In this document: piece by piece, positions 1 to 64,000 of the stretch
Layout of the letters: every line of letters starts with the position of its first letter
Numbering within the stretch: position 1 is the first letter of the stretch
NCBI GenBank assembly: GCA_937976375.1
Contig: CALJRU010000030.1
Location: 94,467-158,466 of the forward strand
Direction: 5' to 3'
Length of the DNA: 64,000 bases
Source: an uncultured Peptococcaceae bacterium
Lineage (GTDB): Bacteria > Bacillota > Peptococcia > Peptococcales > Peptococcaceae
Program-made: the position numbers and the translations under genes
Notes under the pieces: generated by a model
What the model was told of the DNA's origin: nothing
What the model saw: the letters and a program-made list of their open reading frames with translations, nothing else
Database searches by the model: none

Positions 1-1
1 A

Positions 2-742
2 CATATTTCACGGCTTGAAGCTATTAAACTGCAGTTACAAAACATTATAGAGCAGGTTTACGGCCAGCATCTAACCATTGCAGATAATCTCATGCGTGAC
101 ATTTACAGCGAAAGTTATTACCGTAATGCTTTTGAAGTGTTTCAGGGAATCGGTATCGGGTGGACCTTTGCGTCCTTTGACGAAAACCACCTTGAGAAAA
201 TCTTGAATAAGCCGTGGGCACCGGATTCTTTTAATTTTTCCAAGCGTATTTGGAATAACAAAGCAAAATTGGTTGCCAACGTACAGAAATCCTTAACCCA
301 AAATCTCATACTTGGCAGCGATCCTCAAAAGTCCATCGATGACATTGCAAACAAAATGAATACGTCAAAATATAATGCTGGCCGCTTGATAATGACAGAA
401 AGCGCTTTTTTCTCCGGAGAAGCCAGAAGAGAATGTTTCAATTCTTTGGGCGTGGAACAGTACAGAATCGTGGCTACACTTGATATGAGAACATCAGAAA
501 TTTGTCGTGATATGGATGGCAAAGTGTTCAAGATGTCTGAGTATGATCCCGGTATGACGGCGCCGCCATTTCATCCTTACTGTCGAACAACGACGGCACC
601 GTATTTCGCCGATATGGACGCTTTTGCAGAGAGAGCAGCACGCGACCCAGACTCAGGAAAGACATATCATGTGCCGGCAAACATGACTTATAACGAGTGG
701 ATACAAGCTATACAGGATCAGGGGGACGAACACAATGCATAA
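2..742 (+). CDS. Phage head morphogenesis protein (SPP1 gp7 / Mu F-like), 5' partial; the frame is open to the window start
   Basis: Reading frame has no stop from position 2 to 742. The C-terminal PPFHPYCRTT resembles the conserved PxH-NCRC motif of the minor-head (gp7) family. It lies directly upstream of scaffold and capsid genes. Confidence 0.6.
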   Translation, partial: HISRLEAIKLQLQNIIEQVYGQHLTIADNLMRDIYSESYYRNAFEVFQGIGIGWTFASFDENHLEKILNKPWAPDSFNFSKRIWNNKAKLVANVQKSLTQNLILGSDPQKSIDDIANKMNTSKYNAGRLIMTESAFFSGEARRECFNSLGVEQYRIVATLDMRTSEICRDMDGKVFKMSEYDPGMTAPPFHPYCRTTTAPYFADMDAFAERAARDPDSGKTYHVPANMTYNEWIQAIQDQGDEHNA

Positions 743-944
743 ACGCAAAGAAGGTATCAATGGTCAGAGCTTTTTCCATACTGATCAGCTTCACACAGTC
801 ACCGTACCTTGTCTCTATGAAAAAGTTAAAATCTGGAATGGATCGGATTATCAAATAGGATATCGACCAATATATCTACAAGAACCGCCGGGCCAGTTGA
901 TCACCTACGGTGAGGTGGTTGAAGGGCCTGCCATAGAGATCTGA
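735..944 (+). CDS. Small hypothetical phage protein (69 aa)
   Basis: ORF overlaps the stop of the upstream gene by 8 nt (ATG inside ...ACAATGCATAA). No recognisable motif. Confidence 0.3.
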   Translation: MHKRKEGINGQSFFHTDQLHTVTVPCLYEKVKIWNGSDYQIGYRPIYLQEPPGQLITYGEVVEGPAIEI

Positions 945-945
945 A

Positions 946-971
946 TGACCTGGGCATGTCGTTAAAAGGTC
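946..971. repeat. 26-bp direct repeat, copy 1 (TGACCTGGGCATGTCGTTAAAAGGTC)
   Basis: Exact repeat of 1100..1125; the two copies flank a tRNA. Confidence 0.9.
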
Positions 972-1025
972 CGCGAACACCTCCTTTTAAATATAGGTTC
1001 CCCGAAAGCCATAGGGGAACCGCTT

Positions 1026-1098
1026 GCTGTTATGGCGCAATTGGTAGCGCAGCTGTTTTGTACTCAGCGGGTTCCAGGTTCGAATCCTGGTAGCAGCT
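1026..1098 (+). tRNA. Phage-borne tRNA, anticodon UGU (Thr) by manual folding
   Basis: Acceptor GCUGUUA/UAGCAGC (one G-U pair). D stem GCGC/GCGC with AATTGGTA loop. Anticodon stem GCTGT/TCAGC, loop TTTGTAC. T arm CCAGG-TTCGAAT-CCTGG. 73 nt, no encoded CCA. Confidence 0.65.
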
Positions 1099-1099
1099 T

Positions 1100-1125
1100 T
1101 GACCTGGGCATGTCGTTAAAAGGTC
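1100..1125. repeat. 26-bp direct repeat, copy 2
   Basis: Identical to 946..971. Confidence 0.9.
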
Positions 1126-1224
1126 TTTTTGTTATGCAAAAAATTCGCAAGCCCGGCGTAACAGGGGCAACACGCTCGTCAGGGGAAAGACGAAAAAAGC
1201 CGTAAGCGAGACAGGAGGACAATC

Positions 1225-1815
1225 ATGAAACGAGAATTTTTGTTGGAGTTGGGCATTGATAAAGAGAACGTTGATAAAATCATGGCTGAAAATGGCAAGG
1301 ATATTGCAGCGGAAAAAGCGAAGACGACGGCCGCTGAAGAATCCCTTGCAAGTTTGCAAGCCACTCTTGAAGAGGCCAACACAACTATTGCTGGCTTTAA
1401 GGAAAAAGACCTCGACGTTGAAAAGGCAAAGAACCTTGCAAAAGAGTGGGAAAAGAAATTTCAAGAGGCCGAAGAAGCAAGAGAAAAAGAGGCTAAAAAC
1501 AATGCGTTGATGCATGAACTTGCGAAAACAAATACTGTTGATGCTGAGGTTCTCAAGGCTTGCTTAAACATGGATGAAATCATTGTGAAAGATGGTAAGT
1601 TCATCGGACTTGATGATCAGATTGCAAACTTGAAAGAAAACAAGCCGTACCTGTTTGACGACAAAAAACCAACACTGAAGGGCGCTCATGTTGGAGATCC
1701 GTCGGATACAGAACCGGGAAGCGACCCTGTTGACTTTTCGAAAATGACCTATTCTGAGATGACTGACTATCTGGCAAAACACCCTGAAGCCGCTTCACTT
1801 TTAAATTCAAAATAA
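1225..1815 (+). CDS. Phage scaffolding protein (E/K-rich, coiled-coil)
   Basis: 196 aa, highly charged, alpha-helical, low-complexity. Directly upstream of the major capsid gene. RBS GGAGGA precedes the ATG. Confidence 0.55.
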   Translation: MKREFLLELGIDKENVDKIMAENGKDIAAEKAKTTAAEESLASLQATLEEANTTIAGFKEKDLDVEKAKNLAKEWEKKFQEAEEAREKEAKNNALMHELAKTNTVDAEVLKACLNMDEIIVKDGKFIGLDDQIANLKENKPYLFDDKKPTLKGAHVGDPSDTEPGSDPVDFSKMTYSEMTDYLAKHPEAASLLNSK

Positions 1816-1832
1816 TGAAAGGAAGGATATAA

Positions 1833-2909
1833 ATGTCTGCAAGATTTGATTCTAAAACTTTTAATTCTGAGGCGTTTGGTAGATATGTTGAAAGCATTCC
1901 AAACACCACAAAAGCTGAATTAGCTCGCAGCGGAGCTGTTGGCACCAACGAAAACGCAAGAAACGCTTTGTCTAATCAGACTGGCGGTCTCTATGCTAGA
2001 GTGCCTTACTTCGGACGCATTTCTGCATCCACGTCTCAAAATAATAACGGGGCGACCGATATCACAGCGACTACAACCACCACTTATGACCAGGGCTTTA
2101 TTGTTGCAAGTCGCATGGATGCGTGGGTTGAACGTAGTTTTTCCCAGAATATCACAGCTGGGGTCAATTTTATGGACCATGTGGCGCAGGAAATTGCAAA
2201 CCACTACAAGCTTGATGTGCAGCAAGGCATCCTTTTGAGCATGCTCAAAGGCATTTTTGCTATGACTACTGAAGGCGGATCTGTTGCCCAGAACGCAGCA
2301 AAGGCTTTTGTCACCAACCACACTTTCGACATTACAGCTGGTGAAGGCGACGCAGCTATGGTTGGTCCTGCTACACTTAACACTGCGATTCAGAAAGCTT
2401 GCGGTGACAATAAGCAGGTTTTCACCCTTGCGATTATGCACAGCGTGGTAGCAACTAACCTGGAAAACCAAAAGCTCCTGAAATTCTTAACTTATACCGA
2501 TGAAAACGGTATTGAAAGAGATTTGCCGCTTGCTACTTGGAATGGCCGCTTGGTTCTTGTTGATGACGGTATGCCCGTCGAAACAGACGATGATGCTGGG
2601 GGTGGGTCTTTGAAATACACGACCTACGTCCTTGGTCAGGGCGCGTTAATCCTTGACGATATTGGCGACGCAGTGCCTTATGAAATGGATCGTACGCCGG
2701 AAAAAAATGGCGGGCAGGATACATTGTATGTTCGTGACCGCTTTATTTGCGGTGCGACGGGTATTTCCTTTGAAAAAGGTGCTGACATTACGGCATCCGC
2801 TTCCAACGAGGATTTAGCCAAAGGGACAAACTGGGCTGTAATCAATGATGGTGTTACCGCTATTCCTGATAAGGCAATCCCAATTGCGCGTATTATCTCT
2901 AAGGGCTGA
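1833..2909 (+). CDS. Phage major capsid protein
   Basis: 358 aa ORF placed after head-morphogenesis and scaffold genes. RBS GAAAGGAAGG. Size typical of a capsid protein. Confidence 0.55.
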   Translation: MSARFDSKTFNSEAFGRYVESIPNTTKAELARSGAVGTNENARNALSNQTGGLYARVPYFGRISASTSQNNNGATDITATTTTTYDQGFIVASRMDAWVERSFSQNITAGVNFMDHVAQEIANHYKLDVQQGILLSMLKGIFAMTTEGGSVAQNAAKAFVTNHTFDITAGEGDAAMVGPATLNTAIQKACGDNKQVFTLAIMHSVVATNLENQKLLKFLTYTDENGIERDLPLATWNGRLVLVDDGMPVETDDDAGGGSLKYTTYVLGQGALILDDIGDAVPYEMDRTPEKNGGQDTLYVRDRFICGATGISFEKGADITASASNEDLAKGTNWAVINDGVTAIPDKAIPIARIISKG

Positions 2910-2914
2910 TTGCT

Positions 2915-3352
2915 ATGGGTACCATCTATGAAGCGGTTGACACTATTAGCGATGAGCTTCTGGAACTGGTTGATTCCTACTTTGACACCACTGTACTAGA
3001 TTTAAAGGGCGACGCTTTCGCGCGAAAAGTGAAACGCGCCCTTTTTGATTTGTTACACGAATGTAATCGAATGGATCTACCGGATTCAGCTAGATTGCCA
3101 TTTTTACAACTAGTTATCGATGATGCAACCATTGATGCGTATGAAGCGGGGATCATCGAGCCTGATATGGACACCGTGAGCAAAGAAAAGCCTACCAATA
3201 GCGTGAGCGTTAAATCGACCAATGTTTCTTTCGGAAAATCAGATTATGAAATTTTGAGGGACGATAGAAAAAATCTCTACGCGCAAATGCGTGAAGACGT
3301 TATTCGAAAATGGTATGAGCTTACAGTTACACTGAGAAAGGTCAGGTGGTAA
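2915..3352 (+). CDS. Phage head-tail connector/adaptor-like protein (putative)
   Basis: 145 aa, tightly packed after the capsid gene. Call is by position only. Confidence 0.3.
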   Translation: MGTIYEAVDTISDELLELVDSYFDTTVLDLKGDAFARKVKRALFDLLHECNRMDLPDSARLPFLQLVIDDATIDAYEAGIIEPDMDTVSKEKPTNSVSVKSTNVSFGKSDYEILRDDRKNLYAQMREDVIRKWYELTVTLRKVRW

Positions 3353-3744
3353 GCTTGGCGATCATAGATAGTGCAGCCTATTTCGGGGCCATATCAAAGC
3401 TTTTTGATTGCAGTGCAACCGTGTATAGCGTTAGTGATTCGATTGCATTTGACGGCGCATCTCCTAACATTGATAGCCGCAGAGTGGATGAAAGTAATCC
3501 ATTGTATGTTGACATTCCTTGTTTCGTCGAGTACGAAAATCCTGGCACTGTATCTGGAGATATGCCGACGGTGACTCAGGCCATCACACTTATTTGCTCG
3601 AATGACTATGTTATTCCTGAGGGCTCAACAATAGATGTGGTCAAACATGGTGCACAACGACGTTTTCGCGTTTCAGGTGTTGCCGATCGCTTGGTTACAC
3701 ATCAAGAGATACAGCTCGAGGGCTATGACTATGCGGAGGGATGA
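3346..3744 (+). CDS. Phage head-tail joining protein (putative)
   Basis: 132 aa, overlaps both neighbours as in structural operons. Confidence 0.3.
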   Translation: MVSLAIIDSAAYFGAISKLFDCSATVYSVSDSIAFDGASPNIDSRRVDESNPLYVDIPCFVEYENPGTVSGDMPTVTQAITLICSNDYVIPEGSTIDVVKHGAQRRFRVSGVADRLVTHQEIQLEGYDYAEG

Positions 3745-3747
3745 TCA

Positions 3748-4278
3748 ATGCCTGCAGATACATCAGACTGGGATGAATTTATCAGTGTGCTACACAGTAT
3801 AGGGCAAACTCCGTACCGCTTCTTTCGGGAAGCAGCACATGAGCTTGCGGCGCGTATGCTTGCGCTAGTGATCCCGCGCACTCCTGTTGGTGAGTACCCT
3901 ATGGAAAGCGGGAAAATGGGAGGTACGTTGCGACGTGGTTGGGTGTCAAACACGCATCAACAGGCCGCAACAAATCCGGGTACACCTAGCGCTGCAGAAA
4001 TGAGGGCCTGGGCGTATAGTTTACCTGTTAGACACACTGGGAAGTCTTACGAGATTACAATCACCAATCCAGTTGAATGGGCTTCTTATGTTGAGTTCGG
4101 TCATCGACAAGAACCAGGCCGATATGTTCCCGCGATTGGTAAACGCTTGAAAGCAAGTTGGGTAGAAGGGCAATATATGATGACTATATCTGAAGAACAG
4201 ATCAGATCTATGGAGCCTGCAATACTAGAAGCTGTTTTGCAACGTTGGTTGAACGAGGTGTTTGGGAATGGCAAGTAA
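3748..4278 (+). CDS. Phage tail/neck component (HK97 gp10-like, putative)
   Basis: 176 aa. Position between head-completion and tail-sheath genes. Confidence 0.3.
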   Translation: MPADTSDWDEFISVLHSIGQTPYRFFREAAHELAARMLALVIPRTPVGEYPMESGKMGGTLRRGWVSNTHQQAATNPGTPSAAEMRAWAYSLPVRHTGKSYEITITNPVEWASYVEFGHRQEPGRYVPAIGKRLKASWVEGQYMMTISEEQIRSMEPAILEAVLQRWLNEVFGNGK

Positions 4279-4747
4279 TTTGATTATCCCTATTGTTAAT
4301 GGCGTAGCGAACGCGCTGCGGGCTATTAACAGTGACGCGAAAATATACACTACAAGCCCTGACAACGTTAAACATAACGCTGCGGGCTATTTTCTTATTA
4401 AGGGGCCGTTGTCAATAACAGAGACACGGTGCCTGAAGTTTCGACACCAACTGAGATTACCATTTGATGTTATGTACTTCCCACCCGATAGGGCTGCTGC
4501 TGATATAGGGTTGTTGTCCACAGCAGCTTTTGCAATGCTGGAAGCTCTTTATCAGATATACCCTGCAGAGGCTGTGGAAGGCGGATATCTGGTAAATGAT
4601 CGAGGTAAGCGCGGGCATAATCAGTCTGTGGAAATTGATGGTGGTGTCGTGCATGTACTTACCAGTTACGATTTATGGGTTACAACCCCACAGAAAAAGG
4701 AACTGGTACAGTCCATTACTTTTACTTTTGAAAAGCAAACAGAATAG
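4262..4747 (+). CDS. Phage tail completion/terminator-like protein (putative)
   Basis: 161 aa, immediately upstream of the sheath gene. Confidence 0.3.
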   Translation: MGMASNLIIPIVNGVANALRAINSDAKIYTTSPDNVKHNAAGYFLIKGPLSITETRCLKFRHQLRLPFDVMYFPPDRAAADIGLLSTAAFAMLEALYQIYPAEAVEGGYLVNDRGKRGHNQSVEIDGGVVHVLTSYDLWVTTPQKKELVQSITFTFEKQTE

Positions 4748-4749
4748 GA

Positions 4750-6174
4750 GTGAGTGTTATGGGTTTTGGTGGTGGATTATACACCGAAGAAAATAAGATT
4801 TTACCCGGCTCTTACTATAAGTATAAGTCTGCTGGAACTAACGTCAGCACTTACGCTGAACGAGGCCTTGTGGGATTAATTGCTCCGTCTGATTGGAGCG
4901 ATGGAGCATTGACGCGATTGGTTGTGCCAGAAAAGGAATTCGACCATAAAGGTGCCTATGTTTGGCCGCGTGATGCCGAAAAAGCCATTGGCTACGATGC
5001 TTATACCGCACTACCAGCATCTTATTCCGCCGGTACCAATGATGCTAAGTGGTTGCCTGTTTTTGTCCGAGAAACTTTCCGCAATGCAACGGGGTGTTTT
5101 ATCTATCCGCTTTTGGGTAGCACAAAAGCAAAAGCCAGTTGTACGTATGCGACAGCGGCAAAATATGGCGAACGCGGCAATGATTTGTCCGTTAAAATCG
5201 ACGAGAATGACGATGAAACCTTTACCGTTTACACCTTGTTAGACGGCGAAGCCGTTGACACACAAACTGTAACCACCTATGCCGATCTTGTCGATAATGC
5301 TTGGGCGGCATTTGACAAAGAAACCGAATTAGCAGCATCAGCAGCTACAGTATTTACGGGCGGAGTCAGTGGTACAGCTACCGCCGCCGATGTAGCAACG
5401 GCTATTGAAACGCTTGGCAATTTTGGCGTTAACGTTATCGTGCCGTTAACAAGTCTCATGGATAAGGCCGCGTATGAAGTGTTCCTTGACCAGAACAATA
5501 AATACGGTCATTGGATGCAGTTGATTTGCGATAAAGACGCTGCTTGGCTACCTGAGGGTGGGCACGAATATTGTATTGCTCCGGACTTAGGGGCAGATAA
5601 CAGTCTCGTCAATGCAGAACTGCTTTACCCATGGATTGGGGGTGCTGAGGCTGCATGTCCGTTGGGTGGAACACTTGATAACGAAACATATAGCGGCGAA
5701 ATCATTGATTTCTTGATTAATACGCAAGGGCTGAAAGCACCAAAGCAAAGCGAACTTGAATATGGCATGAGAGCCGGTTATATGATGTTACACACCGTTG
5801 GAACTGAATGGCGGGTACTTAATGATGACAATACTTTCATTGCTTACACGCCAAAAAAGGACGAATCTTTCCATCGCAACCAAACCATCAGAGTGCTGCA
5901 GACGTTGTCCGTTGATTGGAATCAGATCTTCACTAATGAGTTTTTAGGGAGCGCAGGAACAGACGAGGCCGATCGAACCAACTACAAGATTCGACTTGTC
6001 GAAAGTGCCACCTATTACCAAAAACAAAGAGCCATTAAGAACTTTGACAGCGCTGATATCGTTGTAACCGAAGGTGCACAGAGTGACAGTTATCACGTAT
6101 CTTACTTTGTTCAACCAAACTTTTGCGTTCGCAAAGTATATAACGAAATTACTGTCGCAGCATTTAACAGTTAA
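4750..6174 (+). CDS. Phage tail sheath protein (XkdK-like)
   Basis: 474 aa, followed by a ~160 aa tube-like protein, a chaperone and a tape measure gene. This is the canonical contractile-tail order. Confidence 0.6.
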   Translation: MSVMGFGGGLYTEENKILPGSYYKYKSAGTNVSTYAERGLVGLIAPSDWSDGALTRLVVPEKEFDHKGAYVWPRDAEKAIGYDAYTALPASYSAGTNDAKWLPVFVRETFRNATGCFIYPLLGSTKAKASCTYATAAKYGERGNDLSVKIDENDDETFTVYTLLDGEAVDTQTVTTYADLVDNAWAAFDKETELAASAATVFTGGVSGTATAADVATAIETLGNFGVNVIVPLTSLMDKAAYEVFLDQNNKYGHWMQLICDKDAAWLPEGGHEYCIAPDLGADNSLVNAELLYPWIGGAEAACPLGGTLDNETYSGEIIDFLINTQGLKAPKQSELEYGMRAGYMMLHTVGTEWRVLNDDNTFIAYTPKKDESFHRNQTIRVLQTLSVDWNQIFTNEFLGSAGTDEADRTNYKIRLVESATYYQKQRAIKNFDSADIVVTEGAQSDSYHVSYFVQPNFCVRKVYNEITVAAFNS

Positions 6175-6189
6175 AGGGGTGAGAGATAG

Positions 6190-6675
6190 ATGTTTTCTTT
6201 AGCTGAAAGAATGGATGAGCAAGCTGTTGTGAGCGGTAATGATGCGATTGCCTATTTGATATTACCCGACGGACGTCGTAAAGTTTGGGCAAATATTTTA
6301 ACGTTTGAGGCCAGCGAATCTTACAGCAAGACAAAGTATCCGATTCTGGGGAGACGCACAAAACCTGCGAGAAAAGGTCCTGGCGAGGTTGCAGGCAAAG
6401 TTAAAATGCACTACAACACCAGTACATTTCGCGAAGCTGCTCTCGAATACAAGAAAACCGGAAAGGATGCTTTCTATAACGTACAAGTGGTTAATGAGGA
6501 CCCAAACAGTGGTGTAGGCCGGCAAACGGTTATCTTCTATGGATTAAACTTTGACGAGATGCCGCTTGCACTGATCGATGCCGAAAGTGATTATTTGACC
6601 GAAGAACTGTCCTTCACGGCCAATGACTGGGATCTTGAGAACGTCTTTGGCGACGGTGGCTTACTTGATGCTTGA
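6190..6675 (+). CDS. Phage tail tube protein (XkdM-like)
   Basis: 161 aa directly after the sheath gene. Confidence 0.5.
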   Translation: MFSLAERMDEQAVVSGNDAIAYLILPDGRRKVWANILTFEASESYSKTKYPILGRRTKPARKGPGEVAGKVKMHYNTSTFREAALEYKKTGKDAFYNVQVVNEDPNSGVGRQTVIFYGLNFDEMPLALIDAESDYLTEELSFTANDWDLENVFGDGGLLDA

Positions 6676-6727
6676 TATACTAGCCGCGCTTACATGCGCG
6701 GCATATTTTTTGGGGGTGCTTTATTTT

Positions 6728-7186
6728 ATGAATTTAAGTCGTCTTATGAAAGAAAACGTTAAGAGCGTTGAAAATGTTAACTACTACCCATCGGATAGAC
6801 TGACCGACGAGGATGGTAATCCCCAGGTATGGGTTTTGCGTCCGCTCACTACAAAAGAAGTCGACGCTATCACAGAGAAATGCACAAATACAGAAAACAA
6901 GATTGAGTTTAACTCTCGCGGTAAACGTAAAGTGAAAAAGAATGTAGAGCTGAGAACCATGGAATTGGCTGACGAAATGGTTCTGGCTTCTTTAGTCGAT
7001 CCATCTCGTGAAGATTTCCAGGACGCAAAACTGCAGGATGACTGGGGTGTGTTTAACGAACTTGATTTGCTCAAGGCGTTACTGCTGCCCGGCGAATATA
7101 CCGACCTGGTACAAGAAGTGCAGCGCTTGTCTGGATACGATATTGACCTTGTCGATGGCGTAGAAAATGAAGCTAAAAAAAACTAG
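6728..7186 (+). CDS. Tail assembly chaperone (XkdN-like), zero-frame product
   Basis: 152 aa between tube and tape measure. Start chosen at the ATG after a GGGGGTG RBS. Ends EAKKN-stop inside an A8 run. Confidence 0.5.
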   Translation: MNLSRLMKENVKSVENVNYYPSDRLTDEDGNPQVWVLRPLTTKEVDAITEKCTNTENKIEFNSRGKRKVKKNVELRTMELADEMVLASLVDPSREDFQDAKLQDDWGVFNELDLLKALLLPGEYTDLVQEVQRLSGYDIDLVDGVENEAKKN

Positions 7187-7362
7187 ACGAAAATGACGCG
7201 GATTATCTAACAGCGTATCTCCTATTTACAGATCACCATATTTTGCCGAGTGAATATATAGCAATGTCCGATGCTGAAAAAGGCATCATTAGGGCGTTTT
7301 ACCGTAAACACAAAGAAGATACAGACAGGGCCAATGCTGAAATTAACAAAAACATCCGTTAG
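6728..7362 (+). CDS. Tail assembly chaperone, -1 frameshift-extended product (G/GT-like)
   Basis: A -1 slip in the A8 run at 7175..7182 enters an open frame (KLDENDADYLTAYLLFTDHHILPSEYIAMSDAEKGIIRAFYRKHKEDTDRANAEINKNIR-stop at 7360..7362). That frame is closed by TAA just upstream of the slip site. Confidence 0.5.
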
Positions 7363-7377
7363 CAAGAAGGTGAGAAC

Positions 7378-9288
7378 ATGGCAAGCATTAGAACGATATT
7401 TTCACTCATTGACAATATGTCCAGCCCTTTGCAGCGAATAGAAGCCAATATGCAGCGTGCTCAACGTACTGCAGAAGCCACTGGCGCATCTATGGATGGT
7501 ATCGGTAGTGACCTGTCTAATGCCGTGGCGAATCAAAGTCGATTCAACGCAATGCTCGAAGCAGGCAATCGGCAAGCTTCAACGCTCAAAGGAACCATTA
7601 AGAGCGTGGCTGCAGCTTATATCGGCTTTCAAGCTGTCACTCAAGGGGTCTCCTATTTTGTTAGACTGAGTGACACTTTGACCAGTGCTGAGGCGCGTTT
7701 GGCGGGTATTGTCGACGAAACCCAAACACTTGAAGAACTATCACAAAAAGTTTTTGATTCTGCGCAACGGTCTCGAGGTGCTTATGCTTCTACTGCTCAG
7801 TTTGTAGCACGTGTAGGGCAAATGGCATCTGACCTTTTTACAAACGACGAACTTGTAAGGTTTGCTGAGACATTGAATAAGCAAATGGTCATCAACGGTA
7901 CATCAACCTGGGAAGCTGAGGCAGCCATGACACAGCTGTCTCAAGCCTTGGGATCCGGTGTACTGCGCGGCGAAGAATTAAACTCCGTATTTGAGCAGGC
8001 GCCTGGGGTTATTAGCCTCATTGCGGATTATCTCGATGTGGATATTGGTCAGATACGAGCCATGGCGTCAGAAGGGATGTTGACTGCTGAAGTCGTTAAA
8101 AATGCCGTACTTTCTGGTGCCGATGAAATCGACAAAGCTTTCGAAAGCATGCCTATGACATGGGCCCAAACGTGGCAAAAATTTGCAAATGAAGCTGCTT
8201 GGTCCTTGAGACCATTGTCTGATTTATGGTCGCAGGCGCTTAATAGTTCCACGGTTCAGTCAACAATGACGGTTTTCGCTTCGCTGATAGGTTTGCTAGC
8301 ACAGGGAACTGCCTATGTTGTCAACGCTGCTACGAACTGGGAACATTTTGACACTGTTCTTAATGTCGTGAAGGCAACGGTTGGCGTGGGCCTTGTGTAT
8401 GCATTTGGTCTGCTTTTAATTGCTGGTGACAAGGCATTTACCTGGCTTACTCAAAAAGCGCTTGCTTCAACTCTAGCTTTCGCTACAACCCATCCAGTAT
8501 TAACAACCATGATTGTGATTATGGGGCTGGCTGCTGCAGCGGCAACAGAGATGGGGCTGACTTTTGAAGACGTTGTTGCAATGATTGCCGGTGGTGCTGC
8601 GGGTGCAGGGAACGTTATCCGATGGGCATTCCAAAATGCTTGGATGGAAGCCAAAGTCGAAACGAACAATGCACTGCAATGGATGATGGATAAAATCACC
8701 AGATTTATTAACTGGACTGCAAGCAAAGTAAATAATAATAAATTACTTGATGCCATGGGCATCAAGATGGACACGGTAGATTTTACACCAAACTACCAGT
8801 CCTATGATTGGGTATCAGTTTCCGAAGCTTTTCAAAATGGCTATAACAGCGGTAGCTCCTTTGCGAGCCAGGCAATGAGCTGGGTAGGAGATAAGTTGTC
8901 TGGCATCACAGATATTGTTGATCAAGCGACTAGCCTTGGTTCAGGATTAAATGTAGGGACGATACCAACCGCTGAAGATATCGGCTTTGATACCAGCGGC
9001 CTTGAAGATTCGTCAGATGATACAGCAAAAAGTTCTGAAACAACAGCCGAAAATACGAAAAACATCGCTGATACTCTCAGTACAGTTGCCAGCGACATGG
9101 CGTATTTCCGGGCGCGCGTGCGCGGTTTGGAAATGCAAAGAATTGAGCAGAACATTAAGCTGGACATTAACGCGCCGATTAGTGGTACTGGGTCAGCTGA
9201 GATTGATGGATTCTTGAAAGCATTTACGGGCGCATTGGAGACAGAACTCAAAAACAGTAAAAGAAGCATTGCAACTGCGGGGGTGTAA
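7378..9288 (+). CDS. Phage tail tape measure protein
   Basis: 636 aa, Ala/Gln-rich and helical with a central hydrophobic stretch. Follows the chaperone/frameshift pair. Confidence 0.7.
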   Translation: MASIRTIFSLIDNMSSPLQRIEANMQRAQRTAEATGASMDGIGSDLSNAVANQSRFNAMLEAGNRQASTLKGTIKSVAAAYIGFQAVTQGVSYFVRLSDTLTSAEARLAGIVDETQTLEELSQKVFDSAQRSRGAYASTAQFVARVGQMASDLFTNDELVRFAETLNKQMVINGTSTWEAEAAMTQLSQALGSGVLRGEELNSVFEQAPGVISLIADYLDVDIGQIRAMASEGMLTAEVVKNAVLSGADEIDKAFESMPMTWAQTWQKFANEAAWSLRPLSDLWSQALNSSTVQSTMTVFASLIGLLAQGTAYVVNAATNWEHFDTVLNVVKATVGVGLVYAFGLLLIAGDKAFTWLTQKALASTLAFATTHPVLTTMIVIMGLAAAAATEMGLTFEDVVAMIAGGAAGAGNVIRWAFQNAWMEAKVETNNALQWMMDKITRFINWTASKVNNNKLLDAMGIKMDTVDFTPNYQSYDWVSVSEAFQNGYNSGSSFASQAMSWVGDKLSGITDIVDQATSLGSGLNVGTIPTAEDIGFDTSGLEDSSDDTAKSSETTAENTKNIADTLSTVASDMAYFRARVRGLEMQRIEQNIKLDINAPISGTGSAEIDGFLKAFTGALETELKNSKRSIATAGV

Positions 9289-9291
9289 CAC

Positions 9292-10107
9292 ATGGCTGAC
9301 GCATTAACTGTATCACGCTCTAATAGTAACGGGTCGACCGTTGATATGTCGACCCTTGTTGGATCCGGTATGCAGCACTCTGTATACATTAATGAGGAAT
9401 GCATGCCTATTGCCCCGGCAAAGATTACCATCACGATTGCAAACAAAAACAAAACAGTGGATCTTGCTGCTGGCGGTGTGTATAAAGTGCTAAACATGCC
9501 CGGGCTTACATCCTATGAATTTGAGCTAATCATTCCACATGATAAGGACAGCTTACCATTCGCTGTATATCAAGATGGATTTCAGCCGCCACAGCATTAT
9601 TTTGACCTTTTTGAAAAACTCAAAACAGCTAGCGACCTGAATGACCGCGCATTCCCATTTGTTGTTGTCGATAATTCCAGCGAGCCTACATTGATATCGA
9701 CTATTGTTACATTGGAGGACTACGAGATTACGCAAGATGCCGATGAAGATGTGCTTGATTATAGGATCAACGTCAAGCTGGAAAAATATGAGAGACACGT
9801 AACACAGTCTTTCACATTAGTTGAAAATGGAGACGGCACATGGACGGCTATTGATGATGGCATGCACGACCGACTGCAGGCTGCTGCCGATGCAATGAAC
9901 GCAGCCCAAAACGCTATCAAAATGGCACAGGGCGCCGCAGCACTATCACAAAGCATGAAGACGAAGAAAAGCACAACAGTATCAGAAGCAGCTATTGAAC
10001 TGTCAAAATCTGGTAATGTGTCAGTTGCAGATATAAAGAATATCGCATCTGCGAATGGTATTAGCCCTTGTGACACGTTGCTAGCTGGGACGGTGATCCG
10101 TAAATGA
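9292..10107 (+). CDS. Phage tail protein (XkdP-like distal tail protein, putative)
   Basis: 271 aa between tape measure and the tail hydrolase. The C-terminal ~40 aa is weakly LysM-like. Confidence 0.35.
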   Translation: MADALTVSRSNSNGSTVDMSTLVGSGMQHSVYINEECMPIAPAKITITIANKNKTVDLAAGGVYKVLNMPGLTSYEFELIIPHDKDSLPFAVYQDGFQPPQHYFDLFEKLKTASDLNDRAFPFVVVDNSSEPTLISTIVTLEDYEITQDADEDVLDYRINVKLEKYERHVTQSFTLVENGDGTWTAIDDGMHDRLQAAADAMNAAQNAIKMAQGAAALSQSMKTKKSTTVSEAAIELSKSGNVSVADIKNIASANGISPCDTLLAGTVIRK

Positions 10108-12116
10108 GCGAAAACAAGAATGAAATTGTTACAGGCGACCATACTCGAGCATACATAGAGCTGTACACCGTGGATGGTACAGGAACACCCCAGAAAATGT
10201 TTAAGCCAGTGTTGTTGGACAATATAAGCTGGTACTCAGAGTGGGCGTGCACCCCGTCAAAAATGACATTCACTGTCCTGAAAGACGGTGTAATCAATTT
10301 TGGAATGGGCACAAAAGCAGTCTTAAAAATAAATGATGATGTTGAATGGTCCGGCTATGTTATGCACAAGCACCGCACAAAAGATGTCAAAATCGAATGC
10401 ACGGCTTACGATAACTTGCGATATCTCAAGGTAAAACTGTATCAGAGTTTTGAAAATGTGCAAAGTGCTGCAGATCCTGTGAAAAAGATCCTCGATATGC
10501 TTGAACTGCCCGTCGGAGAGATTGACGAATTGAAGCAGGCTACACAAGGAGACGTTGTTTTTGATGGTAAAGAAGCACTCGAGGTCATAGAAGAATTGAT
10601 CGGAGCTCATGCGGCATTGTCTTTAGAGAATCTGGTATTTTTTGACAAAGCTGGAAAAATCTACCTCAAAAAGCTTGATAATATGCGCGTCACTAATCAA
10701 TTTTTCACCGCAGGCGAAATGGAAGACTGGGACTATACCACGTCTATTGAAGACAGTTATAACTCTATCATGATTGACGTGCTGCAGTCTGATGGGGAGA
10801 CTCACGACCGTTTTGTGACCGTAGAGGATGAGGGCAACATTAACCGCTGGGGGCTATTGCGCTATGTTGCGCAAAGCAATGAAGAAATAGAGGCAATAGA
10901 GTCAAAAGCAAAAGTGTTGCTGGAATTACTCAATAGAGAGGTTCGGACACTGAAGCTAACAAAAGTTGTTGGCAACCCTCAAATCAGAGGCGGGTCAATG
11001 ATCGCTGTAAAACTTAACCTTGGTGATATGCTGCTGTATAGCTGGATGGTGGTCAAGGAAGTTACTCACACCATCGGGCAGGATGGGTACTGGATGGACA
11101 TGACCGTCACCAATGAAAACCTTGGTTTCGCCGATCCGGTATCACCTGATGGTGCATTTACAGTCACTAAACCTACGTCCGACGCATCTAGCGCGACAAG
11201 TGTGGGCGGTACAGGAACATATGAAGAGCGTATGTATAATACGTTGCGTGCTAACGGGTTCAGTGCACAATCGGCTTGCGGTGTTCTGGCCAACGCGTGG
11301 GCAGAATCTGGGGTAGAACCAACAAAACAACAAATCGGCGGAAACGCGTACGGCCTATTCCAGTGGGATGATCGCAAGACTAAGCTCATGAGCTGGTGTC
11401 AGTCTGGAGGATACGACTACACGTCATTTGAAGGCCAGATGGCATATTTCTTCTATGAATTTAACGGCGGAGATTCTACTTGGATTAGTTATGCCAATGC
11501 TAATTGTGCTGGTACTTCTGGCTTTAAGAATCTGATCAGCCTTGAATCTGCAACCACGATATTCTTGCGAGGATTTGAACGCGCTGGCGTTGAGAGATTG
11601 CAGGAACGTATCAACAAAGCTCACGAATACTACGATAAGTGGGGACAATATACAACTATACCTGGTACGAGTGGCAGCGCAAACGGTGATGGGAAATACA
11701 CGGGTCGTATGGGATGGCCTTTTGCTGGTGGTGGCGGTACCATTACACAAAACTTTAGCTGGAACGGCAAAAGTGGGCATTTGGGCATGGACATTTCGAC
11801 TCGCAGTGGTACCGGTGCTGGTTCTCCAGTGCTGGCTGTTGACGGTGGCACAGTCGCAAGTGCCGGTTGGGCTGTAAGTCATAGCTCGTATGGTAACGAG
11901 GTAAATATTAAACACAAAGACGGACTGTATACAAGATATGCGCATCTATCGGCCATAAATGTTAGCGCCGGACAGTCTGTCAGCAAGGGTCAGCAAATTG
12001 GTGTTGAGGGGAATACCGGAAATAGCTATGGTACACATTTACACCTAGAAGTACATGCTGGCATTCCTAACGGCCAGAGATACGACCCCGCGGGATACTT
12101 ACACAGAAATGGGTGA
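10104..12116 (+). CDS. Tail-associated peptidoglycan hydrolase: N-terminal tail/hub domain, lysozyme-like domain, C-terminal M23 peptidase
   Basis: 670 aa. The middle segment (YNTLRANGFSAQSACGVLANAWAESG...YGLFQWDD) resembles phage tail-lysozyme domains. The C-terminus carries the M23 motifs HLGMD...YGNEVNIKH...THLHLEV. Confidence 0.65.
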   Translation: MSENKNEIVTGDHTRAYIELYTVDGTGTPQKMFKPVLLDNISWYSEWACTPSKMTFTVLKDGVINFGMGTKAVLKINDDVEWSGYVMHKHRTKDVKIECTAYDNLRYLKVKLYQSFENVQSAADPVKKILDMLELPVGEIDELKQATQGDVVFDGKEALEVIEELIGAHAALSLENLVFFDKAGKIYLKKLDNMRVTNQFFTAGEMEDWDYTTSIEDSYNSIMIDVLQSDGETHDRFVTVEDEGNINRWGLLRYVAQSNEEIEAIESKAKVLLELLNREVRTLKLTKVVGNPQIRGGSMIAVKLNLGDMLLYSWMVVKEVTHTIGQDGYWMDMTVTNENLGFADPVSPDGAFTVTKPTSDASSATSVGGTGTYEERMYNTLRANGFSAQSACGVLANAWAESGVEPTKQQIGGNAYGLFQWDDRKTKLMSWCQSGGYDYTSFEGQMAYFFYEFNGGDSTWISYANANCAGTSGFKNLISLESATTIFLRGFERAGVERLQERINKAHEYYDKWGQYTTIPGTSGSANGDGKYTGRMGWPFAGGGGTITQNFSWNGKSGHLGMDISTRSGTGAGSPVLAVDGGTVASAGWAVSHSSYGNEVNIKHKDGLYTRYAHLSAINVSAGQSVSKGQQIGVEGNTGNSYGTHLHLEVHAGIPNGQRYDPAGYLHRNG

Positions 12117-12120
12117 TTTC

Positions 12121-12423
12121 ATGAATATCGATCCTAATACCGTTGCGACTTTTGCCCGCCTTATGAAACAAACCGCAAGTAATGGTGTGGATGCATCAGC
12201 ACCCGCCGAAGTCGTGCCTTTAACGCTAACGGGCATTAAACCGATTAAATGGCGAAAAGGTGTCGAGTTGCCGTTACCGTCATCTTGTGTGGTACTCCCT
12301 CGTGGATTGGGATTTGATGCAGCCGATGTGGGTAAAACCTATCTGTTTCTGCAAGCAAGAAAAGGGAAACGGTTTTTCTTTATGTGTGAAAGCGGGGTGC
12401 ATAGTATTGGCGATAACACCTAA
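12121..12423 (+). CDS. Small baseplate-associated protein (XkdR-like, putative)
   Basis: About 100 aa using the ATG at 12121. The ORF-track start at 12055 lies inside the upstream gene. Confidence 0.3.
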   Translation: MNIDPNTVATFARLMKQTASNGVDASAPAEVVPLTLTGIKPIKWRKGVELPLPSSCVVLPRGLGFDAADVGKTYLFLQARKGKRFFFMCESGVHSIGDNT

Positions 12424-12835
12424 GATTGCATCGAATTTTGACACCGGTCTTTTTATTGCCGACGCTGAAAAAGAATCGCAGCCCACTTTGACCTGGGGCT
12501 TTGAGCTTGACGGCAATCGATGCTATGGCAAGAAAGATAAAGTCGATGCAATTATTCAATCTATCTTTTGTATTCTTGGCACAGAAAAAGGTGCCTATAT
12601 TATCTATCCAGCGTCATATGGCCTTCAAATGGATGATCTATACGGTAAACCCGCCCCTTACATGTATGCTGTACTGTGTGATCGTATTAGAGAAGCACTA
12701 TTAATGGATGACCGGATTATGGCGGTCGATGGGTTTTCCTATCAGGCTTCAGGTGACGTCATGACAATTCGGTTTAGCGTCCATATAGGCTATTCTGACG
12801 AGGATATCATTTCGGGGGTGCTATATGTTCGATGA
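12407..12835 (+). CDS. Baseplate protein (XkdS-like, putative)
   Basis: About 142 aa. Start uncertain: TTG at 12407 or GTG at 12386. Precedes the baseplate J gene. Confidence 0.35.
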   Translation: MAITPKIASNFDTGLFIADAEKESQPTLTWGFELDGNRCYGKKDKVDAIIQSIFCILGTEKGAYIIYPASYGLQMDDLYGKPAPYMYAVLCDRIREALLMDDRIMAVDGFSYQASGDVMTIRFSVHIGYSDEDIISGVLYVR

Positions 12836-13928
12836 TATTACACAAAGCTCAATATTGAATGACTTACTCAGCCGTGTGGATGATTCTATGGACAAACGAG
12901 AATCCTCCGTGATCTATGCCGCATGCTCGAGTGTTTCTGTCGATTTTTTGCAGGAACATGTAAATTTAAGTTATGTCGATGATCAGGCGCACGCTGATAC
13001 GGCCGATAGAACGCACTTAGTTATTATCGCCAAAGAGCAAGCAATTGCGCCAAAAACGGCTACCAGCACAATTGTGCGTGGAAAATTTAACATTGCGGTG
13101 CCGCAAGGAACGAGATTTTCAGCACTTAATACGCCATACAACTTCTACACTGTGGAGCCTTGCACACAAAACGAAGATGATGGATTTTTTTATGCTCGAC
13201 TGCAGTGCGAACAGGCTGGTGACTTGCCTGATGAAAGCTACGTGGGGCTCATAACGCCTATCGATGTGTCTGGTAGGGTCACTGAGATAGAAGGACTGGA
13301 AACGGCTGAAATCGACGAAATCATCCAGCGTGGGGAGGATGATGAAGATACTGAAGAATTCCGTGAACGCTATTTTACTGAAACCCAATGGGAGCACTAT
13401 GGGGGTAACATTGCAGACTACGAAAATATGTGTGCCAACATAAGTGGTATTGGCGATGTAAAAGTGATTCCTGTGTGGGCCGGTGGTGGTACCGTAAAAC
13501 TGGTATTGGTGGATTCCAAAAACTTGCCGCCGTCTGAAGAATTTGTTGCAAGTGTAAAAGAAATAATCGACCCTGTTGAATACGAGGGCCTGGGTTACGG
13601 TAAGGCTCCAATCGACCATACAGTGACGGTGGTGGCTGCAGGAAAAACCACAGTTGACGTTGTTATGACACTTACATATGAGGACGGGCAGAACTGGTCG
13701 CTCATCGGTGACGGTATCAAAAAAGCAGTTGAGGCGTATTTTGATGAAACGCGAAAAGAGTGGAAAGAGAGCAACGGTCTAACTGTGCGAATAGCACACA
13801 TTGAAAGCGCTGTGCTTGATGTTCCCGGTGTAGTCGATGTGACCGGCACAACTCTAAACGGTGCCTCAGAAAATGTTGTTGTGGGTCCGTATGACGTACC
13901 TGTTTTAGGGACGGTGAGCGAAGCATGA
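12825..13928 (+). CDS. Baseplate J-like protein (XkdT-like)
   Basis: 367 aa at the expected position in a PBSX-like tail module. Confidence 0.55.
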   Translation: MFDDITQSSILNDLLSRVDDSMDKRESSVIYAACSSVSVDFLQEHVNLSYVDDQAHADTADRTHLVIIAKEQAIAPKTATSTIVRGKFNIAVPQGTRFSALNTPYNFYTVEPCTQNEDDGFFYARLQCEQAGDLPDESYVGLITPIDVSGRVTEIEGLETAEIDEIIQRGEDDEDTEEFRERYFTETQWEHYGGNIADYENMCANISGIGDVKVIPVWAGGGTVKLVLVDSKNLPPSEEFVASVKEIIDPVEYEGLGYGKAPIDHTVTVVAAGKTTVDVVMTLTYEDGQNWSLIGDGIKKAVEAYFDETRKEWKESNGLTVRIAHIESAVLDVPGVVDVTGTTLNGASENVVVGPYDVPVLGTVSEA

Positions 13929-14527
13929 TTGATTTTGAAAATTTACCAATTGATATAGCTGGTCGATGGCCTGAGTTTTTGCAGAATAAAAAAGAATTGC
14001 AAGCTGTAGCATATACGATCGAGGAAGAATTTAAAAAACTTCGAAAAAAGACAGATCGTGTCTATAGAAACCATTATGTTATGACTGCTGACGCAGATGG
14101 GCTGGCTCGTTTCGAGCGACTGCCAAACATCAACCTTAAACCGAGAGAAGACAGCACACTTGAAGATAGGCGTATGGCAATCCTGGCTAAAATGCAAACA
14201 CGACTGCCGTACACTAAGCGTAGATTAAAGAAGCTATTAACAGCACTGCTCGGTGAAGGTATGTTTGATCTTGATATTCGGACATCAGAATACATGGTAT
14301 ATGTAACTGTGGAGCTAAAGCGAAAAAACCAGATTAACGCTATCGCCGATCTGGTGCGCCGTGCAATTCCGGCGAATATGGACTATAAAATCCAGGTGCG
14401 TTATAACCAGTATTATATGCTTACAAAGTTTACGTACGAAGAACTCAAAGGATACACGTATCAACAGCTTAAAGAAGATCCTAGGATTAAAGAAATTTAC
14501 CTTGAAAGAGGTGGCGTATTAATATGA
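13925..14527 (+). CDS. Phage tail protein (XkdU/YmfQ-like)
   Basis: 200 aa after baseplate J; size and order as in PBSX-like elements. Confidence 0.45.
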   Translation: MIDFENLPIDIAGRWPEFLQNKKELQAVAYTIEEEFKKLRKKTDRVYRNHYVMTADADGLARFERLPNINLKPREDSTLEDRRMAILAKMQTRLPYTKRRLKKLLTALLGEGMFDLDIRTSEYMVYVTVELKRKNQINAIADLVRRAIPANMDYKIQVRYNQYYMLTKFTYEELKGYTYQQLKEDPRIKEIYLERGGVLI

Positions 14528-14886
14528 CCGAAACAAAATTATTAGGGCTGCCTATTCTTGCAGCGGATGGTACTGATTTTGTAGACATACCAGAATTGTG
14601 GAATGATGGCACAGACAAGCTTGAGAAGGCTGTCGCTGATATAACCTATCTTATGGATAACTATGGTTATACATGGTCAATGAGCGAAGCGGATAACGGT
14701 GCTCTCACGATCACGGTTACGCTTGGCGAGGATTGTCCGGTATCGGCAAGCATGACGGCGGTTATCGCAGAAGACGAAAACGGCGATACAACGGTTGACG
14801 TGACAACTGTGATCGACGGCGTAACAAGTAAATCAAGCCACACAATCAATGATAATGGTGGCGAAGGAGGCGTAGTAAATGGCTGA
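14524..14886 (+). CDS. Tail fibre-associated small protein (putative)
   Basis: 120 aa, overlaps the downstream fibre gene. Confidence 0.3.
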   Translation: MTETKLLGLPILAADGTDFVDIPELWNDGTDKLEKAVADITYLMDNYGYTWSMSEADNGALTITVTLGEDCPVSASMTAVIAEDENGDTTVDVTTVIDGVTSKSSHTINDNGGEGGVVNG

Positions 14887-15766
14887 TCCAATTACCTGGG
14901 GATTGATTAACCTTGTCAAAAAAGGTGTTAAGGGCGTGCAGACAACGCTGGATGGTTTACCGAATTCATTTGAATCCAATTTTTTAGAAATAAAAAATGC
15001 AATTTCTGATATTAATGGGGAAATAGATGATTTATCGTCTATTTTAAAAAATGTACAATATATCGTTTCCGATACAAATGCAGTTGTTGGTGATATTTAT
15101 TTAGGAAATCAATATAGCGAATGGATTAAAGATTTAGCGGAATCTGGTACAAATTCTTCTACCTATAAAGATTCTTCTAAGATGGACAAACTCATTGTTT
15201 ATGAACCAGCTATATTGAATACACAAATAGACGATTTTTTATTCAAGTATATTATTGATAATTCAAAGCCTGTTGGAAGTTTCTTTAAAACAAAATTAAA
15301 AGATTCAAGCGGAGATGTAGAATGGGATTCTTTAACCACAGTTGATGCTATTTGTAAAAACGCAACTGCATACGAAAAATTAGTTAATGATTCGCCATCT
15401 TATTCTGTTTTGATTGAGGGCGGTCAATTTTGCACAATTTATAAAAATTATACCGTTACGGAATCTCTTACTCTTAATTCTTCTATAGCAAAAACTATAC
15501 TTAATGCAAATTCTACTGGTAAAAAGTATCAGGGTTCAGAAGATTATTGTTATTATACTGGTTACATTCACGGTTTGTATTTTGTGAATAATTTTAGTAG
15601 CCGTAAGACGATATATGTAAAAAGCCCTTCTAATAGTGAAATTCCAATAGAAGTACCTTTTTATAACCCAAATAAAATTCATCCAATAACAAAGTTTTCA
15701 TCTTATATAAGATCTAATGCGTTGAAGGATTATGATATTTATATTAAAGGGATATTCTGTGAATAA
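14879..15766 (+). CDS. Tail fibre / receptor-binding protein (putative); strongly AT-rich body
   Basis: 295 aa. GC drops to roughly 30% between about 14950 and 15760, against ~50% around it. It is the last tail gene before the lysis cassette. Confidence 0.45.
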   Translation: MADPITWGLINLVKKGVKGVQTTLDGLPNSFESNFLEIKNAISDINGEIDDLSSILKNVQYIVSDTNAVVGDIYLGNQYSEWIKDLAESGTNSSTYKDSSKMDKLIVYEPAILNTQIDDFLFKYIIDNSKPVGSFFKTKLKDSSGDVEWDSLTTVDAICKNATAYEKLVNDSPSYSVLIEGGQFCTIYKNYTVTESLTLNSSIAKTILNANSTGKKYQGSEDYCYYTGYIHGLYFVNNFSSRKTIYVKSPSNSEIPIEVPFYNPNKIHPITKFSSYIRSNALKDYDIYIKGIFCE

Positions 15767-15786
15767 CATGACGGAGACGATGAATA

Positions 15787-16002
15787 ATGAAACTACATGA
15801 AAAACTTGATAAAACACTTGAAGATCAACAATTAATGAAAGCTCAGATTGAATCCATGCAAACCCAAGTAAACGCCATGCAGAAACAGAGCACAACGACA
15901 GGTGAACAGGTCGCTGAGATGTACGCCGTTCAGGCAGGCGATGTGGTCGTTAAATCTGAGCTAGATGCAGCATATCGTGAGGGGGTCAACAGTTATGAGT
16001 AA
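15787..16002 (+). CDS. Small phage protein (XkdX-like, putative)
   Basis: 71 aa, charged and helical. Confidence 0.3.
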   Translation: MKLHEKLDKTLEDQQLMKAQIESMQTQVNAMQKQSTTTGEQVAEMYAVQAGDVVVKSELDAAYREGVNSYE

Positions 16003-16498
16003 CACGATCTATACCGACGCTATGCGCGCCAAAGGGGCCGCCGATGCAGCGGATTTCCAGCAGAGATCCACCGAGATGGATGGGACGGCAATGTACGCGG
16101 AAGAGGAAAAGATTCCGGATTTCGCAGAAGCTGTCAAGGTTAAAAATATGCTGGAAAGACCATGGGGGCAGGATAACGGCTTTATTTGTCGTTCTAATGT
16201 TGGACATGTTGTGCGACTGATCCAACCATATGATAGTGACATTTATACTCAGGAACCAGAAGATGCGGCATTGGCAGCCCATTGGCGTTTTGTGTATTCG
16301 ACTGATCCACTCAAGGCTAAGCCTTTTCTGGACAGTGAGACGAACATGTCCGAAAGCTATTATCGCATGGATGAATGTTGCACTTGGGAGGGACATGTGT
16401 GGAGATCGAATTTGGCTACAAATGTGTACTCGCCGACGGCATATCCAGCAGGATGGACAGACCTTGGTACAATCGAGGACGTCATGGGGGCAGAATAG
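15995..16498 (+). CDS. Hypothetical phage protein
   Basis: 168 aa from the ATG at 15995 (RBS GAGGGGG). Lies between the tail and lysis modules. Confidence 0.35.
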   Translation: MSNTIYTDAMRAKGAADAADFQQRSTEMDGTAMYAEEEKIPDFAEAVKVKNMLERPWGQDNGFICRSNVGHVVRLIQPYDSDIYTQEPEDAALAAHWRFVYSTDPLKAKPFLDSETNMSESYYRMDECCTWEGHVWRSNLATNVYSPTAYPAGWTDLGTIEDVMGAE

Positions 16499-16508
16499 GA
16501 GGTGTTGC

Positions 16509-16820
16509 ATGACGCAACAGCTGCTTATTAGTAGCATTATCAGCTACTTTGTGCCTCTTGTTTTAGGTGGTGTCATCGGTGTATTGGCGCATAGGCTGGG
16601 AAATAACAAGCGACAAGATGCGATGCTGCTGGCGTTAGGGCGTTATCGGCTACTGGCAGAGTGTGAGAGCATTCTTGCACAAGGTTACATCACTCCGAGC
16701 CAGTACGAAATGATAACGGATCTTTACGAAGCATATGCTGGTCTTGGGGGAAATGGTGTTGGTAAGGCTTTGTATACCCGAACTACGAAATTAAAAATTA
16801 TGGAAATGGAGAGTGAATGA
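16509..16820 (+). CDS. Small membrane protein, possible holin-like or XhlA-like lysis accessory
   Basis: 104 aa with one N-terminal TM (SSIISYFVPLVLGGVIGVLA). Directly upstream of the holin. The ORF-track frame 16230..16820 has a spurious N-terminal extension. Confidence 0.35.
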   Translation: MTQQLLISSIISYFVPLVLGGVIGVLAHRLGNNKRQDAMLLALGRYRLLAECESILAQGYITPSQYEMITDLYEAYAGLGGNGVGKALYTRTTKLKIMEMESE

Positions 16821-17089
16821 AGATGAAAATTAATGTTCCGGTACGATTTAAGAACCCTTGGTTTTGGGTTGGCGTTGTATCCATTGCGCTGACAGCGATT
16901 GGGCTTGACCCATCCACACTGACTTCGTGGGAAGCGGTGAAGGACAGCGTCATGGCTGTTTTGTCCAACCCGTTCCAACTTGGGACGATGGCATTAGCTG
17001 TTTTGGCAGTATTTGTAGATCCAACGACTGCTGGCTTTGGCGACTCACAGCAGGCGATGACATATACAGTACCTAGAAAGGGGGAGTAA
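16817..17089 (+). CDS. Holin (phi LC3 / LL-H-like family)
   Basis: 90 aa. N-terminus MKMKINVPVRFKNPWFWVGVVSIALTAIG matches the MKINWKVRLKNK...W-type holin signature. Two TMs. Immediately precedes the endolysin. Confidence 0.6.
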   Translation: MKMKINVPVRFKNPWFWVGVVSIALTAIGLDPSTLTSWEAVKDSVMAVLSNPFQLGTMALAVLAVFVDPTTAGFGDSQQAMTYTVPRKGE

Positions 17090-17091
17090 GA

Positions 17092-17784
17092 TTGAGTTAC
17101 GAATATATCACAGACTATGATGCCGTATCCTATATGCCTGGCCGCATGTATCATGATATCAACTATAACGTAGACAAAATCGTGATCCACCACTGGGGAG
17201 CAGATGGCCAGACTTTTGATGATGTCGTTGCATGGTTTTGCAATCCTAGCTGCACCACTTCGGCTCATTATGTCGCGGAAGCTGGCAAGGTCGCTTGCTT
17301 GGTAAATCTTGGCGATACTGCTTATCATGCAGGGGACTGGGGTGCAAACCTTACAAGTATCGGTATTGAGTGTAGGCCAGAAATGAGTGCCGCAGACTTA
17401 GAGACAGTATGCGAGCTGGTGGCATACATTTTTAGCGTCTATGGACCACTGCCGATCTACGGACATAAAGATTTTAGTGCTACAAGATGCCCGTATAGGT
17501 ACTACACGCAATTAGATCACATCTATAACAGAGCCATGGAAATATACAACGGTAATGAACAGGGGGATACTGATATGACGAAAGAAGAAGTACAGGCAAT
17601 TGTTAAAGAAATGCAGAAAACCTATGATACACTGGCAGAATGCCCGACATTTGCGCAACCAACTGTGCAGAAATTGATTAATAAAGGGCTATTAGTTGGT
17701 GGAGAAGGTGGCAAGTTAGATTTGACGTATGATTTGTGTAGAATGCTGGTAGTGAATGACCGTGCTGGCATTTACGGAGAATAA
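17092..17784 (+). CDS. Endolysin, N-acetylmuramoyl-L-alanine amidase (Amidase_2/PGRP fold)
   Basis: 230 aa. IVIHHWGADGQT...AHYVAEAGKV...AYHAGDW...IGIECRPE...GHKDFSATRCP are Amidase_2 zinc-site motifs. Confidence 0.8.
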   Translation: MSYEYITDYDAVSYMPGRMYHDINYNVDKIVIHHWGADGQTFDDVVAWFCNPSCTTSAHYVAEAGKVACLVNLGDTAYHAGDWGANLTSIGIECRPEMSAADLETVCELVAYIFSVYGPLPIYGHKDFSATRCPYRYYTQLDHIYNRAMEIYNGNEQGDTDMTKEEVQAIVKEMQKTYDTLAECPTFAQPTVQKLINKGLLVGGEGGKLDLTYDLCRMLVVNDRAGIYGE

Positions 17785-17803
17785 CCGTACATAACAAAAG
17801 AAA

Positions 17804-17846
17804 GCCGTGCATTTGACTGTGTAGTCAAGTGCACGGCTTATTTTTA
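17804..17846 (+). terminator. Rho-independent terminator after the endolysin
   Basis: Hairpin GCCGTGCATTTGACT...AGTCAAGTGCACGGC followed by TTATTTTTAT. Confidence 0.7.
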
Positions 17847-17925
17847 TCTACTTGCAAAAAATGGTGGGGCGGTGACGTGGTGGGAAAACGGTGGAAAATT
17901 GTAGTATTTTTATGATGTTTTTTAA

Positions 17926-17971
17926 TAAAGCAAAAACCGCAAAACAGCTTTATTGAGCCATTTTGCGGTTT
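17926..17971 (-). terminator. Terminator downstream of tRNA-Ser (minus strand)
   Basis: Hairpin AAACCGCAAAA...TTTTGCGGTTT with T-run on the minus strand. Confidence 0.55.
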
Positions 17972-17986
17972 CTTGCGTTTTATAAA

Positions 17987-18074
17987 CGGAGAGAAGGGGA
18001 TTCGAACCCCTGATACGGTTCCCCGTATACACGATTTCCAGTCGTGCTCCTTCAGCCAAACTCGGACATCTCTC
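17987..18074 (-). tRNA. tRNA-Ser (anticodon GGA), long variable arm
   Basis: The reverse complement folds as GGAGAGA acceptor, anticodon loop CUGGAAA, long extra arm, T arm GGGGTTCGAATCCCC, 3' TCTCTCC-G. 88 nt. Confidence 0.8.
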
Positions 18075-18240
18075 CTCACTCAGCGAATATAATTTTATCA
18101 AAAGGAGGGGGGATTTGTCAATCCTTAATTCGATTTCTTTTCAATTTTTTTGCGATTTTTTTACGTTGCGAAGGTGTTGCGGTGCTGTTGCGTGTATTTG
18201 CTGTGCAATTCTGTTATAGTTGAAGCCAAGGAGGTGAGGC

Positions 18241-18723
18241 ATGCGGATGTGTGATGACGATAAAACAGTAGCAGATCACATTGCTTCTGCGCGTAAAGAG
18301 GCAGGGCTTTCTCAGGAGGCGTTGTCTGAAAAGCTGTATGTGACGCGTCAGGCTGTGTCCAATTGGGAACGCGGGCGTACGCGTCCAAGTCAGGAGATGA
18401 TTGAAAAAATAGCTGGCGTGTTGGGCGTCGGTGTGGAACGGATTGTTGGCGCTTCAGGCGCTGCGGAAGAAACACAAATCATTGAGCAGGAGGAAATAAC
18501 GGTGCAGAAGGAAAAAGAAGCGCGTCGATTCAGTCGACAGAGTGTGATGATTGGTTTAGGCTATGCAATTGCTTTGTTCTTAGGGCTGATGGTGTTCTTT
18601 GTGGTTGGCCTTTTGGCCATGCAGCCGATGGTGTGGGCGGCGATGTTTTTTTGTGGCATTGGCATATTTTTTGTTGTGGGACTCAGCCTGCATTTATTGA
18701 TTTTATGGAAGCAGCCAGAATAA
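18241..18723 (+). CDS. XRE-family HTH regulator with two C-terminal transmembrane helices
   Basis: HTH_3 signature (LSQEALSEKLYVTRQAVSNWERG). The C-terminal ~60 aa are hydrophobic. RBS AAGGAGGTGAGG. Confidence 0.6.
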   Translation: MRMCDDDKTVADHIASARKEAGLSQEALSEKLYVTRQAVSNWERGRTRPSQEMIEKIAGVLGVGVERIVGASGAAEETQIIEQEEITVQKEKEARRFSRQSVMIGLGYAIALFLGLMVFFVVGLLAMQPMVWAAMFFCGIGIFFVVGLSLHLLILWKQPE

Positions 18724-18813
18724 ATAGCAAAGTTTTTAAGACGAAAAACACCTTTTCTCGATGTGCCGTTGCGAAACGACAGCAGGGAAAAGGTGTTTTT
18801 CATTGAGACAATT

Positions 18814-20493
18814 TTATTGGTGTGCTGGTTGTTGAGCGCGTTCTAAGAAACGACGCTCCAAATAATGGGTGACAGCAGAGCGTGAGATGATGCCAACGAC
18901 TTTCTCGCCGTCAACAACAGGGACTTTTTTCACGCCGGCTGCGCTCAACAGCTTGCAGATGTCTTCGGATGATGTGCCAAGTGGGATGGTGATTGGCTTG
19001 TCATTGCCAATCTCGAGAACATTGAGATCCATGATATCATGCAGTTTATTTTCAAATTCTGCATGATCATTCCAGAAATAATCCATGAACATGGACGAGC
19101 TGCCGAGCGCAGCAGCAGGATAATCATCAACGCGTAAGTAACGCATGATGTCACCATCTGTGATAAAGCCTTTGGCCTTGCCATCAGAAGAAACAATTGG
19201 CGCACCACTGATGTTTTGCTTTGAGAAGAAAGCGATGGCATCGCGAACGGTGGCGTTTTCATTTAAGGAGTAAACATCACGCTTCATATACTTGTCCAGC
19301 AAGTTGATGGTGTCGGTGCTTGTTGTTGGAATGGTTCTGAGCTTGCGATAGTATCGATCAACATAAGCGGTATAAATGACTCCGCCTACCAGATAGGCGA
19401 TGGCAGTAAGGGCAAAGCCTTGTGACAGGCCAAGAGATTCTTGCATGAAGCCCATTAGGAGTGAGCCGATCCCAATACCAATATCGTAGGACAAGAGATA
19501 GGTGGCATTGGCGACGCCGCGTTTTGGTGCAGGCGTGGTGCCGGTGACGAAGGATTGAAAGAGCGGCTGCAGAATGCCATATCCTAAGCCAAAGAAGAAG
19601 CCGGCCAACAGAAGATGCGTGCCAGTTGTGAGAAATAGGTAGCTTGCCATTGTCACAATCAGCACAATGAGGCTGGCAAAGACGAGAATGTGATAGTTTC
19701 CGGCATCAATCCAGCGCTGCGTGGAAAGCTTAGACAACAGCATCCCAAGAACCAGGCAGATGTAGAAATAAGGGATGACAGACATAAGACCTTTTTCCTG
19801 TGCCAGGATGGAAGAATAAGCAATAACTGCGCCATAAGGGATCATCAAGAACATCATGTTGAACATGAATGGAAGTGCTGGCTTATAGATGGAATCTCTG
19901 AGCGCAAATTTTTTGCGTTTGATTTTAGGGTACGAGATTTTGCAGCAGGAGACACAAATCAACGCCACAACGGCAATCGCGAATACCGTTAAGAACGATG
20001 CTTTGCTGCTCATATGGTTTTGCACTTGGATGCCGACATAAGGACCAACAGCCATACCAATTGAAATGGTGAAGGCAAAGCGGCTGATGCCTTCTGTAAT
20101 TTTACCTGGAGGAAGTACGTCACTGGCCAATGTCATTGTGGCAGAGCCACATACAGAATACACAGCCCCCATATACAGACGAATGACGATGAGCGCTCCG
20201 AAAATTGGGAAGATGAGAAAGCTCGGGAACGATAAGCAAAACAGCGCTAGGAAAATAATATAGACGATATAGCGATTGAAATTGTCTAATAAATATCCAG
20301 CGATGGGACGAAATAAGATGGTGGCCACAGACATTGCGGTCAAAACGATGCCGATTTTCGACCCCGTAATGCCAATTTCCTGACAATAAATTGGAATGAT
20401 TGGAATTGAGGCGTAAAAGGCGGCTAAAACCAGCAGATTGGTGATGAAGAGCAAGATAAAGTTCTTGTTCCATATCTTTTTTGGTTTCTCCAT
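18814..20493 (-). CDS. MFS transporter fused to a C-terminal CBS-domain pair
   Basis: 559 aa. The N-terminal ~400 aa have 12 predicted TMs. The C-terminal ~150 aa have two CBS-like modules (VRDAIAFFSKQNISGAPIVSSDGKAKGFITDGDIMRY; KKVPVVDGEKVVGIISRSAV). Confidence 0.65.
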   Translation of the reverse strand: MEKPKKIWNKNFILLFITNLLVLAAFYASIPIIPIYCQEIGITGSKIGIVLTAMSVATILFRPIAGYLLDNFNRYIVYIIFLALFCLSFPSFLIFPIFGALIVIRLYMGAVYSVCGSATMTLASDVLPPGKITEGISRFAFTISIGMAVGPYVGIQVQNHMSSKASFLTVFAIAVVALICVSCCKISYPKIKRKKFALRDSIYKPALPFMFNMMFLMIPYGAVIAYSSILAQEKGLMSVIPYFYICLVLGMLLSKLSTQRWIDAGNYHILVFASLIVLIVTMASYLFLTTGTHLLLAGFFFGLGYGILQPLFQSFVTGTTPAPKRGVANATYLLSYDIGIGIGSLLMGFMQESLGLSQGFALTAIAYLVGGVIYTAYVDRYYRKLRTIPTTSTDTINLLDKYMKRDVYSLNENATVRDAIAFFSKQNISGAPIVSSDGKAKGFITDGDIMRYLRVDDYPAAALGSSSMFMDYFWNDHAEFENKLHDIMDLNVLEIGNDKPITIPLGTSSEDICKLLSAAGVKKVPVVDGEKVVGIISRSAVTHYLERRFLERAQQPAHQ

Positions 20494-20526
20494 TGAACAT
20501 AACTCCTTTTAAACAATAAAATATAG

Positions 20527-20597
20527 TGGCAATTGCCACCAAATTTAATATAATATAAATTTCACGCCTCGTCAACAACTAGTTGCACTTGCCACCA
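20527..20597. promoter_or_regulatory. Divergent promoter region with a 12-bp perfect palindrome TGGCAATTGCCA and a related downstream half-site repeat (candidate MarR operator)
   Basis: TGGCAATTGCCACCAAATTTAATATAAT at 20527.. and TTGCACTTGCCACCAATTTATAGTAC at 20583... Each is followed by a -10-like hexamer. Sits between the MFS-CBS and MarR genes. Confidence 0.4.
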
Positions 20598-20640
20598 ATT
20601 TATAGTACGATGGTACTATCGTATCAAAGGAGGCAAAAGC

Positions 20641-21081
20641 ATGTCTGGTATTGTAGACAGCCCATTTAAGTCTATTTCGATATTGTATAGAAAATCGCAT
20701 AGTTGGTTGAACAACAGTTGCATGGCGTACCATTTGACAGCGGCTCAGGCGGTGGTCATCTTGATTGTGTGTGATTTTAAGGTTTTGACACAGGATGAGA
20801 TCACCAAACGTCTCAGTTTGGATAAGAGCGTGATCGCCAAGACGGTGAATAAACTGGAGGAACTCGGTTTTGTTGAGCGCAGCACCAATGCAAAAGATAA
20901 GCGCACTTATGACATTCGGCCAACAGACAAATCCTGGGACGTCTATCCGTTCGTGAAGGAGCAGATTGAACAGTCTTTTCAGCATATGACGCAACACATG
21001 ACGGATGAAGAACGAGAACAGTTCAAACATTTGCTGATGGTGGCTGCAGCATCCGTCATTGAAATGGAAGATGAACAATAA
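20641..21081 (+). CDS. MarR-family transcriptional regulator
   Basis: 146 aa; winged-helix segment LTQDEITKRLSLDKSVIAKTVNKLEELGFVERSTNAKDKR. Confidence 0.7.
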   Translation: MSGIVDSPFKSISILYRKSHSWLNNSCMAYHLTAAQAVVILIVCDFKVLTQDEITKRLSLDKSVIAKTVNKLEELGFVERSTNAKDKRTYDIRPTDKSWDVYPFVKEQIEQSFQHMTQHMTDEEREQFKHLLMVAAASVIEMEDEQ

Positions 21082-21156
21082 GGATCTCTGGTAAATATGA
21101 TTCATCAATAGAGAAATCGTGACAAGACAATAAAAAACGCTTTACCGAGCAATCAC

Positions 21157-21993
21157 ATGCGAGGCAAAGCGTTTTTTGTTTCTATCGCTATATTGACAGT
21201 CTTTCTATGGCGTATTAACATGAATTTAATACTATGTTTTATTGGTTGGGGGGCGTTTGTGATGCTGTATCCGATCATCGTTTTGGTGTCAATCATCGGG
21301 GCGTTGATTCAAGGGGTGACTGGTTTCGGTTCGTCGTTGACGATCATGACAATTTTGCCGTATTTTATGGCGCTGCCACAAGCGGTGGCCATTTCCTGCG
21401 TGATTCCGATGGCACAGATGGCGGCACTTGTTTGGATGTACCGACAAGCGATCAACTGGCGGCGCGTGTTGTTTCCGTCGCTGTTTTATCTGATTGGCTG
21501 TTGGTTGTCGATTCGGCACACACTGTCCTTTGATCCAACGACCTTGAAATTTGTTTTTGGCATTTTTTTAATTATCATAGGAATTTATTTTCTGCGGTTT
21601 AGTGAGAAGGCGAAGGTTAAGGATACCATTCTCGTCATGGTTGGCTGCAGTTTTGTATCAGGGCTGATCAATGGTTTGTTTGGCATTGGTGGTCCGTTGA
21701 TGGTGTTGTACTATATGGCGGCGTGCGATTCGATGAATGAATATATTGCCAACCTTCAGTGCTGTTTTTTAATTACAGATATTTATTGTTTGATTCTGCG
21801 CACCCAGGAGGGCATTTTTACTGCAGATCTTATTGGGCCGTCGATTGTTGGCATTGTCGTTGTACTGATTGGACAGTTTTTTGCTGCCCGTATCGTAGCG
21901 TGCATCAACAGTGAAGATATCATTCGTCATTGCACATACGTCATGGTTTGTGTGTCTGGCGTGATCATGGGACTCACCAATTTGCCGTTTTAA
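21157..21993 (+). CDS. TSUP/TauE-SafE family membrane permease (sulfite/organosulfonate exporter-like)
   Basis: 278 aa, 7-8 TMs, duplicated glycine-rich motifs GVTGFGSS and GLFGIGGPL. Start may be downstream of the ORF-track ATG. Confidence 0.55.
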   Translation: MRGKAFFVSIAILTVFLWRINMNLILCFIGWGAFVMLYPIIVLVSIIGALIQGVTGFGSSLTIMTILPYFMALPQAVAISCVIPMAQMAALVWMYRQAINWRRVLFPSLFYLIGCWLSIRHTLSFDPTTLKFVFGIFLIIIGIYFLRFSEKAKVKDTILVMVGCSFVSGLINGLFGIGGPLMVLYYMAACDSMNEYIANLQCCFLITDIYCLILRTQEGIFTADLIGPSIVGIVVVLIGQFFAARIVACINSEDIIRHCTYVMVCVSGVIMGLTNLPF

Positions 21994-22017
21994 TTGATGA
22001 AAAAAGGAGCGTGTGTG

Positions 22018-22674
22018 ATGAATTTTAAAGATTTACCAGGCATTGAACCTTGCTTTTTTAAAAAAGGGGACATCCTCATCCATGATGGCGATCGCGTGGA
22101 TTATATTTATTATCTGAGAAAAGGCACTGTTTATCGTGAAATTGTCACAGATACGGGCATTGAAAGCATTCTCTCCTGCAAGGAAGGCGGCGGCCTCACA
22201 GATTCACTCATCGGCATTCTTTTGTTGTATGGCGTTCAGCCACCGTATTTTTCAGGCAACAATTTTGTGGCTGGAACAGATTGTTATTGCCTGCGCATTC
22301 CAGTTGAAGTGATCAAGCAATTTTTGCGCAGTCAGCCAGAATTGCTGGAACAGTTGGTGGCAACCGCTGTCCATGAATGTGGGTACCTGATGAACCTTTA
22401 TCTAGGAAAAACGGAGGTGCCGGCACCGGCAGCATTATGCTCCTGGATGCTGGAGCGCTTAAAGAAAGATGAAGACGGGCAAGACTACTTACCGGCATAT
22501 CATCATGATGATATCGCGAAATTCTTGAATCTGCATAAGGTTACCGTTTCGCGCATTTTTGGTGCCTTAAAACGTGAAGGTGTTCTGGAAAAAACACCAC
22601 ACGGTTTGGTGGTGCATGATATGGAGCGTTTGCGAGAATATGCAGAGAACATCCGTCATTTGAAATACTCGTAA
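22018..22674 (+). CDS. Crp/Fnr-family transcriptional regulator
   Basis: cNMP-binding-like N-domain and C-terminal HTH (DIAKFLNLHKVTVSRIFGALKREGVL). Start at the ATG after AAGGAG. Confidence 0.7.
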   Translation: MNFKDLPGIEPCFFKKGDILIHDGDRVDYIYYLRKGTVYREIVTDTGIESILSCKEGGGLTDSLIGILLLYGVQPPYFSGNNFVAGTDCYCLRIPVEVIKQFLRSQPELLEQLVATAVHECGYLMNLYLGKTEVPAPAALCSWMLERLKKDEDGQDYLPAYHHDDIAKFLNLHKVTVSRIFGALKREGVLEKTPHGLVVHDMERLREYAENIRHLKYS

Positions 22675-22758
22675 AGAAAAGATTTGATGAAGGAATATAA
22701 TACATTTCGTTATTTTTTGATTTTAGAAAAAAATCACAGAAAAAAGTTAACCTGGGTT

Positions 22759-22779
22759 ATTGATTTCTCGTTAATCAAT
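22759..22779. promoter_or_regulatory. Inverted repeat ATTGATT-N7-AATCAAT in the AT-rich leader of the sulfotransferase-like gene
   Basis: 7-bp perfect arms with TTGAT/ATCAA half-sites like Fnr/Crp boxes, but with non-canonical spacing. About 70 nt upstream of the ATG at 22847 and just downstream of the Crp/Fnr gene. Confidence 0.35.
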
Positions 22780-22846
22780 ATATAAAATGGATTTATAAAT
22801 TGATGGTAATTAATATTGAGTAATTAATCTCTAAGGAGGAAAATTT

Positions 22847-24337
22847 ATGAGTTCAACCATCTATCCTACCGGTACTACAATCTATAATCCAGAAAAAGCA
22901 TGGAGTGGCTACACTCTGATGCCAATCGGTAAAGTCGGTGCTGTTCTGATCGACATGAACGGTAACGTTGTAAAAGTTTGGAAAGATTTCCAGGGCTTCC
23001 CTAACAAACTGCTGAAAGGCGGTTATGTATTGGGTTCTCTCGGTGTTCGTGACAGCGCATTCTCCTATCAGGATCAGACCGATCTGACTCAGCTCGACTG
23101 GGATGGTAACGTTGTTTGGAAATTCGACCACAAAGAATACATCGAAGATGAAGGCAAGCCAGCAATGTGGATGGCTCGTCAGCATCATGACTATCAGCGT
23201 GAAGGTAACCCAGTTGGTTACTATGTTCCTGGCATGGAATGCAAAACCGATGGTGGTAATACCTTGATCCTCTGCCATGAAACCATTCATGATCACAAGA
23301 TCAGTGACAAACAGCTCCTCGACGATGTATTCATCGAAGTAGACTGGGAAGGCAACATTGTTTGGGAATGGCATGTAAGTGATCACTTCCGTGAACTGGG
23401 CTTCTCTCAAGCAGCAAAGAACGTTCTCTTCCGTAACCCTAACCAGCACTTCACCCAGAATGGTGAACTTGGTGACTGGATGCACATCAACTCCATGAGC
23501 TATCTTGGGCCTAACAAATGGTACGATGCTGGTGATGAACGTTTCAAACCAGACAACATCATCTGGGATGCTCGTGAAGCAAACATCCTTGCAATCATCG
23601 ACAAAGAAACCGGTAAGATCGTTTGGAAACTTGGTCCAGACTTCACTGAAACCAAGGAAATGCGTCGCATCGGTCAGATCATTGGTCAGCATCATGTTCA
23701 CATGATTCCAAAAGGCCTGCCAGGCGAAGGTAACATCCTTATCTTCGATAACGGTGGCTGGGCTGGTTATGGTCTGCCTGACCGCATGAGCGTTGATGGT
23801 ACGAAGGTTGATATTCGTGACCACAGCCGTATTCTTGAAATCGATCCTGTAACTCTCAAGGTTGTTTGGAGCTACGTTGGTGGCGATACTCACAAAGGTG
23901 CAATGGGCGCATTCATTACTAACACCAGATTCTACAGCCAGCTGATCAGTGCTGCACAGCGTCTGCCTAATGGTAACACCATGATCACCGAAGGTTGCTG
24001 CTCCAGAATCTTTGAAGTAACCCCAGACAAAGAAGTTGTATGGGAATACATCGCTCCATTCAATAAGGAAAGCGAAGGCATGTTTGTATATCGTGCATAT
24101 CGTTATCCATACGATTATGTACCACAGCTCGACACTCCAGAAGAAGTACCTGTAGAACCACTCGATATCACGACCTTCCGTGTTCCAGGTGCTGCTGAAG
24201 GTATGCTCCAGAACTTCACCGAAGTTCCTGAAGCTCTCGGCTACACTTCTGAAATGGCAGCTTGCGTAACCGATGACCAGATCGATGATGCTGCAGAAGC
24301 TGATCCAGATGATGAAGTAACCGGCGCTAAATTCTAA
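22847..24337 (+). CDS. Aryl-sulfate sulfotransferase (ASST)-like beta-propeller protein, cytoplasmic (no signal peptide)
   Basis: 496 aa with repeated W/G-rich blades (VVWKF, IVWEW, IVWKL, VVWSY, VVWEY) and several His clusters, as in ASST-family propellers. Strong RBS AAGGAGG. Codon usage is conspicuously uniform (GGT, CTG, CGT, AAC). Confidence 0.45.
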   Translation: MSSTIYPTGTTIYNPEKAWSGYTLMPIGKVGAVLIDMNGNVVKVWKDFQGFPNKLLKGGYVLGSLGVRDSAFSYQDQTDLTQLDWDGNVVWKFDHKEYIEDEGKPAMWMARQHHDYQREGNPVGYYVPGMECKTDGGNTLILCHETIHDHKISDKQLLDDVFIEVDWEGNIVWEWHVSDHFRELGFSQAAKNVLFRNPNQHFTQNGELGDWMHINSMSYLGPNKWYDAGDERFKPDNIIWDAREANILAIIDKETGKIVWKLGPDFTETKEMRRIGQIIGQHHVHMIPKGLPGEGNILIFDNGGWAGYGLPDRMSVDGTKVDIRDHSRILEIDPVTLKVVWSYVGGDTHKGAMGAFITNTRFYSQLISAAQRLPNGNTMITEGCCSRIFEVTPDKEVVWEYIAPFNKESEGMFVYRAYRYPYDYVPQLDTPEEVPVEPLDITTFRVPGAAEGMLQNFTEVPEALGYTSEMAACVTDDQIDDAAEADPDDEVTGAKF

Positions 24338-24356
24338 TTATAAATTGTGTACCATC

Positions 24357-24386
24357 GACCACCTCATCATGAGGTGGTCTTTTTTG
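24357..24386 (+). terminator. Rho-independent terminator
   Basis: GACCACCTCATCATGAGGTGGTC followed by TTTTTTG. Confidence 0.75.
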
Positions 24387-24460
24387 TTGGAAAAATAATC
24401 TTTTGAAACGTTGGTTGTGACATGATATGATGGAGTGAAGAATAAGAGGAAGGATGAAGA

Positions 24461-25432
24461 ATGATGAAGATGGTTGTATTGGACGGCTATACCCTGAATC
24501 CAGGTGATTTAGACTGGCGTGTATTAGATTCTTTTGGCTCCTTGACGGTGTATCCGTCGTCGCAATATATGGACGAAGCGGAACAGATTGCACGCATTGG
24601 TGATGCAGAAATTTTGTTTGTGAATAAAACAAAAATCACCGAACGCATCTTGGCAGCATGTCCAAAGGTGCATTATATTGGTGAATTGGCTACGGGCTTT
24701 GATAACATAGATGTTGATGCTGCTCGACGTCATGGTGTTGCCTTGACCAATGTTCCGGACTATGGCGGCATCGCAGTGGCCCAGCATACGATGGCGTTGC
24801 TCTTGGAACTGGCCAATCGTACCTGTGCCATGCATGAGCGTGTGCTGCGTGGCGAGTGGACCAGCGAAATCATTCCGGAAAAGGGTCAATGGCAGATGGA
24901 GATGACCGAGCTTGCTGGCAAAACCATTGGCTTTGTTGGTTATGGCACCATCGCTATTTATGCAGCGCGCATGGCACGTGCCTTCGGTATGCGGACCTTA
25001 GGCTATTCTCGCCGTGAACGGCCGGAAGGACGAGAAGTGGCAGAATACGTCGATCTGGACACGCTGCTTAGAGAAAGTGATGTTGTCAGTTTGCACATGC
25101 CACTTAATGAGGGGTCCTACCAGATCATCAATCGTGAATCTTTGGCGAAGATGAAACAAGGGGCTTTTTTGATCAACACGGCGCGTGGGGCGCTTGTCGA
25201 TGAAGCGGCACTGATTGAAGCCATGGACAGTGGAAAAGTGGCGGGCTTTGCCAGTGACGTTATGGTGAAGGAGCCGTTTGACATGAACCATCCGCTGGTA
25301 GGACGCGACAACGTTGTGCTGACGCCGCATATTGCTTGGGGCCCACGGGCTACACGGGCTCGCCTGTTGGATACAGTGGTCAGCAATTTGCAGGCGTATC
25401 TCAATGGTGAAGAAGTGAACCGCATCTGCTGA
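24461..25432 (+). CDS. D-isomer-specific 2-hydroxyacid dehydrogenase (glycerate dehydrogenase/hydroxypyruvate reductase-like)
   Basis: 323 aa. NAD-binding GFVGYGTIAIYAARMARAFGM. Catalytic region NTARG...D...H pattern. Confidence 0.75.
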   Translation: MMKMVVLDGYTLNPGDLDWRVLDSFGSLTVYPSSQYMDEAEQIARIGDAEILFVNKTKITERILAACPKVHYIGELATGFDNIDVDAARRHGVALTNVPDYGGIAVAQHTMALLLELANRTCAMHERVLRGEWTSEIIPEKGQWQMEMTELAGKTIGFVGYGTIAIYAARMARAFGMRTLGYSRRERPEGREVAEYVDLDTLLRESDVVSLHMPLNEGSYQIINRESLAKMKQGAFLINTARGALVDEAALIEAMDSGKVAGFASDVMVKEPFDMNHPLVGRDNVVLTPHIAWGPRATRARLLDTVVSNLQAYLNGEEVNRIC

Positions 25433-25440
25433 TGAAAAAT

Positions 25441-25482
25441 AAATCCACACCTGTTTATGCACAGATGTGGATTTATTTTTTG
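25441..25482 (+). terminator. Rho-independent terminator
   Basis: AAATCCACACCTGT...ACAGATGTGGATTT followed by ATTTTTT. Confidence 0.7.
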
Positions 25483-25492
25483 CATTAAAAAA

Positions 25493-25520
25493 GGAATGAA
25501 AACGATAGCGTTTTCATTCC
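25493..25520. terminator. Bidirectional hairpin terminator downstream of SRP RNA
   Basis: GGAATGAAAACG-ATAGC-GTTTTCATTCC with A/T runs on both sides. Confidence 0.6.
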
Positions 25521-25537
25521 TGATGATTTTTATTAAA

Positions 25538-25803
25538 GCCGCACATTCATCTCTGAAATGATCTCCCAGGCGGTAACACATCAGCCAGCTCGAGCCAGGC
25601 GCTCCCGTGGCACATGCGCGGGTCTACTTAGTGCTGCTTCCTTCCGGACCTGACACGGTTCATAGGTGCGCATTGCACAGGACCCAGCTGTCAACACCGC
25701 TTAATGCGGCCAGACCCTAAAATCACACCCCTCGGATGAACATCGATCCTGCTGTAGCGGATTGCAGGTTACAGGGCACCGCTAACTCCCCATCTAGTAC
25801 GGC
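25538..25803 (-). ncRNA. ffs: Signal recognition particle RNA, long Bacillus-type (scRNA with Alu domain)
   Basis: The reverse complement contains GGTCCGGAAGGAAGCAGC (domain IV) and a 5' segment GTTAGCGGTGCCCTGTAACCTGCAATCCGCTACAGCAGG. Both are nearly identical to B. subtilis scRNA from memory. 5'/3' ends pair (GCCGTAC/GTGCGGC). Confidence 0.8.
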
Positions 25804-25808
25804 CCATC

Positions 25809-25840
25809 TATTATACCACTCTCTGCGTGCAAAAGACAAG
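25809..25840 (-). promoter_or_regulatory. Promoter of SRP RNA (TTGTCT-N18-TGgTATAAT)
   Basis: Extended -10 TGGTATAAT and -35-like TTGTCT, read on the minus strand. Confidence 0.55.
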
Positions 25841-25851
25841 TTATTTATTAG

Positions 25852-25886
25852 TAACAAAAAAGCGCTTCGGAATGTTCCGAAGCGCA
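25852..25886 (-). terminator. Terminator of the tRNA-Glu gene
   Basis: GCGCTTCGGAACATTCCGAAGCGC followed by a T-run on the minus strand. Confidence 0.75.
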
Positions 25887-25960
25887 TAGCCCGTACGGGA
25901 TTCGAACCCGTGAATACCAGCATGAGGGGCTGGGGAGTTAAACCACTTCTCAAACGGGCC
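25887..25960 (-). tRNA. tRNA-Glu-like, anticodon CUC with C at position 33
   Basis: The reverse complement GGCCCGTTTGAGAAGTGGTTTAACTCCCCAGCCCCTCATGCTGGTATTCACGGGTTCGAATCCCGTACGGGCTA shares acceptor and T arm with B. subtilis tRNA-Glu. Anticodon stem CCAGC/GCTGG, loop CCCTCAT. Confidence 0.6.
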
Positions 25961-26001
25961 AGAGAATCATTGTAGAGATTAAAACAAAACCTACAAAAAA
26001 T

Positions 26002-26030
26002 ATCTTACAACTTTGATCTGGCCTTGTCAA
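26002..26030 (-). promoter_or_regulatory. Promoter for tRNA-Glu (TTGACA-N17-TAAGAT)
   Basis: Read on the minus strand, about 40 nt upstream of the tRNA 5' end. Confidence 0.55.
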
Positions 26031-26041
26031 GAGAACGGGTT

Positions 26042-26695
26042 TTAGAAATCTCGGTGTCTTATGATACGCAGGCTGACGCAATAGGAAACAATGAGGCAGA
26101 GGGCCACAAGGAGACAGCTAGTTATAGCGAGTGATATTATGCCGAAATGAAGAGAAAGCAGCAGTGCTGTATGAGTATCAAGAAAATTGATCAGGGCGAT
26201 CATAGGAATCATTACTATGAGAAATGCACCGAGTGTGATGAAATAAGCCAGGCGGGCGTGTTCTTCGCCGAATTTTAGGGTCAATGGCAGCATCAATGCA
26301 AGAAAGAAGAAAAGACAGGAAAAGCATCCAAACGCAGTAAAAAAGATGTCTGAAAATGGTATATCGTAGTGTTTGATCCAACGGGTGAGAAACACGATCA
26401 AGAGGCTGATGACGCAGAACAGAAGCATCATTAGAATGGAGAAGAGGTATTTTTCGGTGATGTATTGTTTGCGAGAGATGGGCAGTGTGAAAAGAAAACT
26501 CATACCGTTTTTTTGATCGTCCATGCTGCTGGTGGTGACGCCCAAAATAACACCCATAAAGGTTATATAGCCAAGGGTGAAATAATAGCTGTCGCCCATT
26601 GTCATGTTGAGGGCAAGGCCGATAATCAGGATGAGAATGATGAAGGTTTTTTGTGTCAGCACGTAACGAAAATCTTTAAGAAATAATCCTTTCAT
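26042..26695 (-). CDS. ABC-2-type transporter permease (paralog 2 of a tandem pair)
   Basis: 217 aa, 6 TMs. N-terminus MKGLFLKDFRYVLTQKTFIILILIIG is paralogous to the upstream gene. Confidence 0.55.
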   Translation of the reverse strand: MKGLFLKDFRYVLTQKTFIILILIIGLALNMTMGDSYYFTLGYITFMGVILGVTTSSMDDQKNGMSFLFTLPISRKQYITEKYLFSILMMLLFCVISLLIVFLTRWIKHYDIPFSDIFFTAFGCFSCLFFFLALMLPLTLKFGEEHARLAYFITLGAFLIVMIPMIALINFLDTHTALLLSLHFGIISLAITSCLLVALCLIVSYCVSLRIIRHRDF

Positions 26696-26738
26696 TGATG
26701 GTCACCTCAATTCGAAAAAACGGGGAGGGTGAAACGGC

Positions 26739-27392
26739 TTACAACTCTTTATACGTCATAATGCGCAGGCTGAATTTGATGGAAATGCCCAGGCAGAGCA
26801 AAAGAATGATGCAGCCAATGGTGATAAGAACAGGCGCGCCCAAGGATGTAATGGCTTGGAGCAATGGCAAAGCGTCGGCAGCATTCACGAGTAAGCCTGC
26901 AATAAAAATGATGGCTAGAAATCCGCCGATGGCAATAAAGCTGGCGATACGCGCGCGCTCGGCACCGAACTTGAGCTGAAGTGGAATGGTAGCACTCATG
27001 AATAGGATGGCACCGACCAATGTACCGCATGTGGTGGCCAGGATTGCATCGACGGGAGCCTGATAGTCGCCAAATGGACGGGTGATGAGGGCGAAAGCGA
27101 GGGCGATACAGCAGAAAAGCATGCCCATTAAAAAAGTGAAAAAGTATTTTTCAAAAACGTAGGAGCGGCGAGAAAGGGGCAAGGTGAAAAGAAACAAAAG
27201 GTTGTGTTCCTGATCGTCCATGGTAATGCTGGTCATTCCTAGGACAATGCCCATAAAAGCTAAGTAGCCGATGACAAAAAGTTCGTTGTCTTCTTGGGTA
27301 AGGCTGAGTGTGAAGCCAATAAATAAGATGAGAATAATGAAGCTTTTTTGTGTCAGCATGTAGCGCAGGTCTTTAAGCAGTAAGCCTTTCAT
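26739..27392 (-). CDS. ABC-2-type transporter permease (paralog 1)
   Basis: 217 aa. MKGLLLKDLRYMLTQKSFIILILFIG. Overlaps the ATPase gene stop (ATGA). Confidence 0.55.
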   Translation of the reverse strand: MKGLLLKDLRYMLTQKSFIILILFIGFTLSLTQEDNELFVIGYLAFMGIVLGMTSITMDDQEHNLLFLFTLPLSRRSYVFEKYFFTFLMGMLFCCIALAFALITRPFGDYQAPVDAILATTCGTLVGAILFMSATIPLQLKFGAERARIASFIAIGGFLAIIFIAGLLVNAADALPLLQAITSLGAPVLITIGCIILLLCLGISIKFSLRIMTYKEL

Positions 27393-28240
27393 TGTTGATC
27401 ACCTCGAATCATGAGTGCGAACACATCGTCAATGCCACTGTGTTCAATGGCGATGTCCGGGTAATTTTCACGATAAAATTGCTTCTGGTTGGTGAGACAT
27501 TGGCAGCCGTAGTTTTCTTGTTTGACGCGCAAAATATATGAATGATCGAGCTGTTCAAACTGTTCAGACGTCACCTTGAGCACGGCATAGTCGGACAGCA
27601 GCACGTCGGTATCTTCATGGAAAATAATGTGTCCGTCATGGATCATGTAGAGATCGTCGCAAAGGTTTTCAAGATCACTGGAAATATGGGAACTGATGAG
27701 AATGGCGCGGTCTTCGTCTTCTTCCATGAAGCTGCGCAGTTCATCCAGCAAGTCTTCGCGCGCCAGGGGATCAAGGCCTGCGGTTGGTTCATCGAGGAGG
27801 AGCAGTTTGGCGTTGTGGCTGGTGGCAATGAGCACTTTGAGCTTGGCGTTCATGCCAGTGGAAAAATCTTTGATTTTCTTTTTCAGCGGCAGGCCCATGG
27901 CTTCGGCACGATGCAAAAAATCTGCTTTATTAAAGTGCTCGTAAAATGCCGCTAAAATTGGTGCAATGTCTTTAATGGTGAGATGGCCGTTGAAAGTCGC
28001 ATTGGAAAGTACGACACCAATATTTTGGCGATCTTCTGGTGTGATGGCATCAAATGGTTTGTTAAAAAGCAAGCCTTCGCCGCCGTCGGTGTTGATGAGT
28101 CCGAGGATGGCCTTAAATGTTGTGCTTTTTCCGGCGCCGTTGCGGCCAATGAGACCGGTAATGGTGCCAGGCTGAACGCTCAGGGTACAATCAAGGGTAA
28201 AGCCAGAATAGTGCTTTTGCAGGTGATTGAGTGTGATCAT
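27389..28240 (-). CDS. ABC transporter ATP-binding protein
   Basis: Walker A GRNGAGKST, signature FSTGMNAKL, Walker B LLLDEPTAGLD. Confidence 0.85.
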   Translation of the reverse strand: MITLNHLQKHYSGFTLDCTLSVQPGTITGLIGRNGAGKSTTFKAILGLINTDGGEGLLFNKPFDAITPEDRQNIGVVLSNATFNGHLTIKDIAPILAAFYEHFNKADFLHRAEAMGLPLKKKIKDFSTGMNAKLKVLIATSHNAKLLLLDEPTAGLDPLAREDLLDELRSFMEEDEDRAILISSHISSDLENLCDDLYMIHDGHIIFHEDTDVLLSDYAVLKVTSEQFEQLDHSYILRVKQENYGCQCLTNQKQFYRENYPDIAIEHSGIDDVFALMIRGDQQ

Positions 28241-28614
28241 TTTGATCCCTCCAATAGGATGTCGAATAGGTCGCGCATATCATCGTCGCTGATGCCAAGG
28301 CGCCGCCCTTTCAAGATGGCTTGTTCCAGGGCTGCTTCTACTTCCTTGCGTTGTTCTTCTAATAACAGTTCGCTGTTGGTGGCTGTTACATAAGTGCCTT
28401 TGCCGTGGATGGTGTGGGTAAAGCCTTCTGCTTCCAAGGCATCGTAGGCTTTCTTTACGGTAAGTGCGCTGATTTTGAGCTCTTTTGATAAACTGCGCAC
28501 CGAAGGCAAGGCGTCATTTTCAACGAGTTCGCCATCGCGAATCAGCTTTTTTACTTGGTCAACGATTTGTTCATAGATTGGTACCATGAGAGAGTGATTG
28601 ATGATGATCTTCAA
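28237..28614 (-). CDS. GntR-family (YtrA-subfamily) transcriptional regulator
   Basis: VPIYEQIVDQVKKLIRDGEL...LPSVRSLSKELKISALTVKKAYDALE. Short C-terminal domain typical of YtrA. Start taken at TTG 8 nt after AGGAGG. The ORF-track start at 28668 has no RBS. Confidence 0.65.
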   Translation of the reverse strand: MKIIINHSLMVPIYEQIVDQVKKLIRDGELVENDALPSVRSLSKELKISALTVKKAYDALEAEGFTHTIHGKGTYVTATNSELLLEEQRKEVEAALEQAILKGRRLGISDDDMRDLFDILLEGSK

Positions 28615-28635
28615 TGGAATTCCTCCTCTCGTTAT

Positions 28636-28684
28636 AAACAGTGTATAACAGCAGGAAACTGTTGTCAAGTGTTATATACTGTTT
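28636..28684. promoter_or_regulatory. 15-bp-arm inverted repeat AAACAGTGTATAACA-N19-TGTTATATACTGTTT spanning the GntR-operon promoter (candidate YtrA operator)
   Basis: Near-perfect palindrome (one mismatch) enclosing TTGACA-N17-TACACT on the minus strand. Confidence 0.5.
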
Positions 28685-28685
28685 A

Positions 28686-28713
28686 TTAAAAAAGACCCTC
28701 GTTGCGAGGGTCT
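28686..28713 (-). terminator. Terminator after the anti-sigma-like gene
   Basis: AGACCCTCGCAACGAGGGTCT followed by TTTTTTAAT on the minus strand. Confidence 0.7.
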
Positions 28714-28751
28714 GTAAAATATGGCGAAAAGGGTGAATTTCTATAAAATTA

Positions 28752-30269
28752 TCACTCTCGCAATGAGATGCCATCAACAGTGACATCGAACATCAGTGAT
28801 CGAGGTTGGATAGAAGAAAATGGCGAAAATTCAGAGTAGTAATCGCGGCTGAGGCTATAGGATTCTGCCGACATGGCAGGATATTGGAGAAGCTCTTCCT
28901 GGTGAATGTACGTTGCTTGGCTGTTGTAAAATTGGTTACCCTCGAGAGGAGTGAACGAATAAATGATGTAGCCGCGATAATTTTCTCCTTGACGAGGGAA
29001 AGAGAAGTTGGCGAAAATAAGATCATATGGCTCGATGATTGTGAAAATAGGGTCGACTTTTGTACGGGTTTCAATGGAATAATAAGGTGCTGAAAAATGT
29101 TCTCCATTGTTGTCGTAGAAGATACGGCCAGTGACTTCGCTGGCTAAGAGGGCGCTTTGCGGTGTTTGTCCATAAGCAGGATTTAATTGAATGGTATCGG
29201 TTCCTTTGAAACCAGGATTGGTGAGCCAGTGAAAATAGTGGAAAAGCACCAGGCGTGGCTGTTCGCCAGGTATCAGAACGACGATATTGGTCATATCAAT
29301 GCTGTGTTTCTCATGAATAAGAACGCCAGAATCATATTCTTTTGTATCGGAATTGAGAAGCACCTGCGTGGCGCCTTCGCACGCCGCAATGTCTTCGGCA
29401 GATAGATCGTTCAAGATGTATTCAGGGAAACCAAGGTCGATCAGATGATGCTTTGTTTCTTCAATGTTTGGTGTGAGTGTATTCTCTTTTGTGCTCCATT
29501 CCATGGAATAATTATTGAAGAAGAGATAGCCGCAGGTGCTGCCAACGAGAAGAAGGGCAACAAGGATCAAGGTGAAGGATCGGTTTGAAATCTGCACTGG
29601 TGCTGGCTGAAGAACGTAGCCAAGATTGTCCAGCGCTTTAAAGGTGCGGGAAATGATCCAGAGAATGAGGATAAAAATGAAAATCAATACAACAAGAATC
29701 TGCCAAGAATTGAAATAGAAGTTACTTTTAAGTTGCAGAAAGACCATGGCATTAGGTACTAGACTCCATGCCAGCAGTGCCAATACACCAAGCGCTTTTG
29801 AACGAAGACCCATTTTCTTTTGAATGTTTCGGAGCCCGCGCCAGAAGCAAAACAGAGAAAGCGCTATAAAGAGGGCATTAAGGAATAGCGCGAATAATGT
29901 GAAGGCCTCTGAAAGTGGTGGAAGTTCAATAATGGTGGTGTTTAAAATCAGTTTGGCGAATAAATAGATCGCATGGAACACTTCAAGAATGTAGCAGAAG
30001 CCAAACCAGCGATTTTCATGCTGCAAGGCACGAAATCCAAGCAGCACCAGGATTTGACCAATGGCTGGGAGAATAAAATCAAGCCCTATGAAGCCAATGG
30101 TAAAAGTATAGAGAAAATACCCAATAAGAATGCGGTTTAATGCCGTTTTTCCAGGAACTGTTTGCGCGACGATGTCGTCTGGCGGCAAGTCCGCCACACT
30201 GCGCCGCAACATGGTCTCGAAATCCTGGTCGTTTTCGAAGGTGTGTCGAGAATCAGTCATCATGGTCAC
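28752..30269 (-). CDS. Polytopic membrane protein co-transcribed with an ECF sigma factor (putative anti-sigma factor) with a ~270 aa extracytoplasmic C-terminal domain
   Basis: 505 aa. Start overlaps the sigma gene by 17 nt. Short N-terminal cytoplasmic segment, then about 6 TMs, then a soluble C-terminal domain. Confidence 0.4.
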   Translation of the reverse strand: MTMMTDSRHTFENDQDFETMLRRSVADLPPDDIVAQTVPGKTALNRILIGYFLYTFTIGFIGLDFILPAIGQILVLLGFRALQHENRWFGFCYILEVFHAIYLFAKLILNTTIIELPPLSEAFTLFALFLNALFIALSLFCFWRGLRNIQKKMGLRSKALGVLALLAWSLVPNAMVFLQLKSNFYFNSWQILVVLIFIFILILWIISRTFKALDNLGYVLQPAPVQISNRSFTLILVALLLVGSTCGYLFFNNYSMEWSTKENTLTPNIEETKHHLIDLGFPEYILNDLSAEDIAACEGATQVLLNSDTKEYDSGVLIHEKHSIDMTNIVVLIPGEQPRLVLFHYFHWLTNPGFKGTDTIQLNPAYGQTPQSALLASEVTGRIFYDNNGEHFSAPYYSIETRTKVDPIFTIIEPYDLIFANFSFPRQGENYRGYIIYSFTPLEGNQFYNSQATYIHQEELLQYPAMSAESYSLSRDYYSEFSPFSSIQPRSLMFDVTVDGISLRE

Positions 30270-30795
30270 CTCCCAACAGCTTTTGTAAAGTTTTTCTTAA
30301 ACGGTAAAGCCGGCCTTCGACGGCACGTTCTGTAATCCCTAGTTCGGCGGCGATTTGAGCGGTCGACTGCAAGTAATAGTATTTTCTATAAAACAAGAGA
30401 CGATCGCGGGAGGAAAGCCGGTTCAATGCTGCCTCTAGGGCTTTTTGCTGCTCCTGCAGCAAAATTTTTTCCTCTGGCGTTGGTTCCGATGACGGGAGAT
30501 TTTCGGGAAGATCTCCTGTACTGTTGTGGCGCGCAAGCGCACGAACGTGGTTTAATGCCGTGTTTCTGGTGATGGCTGTGAGCCAGGCTTTCCAACTGCC
30601 TTTTTTAGGGTTGTACTGATCAATATTGTTCCAAACACGCATGATTACTTCTGCGAGACAGTCTTCCTGATCTTGTGGATTGTGCAGGATTGGTGCGATA
30701 ATATAGCGCATCAGTGGTTCGTAGTGCGTGGATAGGGCCGTCAGGCCATCTTCGCTTTTTTTCTGGAGCAATGCAATAATGTCCTGCTCTTTCAT
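30253..30795 (-). CDS. ECF-type RNA polymerase sigma-70 factor
   Basis: 180 aa. Region 2 and region 4 features (YEPLMRYI; LQSTAQIAAELGITERAVEGRLYRLRKTL). Confidence 0.75.
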   Translation of the reverse strand: MKEQDIIALLQKKSEDGLTALSTHYEPLMRYIIAPILHNPQDQEDCLAEVIMRVWNNIDQYNPKKGSWKAWLTAITRNTALNHVRALARHNSTGDLPENLPSSEPTPEEKILLQEQQKALEAALNRLSSRDRLLFYRKYYYLQSTAQIAAELGITERAVEGRLYRLRKTLQKLLGGDHDD

Positions 30796-31000
30796 GTCAT
30801 CGCCTCCCCTCGATGGTTTCTTCTATTCAATAATACCCGAGAAAATGGGAAAACCCACGGATCTTTTGATCATATTATGATGAAATTTGTTGGGCATGTC
30901 ATCGATTGTTTCATAAAGAGCATAAAAAATAACGGATATTCGGTGAAATGATCGAATATCCGTTATTTTTTATGCGGATGCTGAGGCGCAATTTGGATGG

Positions 31001-31747
31001 TTATTCTTTGAGAAATCCTTGCTTTTGCAAGGTTTCAAGCAGGCTTGGAGATGCGTCAGGCACAGCAGCCATGCGTGCCGCCATTTGGGCGGTGAAGGTG
31101 TCTACGGGTTTTTTGGTGTCGCGCAGATCATAATATTGATGCACGATGTTGTCGTAATCGGCAAGGGCGGTCAGCGGTTCGCTAATCGGTTCATAGCGGT
31201 TTTCCATGACGACAAATTTACGAGGCAGGCGTGGCTTTAGTGCCGGTTCCTGATCAGGCACGCCGATGGCGAGCCCCAGGCAAGGGAAGGTGTATGCTGG
31301 CAGTTCGAGCAAATCAATGACAGCCTGCATGTCGTTATTGATGCTGCCAAGAATGACACAGCCGAGGTCCATGCTTTCTGCGGCAGTCACCATGTTCATC
31401 GTCATCAATGTAGCGTCGTAGAAGGTTGGGAAGAAGCGTTCGGTGCGGCCCATGCCGTCGGCAGGCACGTTCTGCGCTTCTGCGATGCGGACATTGCGAT
31501 TCATATCGGCGACGATGACAAATAAAGCCGCTGCTTCGGCAACATAGGCTTGTTTGCAAATGGCGGCAAGCGCTTGCTGTTTGTCTTTGTCGGTGATATG
31601 GATGATGCTGGCTGCTTGCAGGAAGGTGTAAGTGGGCGTATGGCTGGCTGCATCAAGAATGGCGTCAAGCTGATCAGCAGTAAGCGGTGTGTCTTTGAAT
31701 TTGCGAATGCTGCGATGGTTCAGTTGGTGTTGTAACGTTTCGTTCAT
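31001..31747 (-). CDS. Oxygen-insensitive NADPH nitroreductase (NfsA/NfrA family)
   Basis: 248 aa from MNETLQHQLNHRSIRKF... (R-S-x-R-x-F FMN-binding motif). The ORF-track N-terminal extension runs through two tRNA genes and is spurious. Confidence 0.75.
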   Translation of the reverse strand: MNETLQHQLNHRSIRKFKDTPLTADQLDAILDAASHTPTYTFLQAASIIHITDKDKQQALAAICKQAYVAEAAALFVIVADMNRNVRIAEAQNVPADGMGRTERFFPTFYDATLMTMNMVTAAESMDLGCVILGSINNDMQAVIDLLELPAYTFPCLGLAIGVPDQEPALKPRLPRKFVVMENRYEPISEPLTALADYDNIVHQYYDLRDTKKPVDTFTAQMAARMAAVPDASPSLLETLQKQGFLKE

Positions 31748-31803
31748 GGCGATCAATCCTTTCGTTTTTTTATAGCATAGCGCAAAAAATAAGAAATTGG
31801 CAA

Positions 31804-31836
31804 TAAAAAAACACCAGAAGGCCGTACCTTCTGGTG
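31804..31836 (-). terminator. Terminator of the tRNA-Thr pair
   Basis: CACCAGAAGG-CCGT-ACCTTCTGGTG with a T-run on the minus strand. Confidence 0.7.
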
Positions 31837-31839
31837 TGA

Positions 31840-31912
31840 AGCTGATGACCGGACTTGAACCGGTGACCTGCTGATTACGAATCAGCTGCTCTACCAACTG
31901 AGCCACATCAGC
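31840..31912 (-). tRNA. tRNA-Thr (anticodon CGU)
   Basis: The reverse complement GCTGATGTGGCTCAGTTGGTAGAGCAGCTGATTCGTAATCAGC... folds as a cloverleaf with loop UUCGUAA. Confidence 0.8.
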
Positions 31913-31919
31913 AAGAGGA

Positions 31920-31992
31920 AGCCGACAATGGGACTCGAACCCGCAACCTGCTGATTACAAATCAGCTGCTCTACCAATTGAGCTATATCGGC
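31920..31992 (-). tRNA. tRNA-Thr (anticodon UGU)
   Basis: The reverse complement GCCGATATAGCTCAATTGGTAGAGCAGCTGATTTGTAATCAGC... has loop UUUGUAA. Confidence 0.8.
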
Positions 31993-32007
31993 AAATGCAT
32001 CTCCTAT

Positions 32008-32036
32008 ATATTAGCATTGTGTTGGAAAAAATGCAA
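32008..32036 (-). promoter_or_regulatory. Promoter of the tRNA-Thr pair (TTGCAT-N17-TAATAT)
   Basis: Read on the minus strand, directly upstream of tRNA-Thr(UGU). Confidence 0.5.
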
Positions 32037-32354
32037 GCACATTTCAGGATTTTTTTAGATTCTTTTAAAGATGTTATGAAAGACTTCAAAATCTAGTAAA
32101 GAAGTGGTATTATTCATTTATATGTTGGGTATTGCAGATATATCTTGTAGAATTGGAAAAAATATAAAATATACGTATACAGAACTCTTGACGTTTGCCC
32201 AATAACCGTGGATAATATTGATAAGCAAATAAGAATATGTCATTCAGTGTTTTCATGTGTTCTGGGGGGAACAAACGCATATGAAGTCATGGCTCTTTAA
32301 AAAGAGCGATTTGCTCAACGTACAAATTTTTTAGGAAGGGAAGTTAGAAAATCG

Positions 32355-32597
32355 ATGAAAGCGTCCGATGAAATCTTTGAAAAAAAACAGAAGCTGGTGC
32401 ACGAAATCCTTCGCACGAGAAGAGAAATGGGGATGACCCAGAAAAATATTGAGGCGGCATGCGGGGTTAAACAGCCAGTCATCGCGCGTATGGAAAGAGG
32501 GTTGACGGATCCTCAGCTGACGACCATCCTCAAGGTGTTGCGCCCACTGGGGAAAACTTTGAAGATTGTAGATATTGAAGAAGACAGCGAAAAATAA
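32355..32597 (+). CDS. Small XRE-family HTH protein
   Basis: 80 aa. MTQKNIEAACGVKQPVIARMERG helix-turn-helix. Confidence 0.55.
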   Translation: MKASDEIFEKKQKLVHEILRTRREMGMTQKNIEAACGVKQPVIARMERGLTDPQLTTILKVLRPLGKTLKIVDIEEDSEK

Positions 32598-32707
32598 TTA
32601 TGGATAAACTGAAATGCGCCCTTTTTAGGTCGCATTTTTTGTAAATAGCGTTTTTAAAATGAACTCTGCTTAGATGAAGAATAATGTAAAATAAAGGAGG
32701 AGACCTC

Positions 32708-34081
32708 GTGGTAAAAGCCAAAACGAGGTATGTTTGTCAAGAGTGCGGTTATCAAACACCTAAATGGATGGGGCGTTGTCCCGATTGTGGGGCATGGAAC
32801 AGCCTTGTTGAAGAAGTGATGGCTCAGCCGCAGGAAAAGAAAGCCGGTCGCCCGCATCTGCAGCCTTTGGCTGGCGGCAGCAGTAAACCAGAATCGCTTT
32901 CAGCCATTCATAGTACAGCAGCCAATCGCGTGGATACAGGCATTCGAGAATTGAATCGCGTGCTTGGCGGCGGTTTGGTACCTGGTGAATTGGTGCTGCT
33001 GAGCGGTGATCCGGGAATTGGCAAGTCGACGCTGACCATGCAGCTGATGGATAAAATCGCAGGCAGCGGACAGGTGCTCTATGTTTCTGGCGAAGAATCA
33101 AAAGGGCAGATTCGCAATCGTGCTGAGCGACTTGGCGTGTCAAGTACACGGATTCATGTGATGACGGAAAACAATGTTGAAGTGTTGGATGCTGTTGTTC
33201 GCGGTCAGCATTGGGACCTTTTGATTATTGATTCCGTGCAGACTATTTTTGATCCGGCGGTGCAATCAGCGCCAGGCAGTGTTTCTCAGCTGCGTGCCGT
33301 AACAGCCGTCTGCATGGGTTGGGCAAAAGGCGTTGGGATTCCCACAGTGCTTATTGGTCATGTGACAAAAGATGGAACCGTGGCTGGACCGCGTGTGTTG
33401 GAACATATGGTGGATGCTGTGCTTCTTTTTGAAGGAGATCGTCAATCTCAGTATCGAGTGCTGCGTGGGCTGAAAAACCGTTTTGGCTCTATCAATGAGA
33501 TTGGCGTATTTGATATGACCGGCGAAGGCTTGGTTGAAGTGGGCGATGCTTCACGAGTGTTCCTCTCAGAGCGTGCGAGTGCGGTGAGCGGCGCTGTGGT
33601 AACAGCGCTTCTCGAAGGTTCGCGTCCCATTCTTGTGGAAATTCAAGCATTGGCAACGAAGTCTTTCTATGGACAGTCACGCTGCATGACAACGGGGATT
33701 AAATATGACCGTGTGTCGATGTTGATCGCTGTACTGGAAAAACGTGCCGGTTTACGGCTGGGCGACCAAGATGTATATTTGAATGTGGTGGGCGGTTTGC
33801 GTGTGGACGATCCTGCCTGCGACTTGGCAGTGGCCATGGCCATTGCATCTAGCTATTTGGATAAATGTATTGCGCCAGATATGCTGCTGTTGGGTGAGGT
33901 TGGCTTGACAGGCGAACTGCGCCAGGTCAATCAGCTGGAGCGGCGATTGCGCGAAGCGGCGCAAATGGGTTTCCGCAAAGCGATTGTGCCAAAGCAGAAA
34001 AAGACGTTGAAGATTCCGCAGATGGAAGTCATTGAACGATCGTTTATCAACGATGTCATAAATGAATGTTGGAGGGAGTAA
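32708..34081 (+). CDS. radA: DNA repair protein RadA/Sms
   Basis: GTG start after AAGGAGG. N-terminal Zn finger CQECG...CPDCG, Walker A GDPGIGKST, KNRFG motif, Lon-like C-terminal domain. Confidence 0.9.
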   Translation: MVKAKTRYVCQECGYQTPKWMGRCPDCGAWNSLVEEVMAQPQEKKAGRPHLQPLAGGSSKPESLSAIHSTAANRVDTGIRELNRVLGGGLVPGELVLLSGDPGIGKSTLTMQLMDKIAGSGQVLYVSGEESKGQIRNRAERLGVSSTRIHVMTENNVEVLDAVVRGQHWDLLIIDSVQTIFDPAVQSAPGSVSQLRAVTAVCMGWAKGVGIPTVLIGHVTKDGTVAGPRVLEHMVDAVLLFEGDRQSQYRVLRGLKNRFGSINEIGVFDMTGEGLVEVGDASRVFLSERASAVSGAVVTALLEGSRPILVEIQALATKSFYGQSRCMTTGIKYDRVSMLIAVLEKRAGLRLGDQDVYLNVVGGLRVDDPACDLAVAMAIASSYLDKCIAPDMLLLGEVGLTGELRQVNQLERRLREAAQMGFRKAIVPKQKKTLKIPQMEVIERSFINDVINECWRE

Positions 34082-34083
34082 AT

Positions 34084-35184
34084 ATGCAGCTTATTTCAAA
34101 TGAAACCAATGCATTGATGGATGTTCTCAAAAAAACTGCCCCCGGCACGGAACTGCGTGAAGGTCTGGACAATGTGCTGCGCGCCAATACGGGTGGGCTG
34201 ATCGTTATTGGTGATCCGGCGAAAATCAAGCCTTTGACCAAGGGTGGTTTTGAAATTGATACCGATTATTCTCCAGCCCATCTTTATGAATTGGCGAAAA
34301 TGGATGGTGCCATTTTAATTTCACCGGATGTGAAACGTATCATCAGCGCCAACACCCATCTGATGCCTGATCCAGATGTACCATCCTCTGAAACAGGTAT
34401 TCGCCACCGTACAGCCGAACAGACAGCGCGCCAAACAGGGGCTTTGGTGATCTGCATTTCGCAGCGCCGTCGCGTCATTACGTTGTATAAGGGCACGTCT
34501 AAGTACGTATTAAAAGATGTAAGCGTATTGTTAAATACTGCTAACCAAGCGCTCGGAACTTTGGAAAAATATAAAGACGTTCTTGAAGAAGCCGTGCTGC
34601 GTTTGAGCGTGCAGGAATTTGACAACGTTGTGACATTGCCAGATGTGCTTACGGTTATTCAGCGTGCAGAGCTCTTCAAACGTGTTGAGATGATGCTGCG
34701 CGTGTATTCCACGGAGCTTGGTGATGAAAGCCAATTGATTCGTATGCAGGCGGAAGAATTGAGCAGCAATGTTGAGACAGAGGAACGGTTGACCATACGT
34801 GATTATATGCTTCGGGATCCCGACAAGAGCGATAAAGAACTTTTGGAAGAGTATCTGCATCGCCTTGGCCGTTTTGACAGTGAGCAGCTGTGGGATCTGG
34901 ACTTGATTGCGCGTTCGCTAAATTTGAATGAATTTCATGATAAGGACAAGCGTGTCTTTTTGGAATGCCGCGGCTATCGTATGCTGCATAAGATTCCGCG
35001 CTTGCCAAATTCTGTTATTGACAATATGGTGGAAGCGTTTGGCGATTTCCAGTCCATTTTATTGGCAAGCAATGATGAACTGGATGCAGTTGAAGGTATC
35101 GGGCCGGCACGTGTCAGCCAGATTACTCTTGGGCTGGAACGTATCCGCAGTCAAATCATTACTGACAGCAACTGGGTACAGTGA
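34084..35184 (+). CDS. disA: DNA integrity scanning protein DisA (diadenylate cyclase)
   Basis: DAC-domain motifs DGAILIS and RHRTAEQ. C-terminal HhH region. Follows radA as in Bacillus. Confidence 0.85.
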   Translation: MQLISNETNALMDVLKKTAPGTELREGLDNVLRANTGGLIVIGDPAKIKPLTKGGFEIDTDYSPAHLYELAKMDGAILISPDVKRIISANTHLMPDPDVPSSETGIRHRTAEQTARQTGALVICISQRRRVITLYKGTSKYVLKDVSVLLNTANQALGTLEKYKDVLEEAVLRLSVQEFDNVVTLPDVLTVIQRAELFKRVEMMLRVYSTELGDESQLIRMQAEELSSNVETEERLTIRDYMLRDPDKSDKELLEEYLHRLGRFDSEQLWDLDLIARSLNLNEFHDKDKRVFLECRGYRMLHKIPRLPNSVIDNMVEAFGDFQSILLASNDELDAVEGIGPARVSQITLGLERIRSQIITDSNWVQ

Positions 35185-35211
35185 TGATGCTTTACAGCAA
35201 CTTGAAAGAAG

Positions 35212-36378
35212 GTGAGAATCATGAGAACTTCAGAAAAGATCATTGTGAATATCGTGCGATTGGTGATGTTATGCGTGGGATTGGCCATTGGTTATATTGT
35301 TAGCTTTCCGCTGTATCATCTTCTGCGTTCCATGTCGGTGAACTTTCTTCAAAATACTTCCTATGGCTTTCCCATCGTGTGTGGCGTCTTGATGGTTTTG
35401 TGTGGACTTATAGGATTTGTTATTGGGAAACCATTGGCGGCATTGATTGTACGAGGCACCACATTGATGGAACAACGGCTCAAACAGATGCCGTTTCCAG
35501 CGTTGATTTCCAGTACCGTTGGTTTGATCGTTGGTCTTTTAATTGCAGCATTGTTATCGAGCACTGTAAAAGCATTGCCAATCGTTGGCAGTTACATGCC
35601 AGTGGTGCTGAGTGTCATTTTCGGCTATTTGGGCATTTCGGTTGGTTATCGTTGGCGTGAAACAGTCGATGGTTTTTTGGGAGCGCTGCGACGCTCACCG
35701 AAGCGCAGCCGTCGTGAAGCCAAGGATTGCAAAGACCCAAAAAGCTCGGAAGAGGCATTGGCGACCTTGTCTTATAAGACCATTGTTCATCCAAAAGTAT
35801 TGGATACCAGTGTGATTATTGATGGGCGTATTGTAGAAATCTGCAAAGCAGGTTTTTTGGAAGGCCCGCTGATCATCACAAACTTTGTTTTGGATGAACT
35901 GCGTCATATTGCTGACAGCAGCGATTCTCTAAAACGAGTGCGTGGACGGCGCGGACTGGATATTCTGAACGATTTGCGCAAAACTGATGTGGAAGTCATC
36001 AATATGAATATTGACTATGAAGAAATTCCAGAAGTTGACGCAAAGTTGGTGCAGTTGGCCAAAGATATCAATGGGTATGTGGTCACCAATGACTTCAACT
36101 TGAATAAGGTAGCGTCATTCCAGAAAGTAAAAACCCTTAACGTCAATGAATTGGCAGGTGCCATTAAGACGGTGGTGCTGCCAGGTGAAAGCATGCGCGT
36201 GGAAGTGGTTGCCCGTGGGAAAGAGAATGATCAGGGCGTTGGTTATCTGGACGATGGCACCATGGTTGTCGTTGAAAACGGGAAACATGTTATTGGAAAG
36301 ACTGTGGACACAGTCGTCACATCTGTGATTCAGACCAATGCCGGTCGTATGATTTTCGTGCGTTTGGAACAAAATTAA
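35212..36378 (+). CDS. yacL: PIN/TRAM-domain membrane protein YacL-like
   Basis: 388 aa. N-terminal TMs, a PIN-like central domain and a C-terminal TRAM-like beta domain. Conserved position between disA and ispD. Confidence 0.7.
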   Translation: MRIMRTSEKIIVNIVRLVMLCVGLAIGYIVSFPLYHLLRSMSVNFLQNTSYGFPIVCGVLMVLCGLIGFVIGKPLAALIVRGTTLMEQRLKQMPFPALISSTVGLIVGLLIAALLSSTVKALPIVGSYMPVVLSVIFGYLGISVGYRWRETVDGFLGALRRSPKRSRREAKDCKDPKSSEEALATLSYKTIVHPKVLDTSVIIDGRIVEICKAGFLEGPLIITNFVLDELRHIADSSDSLKRVRGRRGLDILNDLRKTDVEVINMNIDYEEIPEVDAKLVQLAKDINGYVVTNDFNLNKVASFQKVKTLNVNELAGAIKTVVLPGESMRVEVVARGKENDQGVGYLDDGTMVVVENGKHVIGKTVDTVVTSVIQTNAGRMIFVRLEQN

Positions 36379-36493
36379 AGATTTGTGAGCGAGGCACTAC
36401 AGAGATTGCCTCGCTCTTTTTTAATTCCTTCTGTAGTTTGATAGAAAATATGCTATAATGGGGAGCAATGAAATGGACAAGGAGGCAGCGGCG

Positions 36494-37186
36494 ATGATCG
36501 GTGCAGTGGTTTTGGCTGGCGGGAAGGGCAAGCGCATGCAGGCTGGCATGAATAAACAATATCTCACTGTTGAGGGACGCAGTGTGCTGAGCTGCGCCAT
36601 TGAGAGCATGGCGGCAGTGGCAGAAGCGCTCATTGTCGTAGCGGCAAAAGGCGAAGAAGACAAGGCGTGGAAGGCCGTCTCTGAAAGTGGCGTGGATAAA
36701 GCACGCGTACAAGTGGTGGAAGGCGGCAAAGAACGGCAGGATTCGGTGCGGCACGCTTTGGCGGCCATGCCGGAGACTTGGGAAAAGGTGCTCATTCACG
36801 ATGGTGCGCGTCCGTTTGTTCCCAAGGACATGCTTGAGCGCATTCTTGCGGCAACAGCGCCAGGCATTGGCGTGGTTCCAGGTCTTTCAGTCACAGATAC
36901 CATTAAGAGAATTGATGCATCTGGATTTATTATTGAGACGCCGCCGCGGTCTCAGCTTCGCGCTGCGCAGACACCGCAGTGCTTTATGGCGCAGGAGATT
37001 TGCGCGCTGCATTTGGCAGTGGCAGACAGCGGCCAGATTTTCACGGATGATGCAGCCCTCTATGAATATGGCGGCAAACGGGTGCGCATGGTGGAAGGTG
37101 ATGCCATGAGCCGAAAATTAACCGTACCAGATGATATGTTATGGGCGATAGAAATGAAACATGCATGGGAGGCACAAAAACAATGA
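36494..37186 (+). CDS. ispD: 2-C-methyl-D-erythritol 4-phosphate cytidylyltransferase
   Basis: [15 protein letters not shown]... The ATG follows AAGGAGG. 230 aa. Confidence 0.85.
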
Positions 37187-37662
37187 GAGTTGGAATGGGC
37201 TATGATGTGCACCGATTGGTGGAAGAACGAAAATTGATTCTTGGCGGCGTAGAGATCCCTTATGAAAAAGGCTTGTTGGGGCACTCTGATGCAGACGTAC
37301 TGCTGCATGCCATCATGGATGCCATGCTGGGCGCAGCAGCAATGGGCGATATTGGTCAGCATTTTCCGGATACGGATCCAGCCTATAAAGGGGCTGACAG
37401 TATGGTGCTTTTATCGGCATGCCGGGAAAAGATTGCAAAAAAAGGGTATCGGGTACACAATGTGGATGCGTTGATTTGTGCCCAAGCCCCAAAGATGGCA
37501 CCACATATTGCCATCATGCGGGAAAATATTGCTGCAGCATTGGACGTGTCTGTCGATGCCATCAATGTCAAGGCAACGACCACGGAACGTTTGGGCTTTG
37601 TGGGCGATGGCTCTGGGATGAGTGCGTATGCTGTTTGCCTGTTGGAGGAAGCCCATGCATAA
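37183..37662 (+). CDS. ispF: 2-C-methyl-D-erythritol 2,4-cyclodiphosphate synthase
   Basis: [12 protein letters not shown]...[19 protein letters not shown] overlap with ispD. Confidence 0.85.
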
Positions 37663-38074
37663 GGCCTTGGATCTTTATGAAAAGAGCACAAATCATCCAG
37701 AACAGCTGCCGGCATTAACTTTGGCTTTTGTTGGAGACGCGGTGTATGAAATCTATGTACGGACGATGATGCTGCGTCGAAGCGTTAATGCACATGTTCT
37801 CAATAAACGTTGTGTACAGTTGGTCAACAATCGCACACAATCTGCGTTGTATGATTTGCTGGCGCCAGAACTGAATGACGTGGAGCAAGGCGTCTTGCAT
37901 CGTGGCCGCAACGCCAAAGGCATTGTACCAAAACATGCGAATACCCAGGATTACCGTCGTGCAACGGCTGTCGAAGCGCTTGTAGGCTATTGGTACCTGA
38001 TGGACAACGAGACAAGGCTGAAATGGGCATTTGACACTTTATGGGACATGACAGAAGGAGAAAATTGTGAGTAG
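37655..38074 (+). CDS. mrnC: Mini-ribonuclease 3 (Mini-III)
   Basis: [14 protein letters not shown] RNase III signature in a 139 aa protein at the Bacillus yazC position. Confidence 0.7.
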
Positions 38075-38897
38075 AGCCGATGAGATTTTTAAACAAAATA
38101 TTCGTCAGATTTTAGACAACGGTGTTTGGGACACCGATTATGAGGTGCGTCCACGTTGGAGCGATGGCACACCTGCGCATACCATTAAATGCTTCGGCAT
38201 TGTGAATCGTTACGATCTCAGTGAAGAGTTTCCAATTTTGACATTGCGCAAGACCAATTTACGCAACGCGGTGGATGAACTGCTGTGGATTTGGCAGAAA
38301 AAATCCAATCGTATTGAAGATCTGCATAGCCATATTTGGGACCAATGGGCTGGTGATGATGGTACCATAGGCAAAGCTTATGGCTATCAGCTGGGCATCA
38401 AACATGAATATAAAGAAGGTTGGTTTGATCAGGTGGATCGTGTGCTATATGACCTTAAGCACCAGCCAAACAGCCGACGCATTATGACCAACATCTATAA
38501 TCATCATGATTTACATGCGATGAATCTTTATCCATGTGCATACAGCATGACGTTTAATGTCAGCGGCAAGCGTTTAAATGCCATTCTCAATCAACGCAGC
38601 CAAGATATGCTGACTGCCAATAATTGGAACGTGGCACAGTATGCGGTGTTGGTACACATGATCGCACAAGTCAGCGGATTAGAAGCTGGCGAATTGGTGC
38701 ATGTGATAGCGGATGCACACATTTATGACCGTCATATGCCGATTGTTGAAGAGGTGATTGCTCATAAGGGGTATGATGCACCAGCGTTCGCACTCAACCC
38801 GAACATTACTGATTTCTATGATTTCACAGTAGAAGATGTTCAGCTCGATCATTATGAATATTGGCCATTAGAAGGGCGCATTCCCGTCGCAGAATGA
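38067..38897 (+). CDS. thyA: Thymidylate synthase
   Basis: 276 aa. GTG start after GAAGGAG. Conserved ThyA architecture with YQLGIKHE...; order thyA-dfrA. Confidence 0.8.
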   Translation: MSRADEIFKQNIRQILDNGVWDTDYEVRPRWSDGTPAHTIKCFGIVNRYDLSEEFPILTLRKTNLRNAVDELLWIWQKKSNRIEDLHSHIWDQWAGDDGTIGKAYGYQLGIKHEYKEGWFDQVDRVLYDLKHQPNSRRIMTNIYNHHDLHAMNLYPCAYSMTFNVSGKRLNAILNQRSQDMLTANNWNVAQYAVLVHMIAQVSGLEAGELVHVIADAHIYDRHMPIVEEVIAHKGYDAPAFALNPNITDFYDFTVEDVQLDHYEYWPLEGRIPVAE

Positions 38898-39128
38898 TCC
38901 TCACAGCGCACAGTTGATGTGCGCTGCTTTTTTATGCGTTTGCAAATCATGCGGTTTAAAATACAGCTTTTTGGTTTTATGCTGCAGAATGCCTGTGTTG
39001 GGTATTGTTGCTCCGTACTCTGTTGAGCAATGGAAGAAAATGTGGTATATTTTCTTAAGGCCCTACGTTCGGTAGAGTATGACATTTAAAAAATGAACGC
39101 CGAAAAGGCGTGATCAAAAGATAGAAAG

Positions 39129-39662
39129 TTGGATGAAACGATGGAATTTATCGTTGCAGTGGATGAAAATTGGGGGATTGGCAAAGATGGCGGCATGCTC
39201 GATCATTTGCCAAAAGATCTGGCTTTTTTTAAAAAGAAAACCAGCGGCCATGTCATCGTCATGGGACGTAAGACCTTGGAATCTTTTCCTGGCAGCCGGC
39301 CGCTGCCAAATCGGGTCAACATTGTCGTAACGTCGCAGTCGGATTACAAGGCTGCTGATGGTGTGGTATTGGTCCATTCTCTGGCTGAATTGGTGCAGCT
39401 ATTGAAAACAATGGATCGCGAAGATGTTTTTTTGGTTGGCGGAGCGACGTTGTACGCAACGCTTAAAGATTATTGCAGTGGCGGCTATGTGACCTATATT
39501 GGTCATGCTTATGACGGGGTACAGGCCTTCTTTCCAGACTTGGCTGCAGAGACGCACTGGCAGCTGCAGGAGACGCTGGCAGAGGATGAAGAACACGGCT
39601 ATACACTGCAGTTTTGTTATTATCGCAATCAGTCCCCACGATCATTGGAGGAATTCGTATGA
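39129..39662 (+). CDS. folA: Dihydrofolate reductase
   Basis: MEFIVAVDENWGIGKDGGMLDHLPKDLAFFKKKTSGHVIVMGRKTLES. The start may be the ATG at 39141. Confidence 0.8.
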   Translation: MDETMEFIVAVDENWGIGKDGGMLDHLPKDLAFFKKKTSGHVIVMGRKTLESFPGSRPLPNRVNIVVTSQSDYKAADGVVLVHSLAELVQLLKTMDREDVFLVGGATLYATLKDYCSGGYVTYIGHAYDGVQAFFPDLAAETHWQLQETLAEDEEHGYTLQFCYYRNQSPRSLEEFV

Positions 39663-40387
39663 GTGAGATTTACGGGCGCAATCCTGTTATTGAAGCGTTA
39701 AAAAGCGGCACAGAAATCAATCGTGTCTATATTGCCAAAGGTGCACAGCACAAGGCCATTGATGAGATTTATAAACTGGCACGTGCGGCGCAGGTACCAG
39801 TGCAGCAAGTGGAACGTCGCAAATTGGACAGCTTGTTCCCAGGGAAGAATCATCAGGGCGTGTATGCATCTGTTGCAGAAATGCAGTATGTGGAGTGGGA
39901 AGACATTCTCGCTCAGGCGCGCGAAAAAGGTGAGCCACCGCTGGTGCTGGTGTTGGATGAGATCGAAGATCCACATAATCTTGGCGCTATTCTGCGTAAT
40001 GCAGATGCTTTTGGTGTGCACGGTGTCATTATTCCAAAGCGGCGTTCTGTTAGTTTGACAGGCACTGTTGCAAAAGCTGCGGCTGGCGCGCTGCAGTATG
40101 TGCCAGTAGCGCGTGTGGCAAACATTGCGCAAACCTTAAAGGCCTTAAAAAAGGAAGGGCTGTGGGTTTGTGGAACAGCCATGGATGGGCAGAATATTTA
40201 TCAGGCTCCGCTTTCTGGTGCGCTGGCAATTGTGATTGGCAATGAAGGTCATGGCATGCGCCCGCTTGTTGCTCAGCAATGTGATTTTACAGTTGCCATT
40301 CCAATGAAAGGGCGTATCAATTCGCTGAATGCTTCCGTTGCTACTGGCATTGTGCTTTCAGAAGTTGAGCGTCGCCGGGAGGGTTAA
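39659..40387 (+). CDS. rlmB: 23S rRNA (guanosine-2'-O)-methyltransferase RlmB (TrmH/SpoU family)
   Basis: MSEIYGRNPVIEAL... with SpoU motifs. The ATG follows GGAGG and overlaps the folA stop (ATGA). Confidence 0.75.
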   Translation: MSEIYGRNPVIEALKSGTEINRVYIAKGAQHKAIDEIYKLARAAQVPVQQVERRKLDSLFPGKNHQGVYASVAEMQYVEWEDILAQAREKGEPPLVLVLDEIEDPHNLGAILRNADAFGVHGVIIPKRRSVSLTGTVAKAAAGALQYVPVARVANIAQTLKALKKEGLWVCGTAMDGQNIYQAPLSGALAIVIGNEGHGMRPLVAQQCDFTVAIPMKGRINSLNASVATGIVLSEVERRREG

Positions 40388-40389
40388 GC

Positions 40390-40932
40390 ATGAGAACGTA
40401 TCTGTTTGTCGATGGCTATAACATCATTGGTGCCTGGCCAGAACTGATCAGCCTGCGCGATGAATCTTTAGAAGAAGCACGCAAAAAGGTGATCGATTAT
40501 CTCAGTGAATATGCCGTCGCAAGCGGATACCATACAGTGCTTGTATTTGATGGCTGGCGGGTCAAGGGCAATCGCGGCAGCGTGATTGAAAACCCCTACA
40601 TAGAAATCCTTTTCACAGCAGAAGGCGTCACGGCGGACATGGCCATTGAACGATTGGTGGCACAGCTGCCAAAGCATCAAAAGATTTATGTGGCGACCAG
40701 TGACCGCCTTGAGCAGGAAACAGTATTGGCACAGGGAGGATTGCGCATTTCAGCGATGGAGCTGCATAATATGGTGTTTAGCCAGAAGGAGGCTCACCGC
40801 CGCCGCATTGAAAAGCAGCCAGAAGGCACCAATCCGCTTGATGCGCAGTTGGATGAAGAGGTGCGTAGGCAGCTCTATGCGATGATTCATGAAGGCAATG
40901 AAAAGAACTTGAAAAAAAATCAAAAAAAATAA
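40390..40932 (+). CDS. YacP/Rae1-like NYN-domain ribonuclease
   Basis: MRTYLFVDGYNIIGAWPEL N-terminus typical of YacP. Confidence 0.7.
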   Translation: MRTYLFVDGYNIIGAWPELISLRDESLEEARKKVIDYLSEYAVASGYHTVLVFDGWRVKGNRGSVIENPYIEILFTAEGVTADMAIERLVAQLPKHQKIYVATSDRLEQETVLAQGGLRISAMELHNMVFSQKEAHRRRIEKQPEGTNPLDAQLDEEVRRQLYAMIHEGNEKNLKKNQKK

Positions 40933-40942
40933 AAGAAAAGCG

Positions 40943-40971
40943 TTGACATTATCAAAACACAATGGTATTAT
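40943..40971 (+). promoter_or_regulatory. Promoter of the tRNA operon (TTGACA-N17-TGgTATTAT)
   Basis: Consensus -35 and extended -10 about 45 nt upstream of tRNA-Tyr. Confidence 0.6.
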
Positions 40972-41015
40972 ATATCTCGTCGGCTGGCAAGGTTGCTTGA
41001 AACCGACAAGCCTTT

Positions 41016-41098
41016 GGAGGGATACCCAAGTTGGCCAAAGGGGACGGACTGTAAATCCGTTAGCTGTGCTTTCACAGGTTCGAATCCTGTTCCCTCCA
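41016..41098 (+). tRNA. tRNA-Tyr (GUA)
   Basis: GGAGGGA acceptor, anticodon loop CUGUAAA, long variable arm, T arm GGTTCGAATCC. Confidence 0.85.
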
Positions 41099-41107
41099 TT
41101 AAAATGC

Positions 41108-41180
41108 CGCGGGGTGGAGCAGTTGGCAGCTCGTCGGGCTCATAACCCGAAGGTCGCAGGTTCAAGTCCTGTCCCCGCAA
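41108..41180 (+). tRNA. Initiator tRNA-fMet (CAU)
   Basis: CGCGGGG...GGGCTCATAACCC...CCCCGCAA with a 1:72 mismatch and three G-C pairs in the anticodon stem. Confidence 0.85.
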
Positions 41181-41185
41181 TTTTT

Positions 41186-41258
41186 GCTGATATAGCTCAG
41201 TCGGTAGAGCGCCACCTTGGTAAGGTGGAGGTCACCAGTTCAAATCTGGTTATCAGCT
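41186..41258 (+). tRNA. tRNA-Thr (GGU)
   Basis: Anticodon loop UUGGUAA. Confidence 0.8.
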
Positions 41259-41261
41259 TAT

Positions 41262-41335
41262 GGCGATATAGCTCAGCTGGCTAGAGCATACGGTTCATAC
41301 CCGTAGTGTCCGGGGTTCAAGTCCCTGTATCGCCA
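41262..41335 (+). tRNA. Elongator tRNA-Met (CAU)
   Basis: GGCGATATAGCTCAGCTGGCTAGAGCATACGGTTCATACCCGT...; close to Bacillus elongator Met. Confidence 0.8.
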
Positions 41336-41337
41336 TC

Positions 41338-41372
41338 AAAAAGCCTTTCGGATTTTCCGAAAGGCTTTTTTC
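41338..41372 (+). terminator. Terminator of the tRNA operon
   Basis: AAAGCCTTTCGG-ATTTT-CCGAAAGGCTTT followed by TTTT. Confidence 0.8.
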
Positions 41373-41551
41373 ATGTTAAAAAAGTAAAGTCGAAATTGAG
41401 TGTGCTTGCTTTAAAAAAACATATTTTTCACACGTTTTTTGAAAAGCAGGTTGTATTTAATAAATGAATGGATGGTCCCTTTTCAAAATGCAAAAGATGC
41501 GTTATTATATAATCGTGACATAAAAGGATTTTATTGTTTGGGAAGGGACGG

Positions 41552-42484
41552 CATATGCAGCTCAATCAGTTTAAGTTTCTTATTGCGGTAGACAAATATG
41601 GGTCAATTTCGAAAGCAGCACAAGAGTTGTATATTTCTCAGTCAACGATCAGTCTTTCATTGATCAATCTGGAAGAGGAATTGGGCTATGTGTTGTTAAA
41701 CCGCAGTAAACGCGGTGTGACATTCACGCCGGAAGGCAAAGAGGTATTAAAGCGTGCCTATGAGATTCAGAATGTGCTGGACAGCTTAAAAGATATCACC
41801 GGCAGCTCTGAAGAAATCATTGGCGAAGTGCGCATCGCCAGCAACAGTCACCTGGGCATGAATATTATTACTGATACAATGCTGCAATTAAAACATCAGT
41901 ATGAAGGCATTCGTGTTTATGCACAACGTGATGATGTTAAGGCAGTGCTGAAAAAAGTGGCGCAAAATGAGTTGGATATGGGATTTATCACTTATCATTC
42001 ATTGGCGGCGCTGGATGTGCAAAATGACTTGAAGCGCTTACATTTGGAATTTCATAAAACCTATTTTGATAAGCAAGCGGTTTGTACACGTAAGGACCAC
42101 CCGCTGACCAAGCTTCCAGAAGTTTATTTTGAAGATGTTGCACGCTATGAACGGGTGACGATGGTGACCAAAAAAGATCCATTTTTAACACAAAATTTTG
42201 GCGTAAAAGACAGTGATATTTCTATTGTAACGTTGGTTGACGTGTTAAATTTGCGCAAATATGCCACGCAAACCGATGCGGTGGTCATTTTGCCAAAAAA
42301 TGAAGCGCTGAGGAGCAATGAAATGTTTCCTTATAAGCTGACGGTGCTCGATGTGAAGGATTTTGATGTGGACATTGTTGGTGGGTGGGTACACCATAGC
42401 ACGCATGAAATGAATGCTGCAGAACAATGTGTGGCACAGGCTATTGAAAACATTTGCCAAAGCTATTCAGAAATGACGCTATAG
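41552..42484 (+). CDS. LysR-family transcriptional regulator
   Basis: MQLNQFKFLIAVDKYGSISKAAQELYISQSTISLSLINLEEELG HTH; about 310 aa. Confidence 0.75.
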   Translation, partial: HMQLNQFKFLIAVDKYGSISKAAQELYISQSTISLSLINLEEELGYVLLNRSKRGVTFTPEGKEVLKRAYEIQNVLDSLKDITGSSEEIIGEVRIASNSHLGMNIITDTMLQLKHQYEGIRVYAQRDDVKAVLKKVAQNELDMGFITYHSLAALDVQNDLKRLHLEFHKTYFDKQAVCTRKDHPLTKLPEVYFEDVARYERVTMVTKKDPFLTQNFGVKDSDISIVTLVDVLNLRKYATQTDAVVILPKNEALRSNEMFPYKLTVLDVKDFDVDIVGGWVHHSTHEMNAAEQCVAQAIENICQSYSEMTL

Positions 42485-42494
42485 TGACGATCAG

Positions 42495-42531
42495 AAGGCT
42501 GTACGTATTTTGTGATACGTATAGCCTTTTT
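42495..42531 (+). terminator. Hairpin terminator after the LysR gene
   Basis: AAGGCTGTACGTAT-TTTGTG-ATACGTATAGCCTT followed by TTTAT. Confidence 0.55.
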
Positions 42532-42725
42532 ATTATTGACAAAAATCATGAAAAGAAAGGATTGTTATATTTTTTCTTAATGATAAATATTGATAAACTA
42601 GGCTTTTAGAAACCATAAGCTGGATATATCATAAAGGCGTGGAAAGAAATCACGTATGAGTTGATGGCCATCAAAATTTTACGTGAAACTCTGGAAAGGA
42701 AAATAACCGCAAAGGAGAGGTTAAT

Positions 42726-44180
42726 ATGTCAGAGGCAGTAAAAAAGAAAAATACGATGTATTACATTAACTCTATTATTACATTAGTTATTATTTTTGGT
42801 TTTGGTCAACTTCCTGCGGCTGCACCACTGACGCCGCTTGGAATGAATCTGATTGGGATTTTCTTAGGGCTGTTATATGGTTGGATTTTTGTTGATATTG
42901 TTTGGCCAAGTATGGCCGGGTTATTGGCGCTGATGCTTATTGGCGGCATGGCACCAAAAGTTGTACTTAATTCGAGCTTCGGTGATCCAATCGTCGTTAT
43001 GATGTTCTTTATTTTTATCTTCTGTGCAGCGATTGATCAATATGGTTTGTCCCGTTTTATTTCGCTGTGGTTCATCACTCGTAAGTTCGTACAAGGTAAG
43101 CCATGGGCGTTCACCTTTGTTTTTCTGGTTTCTATTTTTATCCTCGGCGGTCTCACTAGTGCATCTCCTGCAGCGTTGATTGGCTGGGCAATCCTCTATG
43201 CAATCTGTGACCTTTGTGGCTACAAGAAAGGTGATGGCTATCCAACAATGATGGTCTTCGCAATTGTTTTTGCAGCACAGGTTGGGATGTCCATGATTCC
43301 ATTCAAGCAAGTTCCACTGACTGTTCTTGGTGCATTTTCCAATATTTCTGGCACCAACATTGACTATGCAAAATATATGGTCATTGCCATTGCATGCTGC
43401 GTTGTATGTGCGGTTCTCCTATTGTTTGTTTGCAAATTTATCTTCCGTCCTGATGTTTCTAAACTGGTTGATCTCGATGCGACTCAGCTCGATAAGACTG
43501 GTGACGGTCTTGTTCTTACAAAAGTCCAGAAGATCGTTCTTGGTTTCTTGGTTGCACTTGTACTTTGCTTGCTCCTTCCAAGCTTCTTGCCAAAGAATTT
43601 CTTCTTAACCCAGTTCCTTAATGGTATCGGCAGCACTGGTGTGTGCGTATTTATCGTTGCAGTTATGTGCTTCATTAAAGTCGATGGCAAACCACTCCTG
43701 AAGATTAAAAAAGCCATTGATGGCGGTGTTGCTTGGGGTATTATTTTCCTGCTTGCAGCTGTTCAGCCACTCTCCACAGCAATGACTGCAGATGAAAGTG
43801 GTATCACTGAATGGCTGATGGGCATTCTGAATCCAATCTTCGGCGGTAAGAGCCCAATCTTCTTCATGGTTGTTATTGGTCTTATTGCAGCACTTCTTAC
43901 CAACGTTATGAACAACGGTGCGCTCGGTGTTGCACTCATGCCTATTGTTTACAGCTATTGCATGTCCAATGGCGTTGATCCACAATTGTCCGTTATCATC
44001 ATTGTAATGTGCGTACACTTGGCATTCCTTACGCCAGCAGCCAGCTCCAGTGCATCTCTGCTGCATGGGAATGAATGGGTAACCACCAAGGATATCATGA
44101 AATCTGCAACACCGGTTGTCATCTTATCATGGGTTGCAGTAACAGTCATTACCATTGCTATCGGTTCACTTATTTTCTAA
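42726..44180 (+). CDS. Polytopic permease (anion/organic-acid transporter; ArsB/NhaD-DASS-like superfamily, putative)
   Basis: 484 aa, about 12-13 TMs, glycine-rich re-entrant-like segments. RBS AAGGAGAGG. Confidence 0.45.
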   Translation: MSEAVKKKNTMYYINSIITLVIIFGFGQLPAAAPLTPLGMNLIGIFLGLLYGWIFVDIVWPSMAGLLALMLIGGMAPKVVLNSSFGDPIVVMMFFIFIFCAAIDQYGLSRFISLWFITRKFVQGKPWAFTFVFLVSIFILGGLTSASPAALIGWAILYAICDLCGYKKGDGYPTMMVFAIVFAAQVGMSMIPFKQVPLTVLGAFSNISGTNIDYAKYMVIAIACCVVCAVLLLFVCKFIFRPDVSKLVDLDATQLDKTGDGLVLTKVQKIVLGFLVALVLCLLLPSFLPKNFFLTQFLNGIGSTGVCVFIVAVMCFIKVDGKPLLKIKKAIDGGVAWGIIFLLAAVQPLSTAMTADESGITEWLMGILNPIFGGKSPIFFMVVIGLIAALLTNVMNNGALGVALMPIVYSYCMSNGVDPQLSVIIIVMCVHLAFLTPAASSSASLLHGNEWVTTKDIMKSATPVVILSWVAVTVITIAIGSLIF

Positions 44181-44228
44181 ATAGACTCCTTAAATTAGCA
44201 AAAATTTTTCAGAAAGAGGTGTTGGCGT

Positions 44229-44492
44229 ATGCCACCAATCATTGACAAAGAAAAATGTATTGAATGCGGAACCTGTGCGCAGATCTGCCCATTGGACGTT
44301 ATCCGCTTTGCGAAGAACGAAGAAGGGAAGAAGATCGTTGTTGTGAAGTATCCTTACGAATGCTGGCACTGCCGTGCATGCGTAAAGGACTGCCCTAAGG
44401 GTGCAATTTCGATGCGTTATCCATTGTCACACATGATGTTCACCATGGATGTTCCGGAAGAAAAGCTCGCAAAAGAAAGAGGTGCTGAATAA
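44229..44492 (+). CDS. 2x[4Fe-4S] ferredoxin (copy 1)
   Basis: 87 aa. CIECGTCAQICP and CWHCRACVKDCP motifs. Stop overlaps the downstream ATG (TAATG). Confidence 0.7.
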   Translation: MPPIIDKEKCIECGTCAQICPLDVIRFAKNEEGKKIVVVKYPYECWHCRACVKDCPKGAISMRYPLSHMMFTMDVPEEKLAKERGAE

Positions 44493-46168
44493 TGGATGTC
44501 AAGGTTCGCGACGAAATCATTAAAACAGAATACTTAATCATCGGCGGTGGTGTTGCAGGCTTAATGGCTGCCATCACAGCAGCAAGCAAAGGCGTCGATG
44601 TTCTCATTGCTGAAAAAGCAGATACTCGCCGTTCTGGTTCTGGTTGCGGCGGTAACGACCACTTCATGTGCTATATTCCAGAATGCCACGGAGACGATTT
44701 TGACCGTGTCATCTCAGAAATCAACGAAGGCATGGAAGGCGGCCCATGGCAGGATCAAGCCATGCTGCGCAAGATGATGCTGCGCACCCAGAGCGTTGTA
44801 GAACGCTGGGAAAAATGGGGCGTTAACATGAAGCCTACTGGCAAATACCACTTTGAAGGACATACCATGCCATCCCGCCAGTGCTATCATCTGAAATACG
44901 ATGGCGCCAACCAGAAACGTGTATTGACCAACGAAGCACGTAAAAACGGCGCGAAGATCATGAATAAACTTTTCATCAACGACATCCTGACCAATGATGA
45001 AGGCCGTGCGGTTGGTGCAATTGGGTTCATCCTTGCAGATGACGAACCAGAAGTGGTTGTTATCCAGGCAAAAGCTGTGCTCGTAGCGACAGCTCAAGCC
45101 ATGCGCATGTATCCAAACGTTAACCCAGCCTACATCTTTAACACCCATAGCTGCCCAGCAGCAGCCGGCGGTGCTGCCATCGCTTATCGTGCAGGTGCAA
45201 AGCTGGTTAACATCGATGTTCCATATCGTCATGCTGGTGTCAAAGGCTTTGCCCGTAGTGGTAAGGCAACCTGGTTTGGCGTTATCAGTGACATCAACGG
45301 CGACTCCATCAGCCCATTCTGCGACAAACCAGACCGTAAGCGCGGTGATGCGCTCATGGATATCAACCCAGGTATCTTTACCAAACGCCTTGAAAGTGCA
45401 ACCGGCCCAACCTTCATGAACTGCACCGGTTACAGCGAAGAAGACCACGCTTATCAGCATCAGCAGTTCAAATGCGAAGGCATCGACTCCATCACCGACT
45501 ACCTCGACCAGCGTGGTGTAGATTTGCATAAGAGCATGGTAGAATTTGGTACCTATGACTATTCTTTGGCACAGCGCGGCATTGATATCGGCCTTGATGC
45601 AAGCACCAACGTACCAGGCATTTATGCAGCTGGTATTGTTTGCGGCAACGTACGCGGCAACATCACTAGTGCTTCTGTCTGGGGCGATGTAGCTGGTGAA
45701 TCTGTGGCGGAATATGTAAAGACCGTTGACGAATATGATGTATCTGGGCATCCAGACATTCAGAAACACATTGATTTCTACAATAAACTGATGAATAGAG
45801 AGAACGGTGCATACTGGCTCGAAGCAAACTCCACCCTGCAAGTCATCATGAACGACTATGTTGGTCTGAAACTGCGCAGCGAAGATATGATGCGTGCTGG
45901 TATCAAGTATCTGGATGATTTGAAAGCCTATGCACAATCTGACATCGGCTGTGAAGATGCACATCAGCTCATGCGCACCATGGAACTTTTCGACCTTATT
46001 GATCTTGCCAAGGCTGTTGCCATTACTTCACGCAACCGTAAAGAAAGCCGCGGCAACCATAAGCGTATCGATTATGACTATACCAATCCATTGCTGAATA
46101 ACATGTTCCAGACCATTCATCTTGATAAGAATGGTGAAGTGGTATTGGAATGGCGTAAGAGAATATAA
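44492..46168 (+). CDS. FAD-dependent oxidoreductase of the succinate dehydrogenase/fumarate reductase/AprA flavoprotein family (copy 1)
   Basis: 558 aa. N-terminal dinucleotide fold IIGGGVAGLMAAITAA. C-terminal ESRGNHKRIDYDYTNP resembles the FrdA/SdhA H-x-R-x-D(Y/F)P active-site motif. Confidence 0.65.
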   Translation: MDVKVRDEIIKTEYLIIGGGVAGLMAAITAASKGVDVLIAEKADTRRSGSGCGGNDHFMCYIPECHGDDFDRVISEINEGMEGGPWQDQAMLRKMMLRTQSVVERWEKWGVNMKPTGKYHFEGHTMPSRQCYHLKYDGANQKRVLTNEARKNGAKIMNKLFINDILTNDEGRAVGAIGFILADDEPEVVVIQAKAVLVATAQAMRMYPNVNPAYIFNTHSCPAAAGGAAIAYRAGAKLVNIDVPYRHAGVKGFARSGKATWFGVISDINGDSISPFCDKPDRKRGDALMDINPGIFTKRLESATGPTFMNCTGYSEEDHAYQHQQFKCEGIDSITDYLDQRGVDLHKSMVEFGTYDYSLAQRGIDIGLDASTNVPGIYAAGIVCGNVRGNITSASVWGDVAGESVAEYVKTVDEYDVSGHPDIQKHIDFYNKLMNRENGAYWLEANSTLQVIMNDYVGLKLRSEDMMRAGIKYLDDLKAYAQSDIGCEDAHQLMRTMELFDLIDLAKAVAITSRNRKESRGNHKRIDYDYTNPLLNNMFQTIHLDKNGEVVLEWRKRI

Positions 46169-46188
46169 GATACTGTGGCTGACTGATG

Positions 46189-46230
46189 CATTGTCCATGG
46201 AAAGTCTTTCCATGGACAATGTCTTTATTG
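46189..46230 (+). terminator. 33-nt perfect palindrome (two CCATGG cores) plus T-rich tract between the two ferredoxin-flavoprotein pairs
   Basis: CATTGTCCATGGAAAG-T-CTTTCCATGGACAATG followed by TCTTTATTG. Confidence 0.55.
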
Positions 46231-46245
46231 AAGGAGGACTGCGCG

Positions 46246-46458
46246 ATGATTCAATCCATTGATCAAGAAAAATGTATTGGCTGCGGCACCTGTGTTGAAA
46301 TTTGTCCGTTGGACACCATTCGTCTCGATGAAAACGGCAAAGCTTTCATCGCTTATGGAGATGACTGCATGACCTGTTTCAAATGTGAACGTCTTTGCCC
46401 GGCAGGAGCGATCTTTGTGCATCCGTTCAAAGAAGCGCTGCCTATGGCGTTTGAGTGA
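46246..46458 (+). CDS. 2x[4Fe-4S] ferredoxin (copy 2)
   Basis: 70 aa from the ATG after GGAGGA. CIGCGTCVEICP and CMTCFKCERLCP. The ORF-track N-terminal extension crosses the palindrome and is spurious. Confidence 0.7.
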   Translation: MIQSIDQEKCIGCGTCVEICPLDTIRLDENGKAFIAYGDDCMTCFKCERLCPAGAIFVHPFKEALPMAFE

Positions 46459-46472
46459 GTGGAGGTGCTGTT

Positions 46473-48218
46473 ATGGAAACAACGAACGTAAAAGACATTC
46501 GTCTGAAAACCGATGTATTGATCATCGGTGGAGGGTCTGCTGGACTTTGGGCGGCAGATCATGCCAAAGAACTGGATCCCTCTCTTGATGTGCTTGTTGT
46601 AGATAAAGGGCCTGCCGATTGGGGCGGCCTCATGTCCATGTCCGGCGGCGATTTTGATGTGATACTGCCAGACGAAAATATTGACGACTGGGTGGAAGAC
46701 CTTGTGTACTATTACGATGGCCTTTGCAATCAGGAGCTGGTAGAATCGCTGCTGTCTCAATCCTACGCGCGTATGCAGGATTATGAACGCCTCGGCTGCC
46801 GATTCTTCCGCAAAGAAGATGGATCTTTGAAGGGCATCCCACAGCGTGGCTTGCCTCATGTAAAGCTCTACCCTGCGCAATACAAGGGCAAAGGCGGCGA
46901 GGATATGGCGCGCAATCTTATCAAAGAAGTGAAAGAGCGCGGGGTCAAACGCCTTGGCCGCATTTTGATCACAGACCTTCTCAAAGATGGAGAACGTGTT
47001 GTTGGTGCGGTAGGCTTTGACTCAAGAAGCGGAGATTTTTATGTTATTGAAGCGCGTGCCGTCATTTTAGCAACCGGATGGACCGGATGGAAGACTTCCT
47101 ATGGGAAAAATACCACCACTGGGGAAGGCGCTGAATTGGCATTTAAAGCTGGCGCAAAGCTCAGCAATTTTGAATTTGGCCGTGTTTGGAACGTGCCAAA
47201 GCTCTTTGGCTGGGAAGGTCAGACGGCACTGTTTCCATTGGGTGCGAAAGTGGTCAATGGCATTGGTGAACCGCTGATGGATCCATATTCTCCAGTGCTT
47301 GGTGCGAATACCGACCCACATTTTACGACGCTGGCGATGGCTGTTGAACACCGTAAGGGCAATGGTCCATTCTATCTTGACATTAGTGCCGTCAATCCAG
47401 ACGACTTAGTTCTGCTGAAACCTCAAGATGGCTGGCAAAAACTGAACTATGACAAACTCTGTGACCTTGGCATCGACATGTTCAAGGAAAACAGTGAATG
47501 GATTCCACAGCTGACCTGCGGCTTTGGTGGCGTTGAAGCAGACCTCGATGGTTATACTGGCGTGCCGGGACTTTATGCAGCCGGTACTTCACGCAGCTTG
47601 GACCCTGGTGTATACATGGGTGGTTTCGCGCTCGAAACGACGGCTTCTGGCGGTTATATGACAGGTGAAGCGGTGGTGAAAGCATTACAAGATTTGACGC
47701 AAGGCGAGCTCGATGAAGCTGTTATTGCCGAAAAGAAAGCGGCTTTGTACGCGCAAATTGGTGATGATGGGCTTATGCCGCATGACGTGCTGCGTGCTAT
47801 TCAGGAAATATTGTTCCCTTACGAAGTCTCCATTATTAAAAGTGAACGTTCGCTGAATGAAGCGCTTGATAAACTTCAGCAAGTCCAAAAAGACATGCTG
47901 CCACGTATGAAGGCAAAAGATCCGCACTATCTGTTAAAACTTATTGAAGTACAGGGTATATCCTTTATCAGTGAGCTGTATTTGCGTGCATCTTTGCAGC
48001 GTAAAGAATCCCGTGCAGGACATTTCCGCGAAGATTATCCAACCCGCAATAATGACGACTTCCTTGCTTGGATTGTAGCTGAACAGGATGGCGACGATGG
48101 TATTGCATTCTCAAAGAAAGCAGTACCAGTGGAACGTTATAAACATAAAATCGATAAATATTATTCCGATAACTTTACGTTTTCCAAGCTTTTTTCCGAA
48201 CAAAAGGATAATCAGTAA
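46473..48218 (+). CDS. FAD-dependent oxidoreductase of the SdhA/FrdA/AprA flavoprotein family (copy 2, diverged paralog)
   Basis: 581 aa. IIGGGSAGLWAADHA Rossmann motif. C-terminal ESRAGHFREDYPTRNND. Start at the ATG after GGAGG (or GTG 46455). Confidence 0.65.
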   Translation: METTNVKDIRLKTDVLIIGGGSAGLWAADHAKELDPSLDVLVVDKGPADWGGLMSMSGGDFDVILPDENIDDWVEDLVYYYDGLCNQELVESLLSQSYARMQDYERLGCRFFRKEDGSLKGIPQRGLPHVKLYPAQYKGKGGEDMARNLIKEVKERGVKRLGRILITDLLKDGERVVGAVGFDSRSGDFYVIEARAVILATGWTGWKTSYGKNTTTGEGAELAFKAGAKLSNFEFGRVWNVPKLFGWEGQTALFPLGAKVVNGIGEPLMDPYSPVLGANTDPHFTTLAMAVEHRKGNGPFYLDISAVNPDDLVLLKPQDGWQKLNYDKLCDLGIDMFKENSEWIPQLTCGFGGVEADLDGYTGVPGLYAAGTSRSLDPGVYMGGFALETTASGGYMTGEAVVKALQDLTQGELDEAVIAEKKAALYAQIGDDGLMPHDVLRAIQEILFPYEVSIIKSERSLNEALDKLQQVQKDMLPRMKAKDPHYLLKLIEVQGISFISELYLRASLQRKESRAGHFREDYPTRNNDDFLAWIVAEQDGDDGIAFSKKAVPVERYKHKIDKYYSDNFTFSKLFSEQKDNQ

Positions 48219-48284
48219 TCCGTCATGAACCGGGATATTTTAAAGTTGAACACTTCTAATTTCTAAACCTTTCCTATATCATTG

Positions 48285-48322
48285 AAAGAGACGCATAGCT
48301 TATGCTGGGCGTCTCTTTCTCT
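48285..48322 (+). terminator. Hairpin terminator
   Basis: AAAGAGACGC-ATAGCTTATGCTGG-GCGTCTCTTT. Confidence 0.5.
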
Positions 48323-48586
48323 ATTGTTAAAAAGTTGCGTTTCCGGTTGTCACAATGCAATGTCATTGTGGTGGCCCAAAGTGTTCTGCATTTTAAGCTA
48401 TGTTAGAATAAATGAAGATTGCTTTTTATATTTTTGCAATGTTTCTTAAGTATCTATGAAGATTGTTTCAGACAGGTCGTGATGGCTTGAATGGATGGAA
48501 TAAACATGTTAAGCTAATCAATAAGTGAAATTAAAATGCCTAAAAATGTACATATGAAATGATAATACCTTCTTGGAGGTGGATGT

Positions 48587-48985
48587 GTGGATTTTAAGAA
48601 ACTGCTCAAAAAATACGAAGAACAATGGCATTATTTGATTGTTGGATGTGGCACCACACTCATCAACTATGTGCTTTATTTTTTGCTTAATTTTCTTGGC
48701 ATGCAATACATTGCCAGTAATATTTTGGCATGGGTTGGTGCCGTTGCTTTTGCCTATTTTGCCAATGGTGCTTGGGTATATCGTTCCACATCACGGCGGA
48801 GCATACGGGAGGCGACAGCTTTTGTAATTTCTCGTTTGTTTTCGCTGGGACTTGAAACAGTGCTTTTAGTGTTGATTGTGGAATGGGCGGGCATTGGTGA
48901 GTATTTGGCAAAGATTGTTGTGGGTGTCATTGTTGTGGTGGTTAATTATTTAACTGGCCTGCTGGTATATAAGAAGGGAGTGTGA
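48587..48985 (+). CDS. gtrA: GtrA-family membrane protein (lipid-linked sugar flippase)
   Basis: 132 aa, 4 TMs. GTG start after GGAGGTGGA. Confidence 0.65.
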   Translation: MDFKKLLKKYEEQWHYLIVGCGTTLINYVLYFLLNFLGMQYIASNILAWVGAVAFAYFANGAWVYRSTSRRSIREATAFVISRLFSLGLETVLLVLIVEWAGIGEYLAKIVVGVIVVVVNYLTGLLVYKKGV

Positions 48986-49930
48986 GTGATGCTGTCAGTG
49001 ATTGTACCTGCCTATAATGAGGAAGGTTTGGTGCTTGCAGCGGCTCAGCGCTTGCATGAGGTGCTGGCAGGTGCGGACATTCCATATGAAGTCATTTTTG
49101 TCGATGATGGTTCCCGTGATCGCACTTGGAATGAAATCGACATGGCGCATCAAAACTTTCCTGATGTCAGAGGTTTGCGTTTTTCGCGTAATTTTGGCAA
49201 GGAAGCGGCTATTTTTGCGGGCTTGGGTGCCGCAGAGGGTGAATGCTGCGCGGTGATTGATTGTGATCTTCAGCATCCGCCGGAAAAGCTCGTAGAGATG
49301 TATGCTTTGTGGCAGGATGGTTGGGAAGTGGTTAATGGCGTGAAGGAAGACCGTGGAGAAGAAAGTGCAGCACACGGTTTCGCTGCCAAATGTTTCTACA
49401 AGCTCATGAGTCGTGCCGCAAAGATCGATATGAGCCATTCCTCTGATTTTAAGCTGATGGACCGACGCGTGGTCAATGCTTTGCTCGCATTACCGGAGCG
49501 CAAGACATTCTTCCGCGCTCTGGTTGGCTGGGTAGGATTTCGCTCGATTGATGTGCCGTTTTCAGTAGAAGAACGGACAACAGGAACCAGTCACTTTTCA
49601 ACACTGTCATTGATTCGTTACGCACTTTCGAACATTTCTGCGTTTTCATCGGCACCGATGCAGATTGTTACTGTGATCGGCGGTATTTTTCTCCTTTTGG
49701 CAATCGCGCTCAGCGTTCAGACCTTGGTGTTGTGGGCCAGTGGCAATGCTGCCGATGGATTCACGACGGTGATCATTTTATTGCTGTTAATTGGCAGTAT
49801 CATCATGATCAGTTTGGGCATCATCGGTTATTATATCGCACAGATTTATATAGAGAGCAAAGAACGCCCGCGGTATCTTGTCGCACAAACCTGTGAGCAA
49901 ATGCCGAAGAAGGGAGGAGAAAAACAATGA
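48986..49930 (+). CDS. gtrB: GT2 glycosyltransferase, bactoprenol/undecaprenyl-phosphate glucosyltransferase (GtrB-like)
   Basis: MMLSVIVPAYNEEG...FVDDGSRD...DCDLQHPP (DXD). Two C-terminal TMs. Confidence 0.8.
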   Translation: MMLSVIVPAYNEEGLVLAAAQRLHEVLAGADIPYEVIFVDDGSRDRTWNEIDMAHQNFPDVRGLRFSRNFGKEAAIFAGLGAAEGECCAVIDCDLQHPPEKLVEMYALWQDGWEVVNGVKEDRGEESAAHGFAAKCFYKLMSRAAKIDMSHSSDFKLMDRRVVNALLALPERKTFFRALVGWVGFRSIDVPFSVEERTTGTSHFSTLSLIRYALSNISAFSSAPMQIVTVIGGIFLLLAIALSVQTLVLWASGNAADGFTTVIILLLLIGSIIMISLGIIGYYIAQIYIESKERPRYLVAQTCEQMPKKGGEKQ

Positions 49931-51489
49931 TTCTCGCACCAGATGCGGCCTTTGAACGTTTTCGTAAAAGTGTTCCTTCCTACACCAAGTGGACATTTGC
50001 AGCGTCCGTTGTTTTTGGCTTAATTGCGCATCTCTATATGTTGACGAATAAGCTGCCAAATCATGATGATATTTTTCATCTTTTTCAATGCGATTATGGA
50101 ACTCAGTCTGGACGCTGGTTTTTGCCGACAGTGCTGGAATGGGATGGCGATTTTAGCATGCCATGGCTGATCGGTGTGTTAGGCATTCTTTGTCTGGCTG
50201 GTACCGCATGCATTACAACCAGTTTGTTTCATATCCGTCGGCCTTTGGCTTGTATCATTACCGCTGCGCTGTTGGTCTCTTTTCCAACAGTGGCCGCAAC
50301 GTTTACTTATATGTTTACGGCGGATGCTTATTTCTTTGGCTTGTTTTTGGCTGCTTGTGCAGCTTTTGCTGTGGCGCGTTTACCAATCATGGGACTTCCG
50401 TTGGGTACCATTGCGCTCATTTTGTCGATGGGCGTTTATCAAAGCTATTTCCCAGTAGCGACGGTGTTGATGGTTGGCACATTGTTGTTTGATTGTTTGG
50501 AAGGCCAATATTCTTTTCTTCAGATTTTATTACGTGGTATCAAAATGGTTGTTACTCTTGGCCTTGGCATTGTTGTATATATGGCAGCTGCGCGCTGGGC
50601 AACAGCCAATATGGGCGGGCTTTCTGATTATATGGGGATCTCCAGCATGGGTTCCGTTTCATTGGACCAACTGCCTTCGCTTATTCGAAAATGCTATGAG
50701 TGCTATCGTGAGTATTTCATTGATAATCAATTTGGTTGGAATTTTGGCTTTATCCGCTATTTGCTTTTAGCAGCGGCAGCAAGTGGCCTGGTGATACTCC
50801 TTCTTTTGATTGTACGGAGAAATGTTGGGGTATTACGTGGCGTTTTGGCGCTGGTATTGGTTGTATGCTATCCATTGGCAGGAGCCCTTATTCATATCAT
50901 GGTAGGCGGCGCTGAGATTCATTTTCTGATGATCTATGGCTGCGTTTATATTTTGATTCTGCCCATCGCTTTAGCCAGTTTTGCTGGTGATCAATTTGTG
51001 GAAACGGGCAGTTTGCGTTCCGGTATACAGGCAATTCTGAGCTGGATTATTATGATTGCAATGGCGTTTACAGCTTATTCATATACGGTGGCAGACAACA
51101 AAGCGTATTTGTCGATGGAAGTAAGTCTTGAGCAGATCAATGCGTATTCCAATCGATTGGTGAGTGCCATTCAGAGTATTGATGGCTATACGACAGACAT
51201 GCCAGTGGTGCTCGTTGGCAGCAGCGGCATTGATGCCATGCTGGACTTGACACCGGAGCAAGATGAGATCACATTAACGGGTGTTTTAAAGGCAATTACT
51301 TATCGAACACAGTACAGTTACGGTTATTATCTCAATCGCTTCCTGGCATTGCCAAATGCTGTTTACATGGATGATATGCCGGATGAAATCAAGACAGCGA
51401 TCGGAGATGTTAAATCTTGGATGCCTACCTATCCACAGGAAGGCAGTATCCAGATTGTTAATGGCTATATCGTGGTACGTTTGAACTAG
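49927..51489 (+). CDS. Polytopic membrane glucosyltransferase (GtrII / serotype-specific Gtr-like, GT-C-like)
   Basis: 520 aa, about 10 TMs plus a C-terminal ~130 aa soluble domain. Third gene of a gtrA-gtrB-gtrX arrangement. Confidence 0.5.
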   Translation: MILAPDAAFERFRKSVPSYTKWTFAASVVFGLIAHLYMLTNKLPNHDDIFHLFQCDYGTQSGRWFLPTVLEWDGDFSMPWLIGVLGILCLAGTACITTSLFHIRRPLACIITAALLVSFPTVAATFTYMFTADAYFFGLFLAACAAFAVARLPIMGLPLGTIALILSMGVYQSYFPVATVLMVGTLLFDCLEGQYSFLQILLRGIKMVVTLGLGIVVYMAAARWATANMGGLSDYMGISSMGSVSLDQLPSLIRKCYECYREYFIDNQFGWNFGFIRYLLLAAAASGLVILLLLIVRRNVGVLRGVLALVLVVCYPLAGALIHIMVGGAEIHFLMIYGCVYILILPIALASFAGDQFVETGSLRSGIQAILSWIIMIAMAFTAYSYTVADNKAYLSMEVSLEQINAYSNRLVSAIQSIDGYTTDMPVVLVGSSGIDAMLDLTPEQDEITLTGVLKAITYRTQYSYGYYLNRFLALPNAVYMDDMPDEIKTAIGDVKSWMPTYPQEGSIQIVNGYIVVRLN

Positions 51490-51505
51490 AAATTTTGGAC
51501 GTTAT

Positions 51506-51544
51506 AAAGCCGAACAGGAATGTTTCTCCTGTTCGGCTTTTTTA
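51506..51544. terminator. Bidirectional terminator between convergent operons
   Basis: AAAGCCGAACAGGA-ATGTTTC-TCCTGTTCGGCTTT followed by TTT. Confidence 0.75.
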
Positions 51545-51547
51545 GGA

Positions 51548-52942
51548 TTACTTTTTATGGCGCTGATTGATTGGCAACGATACGTGGAAGGTGACACCGT
51601 CGTCTTCGTTGCAGGCGCTAATGTGTCCATGGTGACGCTGGCAGATGCTGTCAGCAATAGCCAGCCCCAATCCGTAGCCGCCGGTTTCTCGGGTGCGTGA
51701 TTCGTCGACGCGGTAGAACCGTTCAAAAAGGTGTTTAAGCGTATCTTCATCGAAGGCGTTGCCTTTATTGTGCACGCTGAGGTGCAGGTTTTTATCCTGG
51801 CGTTTGAGACCAACATCGATGGCACTTCCGGCAGGTGCATATTTGCAGGCGTTGTCGAGAAGAATGTTGATCAGCTCTTCTAACTGGGTTTTATCGCCTT
51901 CGAGTACACAGTTTTCATCCAAGGTTTCGCGAATGAGCAGTCCGTTATCGAGTGCAACAGACTCAAAACTTAAGATGGCGCCAAGCACCACGTCGCTGAA
52001 CAGCACTTGCTCTGTGGCAATGGGTTGATTTTCATTGGCGTCATTGCGCGCCAAGAGCAGCATGTCGCTGACCAGTTTTTTCATGCGCAGCGCTTCTTGA
52101 TTGGAACTTTCGATCCAGCGCTGTTGATCGGCGATGGTGTCTTCTTTGTGGTTTTCAAGGATGCGCATATTGGCAAGAATGACCGTTAATGGCGTCTTTA
52201 ATTCATGAGAGGCATCGGCAATGAATTGACGCTGCTGCGCCCAGGCTGTTTCCACTGGCCGAAAGACCCAGTTCGACAATCGCCAGACGAGACAGAAAAA
52301 AATAAACCAAGCGATACAGAATACCAAGAGGCTCCAAAAGAACAGATTGCGTATGTTGGATGTTTCATAGCTGCGGTCAACAAAGGCAATTTTAATGCCT
52401 TCAGGTGTTTGCCGCACACTGTAAGACACGTCATAGGCTTCAAGCGTTCCTTCTGTACTGCCATTTTCTTCAACAGCTTGTACGAGCTTTTTGGCGGTGG
52501 AAGCACTGGTCTTCATGTTTCGTGAGAAAATGATGTCAGCATTGTCATAGTTTTCATCGACAGCAACAACGATACCAGGCAGTGCGAATGCCGCCTTTTG
52601 TTCCTTGGGATCTAATTTTGAATTGGTTTCTGGTGGTGGTTCATCATCTGGCTGTTCATCGTCGGTGGTGGATGAAGTTGTTTCCGATTGATCGACGTTT
52701 AATGGTTGATTGGCATCACGATTGGCGTCCTGAAAGCGTGATGCGCCGGGATCACTGCTGGAGGAAAACGTGTTGACAGGATTGGTCATATTGACCAGTG
52801 TATGCAGCGATTCAAAAGCTACAGTTTTATAATGCTGCATATTACCGATGATGACAATTGATAGGATGATCAATAGCATGATCGTAATGGTGCCCATGTT
52901 GATGATCATAAACCGCCGCTGCAACGCTTTTAAGCGGTTCAT
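51548..52942 (-). CDS. Sensor histidine kinase with large extracytoplasmic domain containing an acidic/Pro-rich low-complexity stretch
   Basis: HisKA ADASHELKTPLTVI; HATPase_c ...GGYGLGLAIA; two TMs flanking a ~170 aa outside domain. Confidence 0.8.
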   Translation of the reverse strand: MNRLKALQRRFMIINMGTITIMLLIILSIVIIGNMQHYKTVAFESLHTLVNMTNPVNTFSSSSDPGASRFQDANRDANQPLNVDQSETTSSTTDDEQPDDEPPPETNSKLDPKEQKAAFALPGIVVAVDENYDNADIIFSRNMKTSASTAKKLVQAVEENGSTEGTLEAYDVSYSVRQTPEGIKIAFVDRSYETSNIRNLFFWSLLVFCIAWFIFFCLVWRLSNWVFRPVETAWAQQRQFIADASHELKTPLTVILANMRILENHKEDTIADQQRWIESSNQEALRMKKLVSDMLLLARNDANENQPIATEQVLFSDVVLGAILSFESVALDNGLLIRETLDENCVLEGDKTQLEELINILLDNACKYAPAGSAIDVGLKRQDKNLHLSVHNKGNAFDEDTLKHLFERFYRVDESRTRETGGYGLGLAIADSICQRHHGHISACNEDDGVTFHVSLPINQRHKK

Positions 52943-53616
52943 GATGCGGTGTCCTCTAAACGGTAGCCGATGCGGCGAAGGGTAATGATTTGGACATGAG
53001 AAGCCAGAAAATGGAGCTTTTTGCGCAGAAATGAAATGTACACTTCAACATTGTTTTCGCCTGCATCGGAATCACTGCCCCAAACGCTGACGATCAGTTC
53101 TTCTTTGCTGATTGAAAGCTGTGGATGCTGCAGAAATTTTTGCATGATCGCAAATTCTTTATAGCCGAGATGCACTGCTTTGTCACCACAGCGCAATTCT
53201 GCTTTTTCCAGATCTAATGTAAGATCCCCAAACGTGAGTTCATCGAGCACCACTTCGCCAACACGACGTGTGAGAGCGCGAATGCGGGCAAAGAGTTCTT
53301 CATAGACGAAAGGTTTTGTCATATAATCATCAGCGCCGCAATCCAAGCCGGTGATTTTGTCGCTGACAGCTTCGCGAGCAGTGAGGATGAGCACTGGCGT
53401 TGAGATTTTTTCTTTGCGCATGGTTTTGACGACATCAAACCCGTTCATTTCCGGCAGCATGACATCGAGGATGATGAGATCATATTGTGCGCTGCGTGCA
53501 TAATCCAGTCCGCTTCGGCCATCATAAACACAATCTACTTCATAGTGCTGATCTTTGAGAAGCTGCGCAATAGCGTCTGAGAGCGCGCGCTCGTCTTCAA
53601 CAATGAGAATATGCAT
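52939..53616 (-). CDS. OmpR-family response regulator
   Basis: MHILIVEDE...D...ILDVMLP receiver domain. C-terminal winged helix. ATG after AAGGGGGA. The ORF-track start at 53676 has no RBS. Confidence 0.8.
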   Translation of the reverse strand: MHILIVEDERALSDAIAQLLKDQHYEVDCVYDGRSGLDYARSAQYDLIILDVMLPEMNGFDVVKTMRKEKISTPVLILTAREAVSDKITGLDCGADDYMTKPFVYEELFARIRALTRRVGEVVLDELTFGDLTLDLEKAELRCGDKAVHLGYKEFAIMQKFLQHPQLSISKEELIVSVWGSDSDAGENNVEVYISFLRKKLHFLASHVQIITLRRIGYRLEDTAS

Positions 53617-53858
53617 GGAATAATCCCCCTTATAGTCGTATAAAAATAGTATAGCGTATATCAATAGAAAAATCATAGAGAATAAACCTTAAATCGTCAT
53701 TAAAAATAATCATGAAGAAGGTTTATGGGGGGATCTTTTATAAAGAATTCGGAAAGAAATGATTAAAAATCATTCTTTTATAGGAAAATATAATGCATTT
53801 GACGCCTGGTTGTTGTACAATTTCTAGTGAAAATACTTATGAAAGGGAGCGCTTGCAT

Positions 53859-54683
53859 ATGATCAGTTTACTGGCAAATTCCCCTTGGTCCATTTTTTTG
53901 ATCAATATTTTGGATATTGCCATCATTGCCTTTGCAGTGTATAAGATTCTTGAAATCATGCAAGGCACACGTGCCATGCCGCTTGCCAAAGGCATCGGAA
54001 TCTTACTGCTGTTTTCTGTGTTAAGCGATGTGTTGGGTTTGTCCACCGTCAATTGGGTCTTGGTTCAGCTGCAGACGATGTTCATTGTGGCCATTCCGGT
54101 TATTTTTGCGCCAGAATTGCGTCGTGCATTGGAACAGCTGGGAACTGGCACGTTTCTTGTGCGTAATCGCCACTTGACAGACAACGAGATCGTCGCTTAT
54201 CAGGTACAGGAAATCATGGGCTGCATGACGGCAGCAAGTGCTTCCAGAACTGGGATTCTTATTGCGATTACTCGGGAAAATGGATTGAAAGAATACATTG
54301 ACACAGGCATTGCCATCAATGGACGCCTATCAACGCCGCTGCTGCGCAATATTTTTATTGTCAACACCCCGCTGCACGATGGTGCGGTCATTGTTACAGG
54401 TAATGAGATCATGGCTGCCAGCTGTTTTTTACCGCTGTCTGAGAACAAGAATATTTCCATGAAACTTGGTACGCGCCACCGCGCTGCCATTGGCCTTTCT
54501 GAAGTCAGTGATGCGGTGGTGGCTGTGGTGTCGGAAGAAACAGGAGCCATGAGTATCGCTGAACGCGGCAAGCTGCGCTATAATCTCGATGAAAAAGCGC
54601 TTGCCGCAGAAATGACGGCCTTGCTGCAGGTGCCGGAAGCGCCATCGTTTATCAGTCGCCTAAAGAAGGTGTTTCATAAATGA
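53859..54683 (+). CDS. cdaA: Diadenylate cyclase CdaA (DacA)
   Basis: Three N-terminal TMs. DAC motifs HDGAVIV and TRHRAAIG. 274 aa. Confidence 0.85.
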   Translation: MISLLANSPWSIFLINILDIAIIAFAVYKILEIMQGTRAMPLAKGIGILLLFSVLSDVLGLSTVNWVLVQLQTMFIVAIPVIFAPELRRALEQLGTGTFLVRNRHLTDNEIVAYQVQEIMGCMTAASASRTGILIAITRENGLKEYIDTGIAINGRLSTPLLRNIFIVNTPLHDGAVIVTGNEIMAASCFLPLSENKNISMKLGTRHRAAIGLSEVSDAVVAVVSEETGAMSIAERGKLRYNLDEKALAAEMTALLQVPEAPSFISRLKKVFHK

Positions 54684-55879
54684 AGATGACGGAAAAAAAT
54701 AAAGCCTTAACATTGGTGGCACTTTTAATCGCAATTGTCCTGTGGCTCTATGTGGGGACCCAGGAAGACCCGATTGCGCAGCATACCTATGAAGTGACCG
54801 TAGAGGTTCAAAATCTGCCAGTTGATAAAACCGCTGCGTTAGGTCAGGAAACGGTGCAGGTGCGTGTCATGGGGCGCCAAGATCGGTTGAATGCACTCAG
54901 CGGCAGTGACTTTAAGGCATATGTTGATCTTTCGGATGCGGCGAAGGGCGAATCTGAAGTGCCTGTAAAGGTGCAGCTGCCAAGTGAAGTGTATTTTGCA
55001 CGTGTTGAGCCTCAGTCGGTGGATGTATTGGTCAGTGACCGTGATGGCAGCAACATGGATGTTGACATTGTGACCACTGGAACGCTGCCGGATGGCATCA
55101 CCATTGAAGACATGTCGGTATCGCCAAAGAGCGTATTTGTAACAGGTGACCAGGATGATCTGGATCGTGTCGATAAAGTTGGTGTGGCGGTTGACCTCAG
55201 CAATGTCTTCGATGACAGTAAGATAGAAGCGGAAGTTGAATTTTATGATGTCAGCGGCAATATTATTGAAGATGCCGATCTGGAAGCACTGCCAGGCACG
55301 GTGACCTTAACGACAAAAGTTTCAAAGAGCAATATTGAAAAAAGTGTGCCAATCCAGGCCAACCTTGTTGGTCAGTTGCCGAGTGGCGTGCAAATGGACA
55401 GTATAGATATTTATCCAGAAACAGCAACAGTTTCTGGCGCACCAGAAGAATTGGCGAAGGTGGACTCTGTTGCAACTGAAGCGATAGATATTTCAAAGAT
55501 CACAGAGACCACACAGCTGACAGTTAAATTGGCTGGTGATACGGTGAGCGATCCAAAGAGTGTGACAGTAACGCTTAATGTATCGTCGACCGAGGACACT
55601 GAAAGCAGTGGTCAAAGTTATATTAAAGTGGTACCAGTGTCTTTATCAGGAGCTGGTGCGAACAATGTTAGCGTTGATACTCAGATGGTTGAGATCAGCT
55701 ATCATATGGAAAATGGTTATGCAGATGCTGGTTCATCGCTGAATGCCTATGTAAATATACCTGATACATTGAGCGCAGCGACAACGGTGCAGGTACAAGT
55801 GTCCAATGTTGATGGCTTGGTTGTTGATTCGATTACGCCAAGTACAGTGACAGTGTACCCGAATAATGTGTACGAATAA
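54680..55879 (+). CDS. cdaR: CdaA regulatory protein CdaR (YbbR-domain protein)
   Basis: N-terminal TM and repeated YbbR-like beta domains. Overlaps the cdaA stop. Confidence 0.75.
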   Translation: MKMTEKNKALTLVALLIAIVLWLYVGTQEDPIAQHTYEVTVEVQNLPVDKTAALGQETVQVRVMGRQDRLNALSGSDFKAYVDLSDAAKGESEVPVKVQLPSEVYFARVEPQSVDVLVSDRDGSNMDVDIVTTGTLPDGITIEDMSVSPKSVFVTGDQDDLDRVDKVGVAVDLSNVFDDSKIEAEVEFYDVSGNIIEDADLEALPGTVTLTTKVSKSNIEKSVPIQANLVGQLPSGVQMDSIDIYPETATVSGAPEELAKVDSVATEAIDISKITETTQLTVKLAGDTVSDPKSVTVTLNVSSTEDTESSGQSYIKVVPVSLSGAGANNVSVDTQMVEISYHMENGYADAGSSLNAYVNIPDTLSAATTVQVQVSNVDGLVVDSITPSTVTVYPNNVYE

Positions 55880-55892
55880 TAAGGAGACGAAT

Positions 55893-57242
55893 ATGGCTAA
55901 ATTATTTGGAACAGACGGTGTACGCGGCAAAGCAGGCAGCGTATTGACCGCAGAATTGGCAATGAAATTGGGACAGGCGGCGGGTCATGTCTTTTTGGAA
56001 GAAAATGGTGGGAAAACAGGCGTGGTTATCGTTGGCCGTGACACGCGTATTTCCGGGCAAATGCTGGAATGTGCACTGACCGCTGGCTTGACGTCTGTAG
56101 GCATTCAGGTCATCAGTGCGGGTGTCGTGCCAACTCCTGCGGTAGCTTTTTTGGTGCGAAAGTTCAAAGCGCTGGCTGGTGCTGTGATTTCAGCCAGTCA
56201 CAATCCGTTTGAAGACAATGGCATTAAATTCTTTAGCGCCAGTGGCACCAAGCTGCGTGATGATCAGGAAGAAACCATTGAAGCTGTTTTGCAGGGGCAA
56301 GTGGCTGTTCAGCCGGCTGAAGGCAAGGCCATTGGCCGTTATGCCCAGGTGGATGAAGCCATCGAAGTGTATAAAGATTATCTGGATGAGCTGATGAGCG
56401 TCAATGGCCGTGATTATCGCTTGGTGGTTGACTGTGCCAATGGTGCAGCCAGCCAGTTGGCGCAGGAAGTGTTTGAACGGGCCAATCTCAATGTGATTAT
56501 GATGGGCGATCGTCCAAATGGCACCAACATCAATGTGAACTGCGGCTCGACACATTTGGAACAACTGCAAAAACGTGTGCTTGCAGAAGGCGCAGATGCT
56601 GGCCTGGCGTTTGACGGTGATGCCGATCGTTTTCTTGCTGTTGATGAGAAAGGCAACGTCGTCGATGGTGACCGCCTGATGGCTATTTATGCTTTGGCCA
56701 TGAAAGAAGAACATCGCCTTGCCAACAATCAGCTGGTTGTCACAGTCATGAGCAATCTGGGGCTGAAGCTTGCCATGCGAGAGGCCGGCATCGAACTGGT
56801 CGAAACGCAGGTGGGGGACCGCTATGTGAACGAAGGCATGAAGAAAAGTGGTGCGGTACTCGGCGGTGAACAGTCCGGCCACATCATTTTCCGAGAATAC
56901 AACAGTACAGGTGATGGGATGATCAGCGCCATCATGCTGTTAAATATTATGAATCACAAGCGCGTGCCATTGAGTGTGCTTGCTGATGCTGCGATGACGA
57001 GTCTGCCACAAGTGCTGGTCAATGTGCCGGTAACAAAGAAAGAGGGCTGGAAAGACATTCCTGCCATTCAGGACGCCATTGCCAAAGCGGAAGCCGAGCT
57101 TGGTGAAACAGGGCGTGTGCTGGTGCGTGCATCTGGCACCGAGAATCTCCTGCGCGTCATGGTAGAAGGCAAGGATCAAAAAGAGATTGAAACCATGGCC
57201 AATGCCATTGCCGATGTGGTTCGGGAAGCGATTGGCGCATAA
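55893..57242 (+). CDS. glmM: Phosphoglucosamine mutase
   Basis: MAKLFGTDGVRGKAG...SASHNP active-site serine loop. The ATG follows AAGGAGA. Confidence 0.9.
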   Translation: MAKLFGTDGVRGKAGSVLTAELAMKLGQAAGHVFLEENGGKTGVVIVGRDTRISGQMLECALTAGLTSVGIQVISAGVVPTPAVAFLVRKFKALAGAVISASHNPFEDNGIKFFSASGTKLRDDQEETIEAVLQGQVAVQPAEGKAIGRYAQVDEAIEVYKDYLDELMSVNGRDYRLVVDCANGAASQLAQEVFERANLNVIMMGDRPNGTNINVNCGSTHLEQLQKRVLAEGADAGLAFDGDADRFLAVDEKGNVVDGDRLMAIYALAMKEEHRLANNQLVVTVMSNLGLKLAMREAGIELVETQVGDRYVNEGMKKSGAVLGGEQSGHIIFREYNSTGDGMISAIMLLNIMNHKRVPLSVLADAAMTSLPQVLVNVPVTKKEGWKDIPAIQDAIAKAEAELGETGRVLVRASGTENLLRVMVEGKDQKEIETMANAIADVVREAIGA

Positions 57243-57616
57243 TGGGCATTCTGGGGATTGGCGTCGACGTCGTAGCGTTGGATCGTATTGAAGTTTTGTG
57301 CGCGCGTCGGCCAAAACAGTTTGCAGAACGGATATTTACAGAAAAAGAACGAGAACATTTTTTGCCACAACCCGCCATTGCGCGCATTGCTGCACGCTTC
57401 GCTGTGAAAGAAGCGGTCAGTAAGGCGCTGGGAACTGGCATTGGAAAAATTGCCTGGCAGGATATTGAGACCGTCAACACAGCAAGCGGTCAGCCTCAGG
57501 TAAATTTATACGGACAGGCAGCGATTTTGGCTGCAGAAAAGGGCGTGAAGAACGTGCACTGCAGCATCAGCCATGAAAAGACTGTAGCTGTAGCGATGAT
57601 CATATTGGAGGGATAG
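57242..57616 (+). CDS. acpS: Holo-[acyl-carrier-protein] synthase
   Basis: MGILGIGVDVVALDRIE... 124 aa. Confidence 0.85.
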   Translation: MGILGIGVDVVALDRIEVLCARRPKQFAERIFTEKEREHFLPQPAIARIAARFAVKEAVSKALGTGIGKIAWQDIETVNTASGQPQVNLYGQAAILAAEKGVKNVHCSISHEKTVAVAMIILEG

Positions 57617-57619
57617 CAG

Positions 57620-59158
57620 ATGTATTTGGTGAGCAATGAAGAAATGCGGACACTTGATCGAACCGCCATCGAGGAGTGGAAGATCCCGTCTCTGGTGTTG
57701 ATGGAAAATGCAGGCATTGCCATTTTGCGTCAGTTGGAAAAGGATGTGCCGGATCTGCTGCATCAACGCATCACCATTCTCTGCGGATGCGGCAACAATG
57801 GCGGCGATGGTCTTGTTTTGGCACGACAATTGCATCTGGCTGGTGCAGAAAGTGTAACGGTGGCGATTGTCATTGAAGGGGAACGACGCTTTTCCGTCGA
57901 TCATCAAGCCAATCGCGATATTTTGGATCGCTTGCCAGTGAAGATCATTGAAGTAGACGGTGAATCAAAAGCCAACGTGCTCAAGGCGCAGCTTAATTTT
58001 ACCGATGTCGCTGTGGATTGTTTGTTTGGTACTGGCTTGTCTCGAGATCTGGGGCCATTGACTAGCAGCGTTGTTGATATTCTTAATGAGAAAAATGTGC
58101 TGCGTGTCGCTGTGGATATTCCTTCTGGGCTTGCGGGTGACAGCGGAAAGGTGTGTGGCAGAGCGGTTTGCGCAGACTATACCTACACCCTCGCTTGGCC
58201 GAAGCAAGGCCTCTTCGTAGGCGATGCTGCCGATTACATCGGTACTTTGCGGGTGCTGCCAATTGGCATTCCAGAAGAAGTGGCAGACGCTGCGGAAATT
58301 TCTGGAACACTGTTGGAAACGGATATGCTTCGCGAAAAATTGCCGAAACGTGCCATCAACAGCCACAAAAATAAATTTGGCCATGTCGGACTCATTGCCG
58401 GCAGTGTTGGCATGAGCGGTGCCTGTGTGCTGGCAGCAAGGTCAGCCATGCGCAGCGGCGCTGGCCTTGTAACGGCGATGATTGACAAAGGAATTTTTGC
58501 GCCAGCGGCTGCGGCAGCACCGGAAGTTATGATGAAACCGATTGCCTGGCCGAATACGGCAGCGCTTGATTGGCTGCTGTCTCATACCAATGTGCAGATC
58601 ATTGGCCCAGGCATGGGGAAGAGCGAAGAGAAAAAACAAACCATCTATTCGCTTTTGCGTCAGGCAGAAAGCACCATTGTCATTGATGCCGATGCCTTGA
58701 ACATGATCGGTGAAGGTGATGGCACCATTCTCAAAAACACGGCAGCAAAGTGTATTCTTACGCCGCATCCTGGCGAAATGGCACGCTTGCTGGGGCTCAC
58801 CAGTGCAGACATACAGGCTGACCGCATGCAGTATGCCCGCCGCGTGGCGGAGCGCTTTCACTGTATTGTTGTGCTCAAAGGCCACAACACCATCATTGCA
58901 GCGCCAGATGGCCGCTATGCCATCAATCCGCTTGACAGCGTAGCGTTGGCAACGGCGGGCAGCGGTGATGTGCTGACTGGTGTGATTGCTGCTTTTGCGG
59001 CGCAGGGTATGGAGGCTTACGATGCTGCTTGCATGGGTGTATTTGTCCATGGTTTGGCTGGTCGGCTTTTGGAAGAACAGCGTGGACCAATGGCCACCAT
59101 TGCGTCCGACATCATTGATGCTGTTGGTGAAGTGTTGCGGCAATATGCACAGCACTAA
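57620..59158 (+). CDS. nnr: Bifunctional NAD(P)H-hydrate repair enzyme Nnr (YjeF_N epimerase plus carbohydrate-kinase-like dehydratase)
   Basis: 512 aa. GCGNNGGDGLV (YjeF_N). GSGDVLTG (dehydratase domain). Confidence 0.8.
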   Translation: MYLVSNEEMRTLDRTAIEEWKIPSLVLMENAGIAILRQLEKDVPDLLHQRITILCGCGNNGGDGLVLARQLHLAGAESVTVAIVIEGERRFSVDHQANRDILDRLPVKIIEVDGESKANVLKAQLNFTDVAVDCLFGTGLSRDLGPLTSSVVDILNEKNVLRVAVDIPSGLAGDSGKVCGRAVCADYTYTLAWPKQGLFVGDAADYIGTLRVLPIGIPEEVADAAEISGTLLETDMLREKLPKRAINSHKNKFGHVGLIAGSVGMSGACVLAARSAMRSGAGLVTAMIDKGIFAPAAAAAPEVMMKPIAWPNTAALDWLLSHTNVQIIGPGMGKSEEKKQTIYSLLRQAESTIVIDADALNMIGEGDGTILKNTAAKCILTPHPGEMARLLGLTSADIQADRMQYARRVAERFHCIVVLKGHNTIIAAPDGRYAINPLDSVALATAGSGDVLTGVIAAFAAQGMEAYDAACMGVFVHGLAGRLLEEQRGPMATIASDIIDAVGEVLRQYAQH

Positions 59159-59547
59159 GCTTGTAACTTTTTTCGCGTGATTGTAACTTTTTGAGAGCGT
59201 GTAAAAAATACGTCAAGATATGTTTCTAATTTGTTGAAAATAAACGCCGCTTATCATTTTGATAAGTGATGTTTATTTTTTGTGCCGAAAAGGAAAAATG
59301 AAGGAATTCAGAATAAATATTTGAAAGAATAGATGAAAATTGTGATTTGTATTTTGTAAAATAAAAAAATACTTCATGAGATGTTTATTCACTGAGAAAA
59401 GAAGGATAAACGGCTGCGACTGGTGAAAACTTTACCTTGTGAAAAAAGTCTTTTATAATGATAAAAGATAATTTGAAAAAGACAGGATGTCTTTCCATTC
59501 AACAAAGAGGGATGAACGATGTCCCTAACGTTAAAGGAGTGTTTTCT

Positions 59548-60324
59548 TTGAATTCTCATATTCGTAAGTTTATTGCTGCAACTGCAATCGTTGCAGTTGG
59601 GTCCGTGGCTGTACCAATGACAGTATCTGCGCAGGATACTGCTTATGTAGGTTCTGCTGCTGCAAGCGTGAGTCAGTCTTCTTCTTACCTGCCGCTGCGC
59701 AGTGCATTGAATGCAGTGGGGGTGGATGTATGCTGGGAAAATACCTCTGCCGGCCAGAAGATTGCCCTGACCTATGGCGGCCAGACCGTGGAAGTGTCTG
59801 TTGACACTGTCAATGGTGTTTTGACCACAGCCAATGGTTCTTATGCTTACAATAATATTGGCGGCTCTCTGCACGCTGGTGTAGATTTTTATCAATCTCT
59901 GTTCTCTAACGCTACTGTCAGCGCCAATGGTTACGGCGGCATTTATGTGACTGCCAACGACGCCAGCCAGGCCATCACCCTTTCTGGGACAAGCAGCAGC
60001 AACAGTGGCAGCAGTGCAGGCGGCAACTATACTTACTATGAAAGTGGCCAGGCTACCTGGTATGGTTCCGGTGCTCAGGGCAATTACACTGCCAGCGGTG
60101 AAATTTTCAACATGTATGACTATACCGCAGCCCATAAATATCTGCCATTCGGCACTGTTGTTCGCGTAACCGACAACGACACCGGCCGCAGCGTTGTTGT
60201 TCGCATCAATGACCGTGGTCCATTCGGTGCTGGCCGCGTCATTGACTTGAGCTATCAGGCTGCTTCTGATCTTGGGATTGTTTCCAAGGGTGTTGCCAAC
60301 GTTACCTTGGAAGTGCTTTCCTAA
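59548..60324 (+). CDS. Secreted RlpA-like (DPBB) cell-wall protein with copper-amine-oxidase-N-like stalk domain
   Basis: TTG start after AAAGGAG. Signal peptide [25 protein letters not shown]-terminal ATWYGSG...NRGPF...RVIDLS DPBB motifs. Confidence 0.6.
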
Positions 60325-60343
60325 ATCCTATTTTTGGCATATC

Positions 60344-60376
60344 AGCTGCCCATCATTTGATGGGCAGTTTTTTTGT
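60344..60376 (+). terminator. Rho-independent terminator
   Basis: CTGCCCATCA-TTT-GATGGGCAG followed by TTTTTTTG. Confidence 0.75.
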
Positions 60377-60586
60377 TATTTTTTACAGAACCTTTTCTTG
60401 ACGGCGAGAGATTTACGCTTTACACTGAAGAGGTTGGAAAAATATAATTTAATGACAGATAACGAATGAAAAGGAAGTGAGTCAGATGGAACAAGGCCCC
60501 GAGCGATTGACGGAGAAGCAAAAAGATGATTTGGCTCACTATTTTTTTTTGACAAAATAAAATGGTGAGTCACAGGAGGGATAACT

Positions 60587-61543
60587 GTGAAGGCCATTTA
60601 CAAAACAACTGAAGAAACCGGGATCTTTGAGAAGATCGATACCTATTGCGACGGCAACTGGGTATGCCTGATCGCGCCAACAGCGGAGGAAGTGCAGGAA
60701 GTCAGTCAGCACTTCGAGATCGATCTGCAGGACATGGTGTCTGCACTCGACGAAGATGAACGTGCGCGTGTGGATTCTGACGACGACTACACCATGATCA
60801 TCATTGACGTGCCTTATAAGGATGAAGAAGACAGCAGAGAAAATCGTGAAAGCTACGGGACGGTTCCGCTGGCAATCATTCTTGGCGACACGGATAAACG
60901 CTACATCATCACCGTTTGCCTGCGCGAGCTGCAGCTGTTGGACGATTTCCGCGGAGGCAAGATCAAAAAATTCTTTACCTATAAGAAAACACGTTTCATT
61001 TTGCAGATCCTTTATCGCAATGCAACCTACTACCTGCATTATCTGCGCATGCTCGAGCGCTCCATTGGCGGTATTGAAGACGCTCTCCATAAATCGACGC
61101 GAAATGAGGAACTGTTCAAGCTGCTGGCGCTGGATAAATCGCTGGTCTACCTAAGCAACTCATTGCGCGCCAATGGCTTGGTGTTTGACCGCTTGATGCG
61201 GTTGGATGCTGTGAAGAAATATCCGGAAGACGAAGAGTTGCTTGAAGACGTTATCGTCGAGAACAAGCAGGCCATCGAAATGGCGAACGTGTACAGCAGC
61301 ATTTTGGATGTCACCATGGAAGCGTACAGCTCGGTCATCTCGAACAACCTCAACTCGGTCATGAAGGTGCTTACATCGGCAACCTTGATCATGACCATTC
61401 CGACGATGATTTTCAGTTTCTTCGGCATGAATGTGCCGCTGCCATGGGAACACAGTGCAGGTGGATTTTGGTACATTTGCCTGGTGTCTTTGATCGCCAC
61501 CGCGATAGTGGTATTTTTCATGTTTCGACGGAAAATGTTCTGA
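60587..61543 (+). CDS. corA: CorA-family magnesium transporter
   Basis: GMN motif (FFGMNVPLPW) before the last TM. 318 aa. Confidence 0.8.
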   Translation: MKAIYKTTEETGIFEKIDTYCDGNWVCLIAPTAEEVQEVSQHFEIDLQDMVSALDEDERARVDSDDDYTMIIIDVPYKDEEDSRENRESYGTVPLAIILGDTDKRYIITVCLRELQLLDDFRGGKIKKFFTYKKTRFILQILYRNATYYLHYLRMLERSIGGIEDALHKSTRNEELFKLLALDKSLVYLSNSLRANGLVFDRLMRLDAVKKYPEDEELLEDVIVENKQAIEMANVYSSILDVTMEAYSSVISNNLNSVMKVLTSATLIMTIPTMIFSFFGMNVPLPWEHSAGGFWYICLVSLIATAIVVFFMFRRKMF

Positions 61544-61545
61544 CG

Positions 61546-61588
61546 AAAAGGCCCCGATGCTCATCCGTGAGCATCGGGGCCTTTTGAT
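61546..61588. terminator. Bidirectional terminator
   Basis: AAAAGGCCCCGATGCTCA-TCCG-TGAGCATCGGGGCCTTTT. Confidence 0.8.
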
Positions 61589-62302
61589 TTATTTTATGGC
61601 ACCGGCAATATAATGGTTATAAGCAGACGTGGCAAGATTGGCGAGGGGTTCCGGCAGTTCGCCGACCGTGCATTGGGTGAAATCTTTGATGCGGGCGAAA
61701 AATTCACGCACCAACAGGTTTTTATCCGAGATTGCTGCTTGAGATGCAGGACAGCCATAGGCTTCTAAATTCAGATGTTCGGCAATATAGACGGCACGGT
61801 ATAAATGAAAGCGCTGGCTGACAAGGATGACACTGTGTGCATCGTATAGCGTGGCCAGATTGTTGACGCTGGCGTAGGTGTCAACACCATGGGTGTCTGT
61901 TGTGATGGCCAGGGAAGGTATGCCAGAATCGAGCAGATAGTTGCGCATGGCGGAGACTTCGCTTTGGGCTGCATCTTCACCGCCGCTTACAATGATGTGT
62001 TTTGAAGCGCCGTTTTCATAGAGCACAATGGCGGTGTCGAGCCGTTCTGCGAGCACTGGGCTGGGCGTGCCATCGGGCTCAATGCCAGCGCCAAGCACAA
62101 CGATGTAATCGGCATTGGTGCCAGCAAGTTCCCTTGGGTACCACATGTTGTTGGTCGTTGTGGCATACATAAAAAGGTTGATGGCGATGGCAGAAATCGG
62201 CACCAACAGAATGAGTGCAATGAGAAGCTTAATCAGCCGAACCACACCGCGGCCGCGGCGTTTTTTTCTATGGCTGGATGTTGCAGAGCGGTTTTGTGCC
62301 AT
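61589..62302 (-). CDS. DUF218/SanA-YdcF-like membrane-anchored protein
   Basis: N-terminal TM, then GAGIEPDGTPSPVLAERLDTAIVLYENG...IIVSGG motif of the DUF218 family. Confidence 0.6.
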   Translation of the reverse strand: MAQNRSATSSHRKKRRGRGVVRLIKLLIALILLVPISAIAINLFMYATTTNNMWYPRELAGTNADYIVVLGAGIEPDGTPSPVLAERLDTAIVLYENGASKHIIVSGGEDAAQSEVSAMRNYLLDSGIPSLAITTDTHGVDTYASVNNLATLYDAHSVILVSQRFHLYRAVYIAEHLNLEAYGCPASQAAISDKNLLVREFFARIKDFTQCTVGELPEPLANLATSAYNHYIAGAIK

Positions 62303-62494
62303 CGTTTGTCGTCCTTTCTATAAGTTGGTAAAATGTGCACCTAACATTATAATAGATGTATTCCATCTTGACCAGATAAGATTTGTTCTTTGTTTTATGA
62401 CAATCCCTGGCGGGGCGGGCGCTTGACAGGTACCAGCGGTTGTTTTAGAATAAGCGTACTTTTATGAATAGATTTTGGAAAGGAGTGACGACAT

Positions 62495-63166
62495 GTGCTG
62501 CGCACTGTGATTCGTTTTCTATGGCGTGCGTTCAAAATCGCCATTGTGCTTCTGATCATCGCGGCCGTGACGGCACTGGCTGTTCCGGTGTCGCTGGATG
62601 TGACAGGACGCAGCCAATATCCGTCGCTGCCGAACGGCTGTGAATCGGTGGCAGCCGCTGTGTCGCTGAATGCGCTTGGTGCGCCGATTGCGGCTGAAAC
62701 TTTTGCCAGCCAATATCTGCCGACAGCCGCCATTGGCAGCGGCGTCAGTCCAGCTGATGCTTACATTGGCGATCCGTTTGGTGACGGCTATTATTGCTAT
62801 CCCGAGGCGCTGACGGCGGGCATCAATGCTTTTTTGCAAACACAAAACACCAGCCTAGAGGCGAAAACCCATAAGCTGGTGTCTGTCAGCGAGATTGCGA
62901 TGCGGCTTCACTTGAGCAAAAAGCCGGTGATTGTCTGGGTAACGGTGGATGATGAGATGGCTGATCGTGACGATGCCGTTGTCTGGCAGGTGAACGGACG
63001 CTCCTATCATCCCTACAACAACCTGCACGCCGTTGTTATAGATGGCATCAGCGGCTTCAAAGTGCACCTCGTTGATTCCATCAACGGCGATCGCTGGATG
63101 CCGCTGACACAATTCATTCCTATATATTATTCGATGGGCCTGCGTGCCGTGTACTTCACGGATTGA
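62495..63166 (+). CDS. Peptidase C39-like domain protein (N-terminal TM anchor)
   Basis: 223 aa. N-C-x-S-V motif (PNGCESVAAAV) and a downstream His region, as in C39_2-type domains. Confidence 0.4.
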   Translation: MLRTVIRFLWRAFKIAIVLLIIAAVTALAVPVSLDVTGRSQYPSLPNGCESVAAAVSLNALGAPIAAETFASQYLPTAAIGSGVSPADAYIGDPFGDGYYCYPEALTAGINAFLQTQNTSLEAKTHKLVSVSEIAMRLHLSKKPVIVWVTVDDEMADRDDAVVWQVNGRSYHPYNNLHAVVIDGISGFKVHLVDSINGDRWMPLTQFIPIYYSMGLRAVYFTD

Positions 63167-63410
63167 CCCGCTTTTCATGCCGCACCATGATGGCTGCAAT
63201 GTCTTCGTCGCTGAGCGTTGTCAGCGCATGCAGCACTTCATAGGTGCGGTTTTCTAATGCGGCGAAATCATAGTCCCAGTTGCCGGTGGCAAAATTGTAT
63301 TTGTCGGTCTGGTCCATGCCGTTTTCTTTTTCGGCAAAGTCGTAGTCGGACCAGTCGTCGTACAAATCGATAAAGTGATAAGTTGTGTGGATTTTTGGTT
63401 TCTCTGCCAT
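63156..63410 (-). CDS. Small acidic hypothetical protein
   Basis: 84 aa from the ATG after GAGGTGA. Trp/Asp/Tyr-rich. Confidence 0.3.
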   Translation of the reverse strand: MAEKPKIHTTYHFIDLYDDWSDYDFAEKENGMDQTDKYNFATGNWDYDFAALENRTYEVLHALTTLSDEDIAAIMVRHEKRVNP

Positions 63411-63420
63411 TGGATTCACC

Positions 63421-64000
63421 TCACTGTTGCAAAATACGTTCGTGTTTTTCTTCCAATTCGGCCCAGCGGTCCATTTTCGCTTCAAGCTGGGCAGCGGCGG
63501 CATCGCGTTCCTCGGTCAGTGCCAAGAGTTTGCTGTACTGGGTCGCGTTGGCCGCCATTTCTTTTTCCAGACGCGAAATGGTTTCTTCGAGCATGGCAAT
63601 GTCGTCTTCGATGGTGTCGTATTCACGCTGCTCTTTGAACGAAAATTTGAGCTTGGCTGGCTGCTTTGGGCGGCTGGCCTTTTCTTTTTTGACCGGCTCG
63701 GCTTTTTCGCTGACCGGCTCTGGCCGCTTCTCAAGATAGCTGGAAAAATCACCGGCGTAGAGCTTCAAAGCGCCGTCTGCTTCATACGCCAGAATGCTGG
63801 TGCAGATGCGGTCGAGAAAATAGCGGTCATGGCTGACAGCGACGATTGGCCCTGGAAAATGCTCCAGATAATCTTCCAGCACCTGCAAGGTGCCAATGTC
63901 AAGATCATTGGTCGGCTCGTCGAGAAAGAGCACATTGTTCTGTTCCATGAGGATCGACAGCAGATAGAGACGACGGCATTCCCCGCCGGAAAGCTGACGG
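63421..64000 (-). CDS. ABC-F family ATPase, C-terminal part (N-terminus beyond window end)
   Basis: The frame stays open past 64000 and shows RQLSGGECRRLYLLSIL...LFLDEPTNDLD (signature and Walker B). K/E-rich coiled-coil C-terminal tail. Confidence 0.7.
   Translation of the reverse strand, partial: RQLSGGECRRLYLLSILMEQNNVLFLDEPTNDLDIGTLQVLEDYLEHFPGPIVAVSHDRYFLDRICTSILAYEADGALKLYAGDFSSYLEKRPEPVSEKAEPVKKEKASRPKQPAKLKFSFKEQREYDTIEDDIAMLEETISRLEKEMAANATQYSKLLALTEERDAAAAQLEAKMDRWAELEEKHERILQQ

Follow-up and report, generated by a model that had tools for sequence, protein, structure and literature searches.

The locus analyzed here lies on the forward strand of a window of 64,000 nucleotides, the whole stretch of DNA analyzed, from an uncultured Peptococcaceae bacterium. 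It raises the question of which reaction is catalyzed by two consecutive pairs of proteins, each comprising a small ferredoxin and a flavoprotein of the FrdA/AprA superfamily, whose genes follow those of a LysR regulator and a permease. The analysis supports the original prediction of an uncharacterized system of this composition, the most likely function of which is the cytoplasmic reduction of an imported organic anion, either a carboxylate or a sulfonate.

Gene content and organization of the locus

Six ORFs, namely lysR, the permease gene and the genes of Fd1, F1, Fd2 and F2, were confirmed, all on the forward strand. The ORF list and Pfam domains agree with the earlier placement of all six genes, and the domains also agree with their assignment to a LysR regulator, a permease and two ferredoxin/flavoprotein pairs. 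The genes are real, and an origin as chance ORFs is dismissed because the Pfam matches are strong. The gene lysR (41552..42484) encodes a LysR-family transcriptional regulator of 310 aa (Pfam HTH_1, E=2e-18; LysR_substrate, E=2e-11), which reached none of the NCBIfam equivalog cut-offs and is presumed to be a substrate-responsive activator of the downstream operon. A terminator-like hairpin with a 17-bp stem followed by a T-run was found by a terminator scan 3' of lysR on the same strand (42493..42530), and probably makes lysR a separate transcription unit. Transport is represented by a DASS/CitMHS-type anion permease of 484 aa (42726..44180; Pfam CitMHS, NCBIfam DASS), which passed the CitMHS model (95.8 bits against a cut-off of 31.9, E=3.6e-27) but is not a curated member of the DASS model TIGR00785 (95.6 bits against 198.6). 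It is a distant member of the ion-transporter superfamily and is presumed to import the substrate.

The first pair consists of Fd1 (44229..44492), a 2x[4Fe-4S] ferredoxin-like beta subunit of 87 aa (Pfam Fer4, Fer4_7), and F1 (44492..46168), an FAD flavoprotein of 558 aa serving as the alpha subunit, with the stop codon of Fd1 and the start codon of F1 overlapping in TAATG. The second pair consists of the beta subunit Fd2 (46246..46458), likewise 2x[4Fe-4S], of 70 aa (Pfam Fer4, Fer4_21), and the flavoprotein alpha subunit F2 (46473..48218) of 581 aa, separated by 14 nt containing the ribosome-binding site GGAGG; the ATG start of F2 at 46473 is supported by a 99%-identical database protein of 581 aa. 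Between F1 and Fd2 the terminator scan detected a forward-strand hairpin with a 16-bp stem and a T-rich tail (46188..46222), the position of which is kept across related strains, with a different stem sequence in L015 and L017. This element, separating the two pairs, is a candidate internal attenuator, partial terminator or mRNA-stability element.

No signal sequence was seen at the N-termini of F1, F2, Fd1 and Fd2 when the translations were read by eye; these proteins are therefore taken as cytoplasmic and as needing an importer. Genes for an electron donor and for ACAD/ETF were not found in the 64-kb window, the operon contains no GltD-like gene, and qmoABC and aprM were not found near the locus in the window.

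Relationship of the two pairs to known flavo-iron-sulfur enzymes

Both ferredoxins contain two CxxCxxCxxxCP motifs (Fer4, E=1e-12 to 1e-13). Fd1 aligns from residue 1 with the beta subunit of PAPS reductase (8a8o_C, E=8e-10) and with AprB (1jnr_B, E=1e-7), and Fd2 matches 8a8o_C (E=4e-9); the alignments of Fd1 and Fd2 cover AprB residues 1-66 and 5-73. The second cluster motif of Fd1 carries a Trp in C-W-H-C, which we take to occupy the position of the electron-transfer Trp in the CWEC of AprB. In Fd2 the tail FVHPFKEALPMA is conserved, and the ferredoxin upstream of the F2 orthologue of Desulfovibrionaceae is 80% identical to it.

The flavoproteins both contain the domains FAD_binding_2 (E=5e-20 in F1, 3e-34 in F2) and Succ_DH_flav_C. 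The claim of two diverged pairs holds, with 23% identity between F1 and F2 (E=1e-29) and 52% between Fd1 and Fd2. Their origin by an old duplication is not supported: F1 and F2 belong to separate widespread clades, each also found alone, and the locus joins two subfamilies instead of being a local tandem duplicate.

The PAPS reductase MtPAPSR of Methanothermococcus thermolithotrophicus (8A8O) comprises an alpha subunit of 571 aa with FAD and the fumarate-reductase fold and a beta subunit of 104 aa with 2x[4Fe-4S] (Jespersen et al. 2023, PMC10322725). Its alpha subunit (8a8o_A) is the best PDB sequence match of both F1 (E=1e-30) and F2 (E=6e-30) and the best fold match of the F1 AlphaFold model (pLDDT 86.5, pTM 0.90; TM 0.84/0.85). 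The likeness extends to a compact alpha subunit (about 570 aa against 558 and 581 aa), a ferredoxin-only beta subunit (about 100 aa against 87 and 70 aa) aligned from its first residue, and a soluble, cytoplasmic state. Accordingly, the original statement that AprBA, with larger subunits, is the only such heterodimer in the superfamily must be corrected, MtPAPSR being of the same size class (PMC10322725) and 'AprAB-like' complexes having also been described in Clostridia (PMC8477390). The identity to MtPAPSR is, however, just 22-25%, and the F1/F2 genes are accompanied by those of an anion permease and a LysR regulator, without nearby genes of sat, APS kinase or PAP phosphatase.

AprBA (1JNR, 2FJA, 3GYX) is similarly an alpha-beta flavo-iron-sulfur heterodimer, in which two [4Fe-4S] clusters conduct electrons to FAD, and the gene of its 2x[4Fe-4S] beta subunit is adjacent, as Fd1 and Fd2 are located immediately upstream of F1 and F2. 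It differs in the size of AprA (643 aa), whose capping and helical domains bear insertions, in AprB (150 aa), which has a tail wrapping AprA and a C-terminal segment missing from Fd1 and Fd2, and in the sat and QmoABC context. The 'AprAB-like' complexes of Clostridia, Negativicutes and Deltaproteobacteria are encoded among sat, cysDC and asrABC, with a role proposed in sulfur assimilation (PMC8477390). They share with F1/F2 an AprB-like subunit reduced to the ferredoxin domain, gaps in the capping and helical domains of the AprA-like subunit, a comparable taxonomic range, and nearby Na:sulfate-symporter-type and NitT/TauT transporters (PMC8477390). In contrast, the F1/F2 loci contain no such sulfur-assimilation genes, and a rough NJ tree places both proteins outside the PAPSR clade, with the AprA/PAPSR clade nested within the radiation to which F1 and F2 belong.

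None of the curated NCBIfam cut-offs was reached by F1 or F2, every one being missed by a factor of at least 3. The scores of F1 and F2 were 56.7 and 65.7 bits for the aprA model TIGR02061 (cut-off 641.75), 153 and 140 bits for the AprA-like model PRK06854.1-2 (cut-off 557, i.e., about a quarter of it), 137 and 153 bits for TIGR01812 (cut-off 567), 77 and 144 bits for the FrdA model (cut-off 933), and 68.3 and 136.7 bits for the nadB model TIGR00551 (cut-off 452.75). For the TcuA model PRK08274 (cut-off 369), F1 scored 36.6 bits, and TcuA was absent from the best 25 families listed for F2; no TcuB-like gene was found at the locus. APS/PAPS reductase, fumarate reductase, aspartate oxidase and tricarballylate dehydrogenase were rejected as identities of F1 and F2 on these scores, and in agreement with the original prediction no orthology to NadB, TcuA, FrdA/SdhA or AprA was found.

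Active-site residues were compared in an L-INS-i alignment with the sequences of 2FJA and 8A8O, in the numbering of A. fulgidus; the assignments are limited by the 20-25% identity of the underlying alignments and by the low confidence of the AlphaFold model in its active-site loops (residues 41-60, 201-220 and 250-260 of F1). The AprA residues N74, W234, R265, R317 and H398, shared with MtPAPSR (W234/W206 and R265/R237), are replaced in F1 by M, H, G, N and a gap, and in F2 by D, a gap, V, F and a gap; their loss or substitution holds throughout both clades. Of the substrate-binding and catalytic residues of FrdA/SdhA, namely His(FHPT), Arg(RGEGG), Arg(APRD), His(HYxMGG) and Arg(GANRLG), only the first is present, as H247 of F1 at the FHPT position (FrdA-H232), where F2 has Trp; the others are substituted or deleted, as is the covalent-FAD His of RSHT in both proteins, and the H/R/H/R positions shared with NadB are lost in both. 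Basic residues R46, R47, H57, H124, K135, K142, R255 and K258 are invariant in active-site loops of the F1 clade. The motifs ESRGNHKRIDY and ESRAGHFREDY are indeed present, but they represent a superfamily-wide signature of the C-terminal domain and not the active-site motif they had been called. Judging from these alignments, F1 and F2 appear to combine the known APS/PAPS-reductase-like architecture with different active sites, each clade-specific.

Related cassettes in other genomes

The ferredoxin partnership, named in the original prediction as a test for homologous loci, is conserved: a ferredoxin ORF was located within 420 nt upstream of 89 of the 95 F1/F2-type genes (78 genome loci), and 69 of 70 metagenome loci have a ferredoxin-like sequence no more than 4 kb from the F2 gene. 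Homologues of the permease form the commonest neighbor cluster (46 genes in 40 of the 78 loci), and a LysR gene adjoins the flavoprotein pair in 37 of the 78. Adjoining genes encode mostly anion carriers (DASS/Na_sulph_symp, MatC, GntP, MFS, TRAP and SsuA-type ABC), and LysR or Crp regulators are also frequent beside the pairs. The family is very large, and individual genomes contain at least 6-10 cassettes. As F1-type pairs occur without F2 in L027, L028 and L018/L055, a pathway of two steps need not be assumed.

Two types of neighborhood bear on the direction of the reaction. In two Peptococcales MAGs (L010/L026), the orthologous double pair shares one operon with genes of an AcrABC-like enoyl-CoA reductase/ETF and a CoA-transferase, which places it in reductive organic-acid metabolism. 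In L093, a single protein contains both halves of an Fd2-type ferredoxin with a GltD-like NAD(P)H oxidoreductase between them; in L092 and in Desulfovibrionaceae loci a GltD-like gene is adjacent to that of the ferredoxin. Of the 41 loci with sufficient upstream sequence, 17 have a GltD-like gene no more than 4 kb from F2. This fusion and adjacency suggest a reductase fed with electrons via its ferredoxin. In GltD-dependent flavoenzymes, such as the soluble NADH-dependent fumarate reductase of Hydrogenobacter and the dihydropyrimidine dehydrogenase PreTA, a C=C bond is reduced at a second flavin, which is supplied with electrons by a GltD-like NAD(P)H:Fe-S module by way of [4Fe-4S] clusters. 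Three F2-type loci, L093, L092 and L090, have a like arrangement, although the catalytic subunit is of another subfamily and the operon of the window has no GltD-like gene.

Proposed function and alternative readings

Taken together, the locus is probably an inducible substrate-utilization cassette of a human-gut Peptococcaceae bacterium, in which an imported anionic organic compound is reduced by two flavo-iron-sulfur enzymes. LysR would sense the compound and switch on the operon, the permease would bring it into the cell, and two soluble cytoplasmic alpha-beta complexes would convert it. The small 2x[4Fe-4S] beta subunit would act as an electron wire to the FAD of the alpha subunit of about 560-580 aa, with either reduced ferredoxin or a separate NAD(P)H-oxidizing module as its electron source, in other lineages the GltD-like protein fused to beta. 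At the FAD, the bound anion would then be reduced by two electrons; it is most likely a carboxylate or a sulfonated carboxylate. F1 and F2 may act on different bonds or intermediates within a single pathway, or each on one of two related substrates. We infer the reductive direction, GltD-type modules and 2x[4Fe-4S] wires being reversible in principle.

AprA-type sulfur chemistry in one or both enzymes, i.e., reductive desulfonation or desulfation of an organic anion with its sulfite freed or transferred by way of an FAD-N5 adduct, or reduction of another sulfur oxyanion, seems unlikely. PAPS and APS reductases are the nearest characterized relatives, but the catalytic positions of AprA are substituted or deleted in both clades, and the ATP-sulfurylase (Sat) motif was found in none of 169 loci (L001-L089, L094-L173) in a simple sequence-motif scan. 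Three loci, among them L028 with an F1 of 68% identity, have genes of SsuA-family (aliphatic sulfonate) ABC transporters immediately 3' of F1-type pairs, and two of the binding proteins barely exceed TIGR01728 (165 and 164 against 163.5 bits); YeiH-family 'putative sulfate exporter' genes adjoin pairs in L073, L089 and L092, and the DASS family includes Na+/sulfate symporters, although neither the SsuA/NitT family nor DASS is sulfur-specific. F2 homologues are common in sulfite-reducing taxa (Desulfovibrionaceae, Moorella sulfitireducens, Desulfitobacterium), whereas those of F1 are frequent in Lachnospiraceae and Oscillospiraceae, to our knowledge not sulfite respirers. The TauE/SafE and arylsulfotransferase genes, to which the locus had originally been linked, do exist in the window (21157-24337), but about 17 kb away, behind housekeeping genes.

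It is equally doubtful that the enzymes are catabolic dehydrogenases, which would oxidize a saturated or hydroxy/amino acid after its import, the ferredoxin subunit handing the electrons on to ferredoxin or NAD(P)+. TcuRABC of Salmonella comprises a LysR regulator, a FAD_binding_2 flavoprotein, an Fe-S electron-transfer partner and a carboxylate permease, an operon logic common to the present locus; SdhA, NadB and TcuA are all oxidative, and GltD-like partners, observed here by association, are able to reduce NAD(P)+. However, uncoupled C-C dehydrogenation of the kind found in this superfamily (E0' ~0 mV) cannot reduce low-potential 2x[4Fe-4S] clusters or NAD(P)+, a quinone-linked membrane anchor is absent, and the genes accompanying the double pair in L010/L026 (AcrABC-like enoyl-CoA reductase/ETF) are reductive in type. 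TcuRABC itself is quinone-linked, TcuA is of another subfamily by its score, and TcuB is a membrane Fe-S/heme protein, as distinct from a ferredoxin of 70-87 aa; FrdB/SdhB, the partner of FrdA/SdhA, differs in carrying [2Fe-2S], [4Fe-4S] and [3Fe-4S] clusters.

That F1 and F2 are mis-scored ordinary members, i.e., a soluble fumarate reductase, L-aspartate oxidase or assimilatory APS/PAPS reductase of the clostridial 'AprAB-like' type, is highly improbable: public records do label such proteins 'succinate dehydrogenase/fumarate reductase flavoprotein subunit', and AprAB-like complexes adjoin similar transporters (PMC8477390), but the curated cut-offs (PRK06854, nadB, FrdA) lie far above the scores, the defining catalytic residues are lost, sat, cysC and cysD were not found near the F1/F2 loci, and strong matches to any named family are limited to about 5 of the 86 closest cluster representatives (50% identity).

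For the preferred reading, a cytoplasmic reductase cassette, a parallel is offered by the respiratory 'flavin reductase' arsenals of gut Eggerthellaceae, Erysipelotrichaceae and Burkholderiaceae, whose substrates are organic acids of dietary or host origin, among them urocanate, itaconate and cinnamates (Little et al., bioRxiv 10.1101/2022.12.26.521950). Numerous paralogous FAD_binding_2 reductases per genome are common to both, and each arsenal reductase is substrate-induced, with its own adjoining regulator. Those enzymes are secreted with signal peptides and linked to a membrane electron-transport chain without a ferredoxin partner, whereas the F1/F2 cassettes are cytoplasmic, ferredoxin-paired and equipped with importers; ferredoxin, Peptococcaceae and LysR are not mentioned in that work (10.1101/2022.12.26.521950). 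More speculatively, and with low probability, F1 and F2 may represent new reaction types in the AprA-like radiation, for example flavin-N5 reductive C-S (sulfonate) cleavage or a novel reduction of another anion that stems from host or diet. If so, each genome of gut Peptococcaceae would harbor at least 6-10 cytoplasmic reductase cassettes driven by ferredoxin or NAD(P)H, an unrecognized arsenal matching, inside the cell, the secreted flavin reductases of Eggerthella and Sutterella.

Organization of the locus

All six genes of the locus were found where the original prediction had placed them, and Pfam profiles confirm their domains with strong E-values. The genes are lysR (41552–42484; HTH_1 and LysR_substrate); the gene of a 484-aa permease (42726–44180; CitMHS); the genes of pair 1, namely Fd1 (87 aa; 44229–44492; Fer4-type dicluster domain) and F1 (558 aa; 44492–46168; FAD_binding_2 and Succ_DH_flav_C); and the genes of pair 2, Fd2 (70 aa; 46246–46458; Fer4-type dicluster domain) and F2 (581 aa; 46473–48218; FAD_binding_2 and Succ_DH_flav_C). 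F1 and F2 are the FAD flavoproteins (alpha), and Fd1 and Fd2 their ferredoxin partners (beta). The stop of Fd1 overlaps the start of F1 (TAATG); Fd2 and F2 are separated by 14 nt, with GGAGG ahead of the F2 start. F1 is 23% identical to F2, and Fd1 52% identical to Fd2.

A terminator-like hairpin is present at the end of lysR (42493–42530), and F1 and Fd2 are separated by a perfect 16-bp hairpin followed by a T-rich tract (46188–46222). The position of the latter is kept in related strains, although the stem sequence differs in two of them (L015 and L017); a possible role is that of an internal attenuator or an mRNA-stability element by which the operon is divided into two units of expression. 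lysR is immediately preceded by four tRNA genes (Tyr, Met, Thr, Met; 41015–41337), and the cassette lies between this array and cell-envelope genes; the same flanks were found in strains L012–L014 and L024. Judged by eye, the downstream genes presumably encode a GtrA-like protein (48587–48985), a GT2 glycosyltransferase (48986–49930) and a 520-aa membrane protein. The product of a gene at 18814–20493 on the reverse strand, 559 aa long, is of F1-like size, yet it is an unrelated MFS transporter with a fused tandem CBS domain.

Family placement and active sites

In the NCBIfam profile scan, F1 and F2 reached none of the curated cut-offs; the best scores were obtained with PRK08275 (197 and 221 bits; cut-off 587), and AprA-like PRK06854 gave 153 and 140 bits, respectively (cut-off 557). 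Among solved structures, both are closest in sequence to the alpha subunit of MtPAPSR, the PAPS reductase of Methanothermococcus thermolithotrophicus (PDB 8A8O; E = 1e-30 and 6e-30). The same chain, 8a8o_A, is the top fold match of the AlphaFold model of F1 (pLDDT 86.5, pTM 0.90), with TM 0.84/0.85 at 23% identity, followed by FrdA/SdhA and AprA with TM of about 0.80. MtPAPSR is an APS-reductase-like heterotetramer with an alpha subunit of 571 aa and a ferredoxin-like beta subunit of 104 aa (PMC10322725); the original prediction, which named the larger AprBA as the sole known case of such an architecture, is therefore outdated on this point. Clostridia have been described to contain ‘AprAB-like’ complexes, in which the beta subunit is truncated and which were linked to sulfur assimilation (PMC8477390). 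The architecture is already known from AprBA and MtPAPSR; the F1 and F2 clades, their active sites and the layout of the importer-regulator cassette are uncharacterised.

The wider family around both proteins, termed here the radiation, comprises 2,877 representatives of 50%-identity clusters (E <= 1e-3). Only about five of the 86 nearest representatives, which the family-wide NCBIfam scan took in, matched any named family strongly, and more than 90% fall outside named families. A rough NJ tree with SdhA as root, star-like and without support values, gives a coarse placement: the AprA/PAPSR clade is nested within the radiation, and F1 and F2 belong to separate clades. The exact F1 sequence had no match in the contig index. 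No characterised member of either clade was found in the literature on APS reductase-like flavoproteins with ferredoxin, trans-aconitate/tricarballylate reductase and clostridial AprA. The Desulfitobacterium genome paper notes 19 FrdA paralogues without explanation, and a survey of the gut flavin-reductase arsenal covers secreted enzymes only, with no mention of ferredoxin partners or Peptococcaceae (bioRxiv 10.1101/2022.12.26.521950).

F1, F2 and members of both clades were aligned with Archaeoglobus fulgidus AprA, MtPAPSR and Mycobacterium smegmatis SdhA, the sequences of which were taken from PDB alignments. At the positions of AprA N74, W234, R265, R317 and H398, F1 has M, H, G, N and a gap, and F2 has D, a gap, V, F and a gap. 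The covalent-FAD His of SdhA/FrdA, a check on which the original prediction had proposed, is substituted or deleted in both flavoproteins, as are the Arg of RGEGG, the proton-donor Arg (APRD), the His of HYxMGG and the Arg of GANRLG; the His at the FHPT position is kept only in F1 (H247), and F2 has Trp there. The motif RKESRGxHxRxDY had been regarded as an active-site signature; it proved to be conserved across the whole radiation and also in SdhA. Invariant motifs of the F1 clade, rich in basic residues, are EKADTRRSGxGxxGNDHFxCYIPExHG, YHLKxDG, CPA, HAGxKxFARxGKxTW and GNVRG; those of the F2 clade are DKGPxDWGGLxxMxGGDF, YYxDGLCxQ, PQRGLxHxKLYP, GWKxSY, VWNxPxxFxWEGQT, NTDPH, GWQ and PGVYxGGFAL. 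The beta subunits Fd1 and Fd2 are both generic ferredoxins of the 2x[4Fe-4S] type, which, among single-domain proteins, align with PAPSR-beta and AprB from the N-terminus onwards. The Trp in the C-W-H-C motif of Fd1 corresponds to the electron-transfer Trp in the CWEC of AprB; Fd2 has Met at this position. The radiation shares its architecture with APS and PAPS reductases but differs in remodelled active sites and in dedicated importers and regulators.

Distribution and electron input

The window originates from a human-gut ‘Peptococcaceae bacterium’, and identical gene order at 99% identity was found in the MAGs DOME_MAG_11354 and HRGM_Genome_3247. Related loci from genomes or metagenomes are numbered L001–L173, with coordinates given inside each locus. 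The ferredoxin partnership holds in homologous loci, as predicted: a ferredoxin ORF is present within 420 nt upstream of 89 of the 95 F1- or F2-type genes (members of the F1 or F2 clade) in 78 genome loci. Ferredoxin-like sequence also lies within 4 kb of F2 in 69 of the 70 metagenome loci with enough upstream sequence (80 loci in the set). High-GC Desulfovibrionaceae contigs were analysed by tblastn, since antisense ORFs mask real genes in ORF calling.

The radiation is also represented in Lachnospiraceae, Oscillospiraceae, Megasphaera, Desulfovibrionaceae, Desulfitobacterium and Moorella, and reaches many copies in human-gut Peptococcaceae, single MAGs of which contain at least 6–10 F1-type copies on different contigs. 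Three pairs occur in one locus of Desulfitobacterium dichloroeliminans and five in one of Moorella sulfitireducens. F1 orthologues accompany F2 in about ten loci and occur without it in L027, L028 and L018/L055. The last two, from the same MAGs as the window, contain a second Fd1-F1 pair (L018:7832-10832, L055:8635-11674), 88–91% identical to that of the window; this pair has its own LysR (56% identical) but lacks a permease or F2 beside it, and represents a recent within-genome paralogue. In Curtanaerobium respiraculi, an actinobacterium of Eggerthellaceae, an Fd1-F1 pair (L025, NZ_JANIPD030000002.1, 8241-11668) shares 83% and 76% identity with that of Peptococcaceae, suggesting recent horizontal transfer; the DASS-type permease beside it is broken into three frames.

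A gene for a GltD/NfnB-like NAD(P)H oxidoreductase (Fer4_20 and Pyr_redox_2) adjoins F2-type pairs in several loci. In 17 of the 41 loci whose upstream sequence suffices, such a gene was located no more than 4 kb from F2; many of these loci are replicates of one Desulfovibrionaceae species. In Chloroflexota GCA_042575805.1 (L093:1505-3115), a single 536-aa protein contains the GltD-like module between two halves of an Fd2-type ferredoxin, residues 1–28 and 486–536, the latter including the tail FVHPFKEILPMA; each half is 57% identical to Fd2, and the F2 orthologue is encoded directly downstream. In L092:5319-6961, this arrangement is divided over two ORFs. The fusion and the adjacency therefore show that Fd2 is a dedicated subunit, not a free ferredoxin, and point to NAD(P)H as the electron source in GltD-bearing F2-type lineages. 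No GltD-like gene was found within the window, so the donor for its enzymes is presumably ferredoxin or an unlinked module.

Two Desulfovibrionaceae loci (L007:3532-6932, L090:2659-6147) contain, upstream of the F2 pair and under a divergent LysR, a two-gene module encoding an FAD_binding_2 protein of 555 aa that lacks the C-terminal domain and a GltD-like protein of 563 aa that has a 2x[4Fe-4S] domain at its C-terminus; this module may represent a second, NAD(P)H-linked reductase type.

Substrates and proposed function

The commonest neighbours in the 78 genome loci are homologues of the window permease (46 genes in 40 loci) and LysR genes (38 in 37); further transporters are of the Na_sulph_symp, MatC-like, GntP, MFS, TRAP and SsuA-type ABC groups. 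These transporter types point to organic anions as substrates. LysR would sense such an anion and the permease would import it; in each predicted alpha-beta enzyme, electrons would pass from the two [4Fe-4S] clusters of beta to the FAD of alpha, which would reduce the substrate in the remodelled pocket, strongly basic in F1. The scheme builds on the established fold, ferredoxin partnership, genomic context and loss of known catalytic sets; complex formation, reductive direction and substrate class are its predicted elements. Taken as a whole, we consider it probable, though by no means assured.

The flavoproteins might instead perform AprA-type sulfite chemistry on a sulfonate, which seems rather unlikely. 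SsuBCA-like ABC transporters are encoded directly downstream of F1-type pairs (L028:2123-4733, L064:11691-14391, L075:11685-14303), two of their binding proteins barely exceeding the aliphatic-sulfonate TIGR01728 cut-off, and genes of YeiH-family ‘putative sulfate exporters’ adjoin pairs in L073, L089 and L092; these families leave room for a sulfonate substrate. ATP-sulfurylase motifs were absent from all 169 loci scanned (L001–L089 and L094–L173); this absence and the loss of the catalytic residues both speak against APS or PAPS as the substrate. The original prediction had also connected the locus with sulfotransferase and TauE genes. The TauE/SafE permease, Crp/Fnr regulator, arylsulfotransferase (ASST, 496 aa) and D-2-hydroxyacid dehydrogenase genes at 21157–25432 are real, but about 17 kb of housekeeping genes intervene; this cluster, rejected as part of the system for want of adjacency or co-conservation, is probably a separate aryl-sulfate module.

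Operation as an oxidative dehydrogenase is likewise improbable. In two Peptococcales MAGs, an orthologous double pair (about 70% identical) shares one operon with upstream genes of LysR, AcrC-like acyl-CoA dehydrogenase, EtfB, Fer4-EtfA and Pct/FadX-type CoA-transferase, which places it in reductive short-chain acid metabolism. ETF/ACAD was rejected as a general partner: many ‘EtfA’ matches cover the Fer4 domain only, and genuine ACAD/ETF/CoA-transferase genes were confined to L010 (a place also numbered L057) and L026. A canonical known enzyme is very improbable: F1 and F2 score far under the cut-offs of the nadB, FrdA, TfrA and TcuA models. Databases label radiation proteins ‘FAD-binding protein’ or, wrongly, ‘fumarate reductase’.

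The locus is a clear-cut representative of a very large protein radiation. Its LysR, importer and enzyme layout makes the question accessible to direct inducer and substrate screening, and cultured carriers include Desulfitobacterium dichloroeliminans, Moorella sulfitireducens, Catenibacillus scindens, Curtanaerobium respiraculi and Peptococcus simiae. Known substrates would mend widespread mis-annotation, reveal how the AprA scaffold was re-used, and bring new electron sinks or catabolic routes for dietary or host organic anions into models of gut metabolism.
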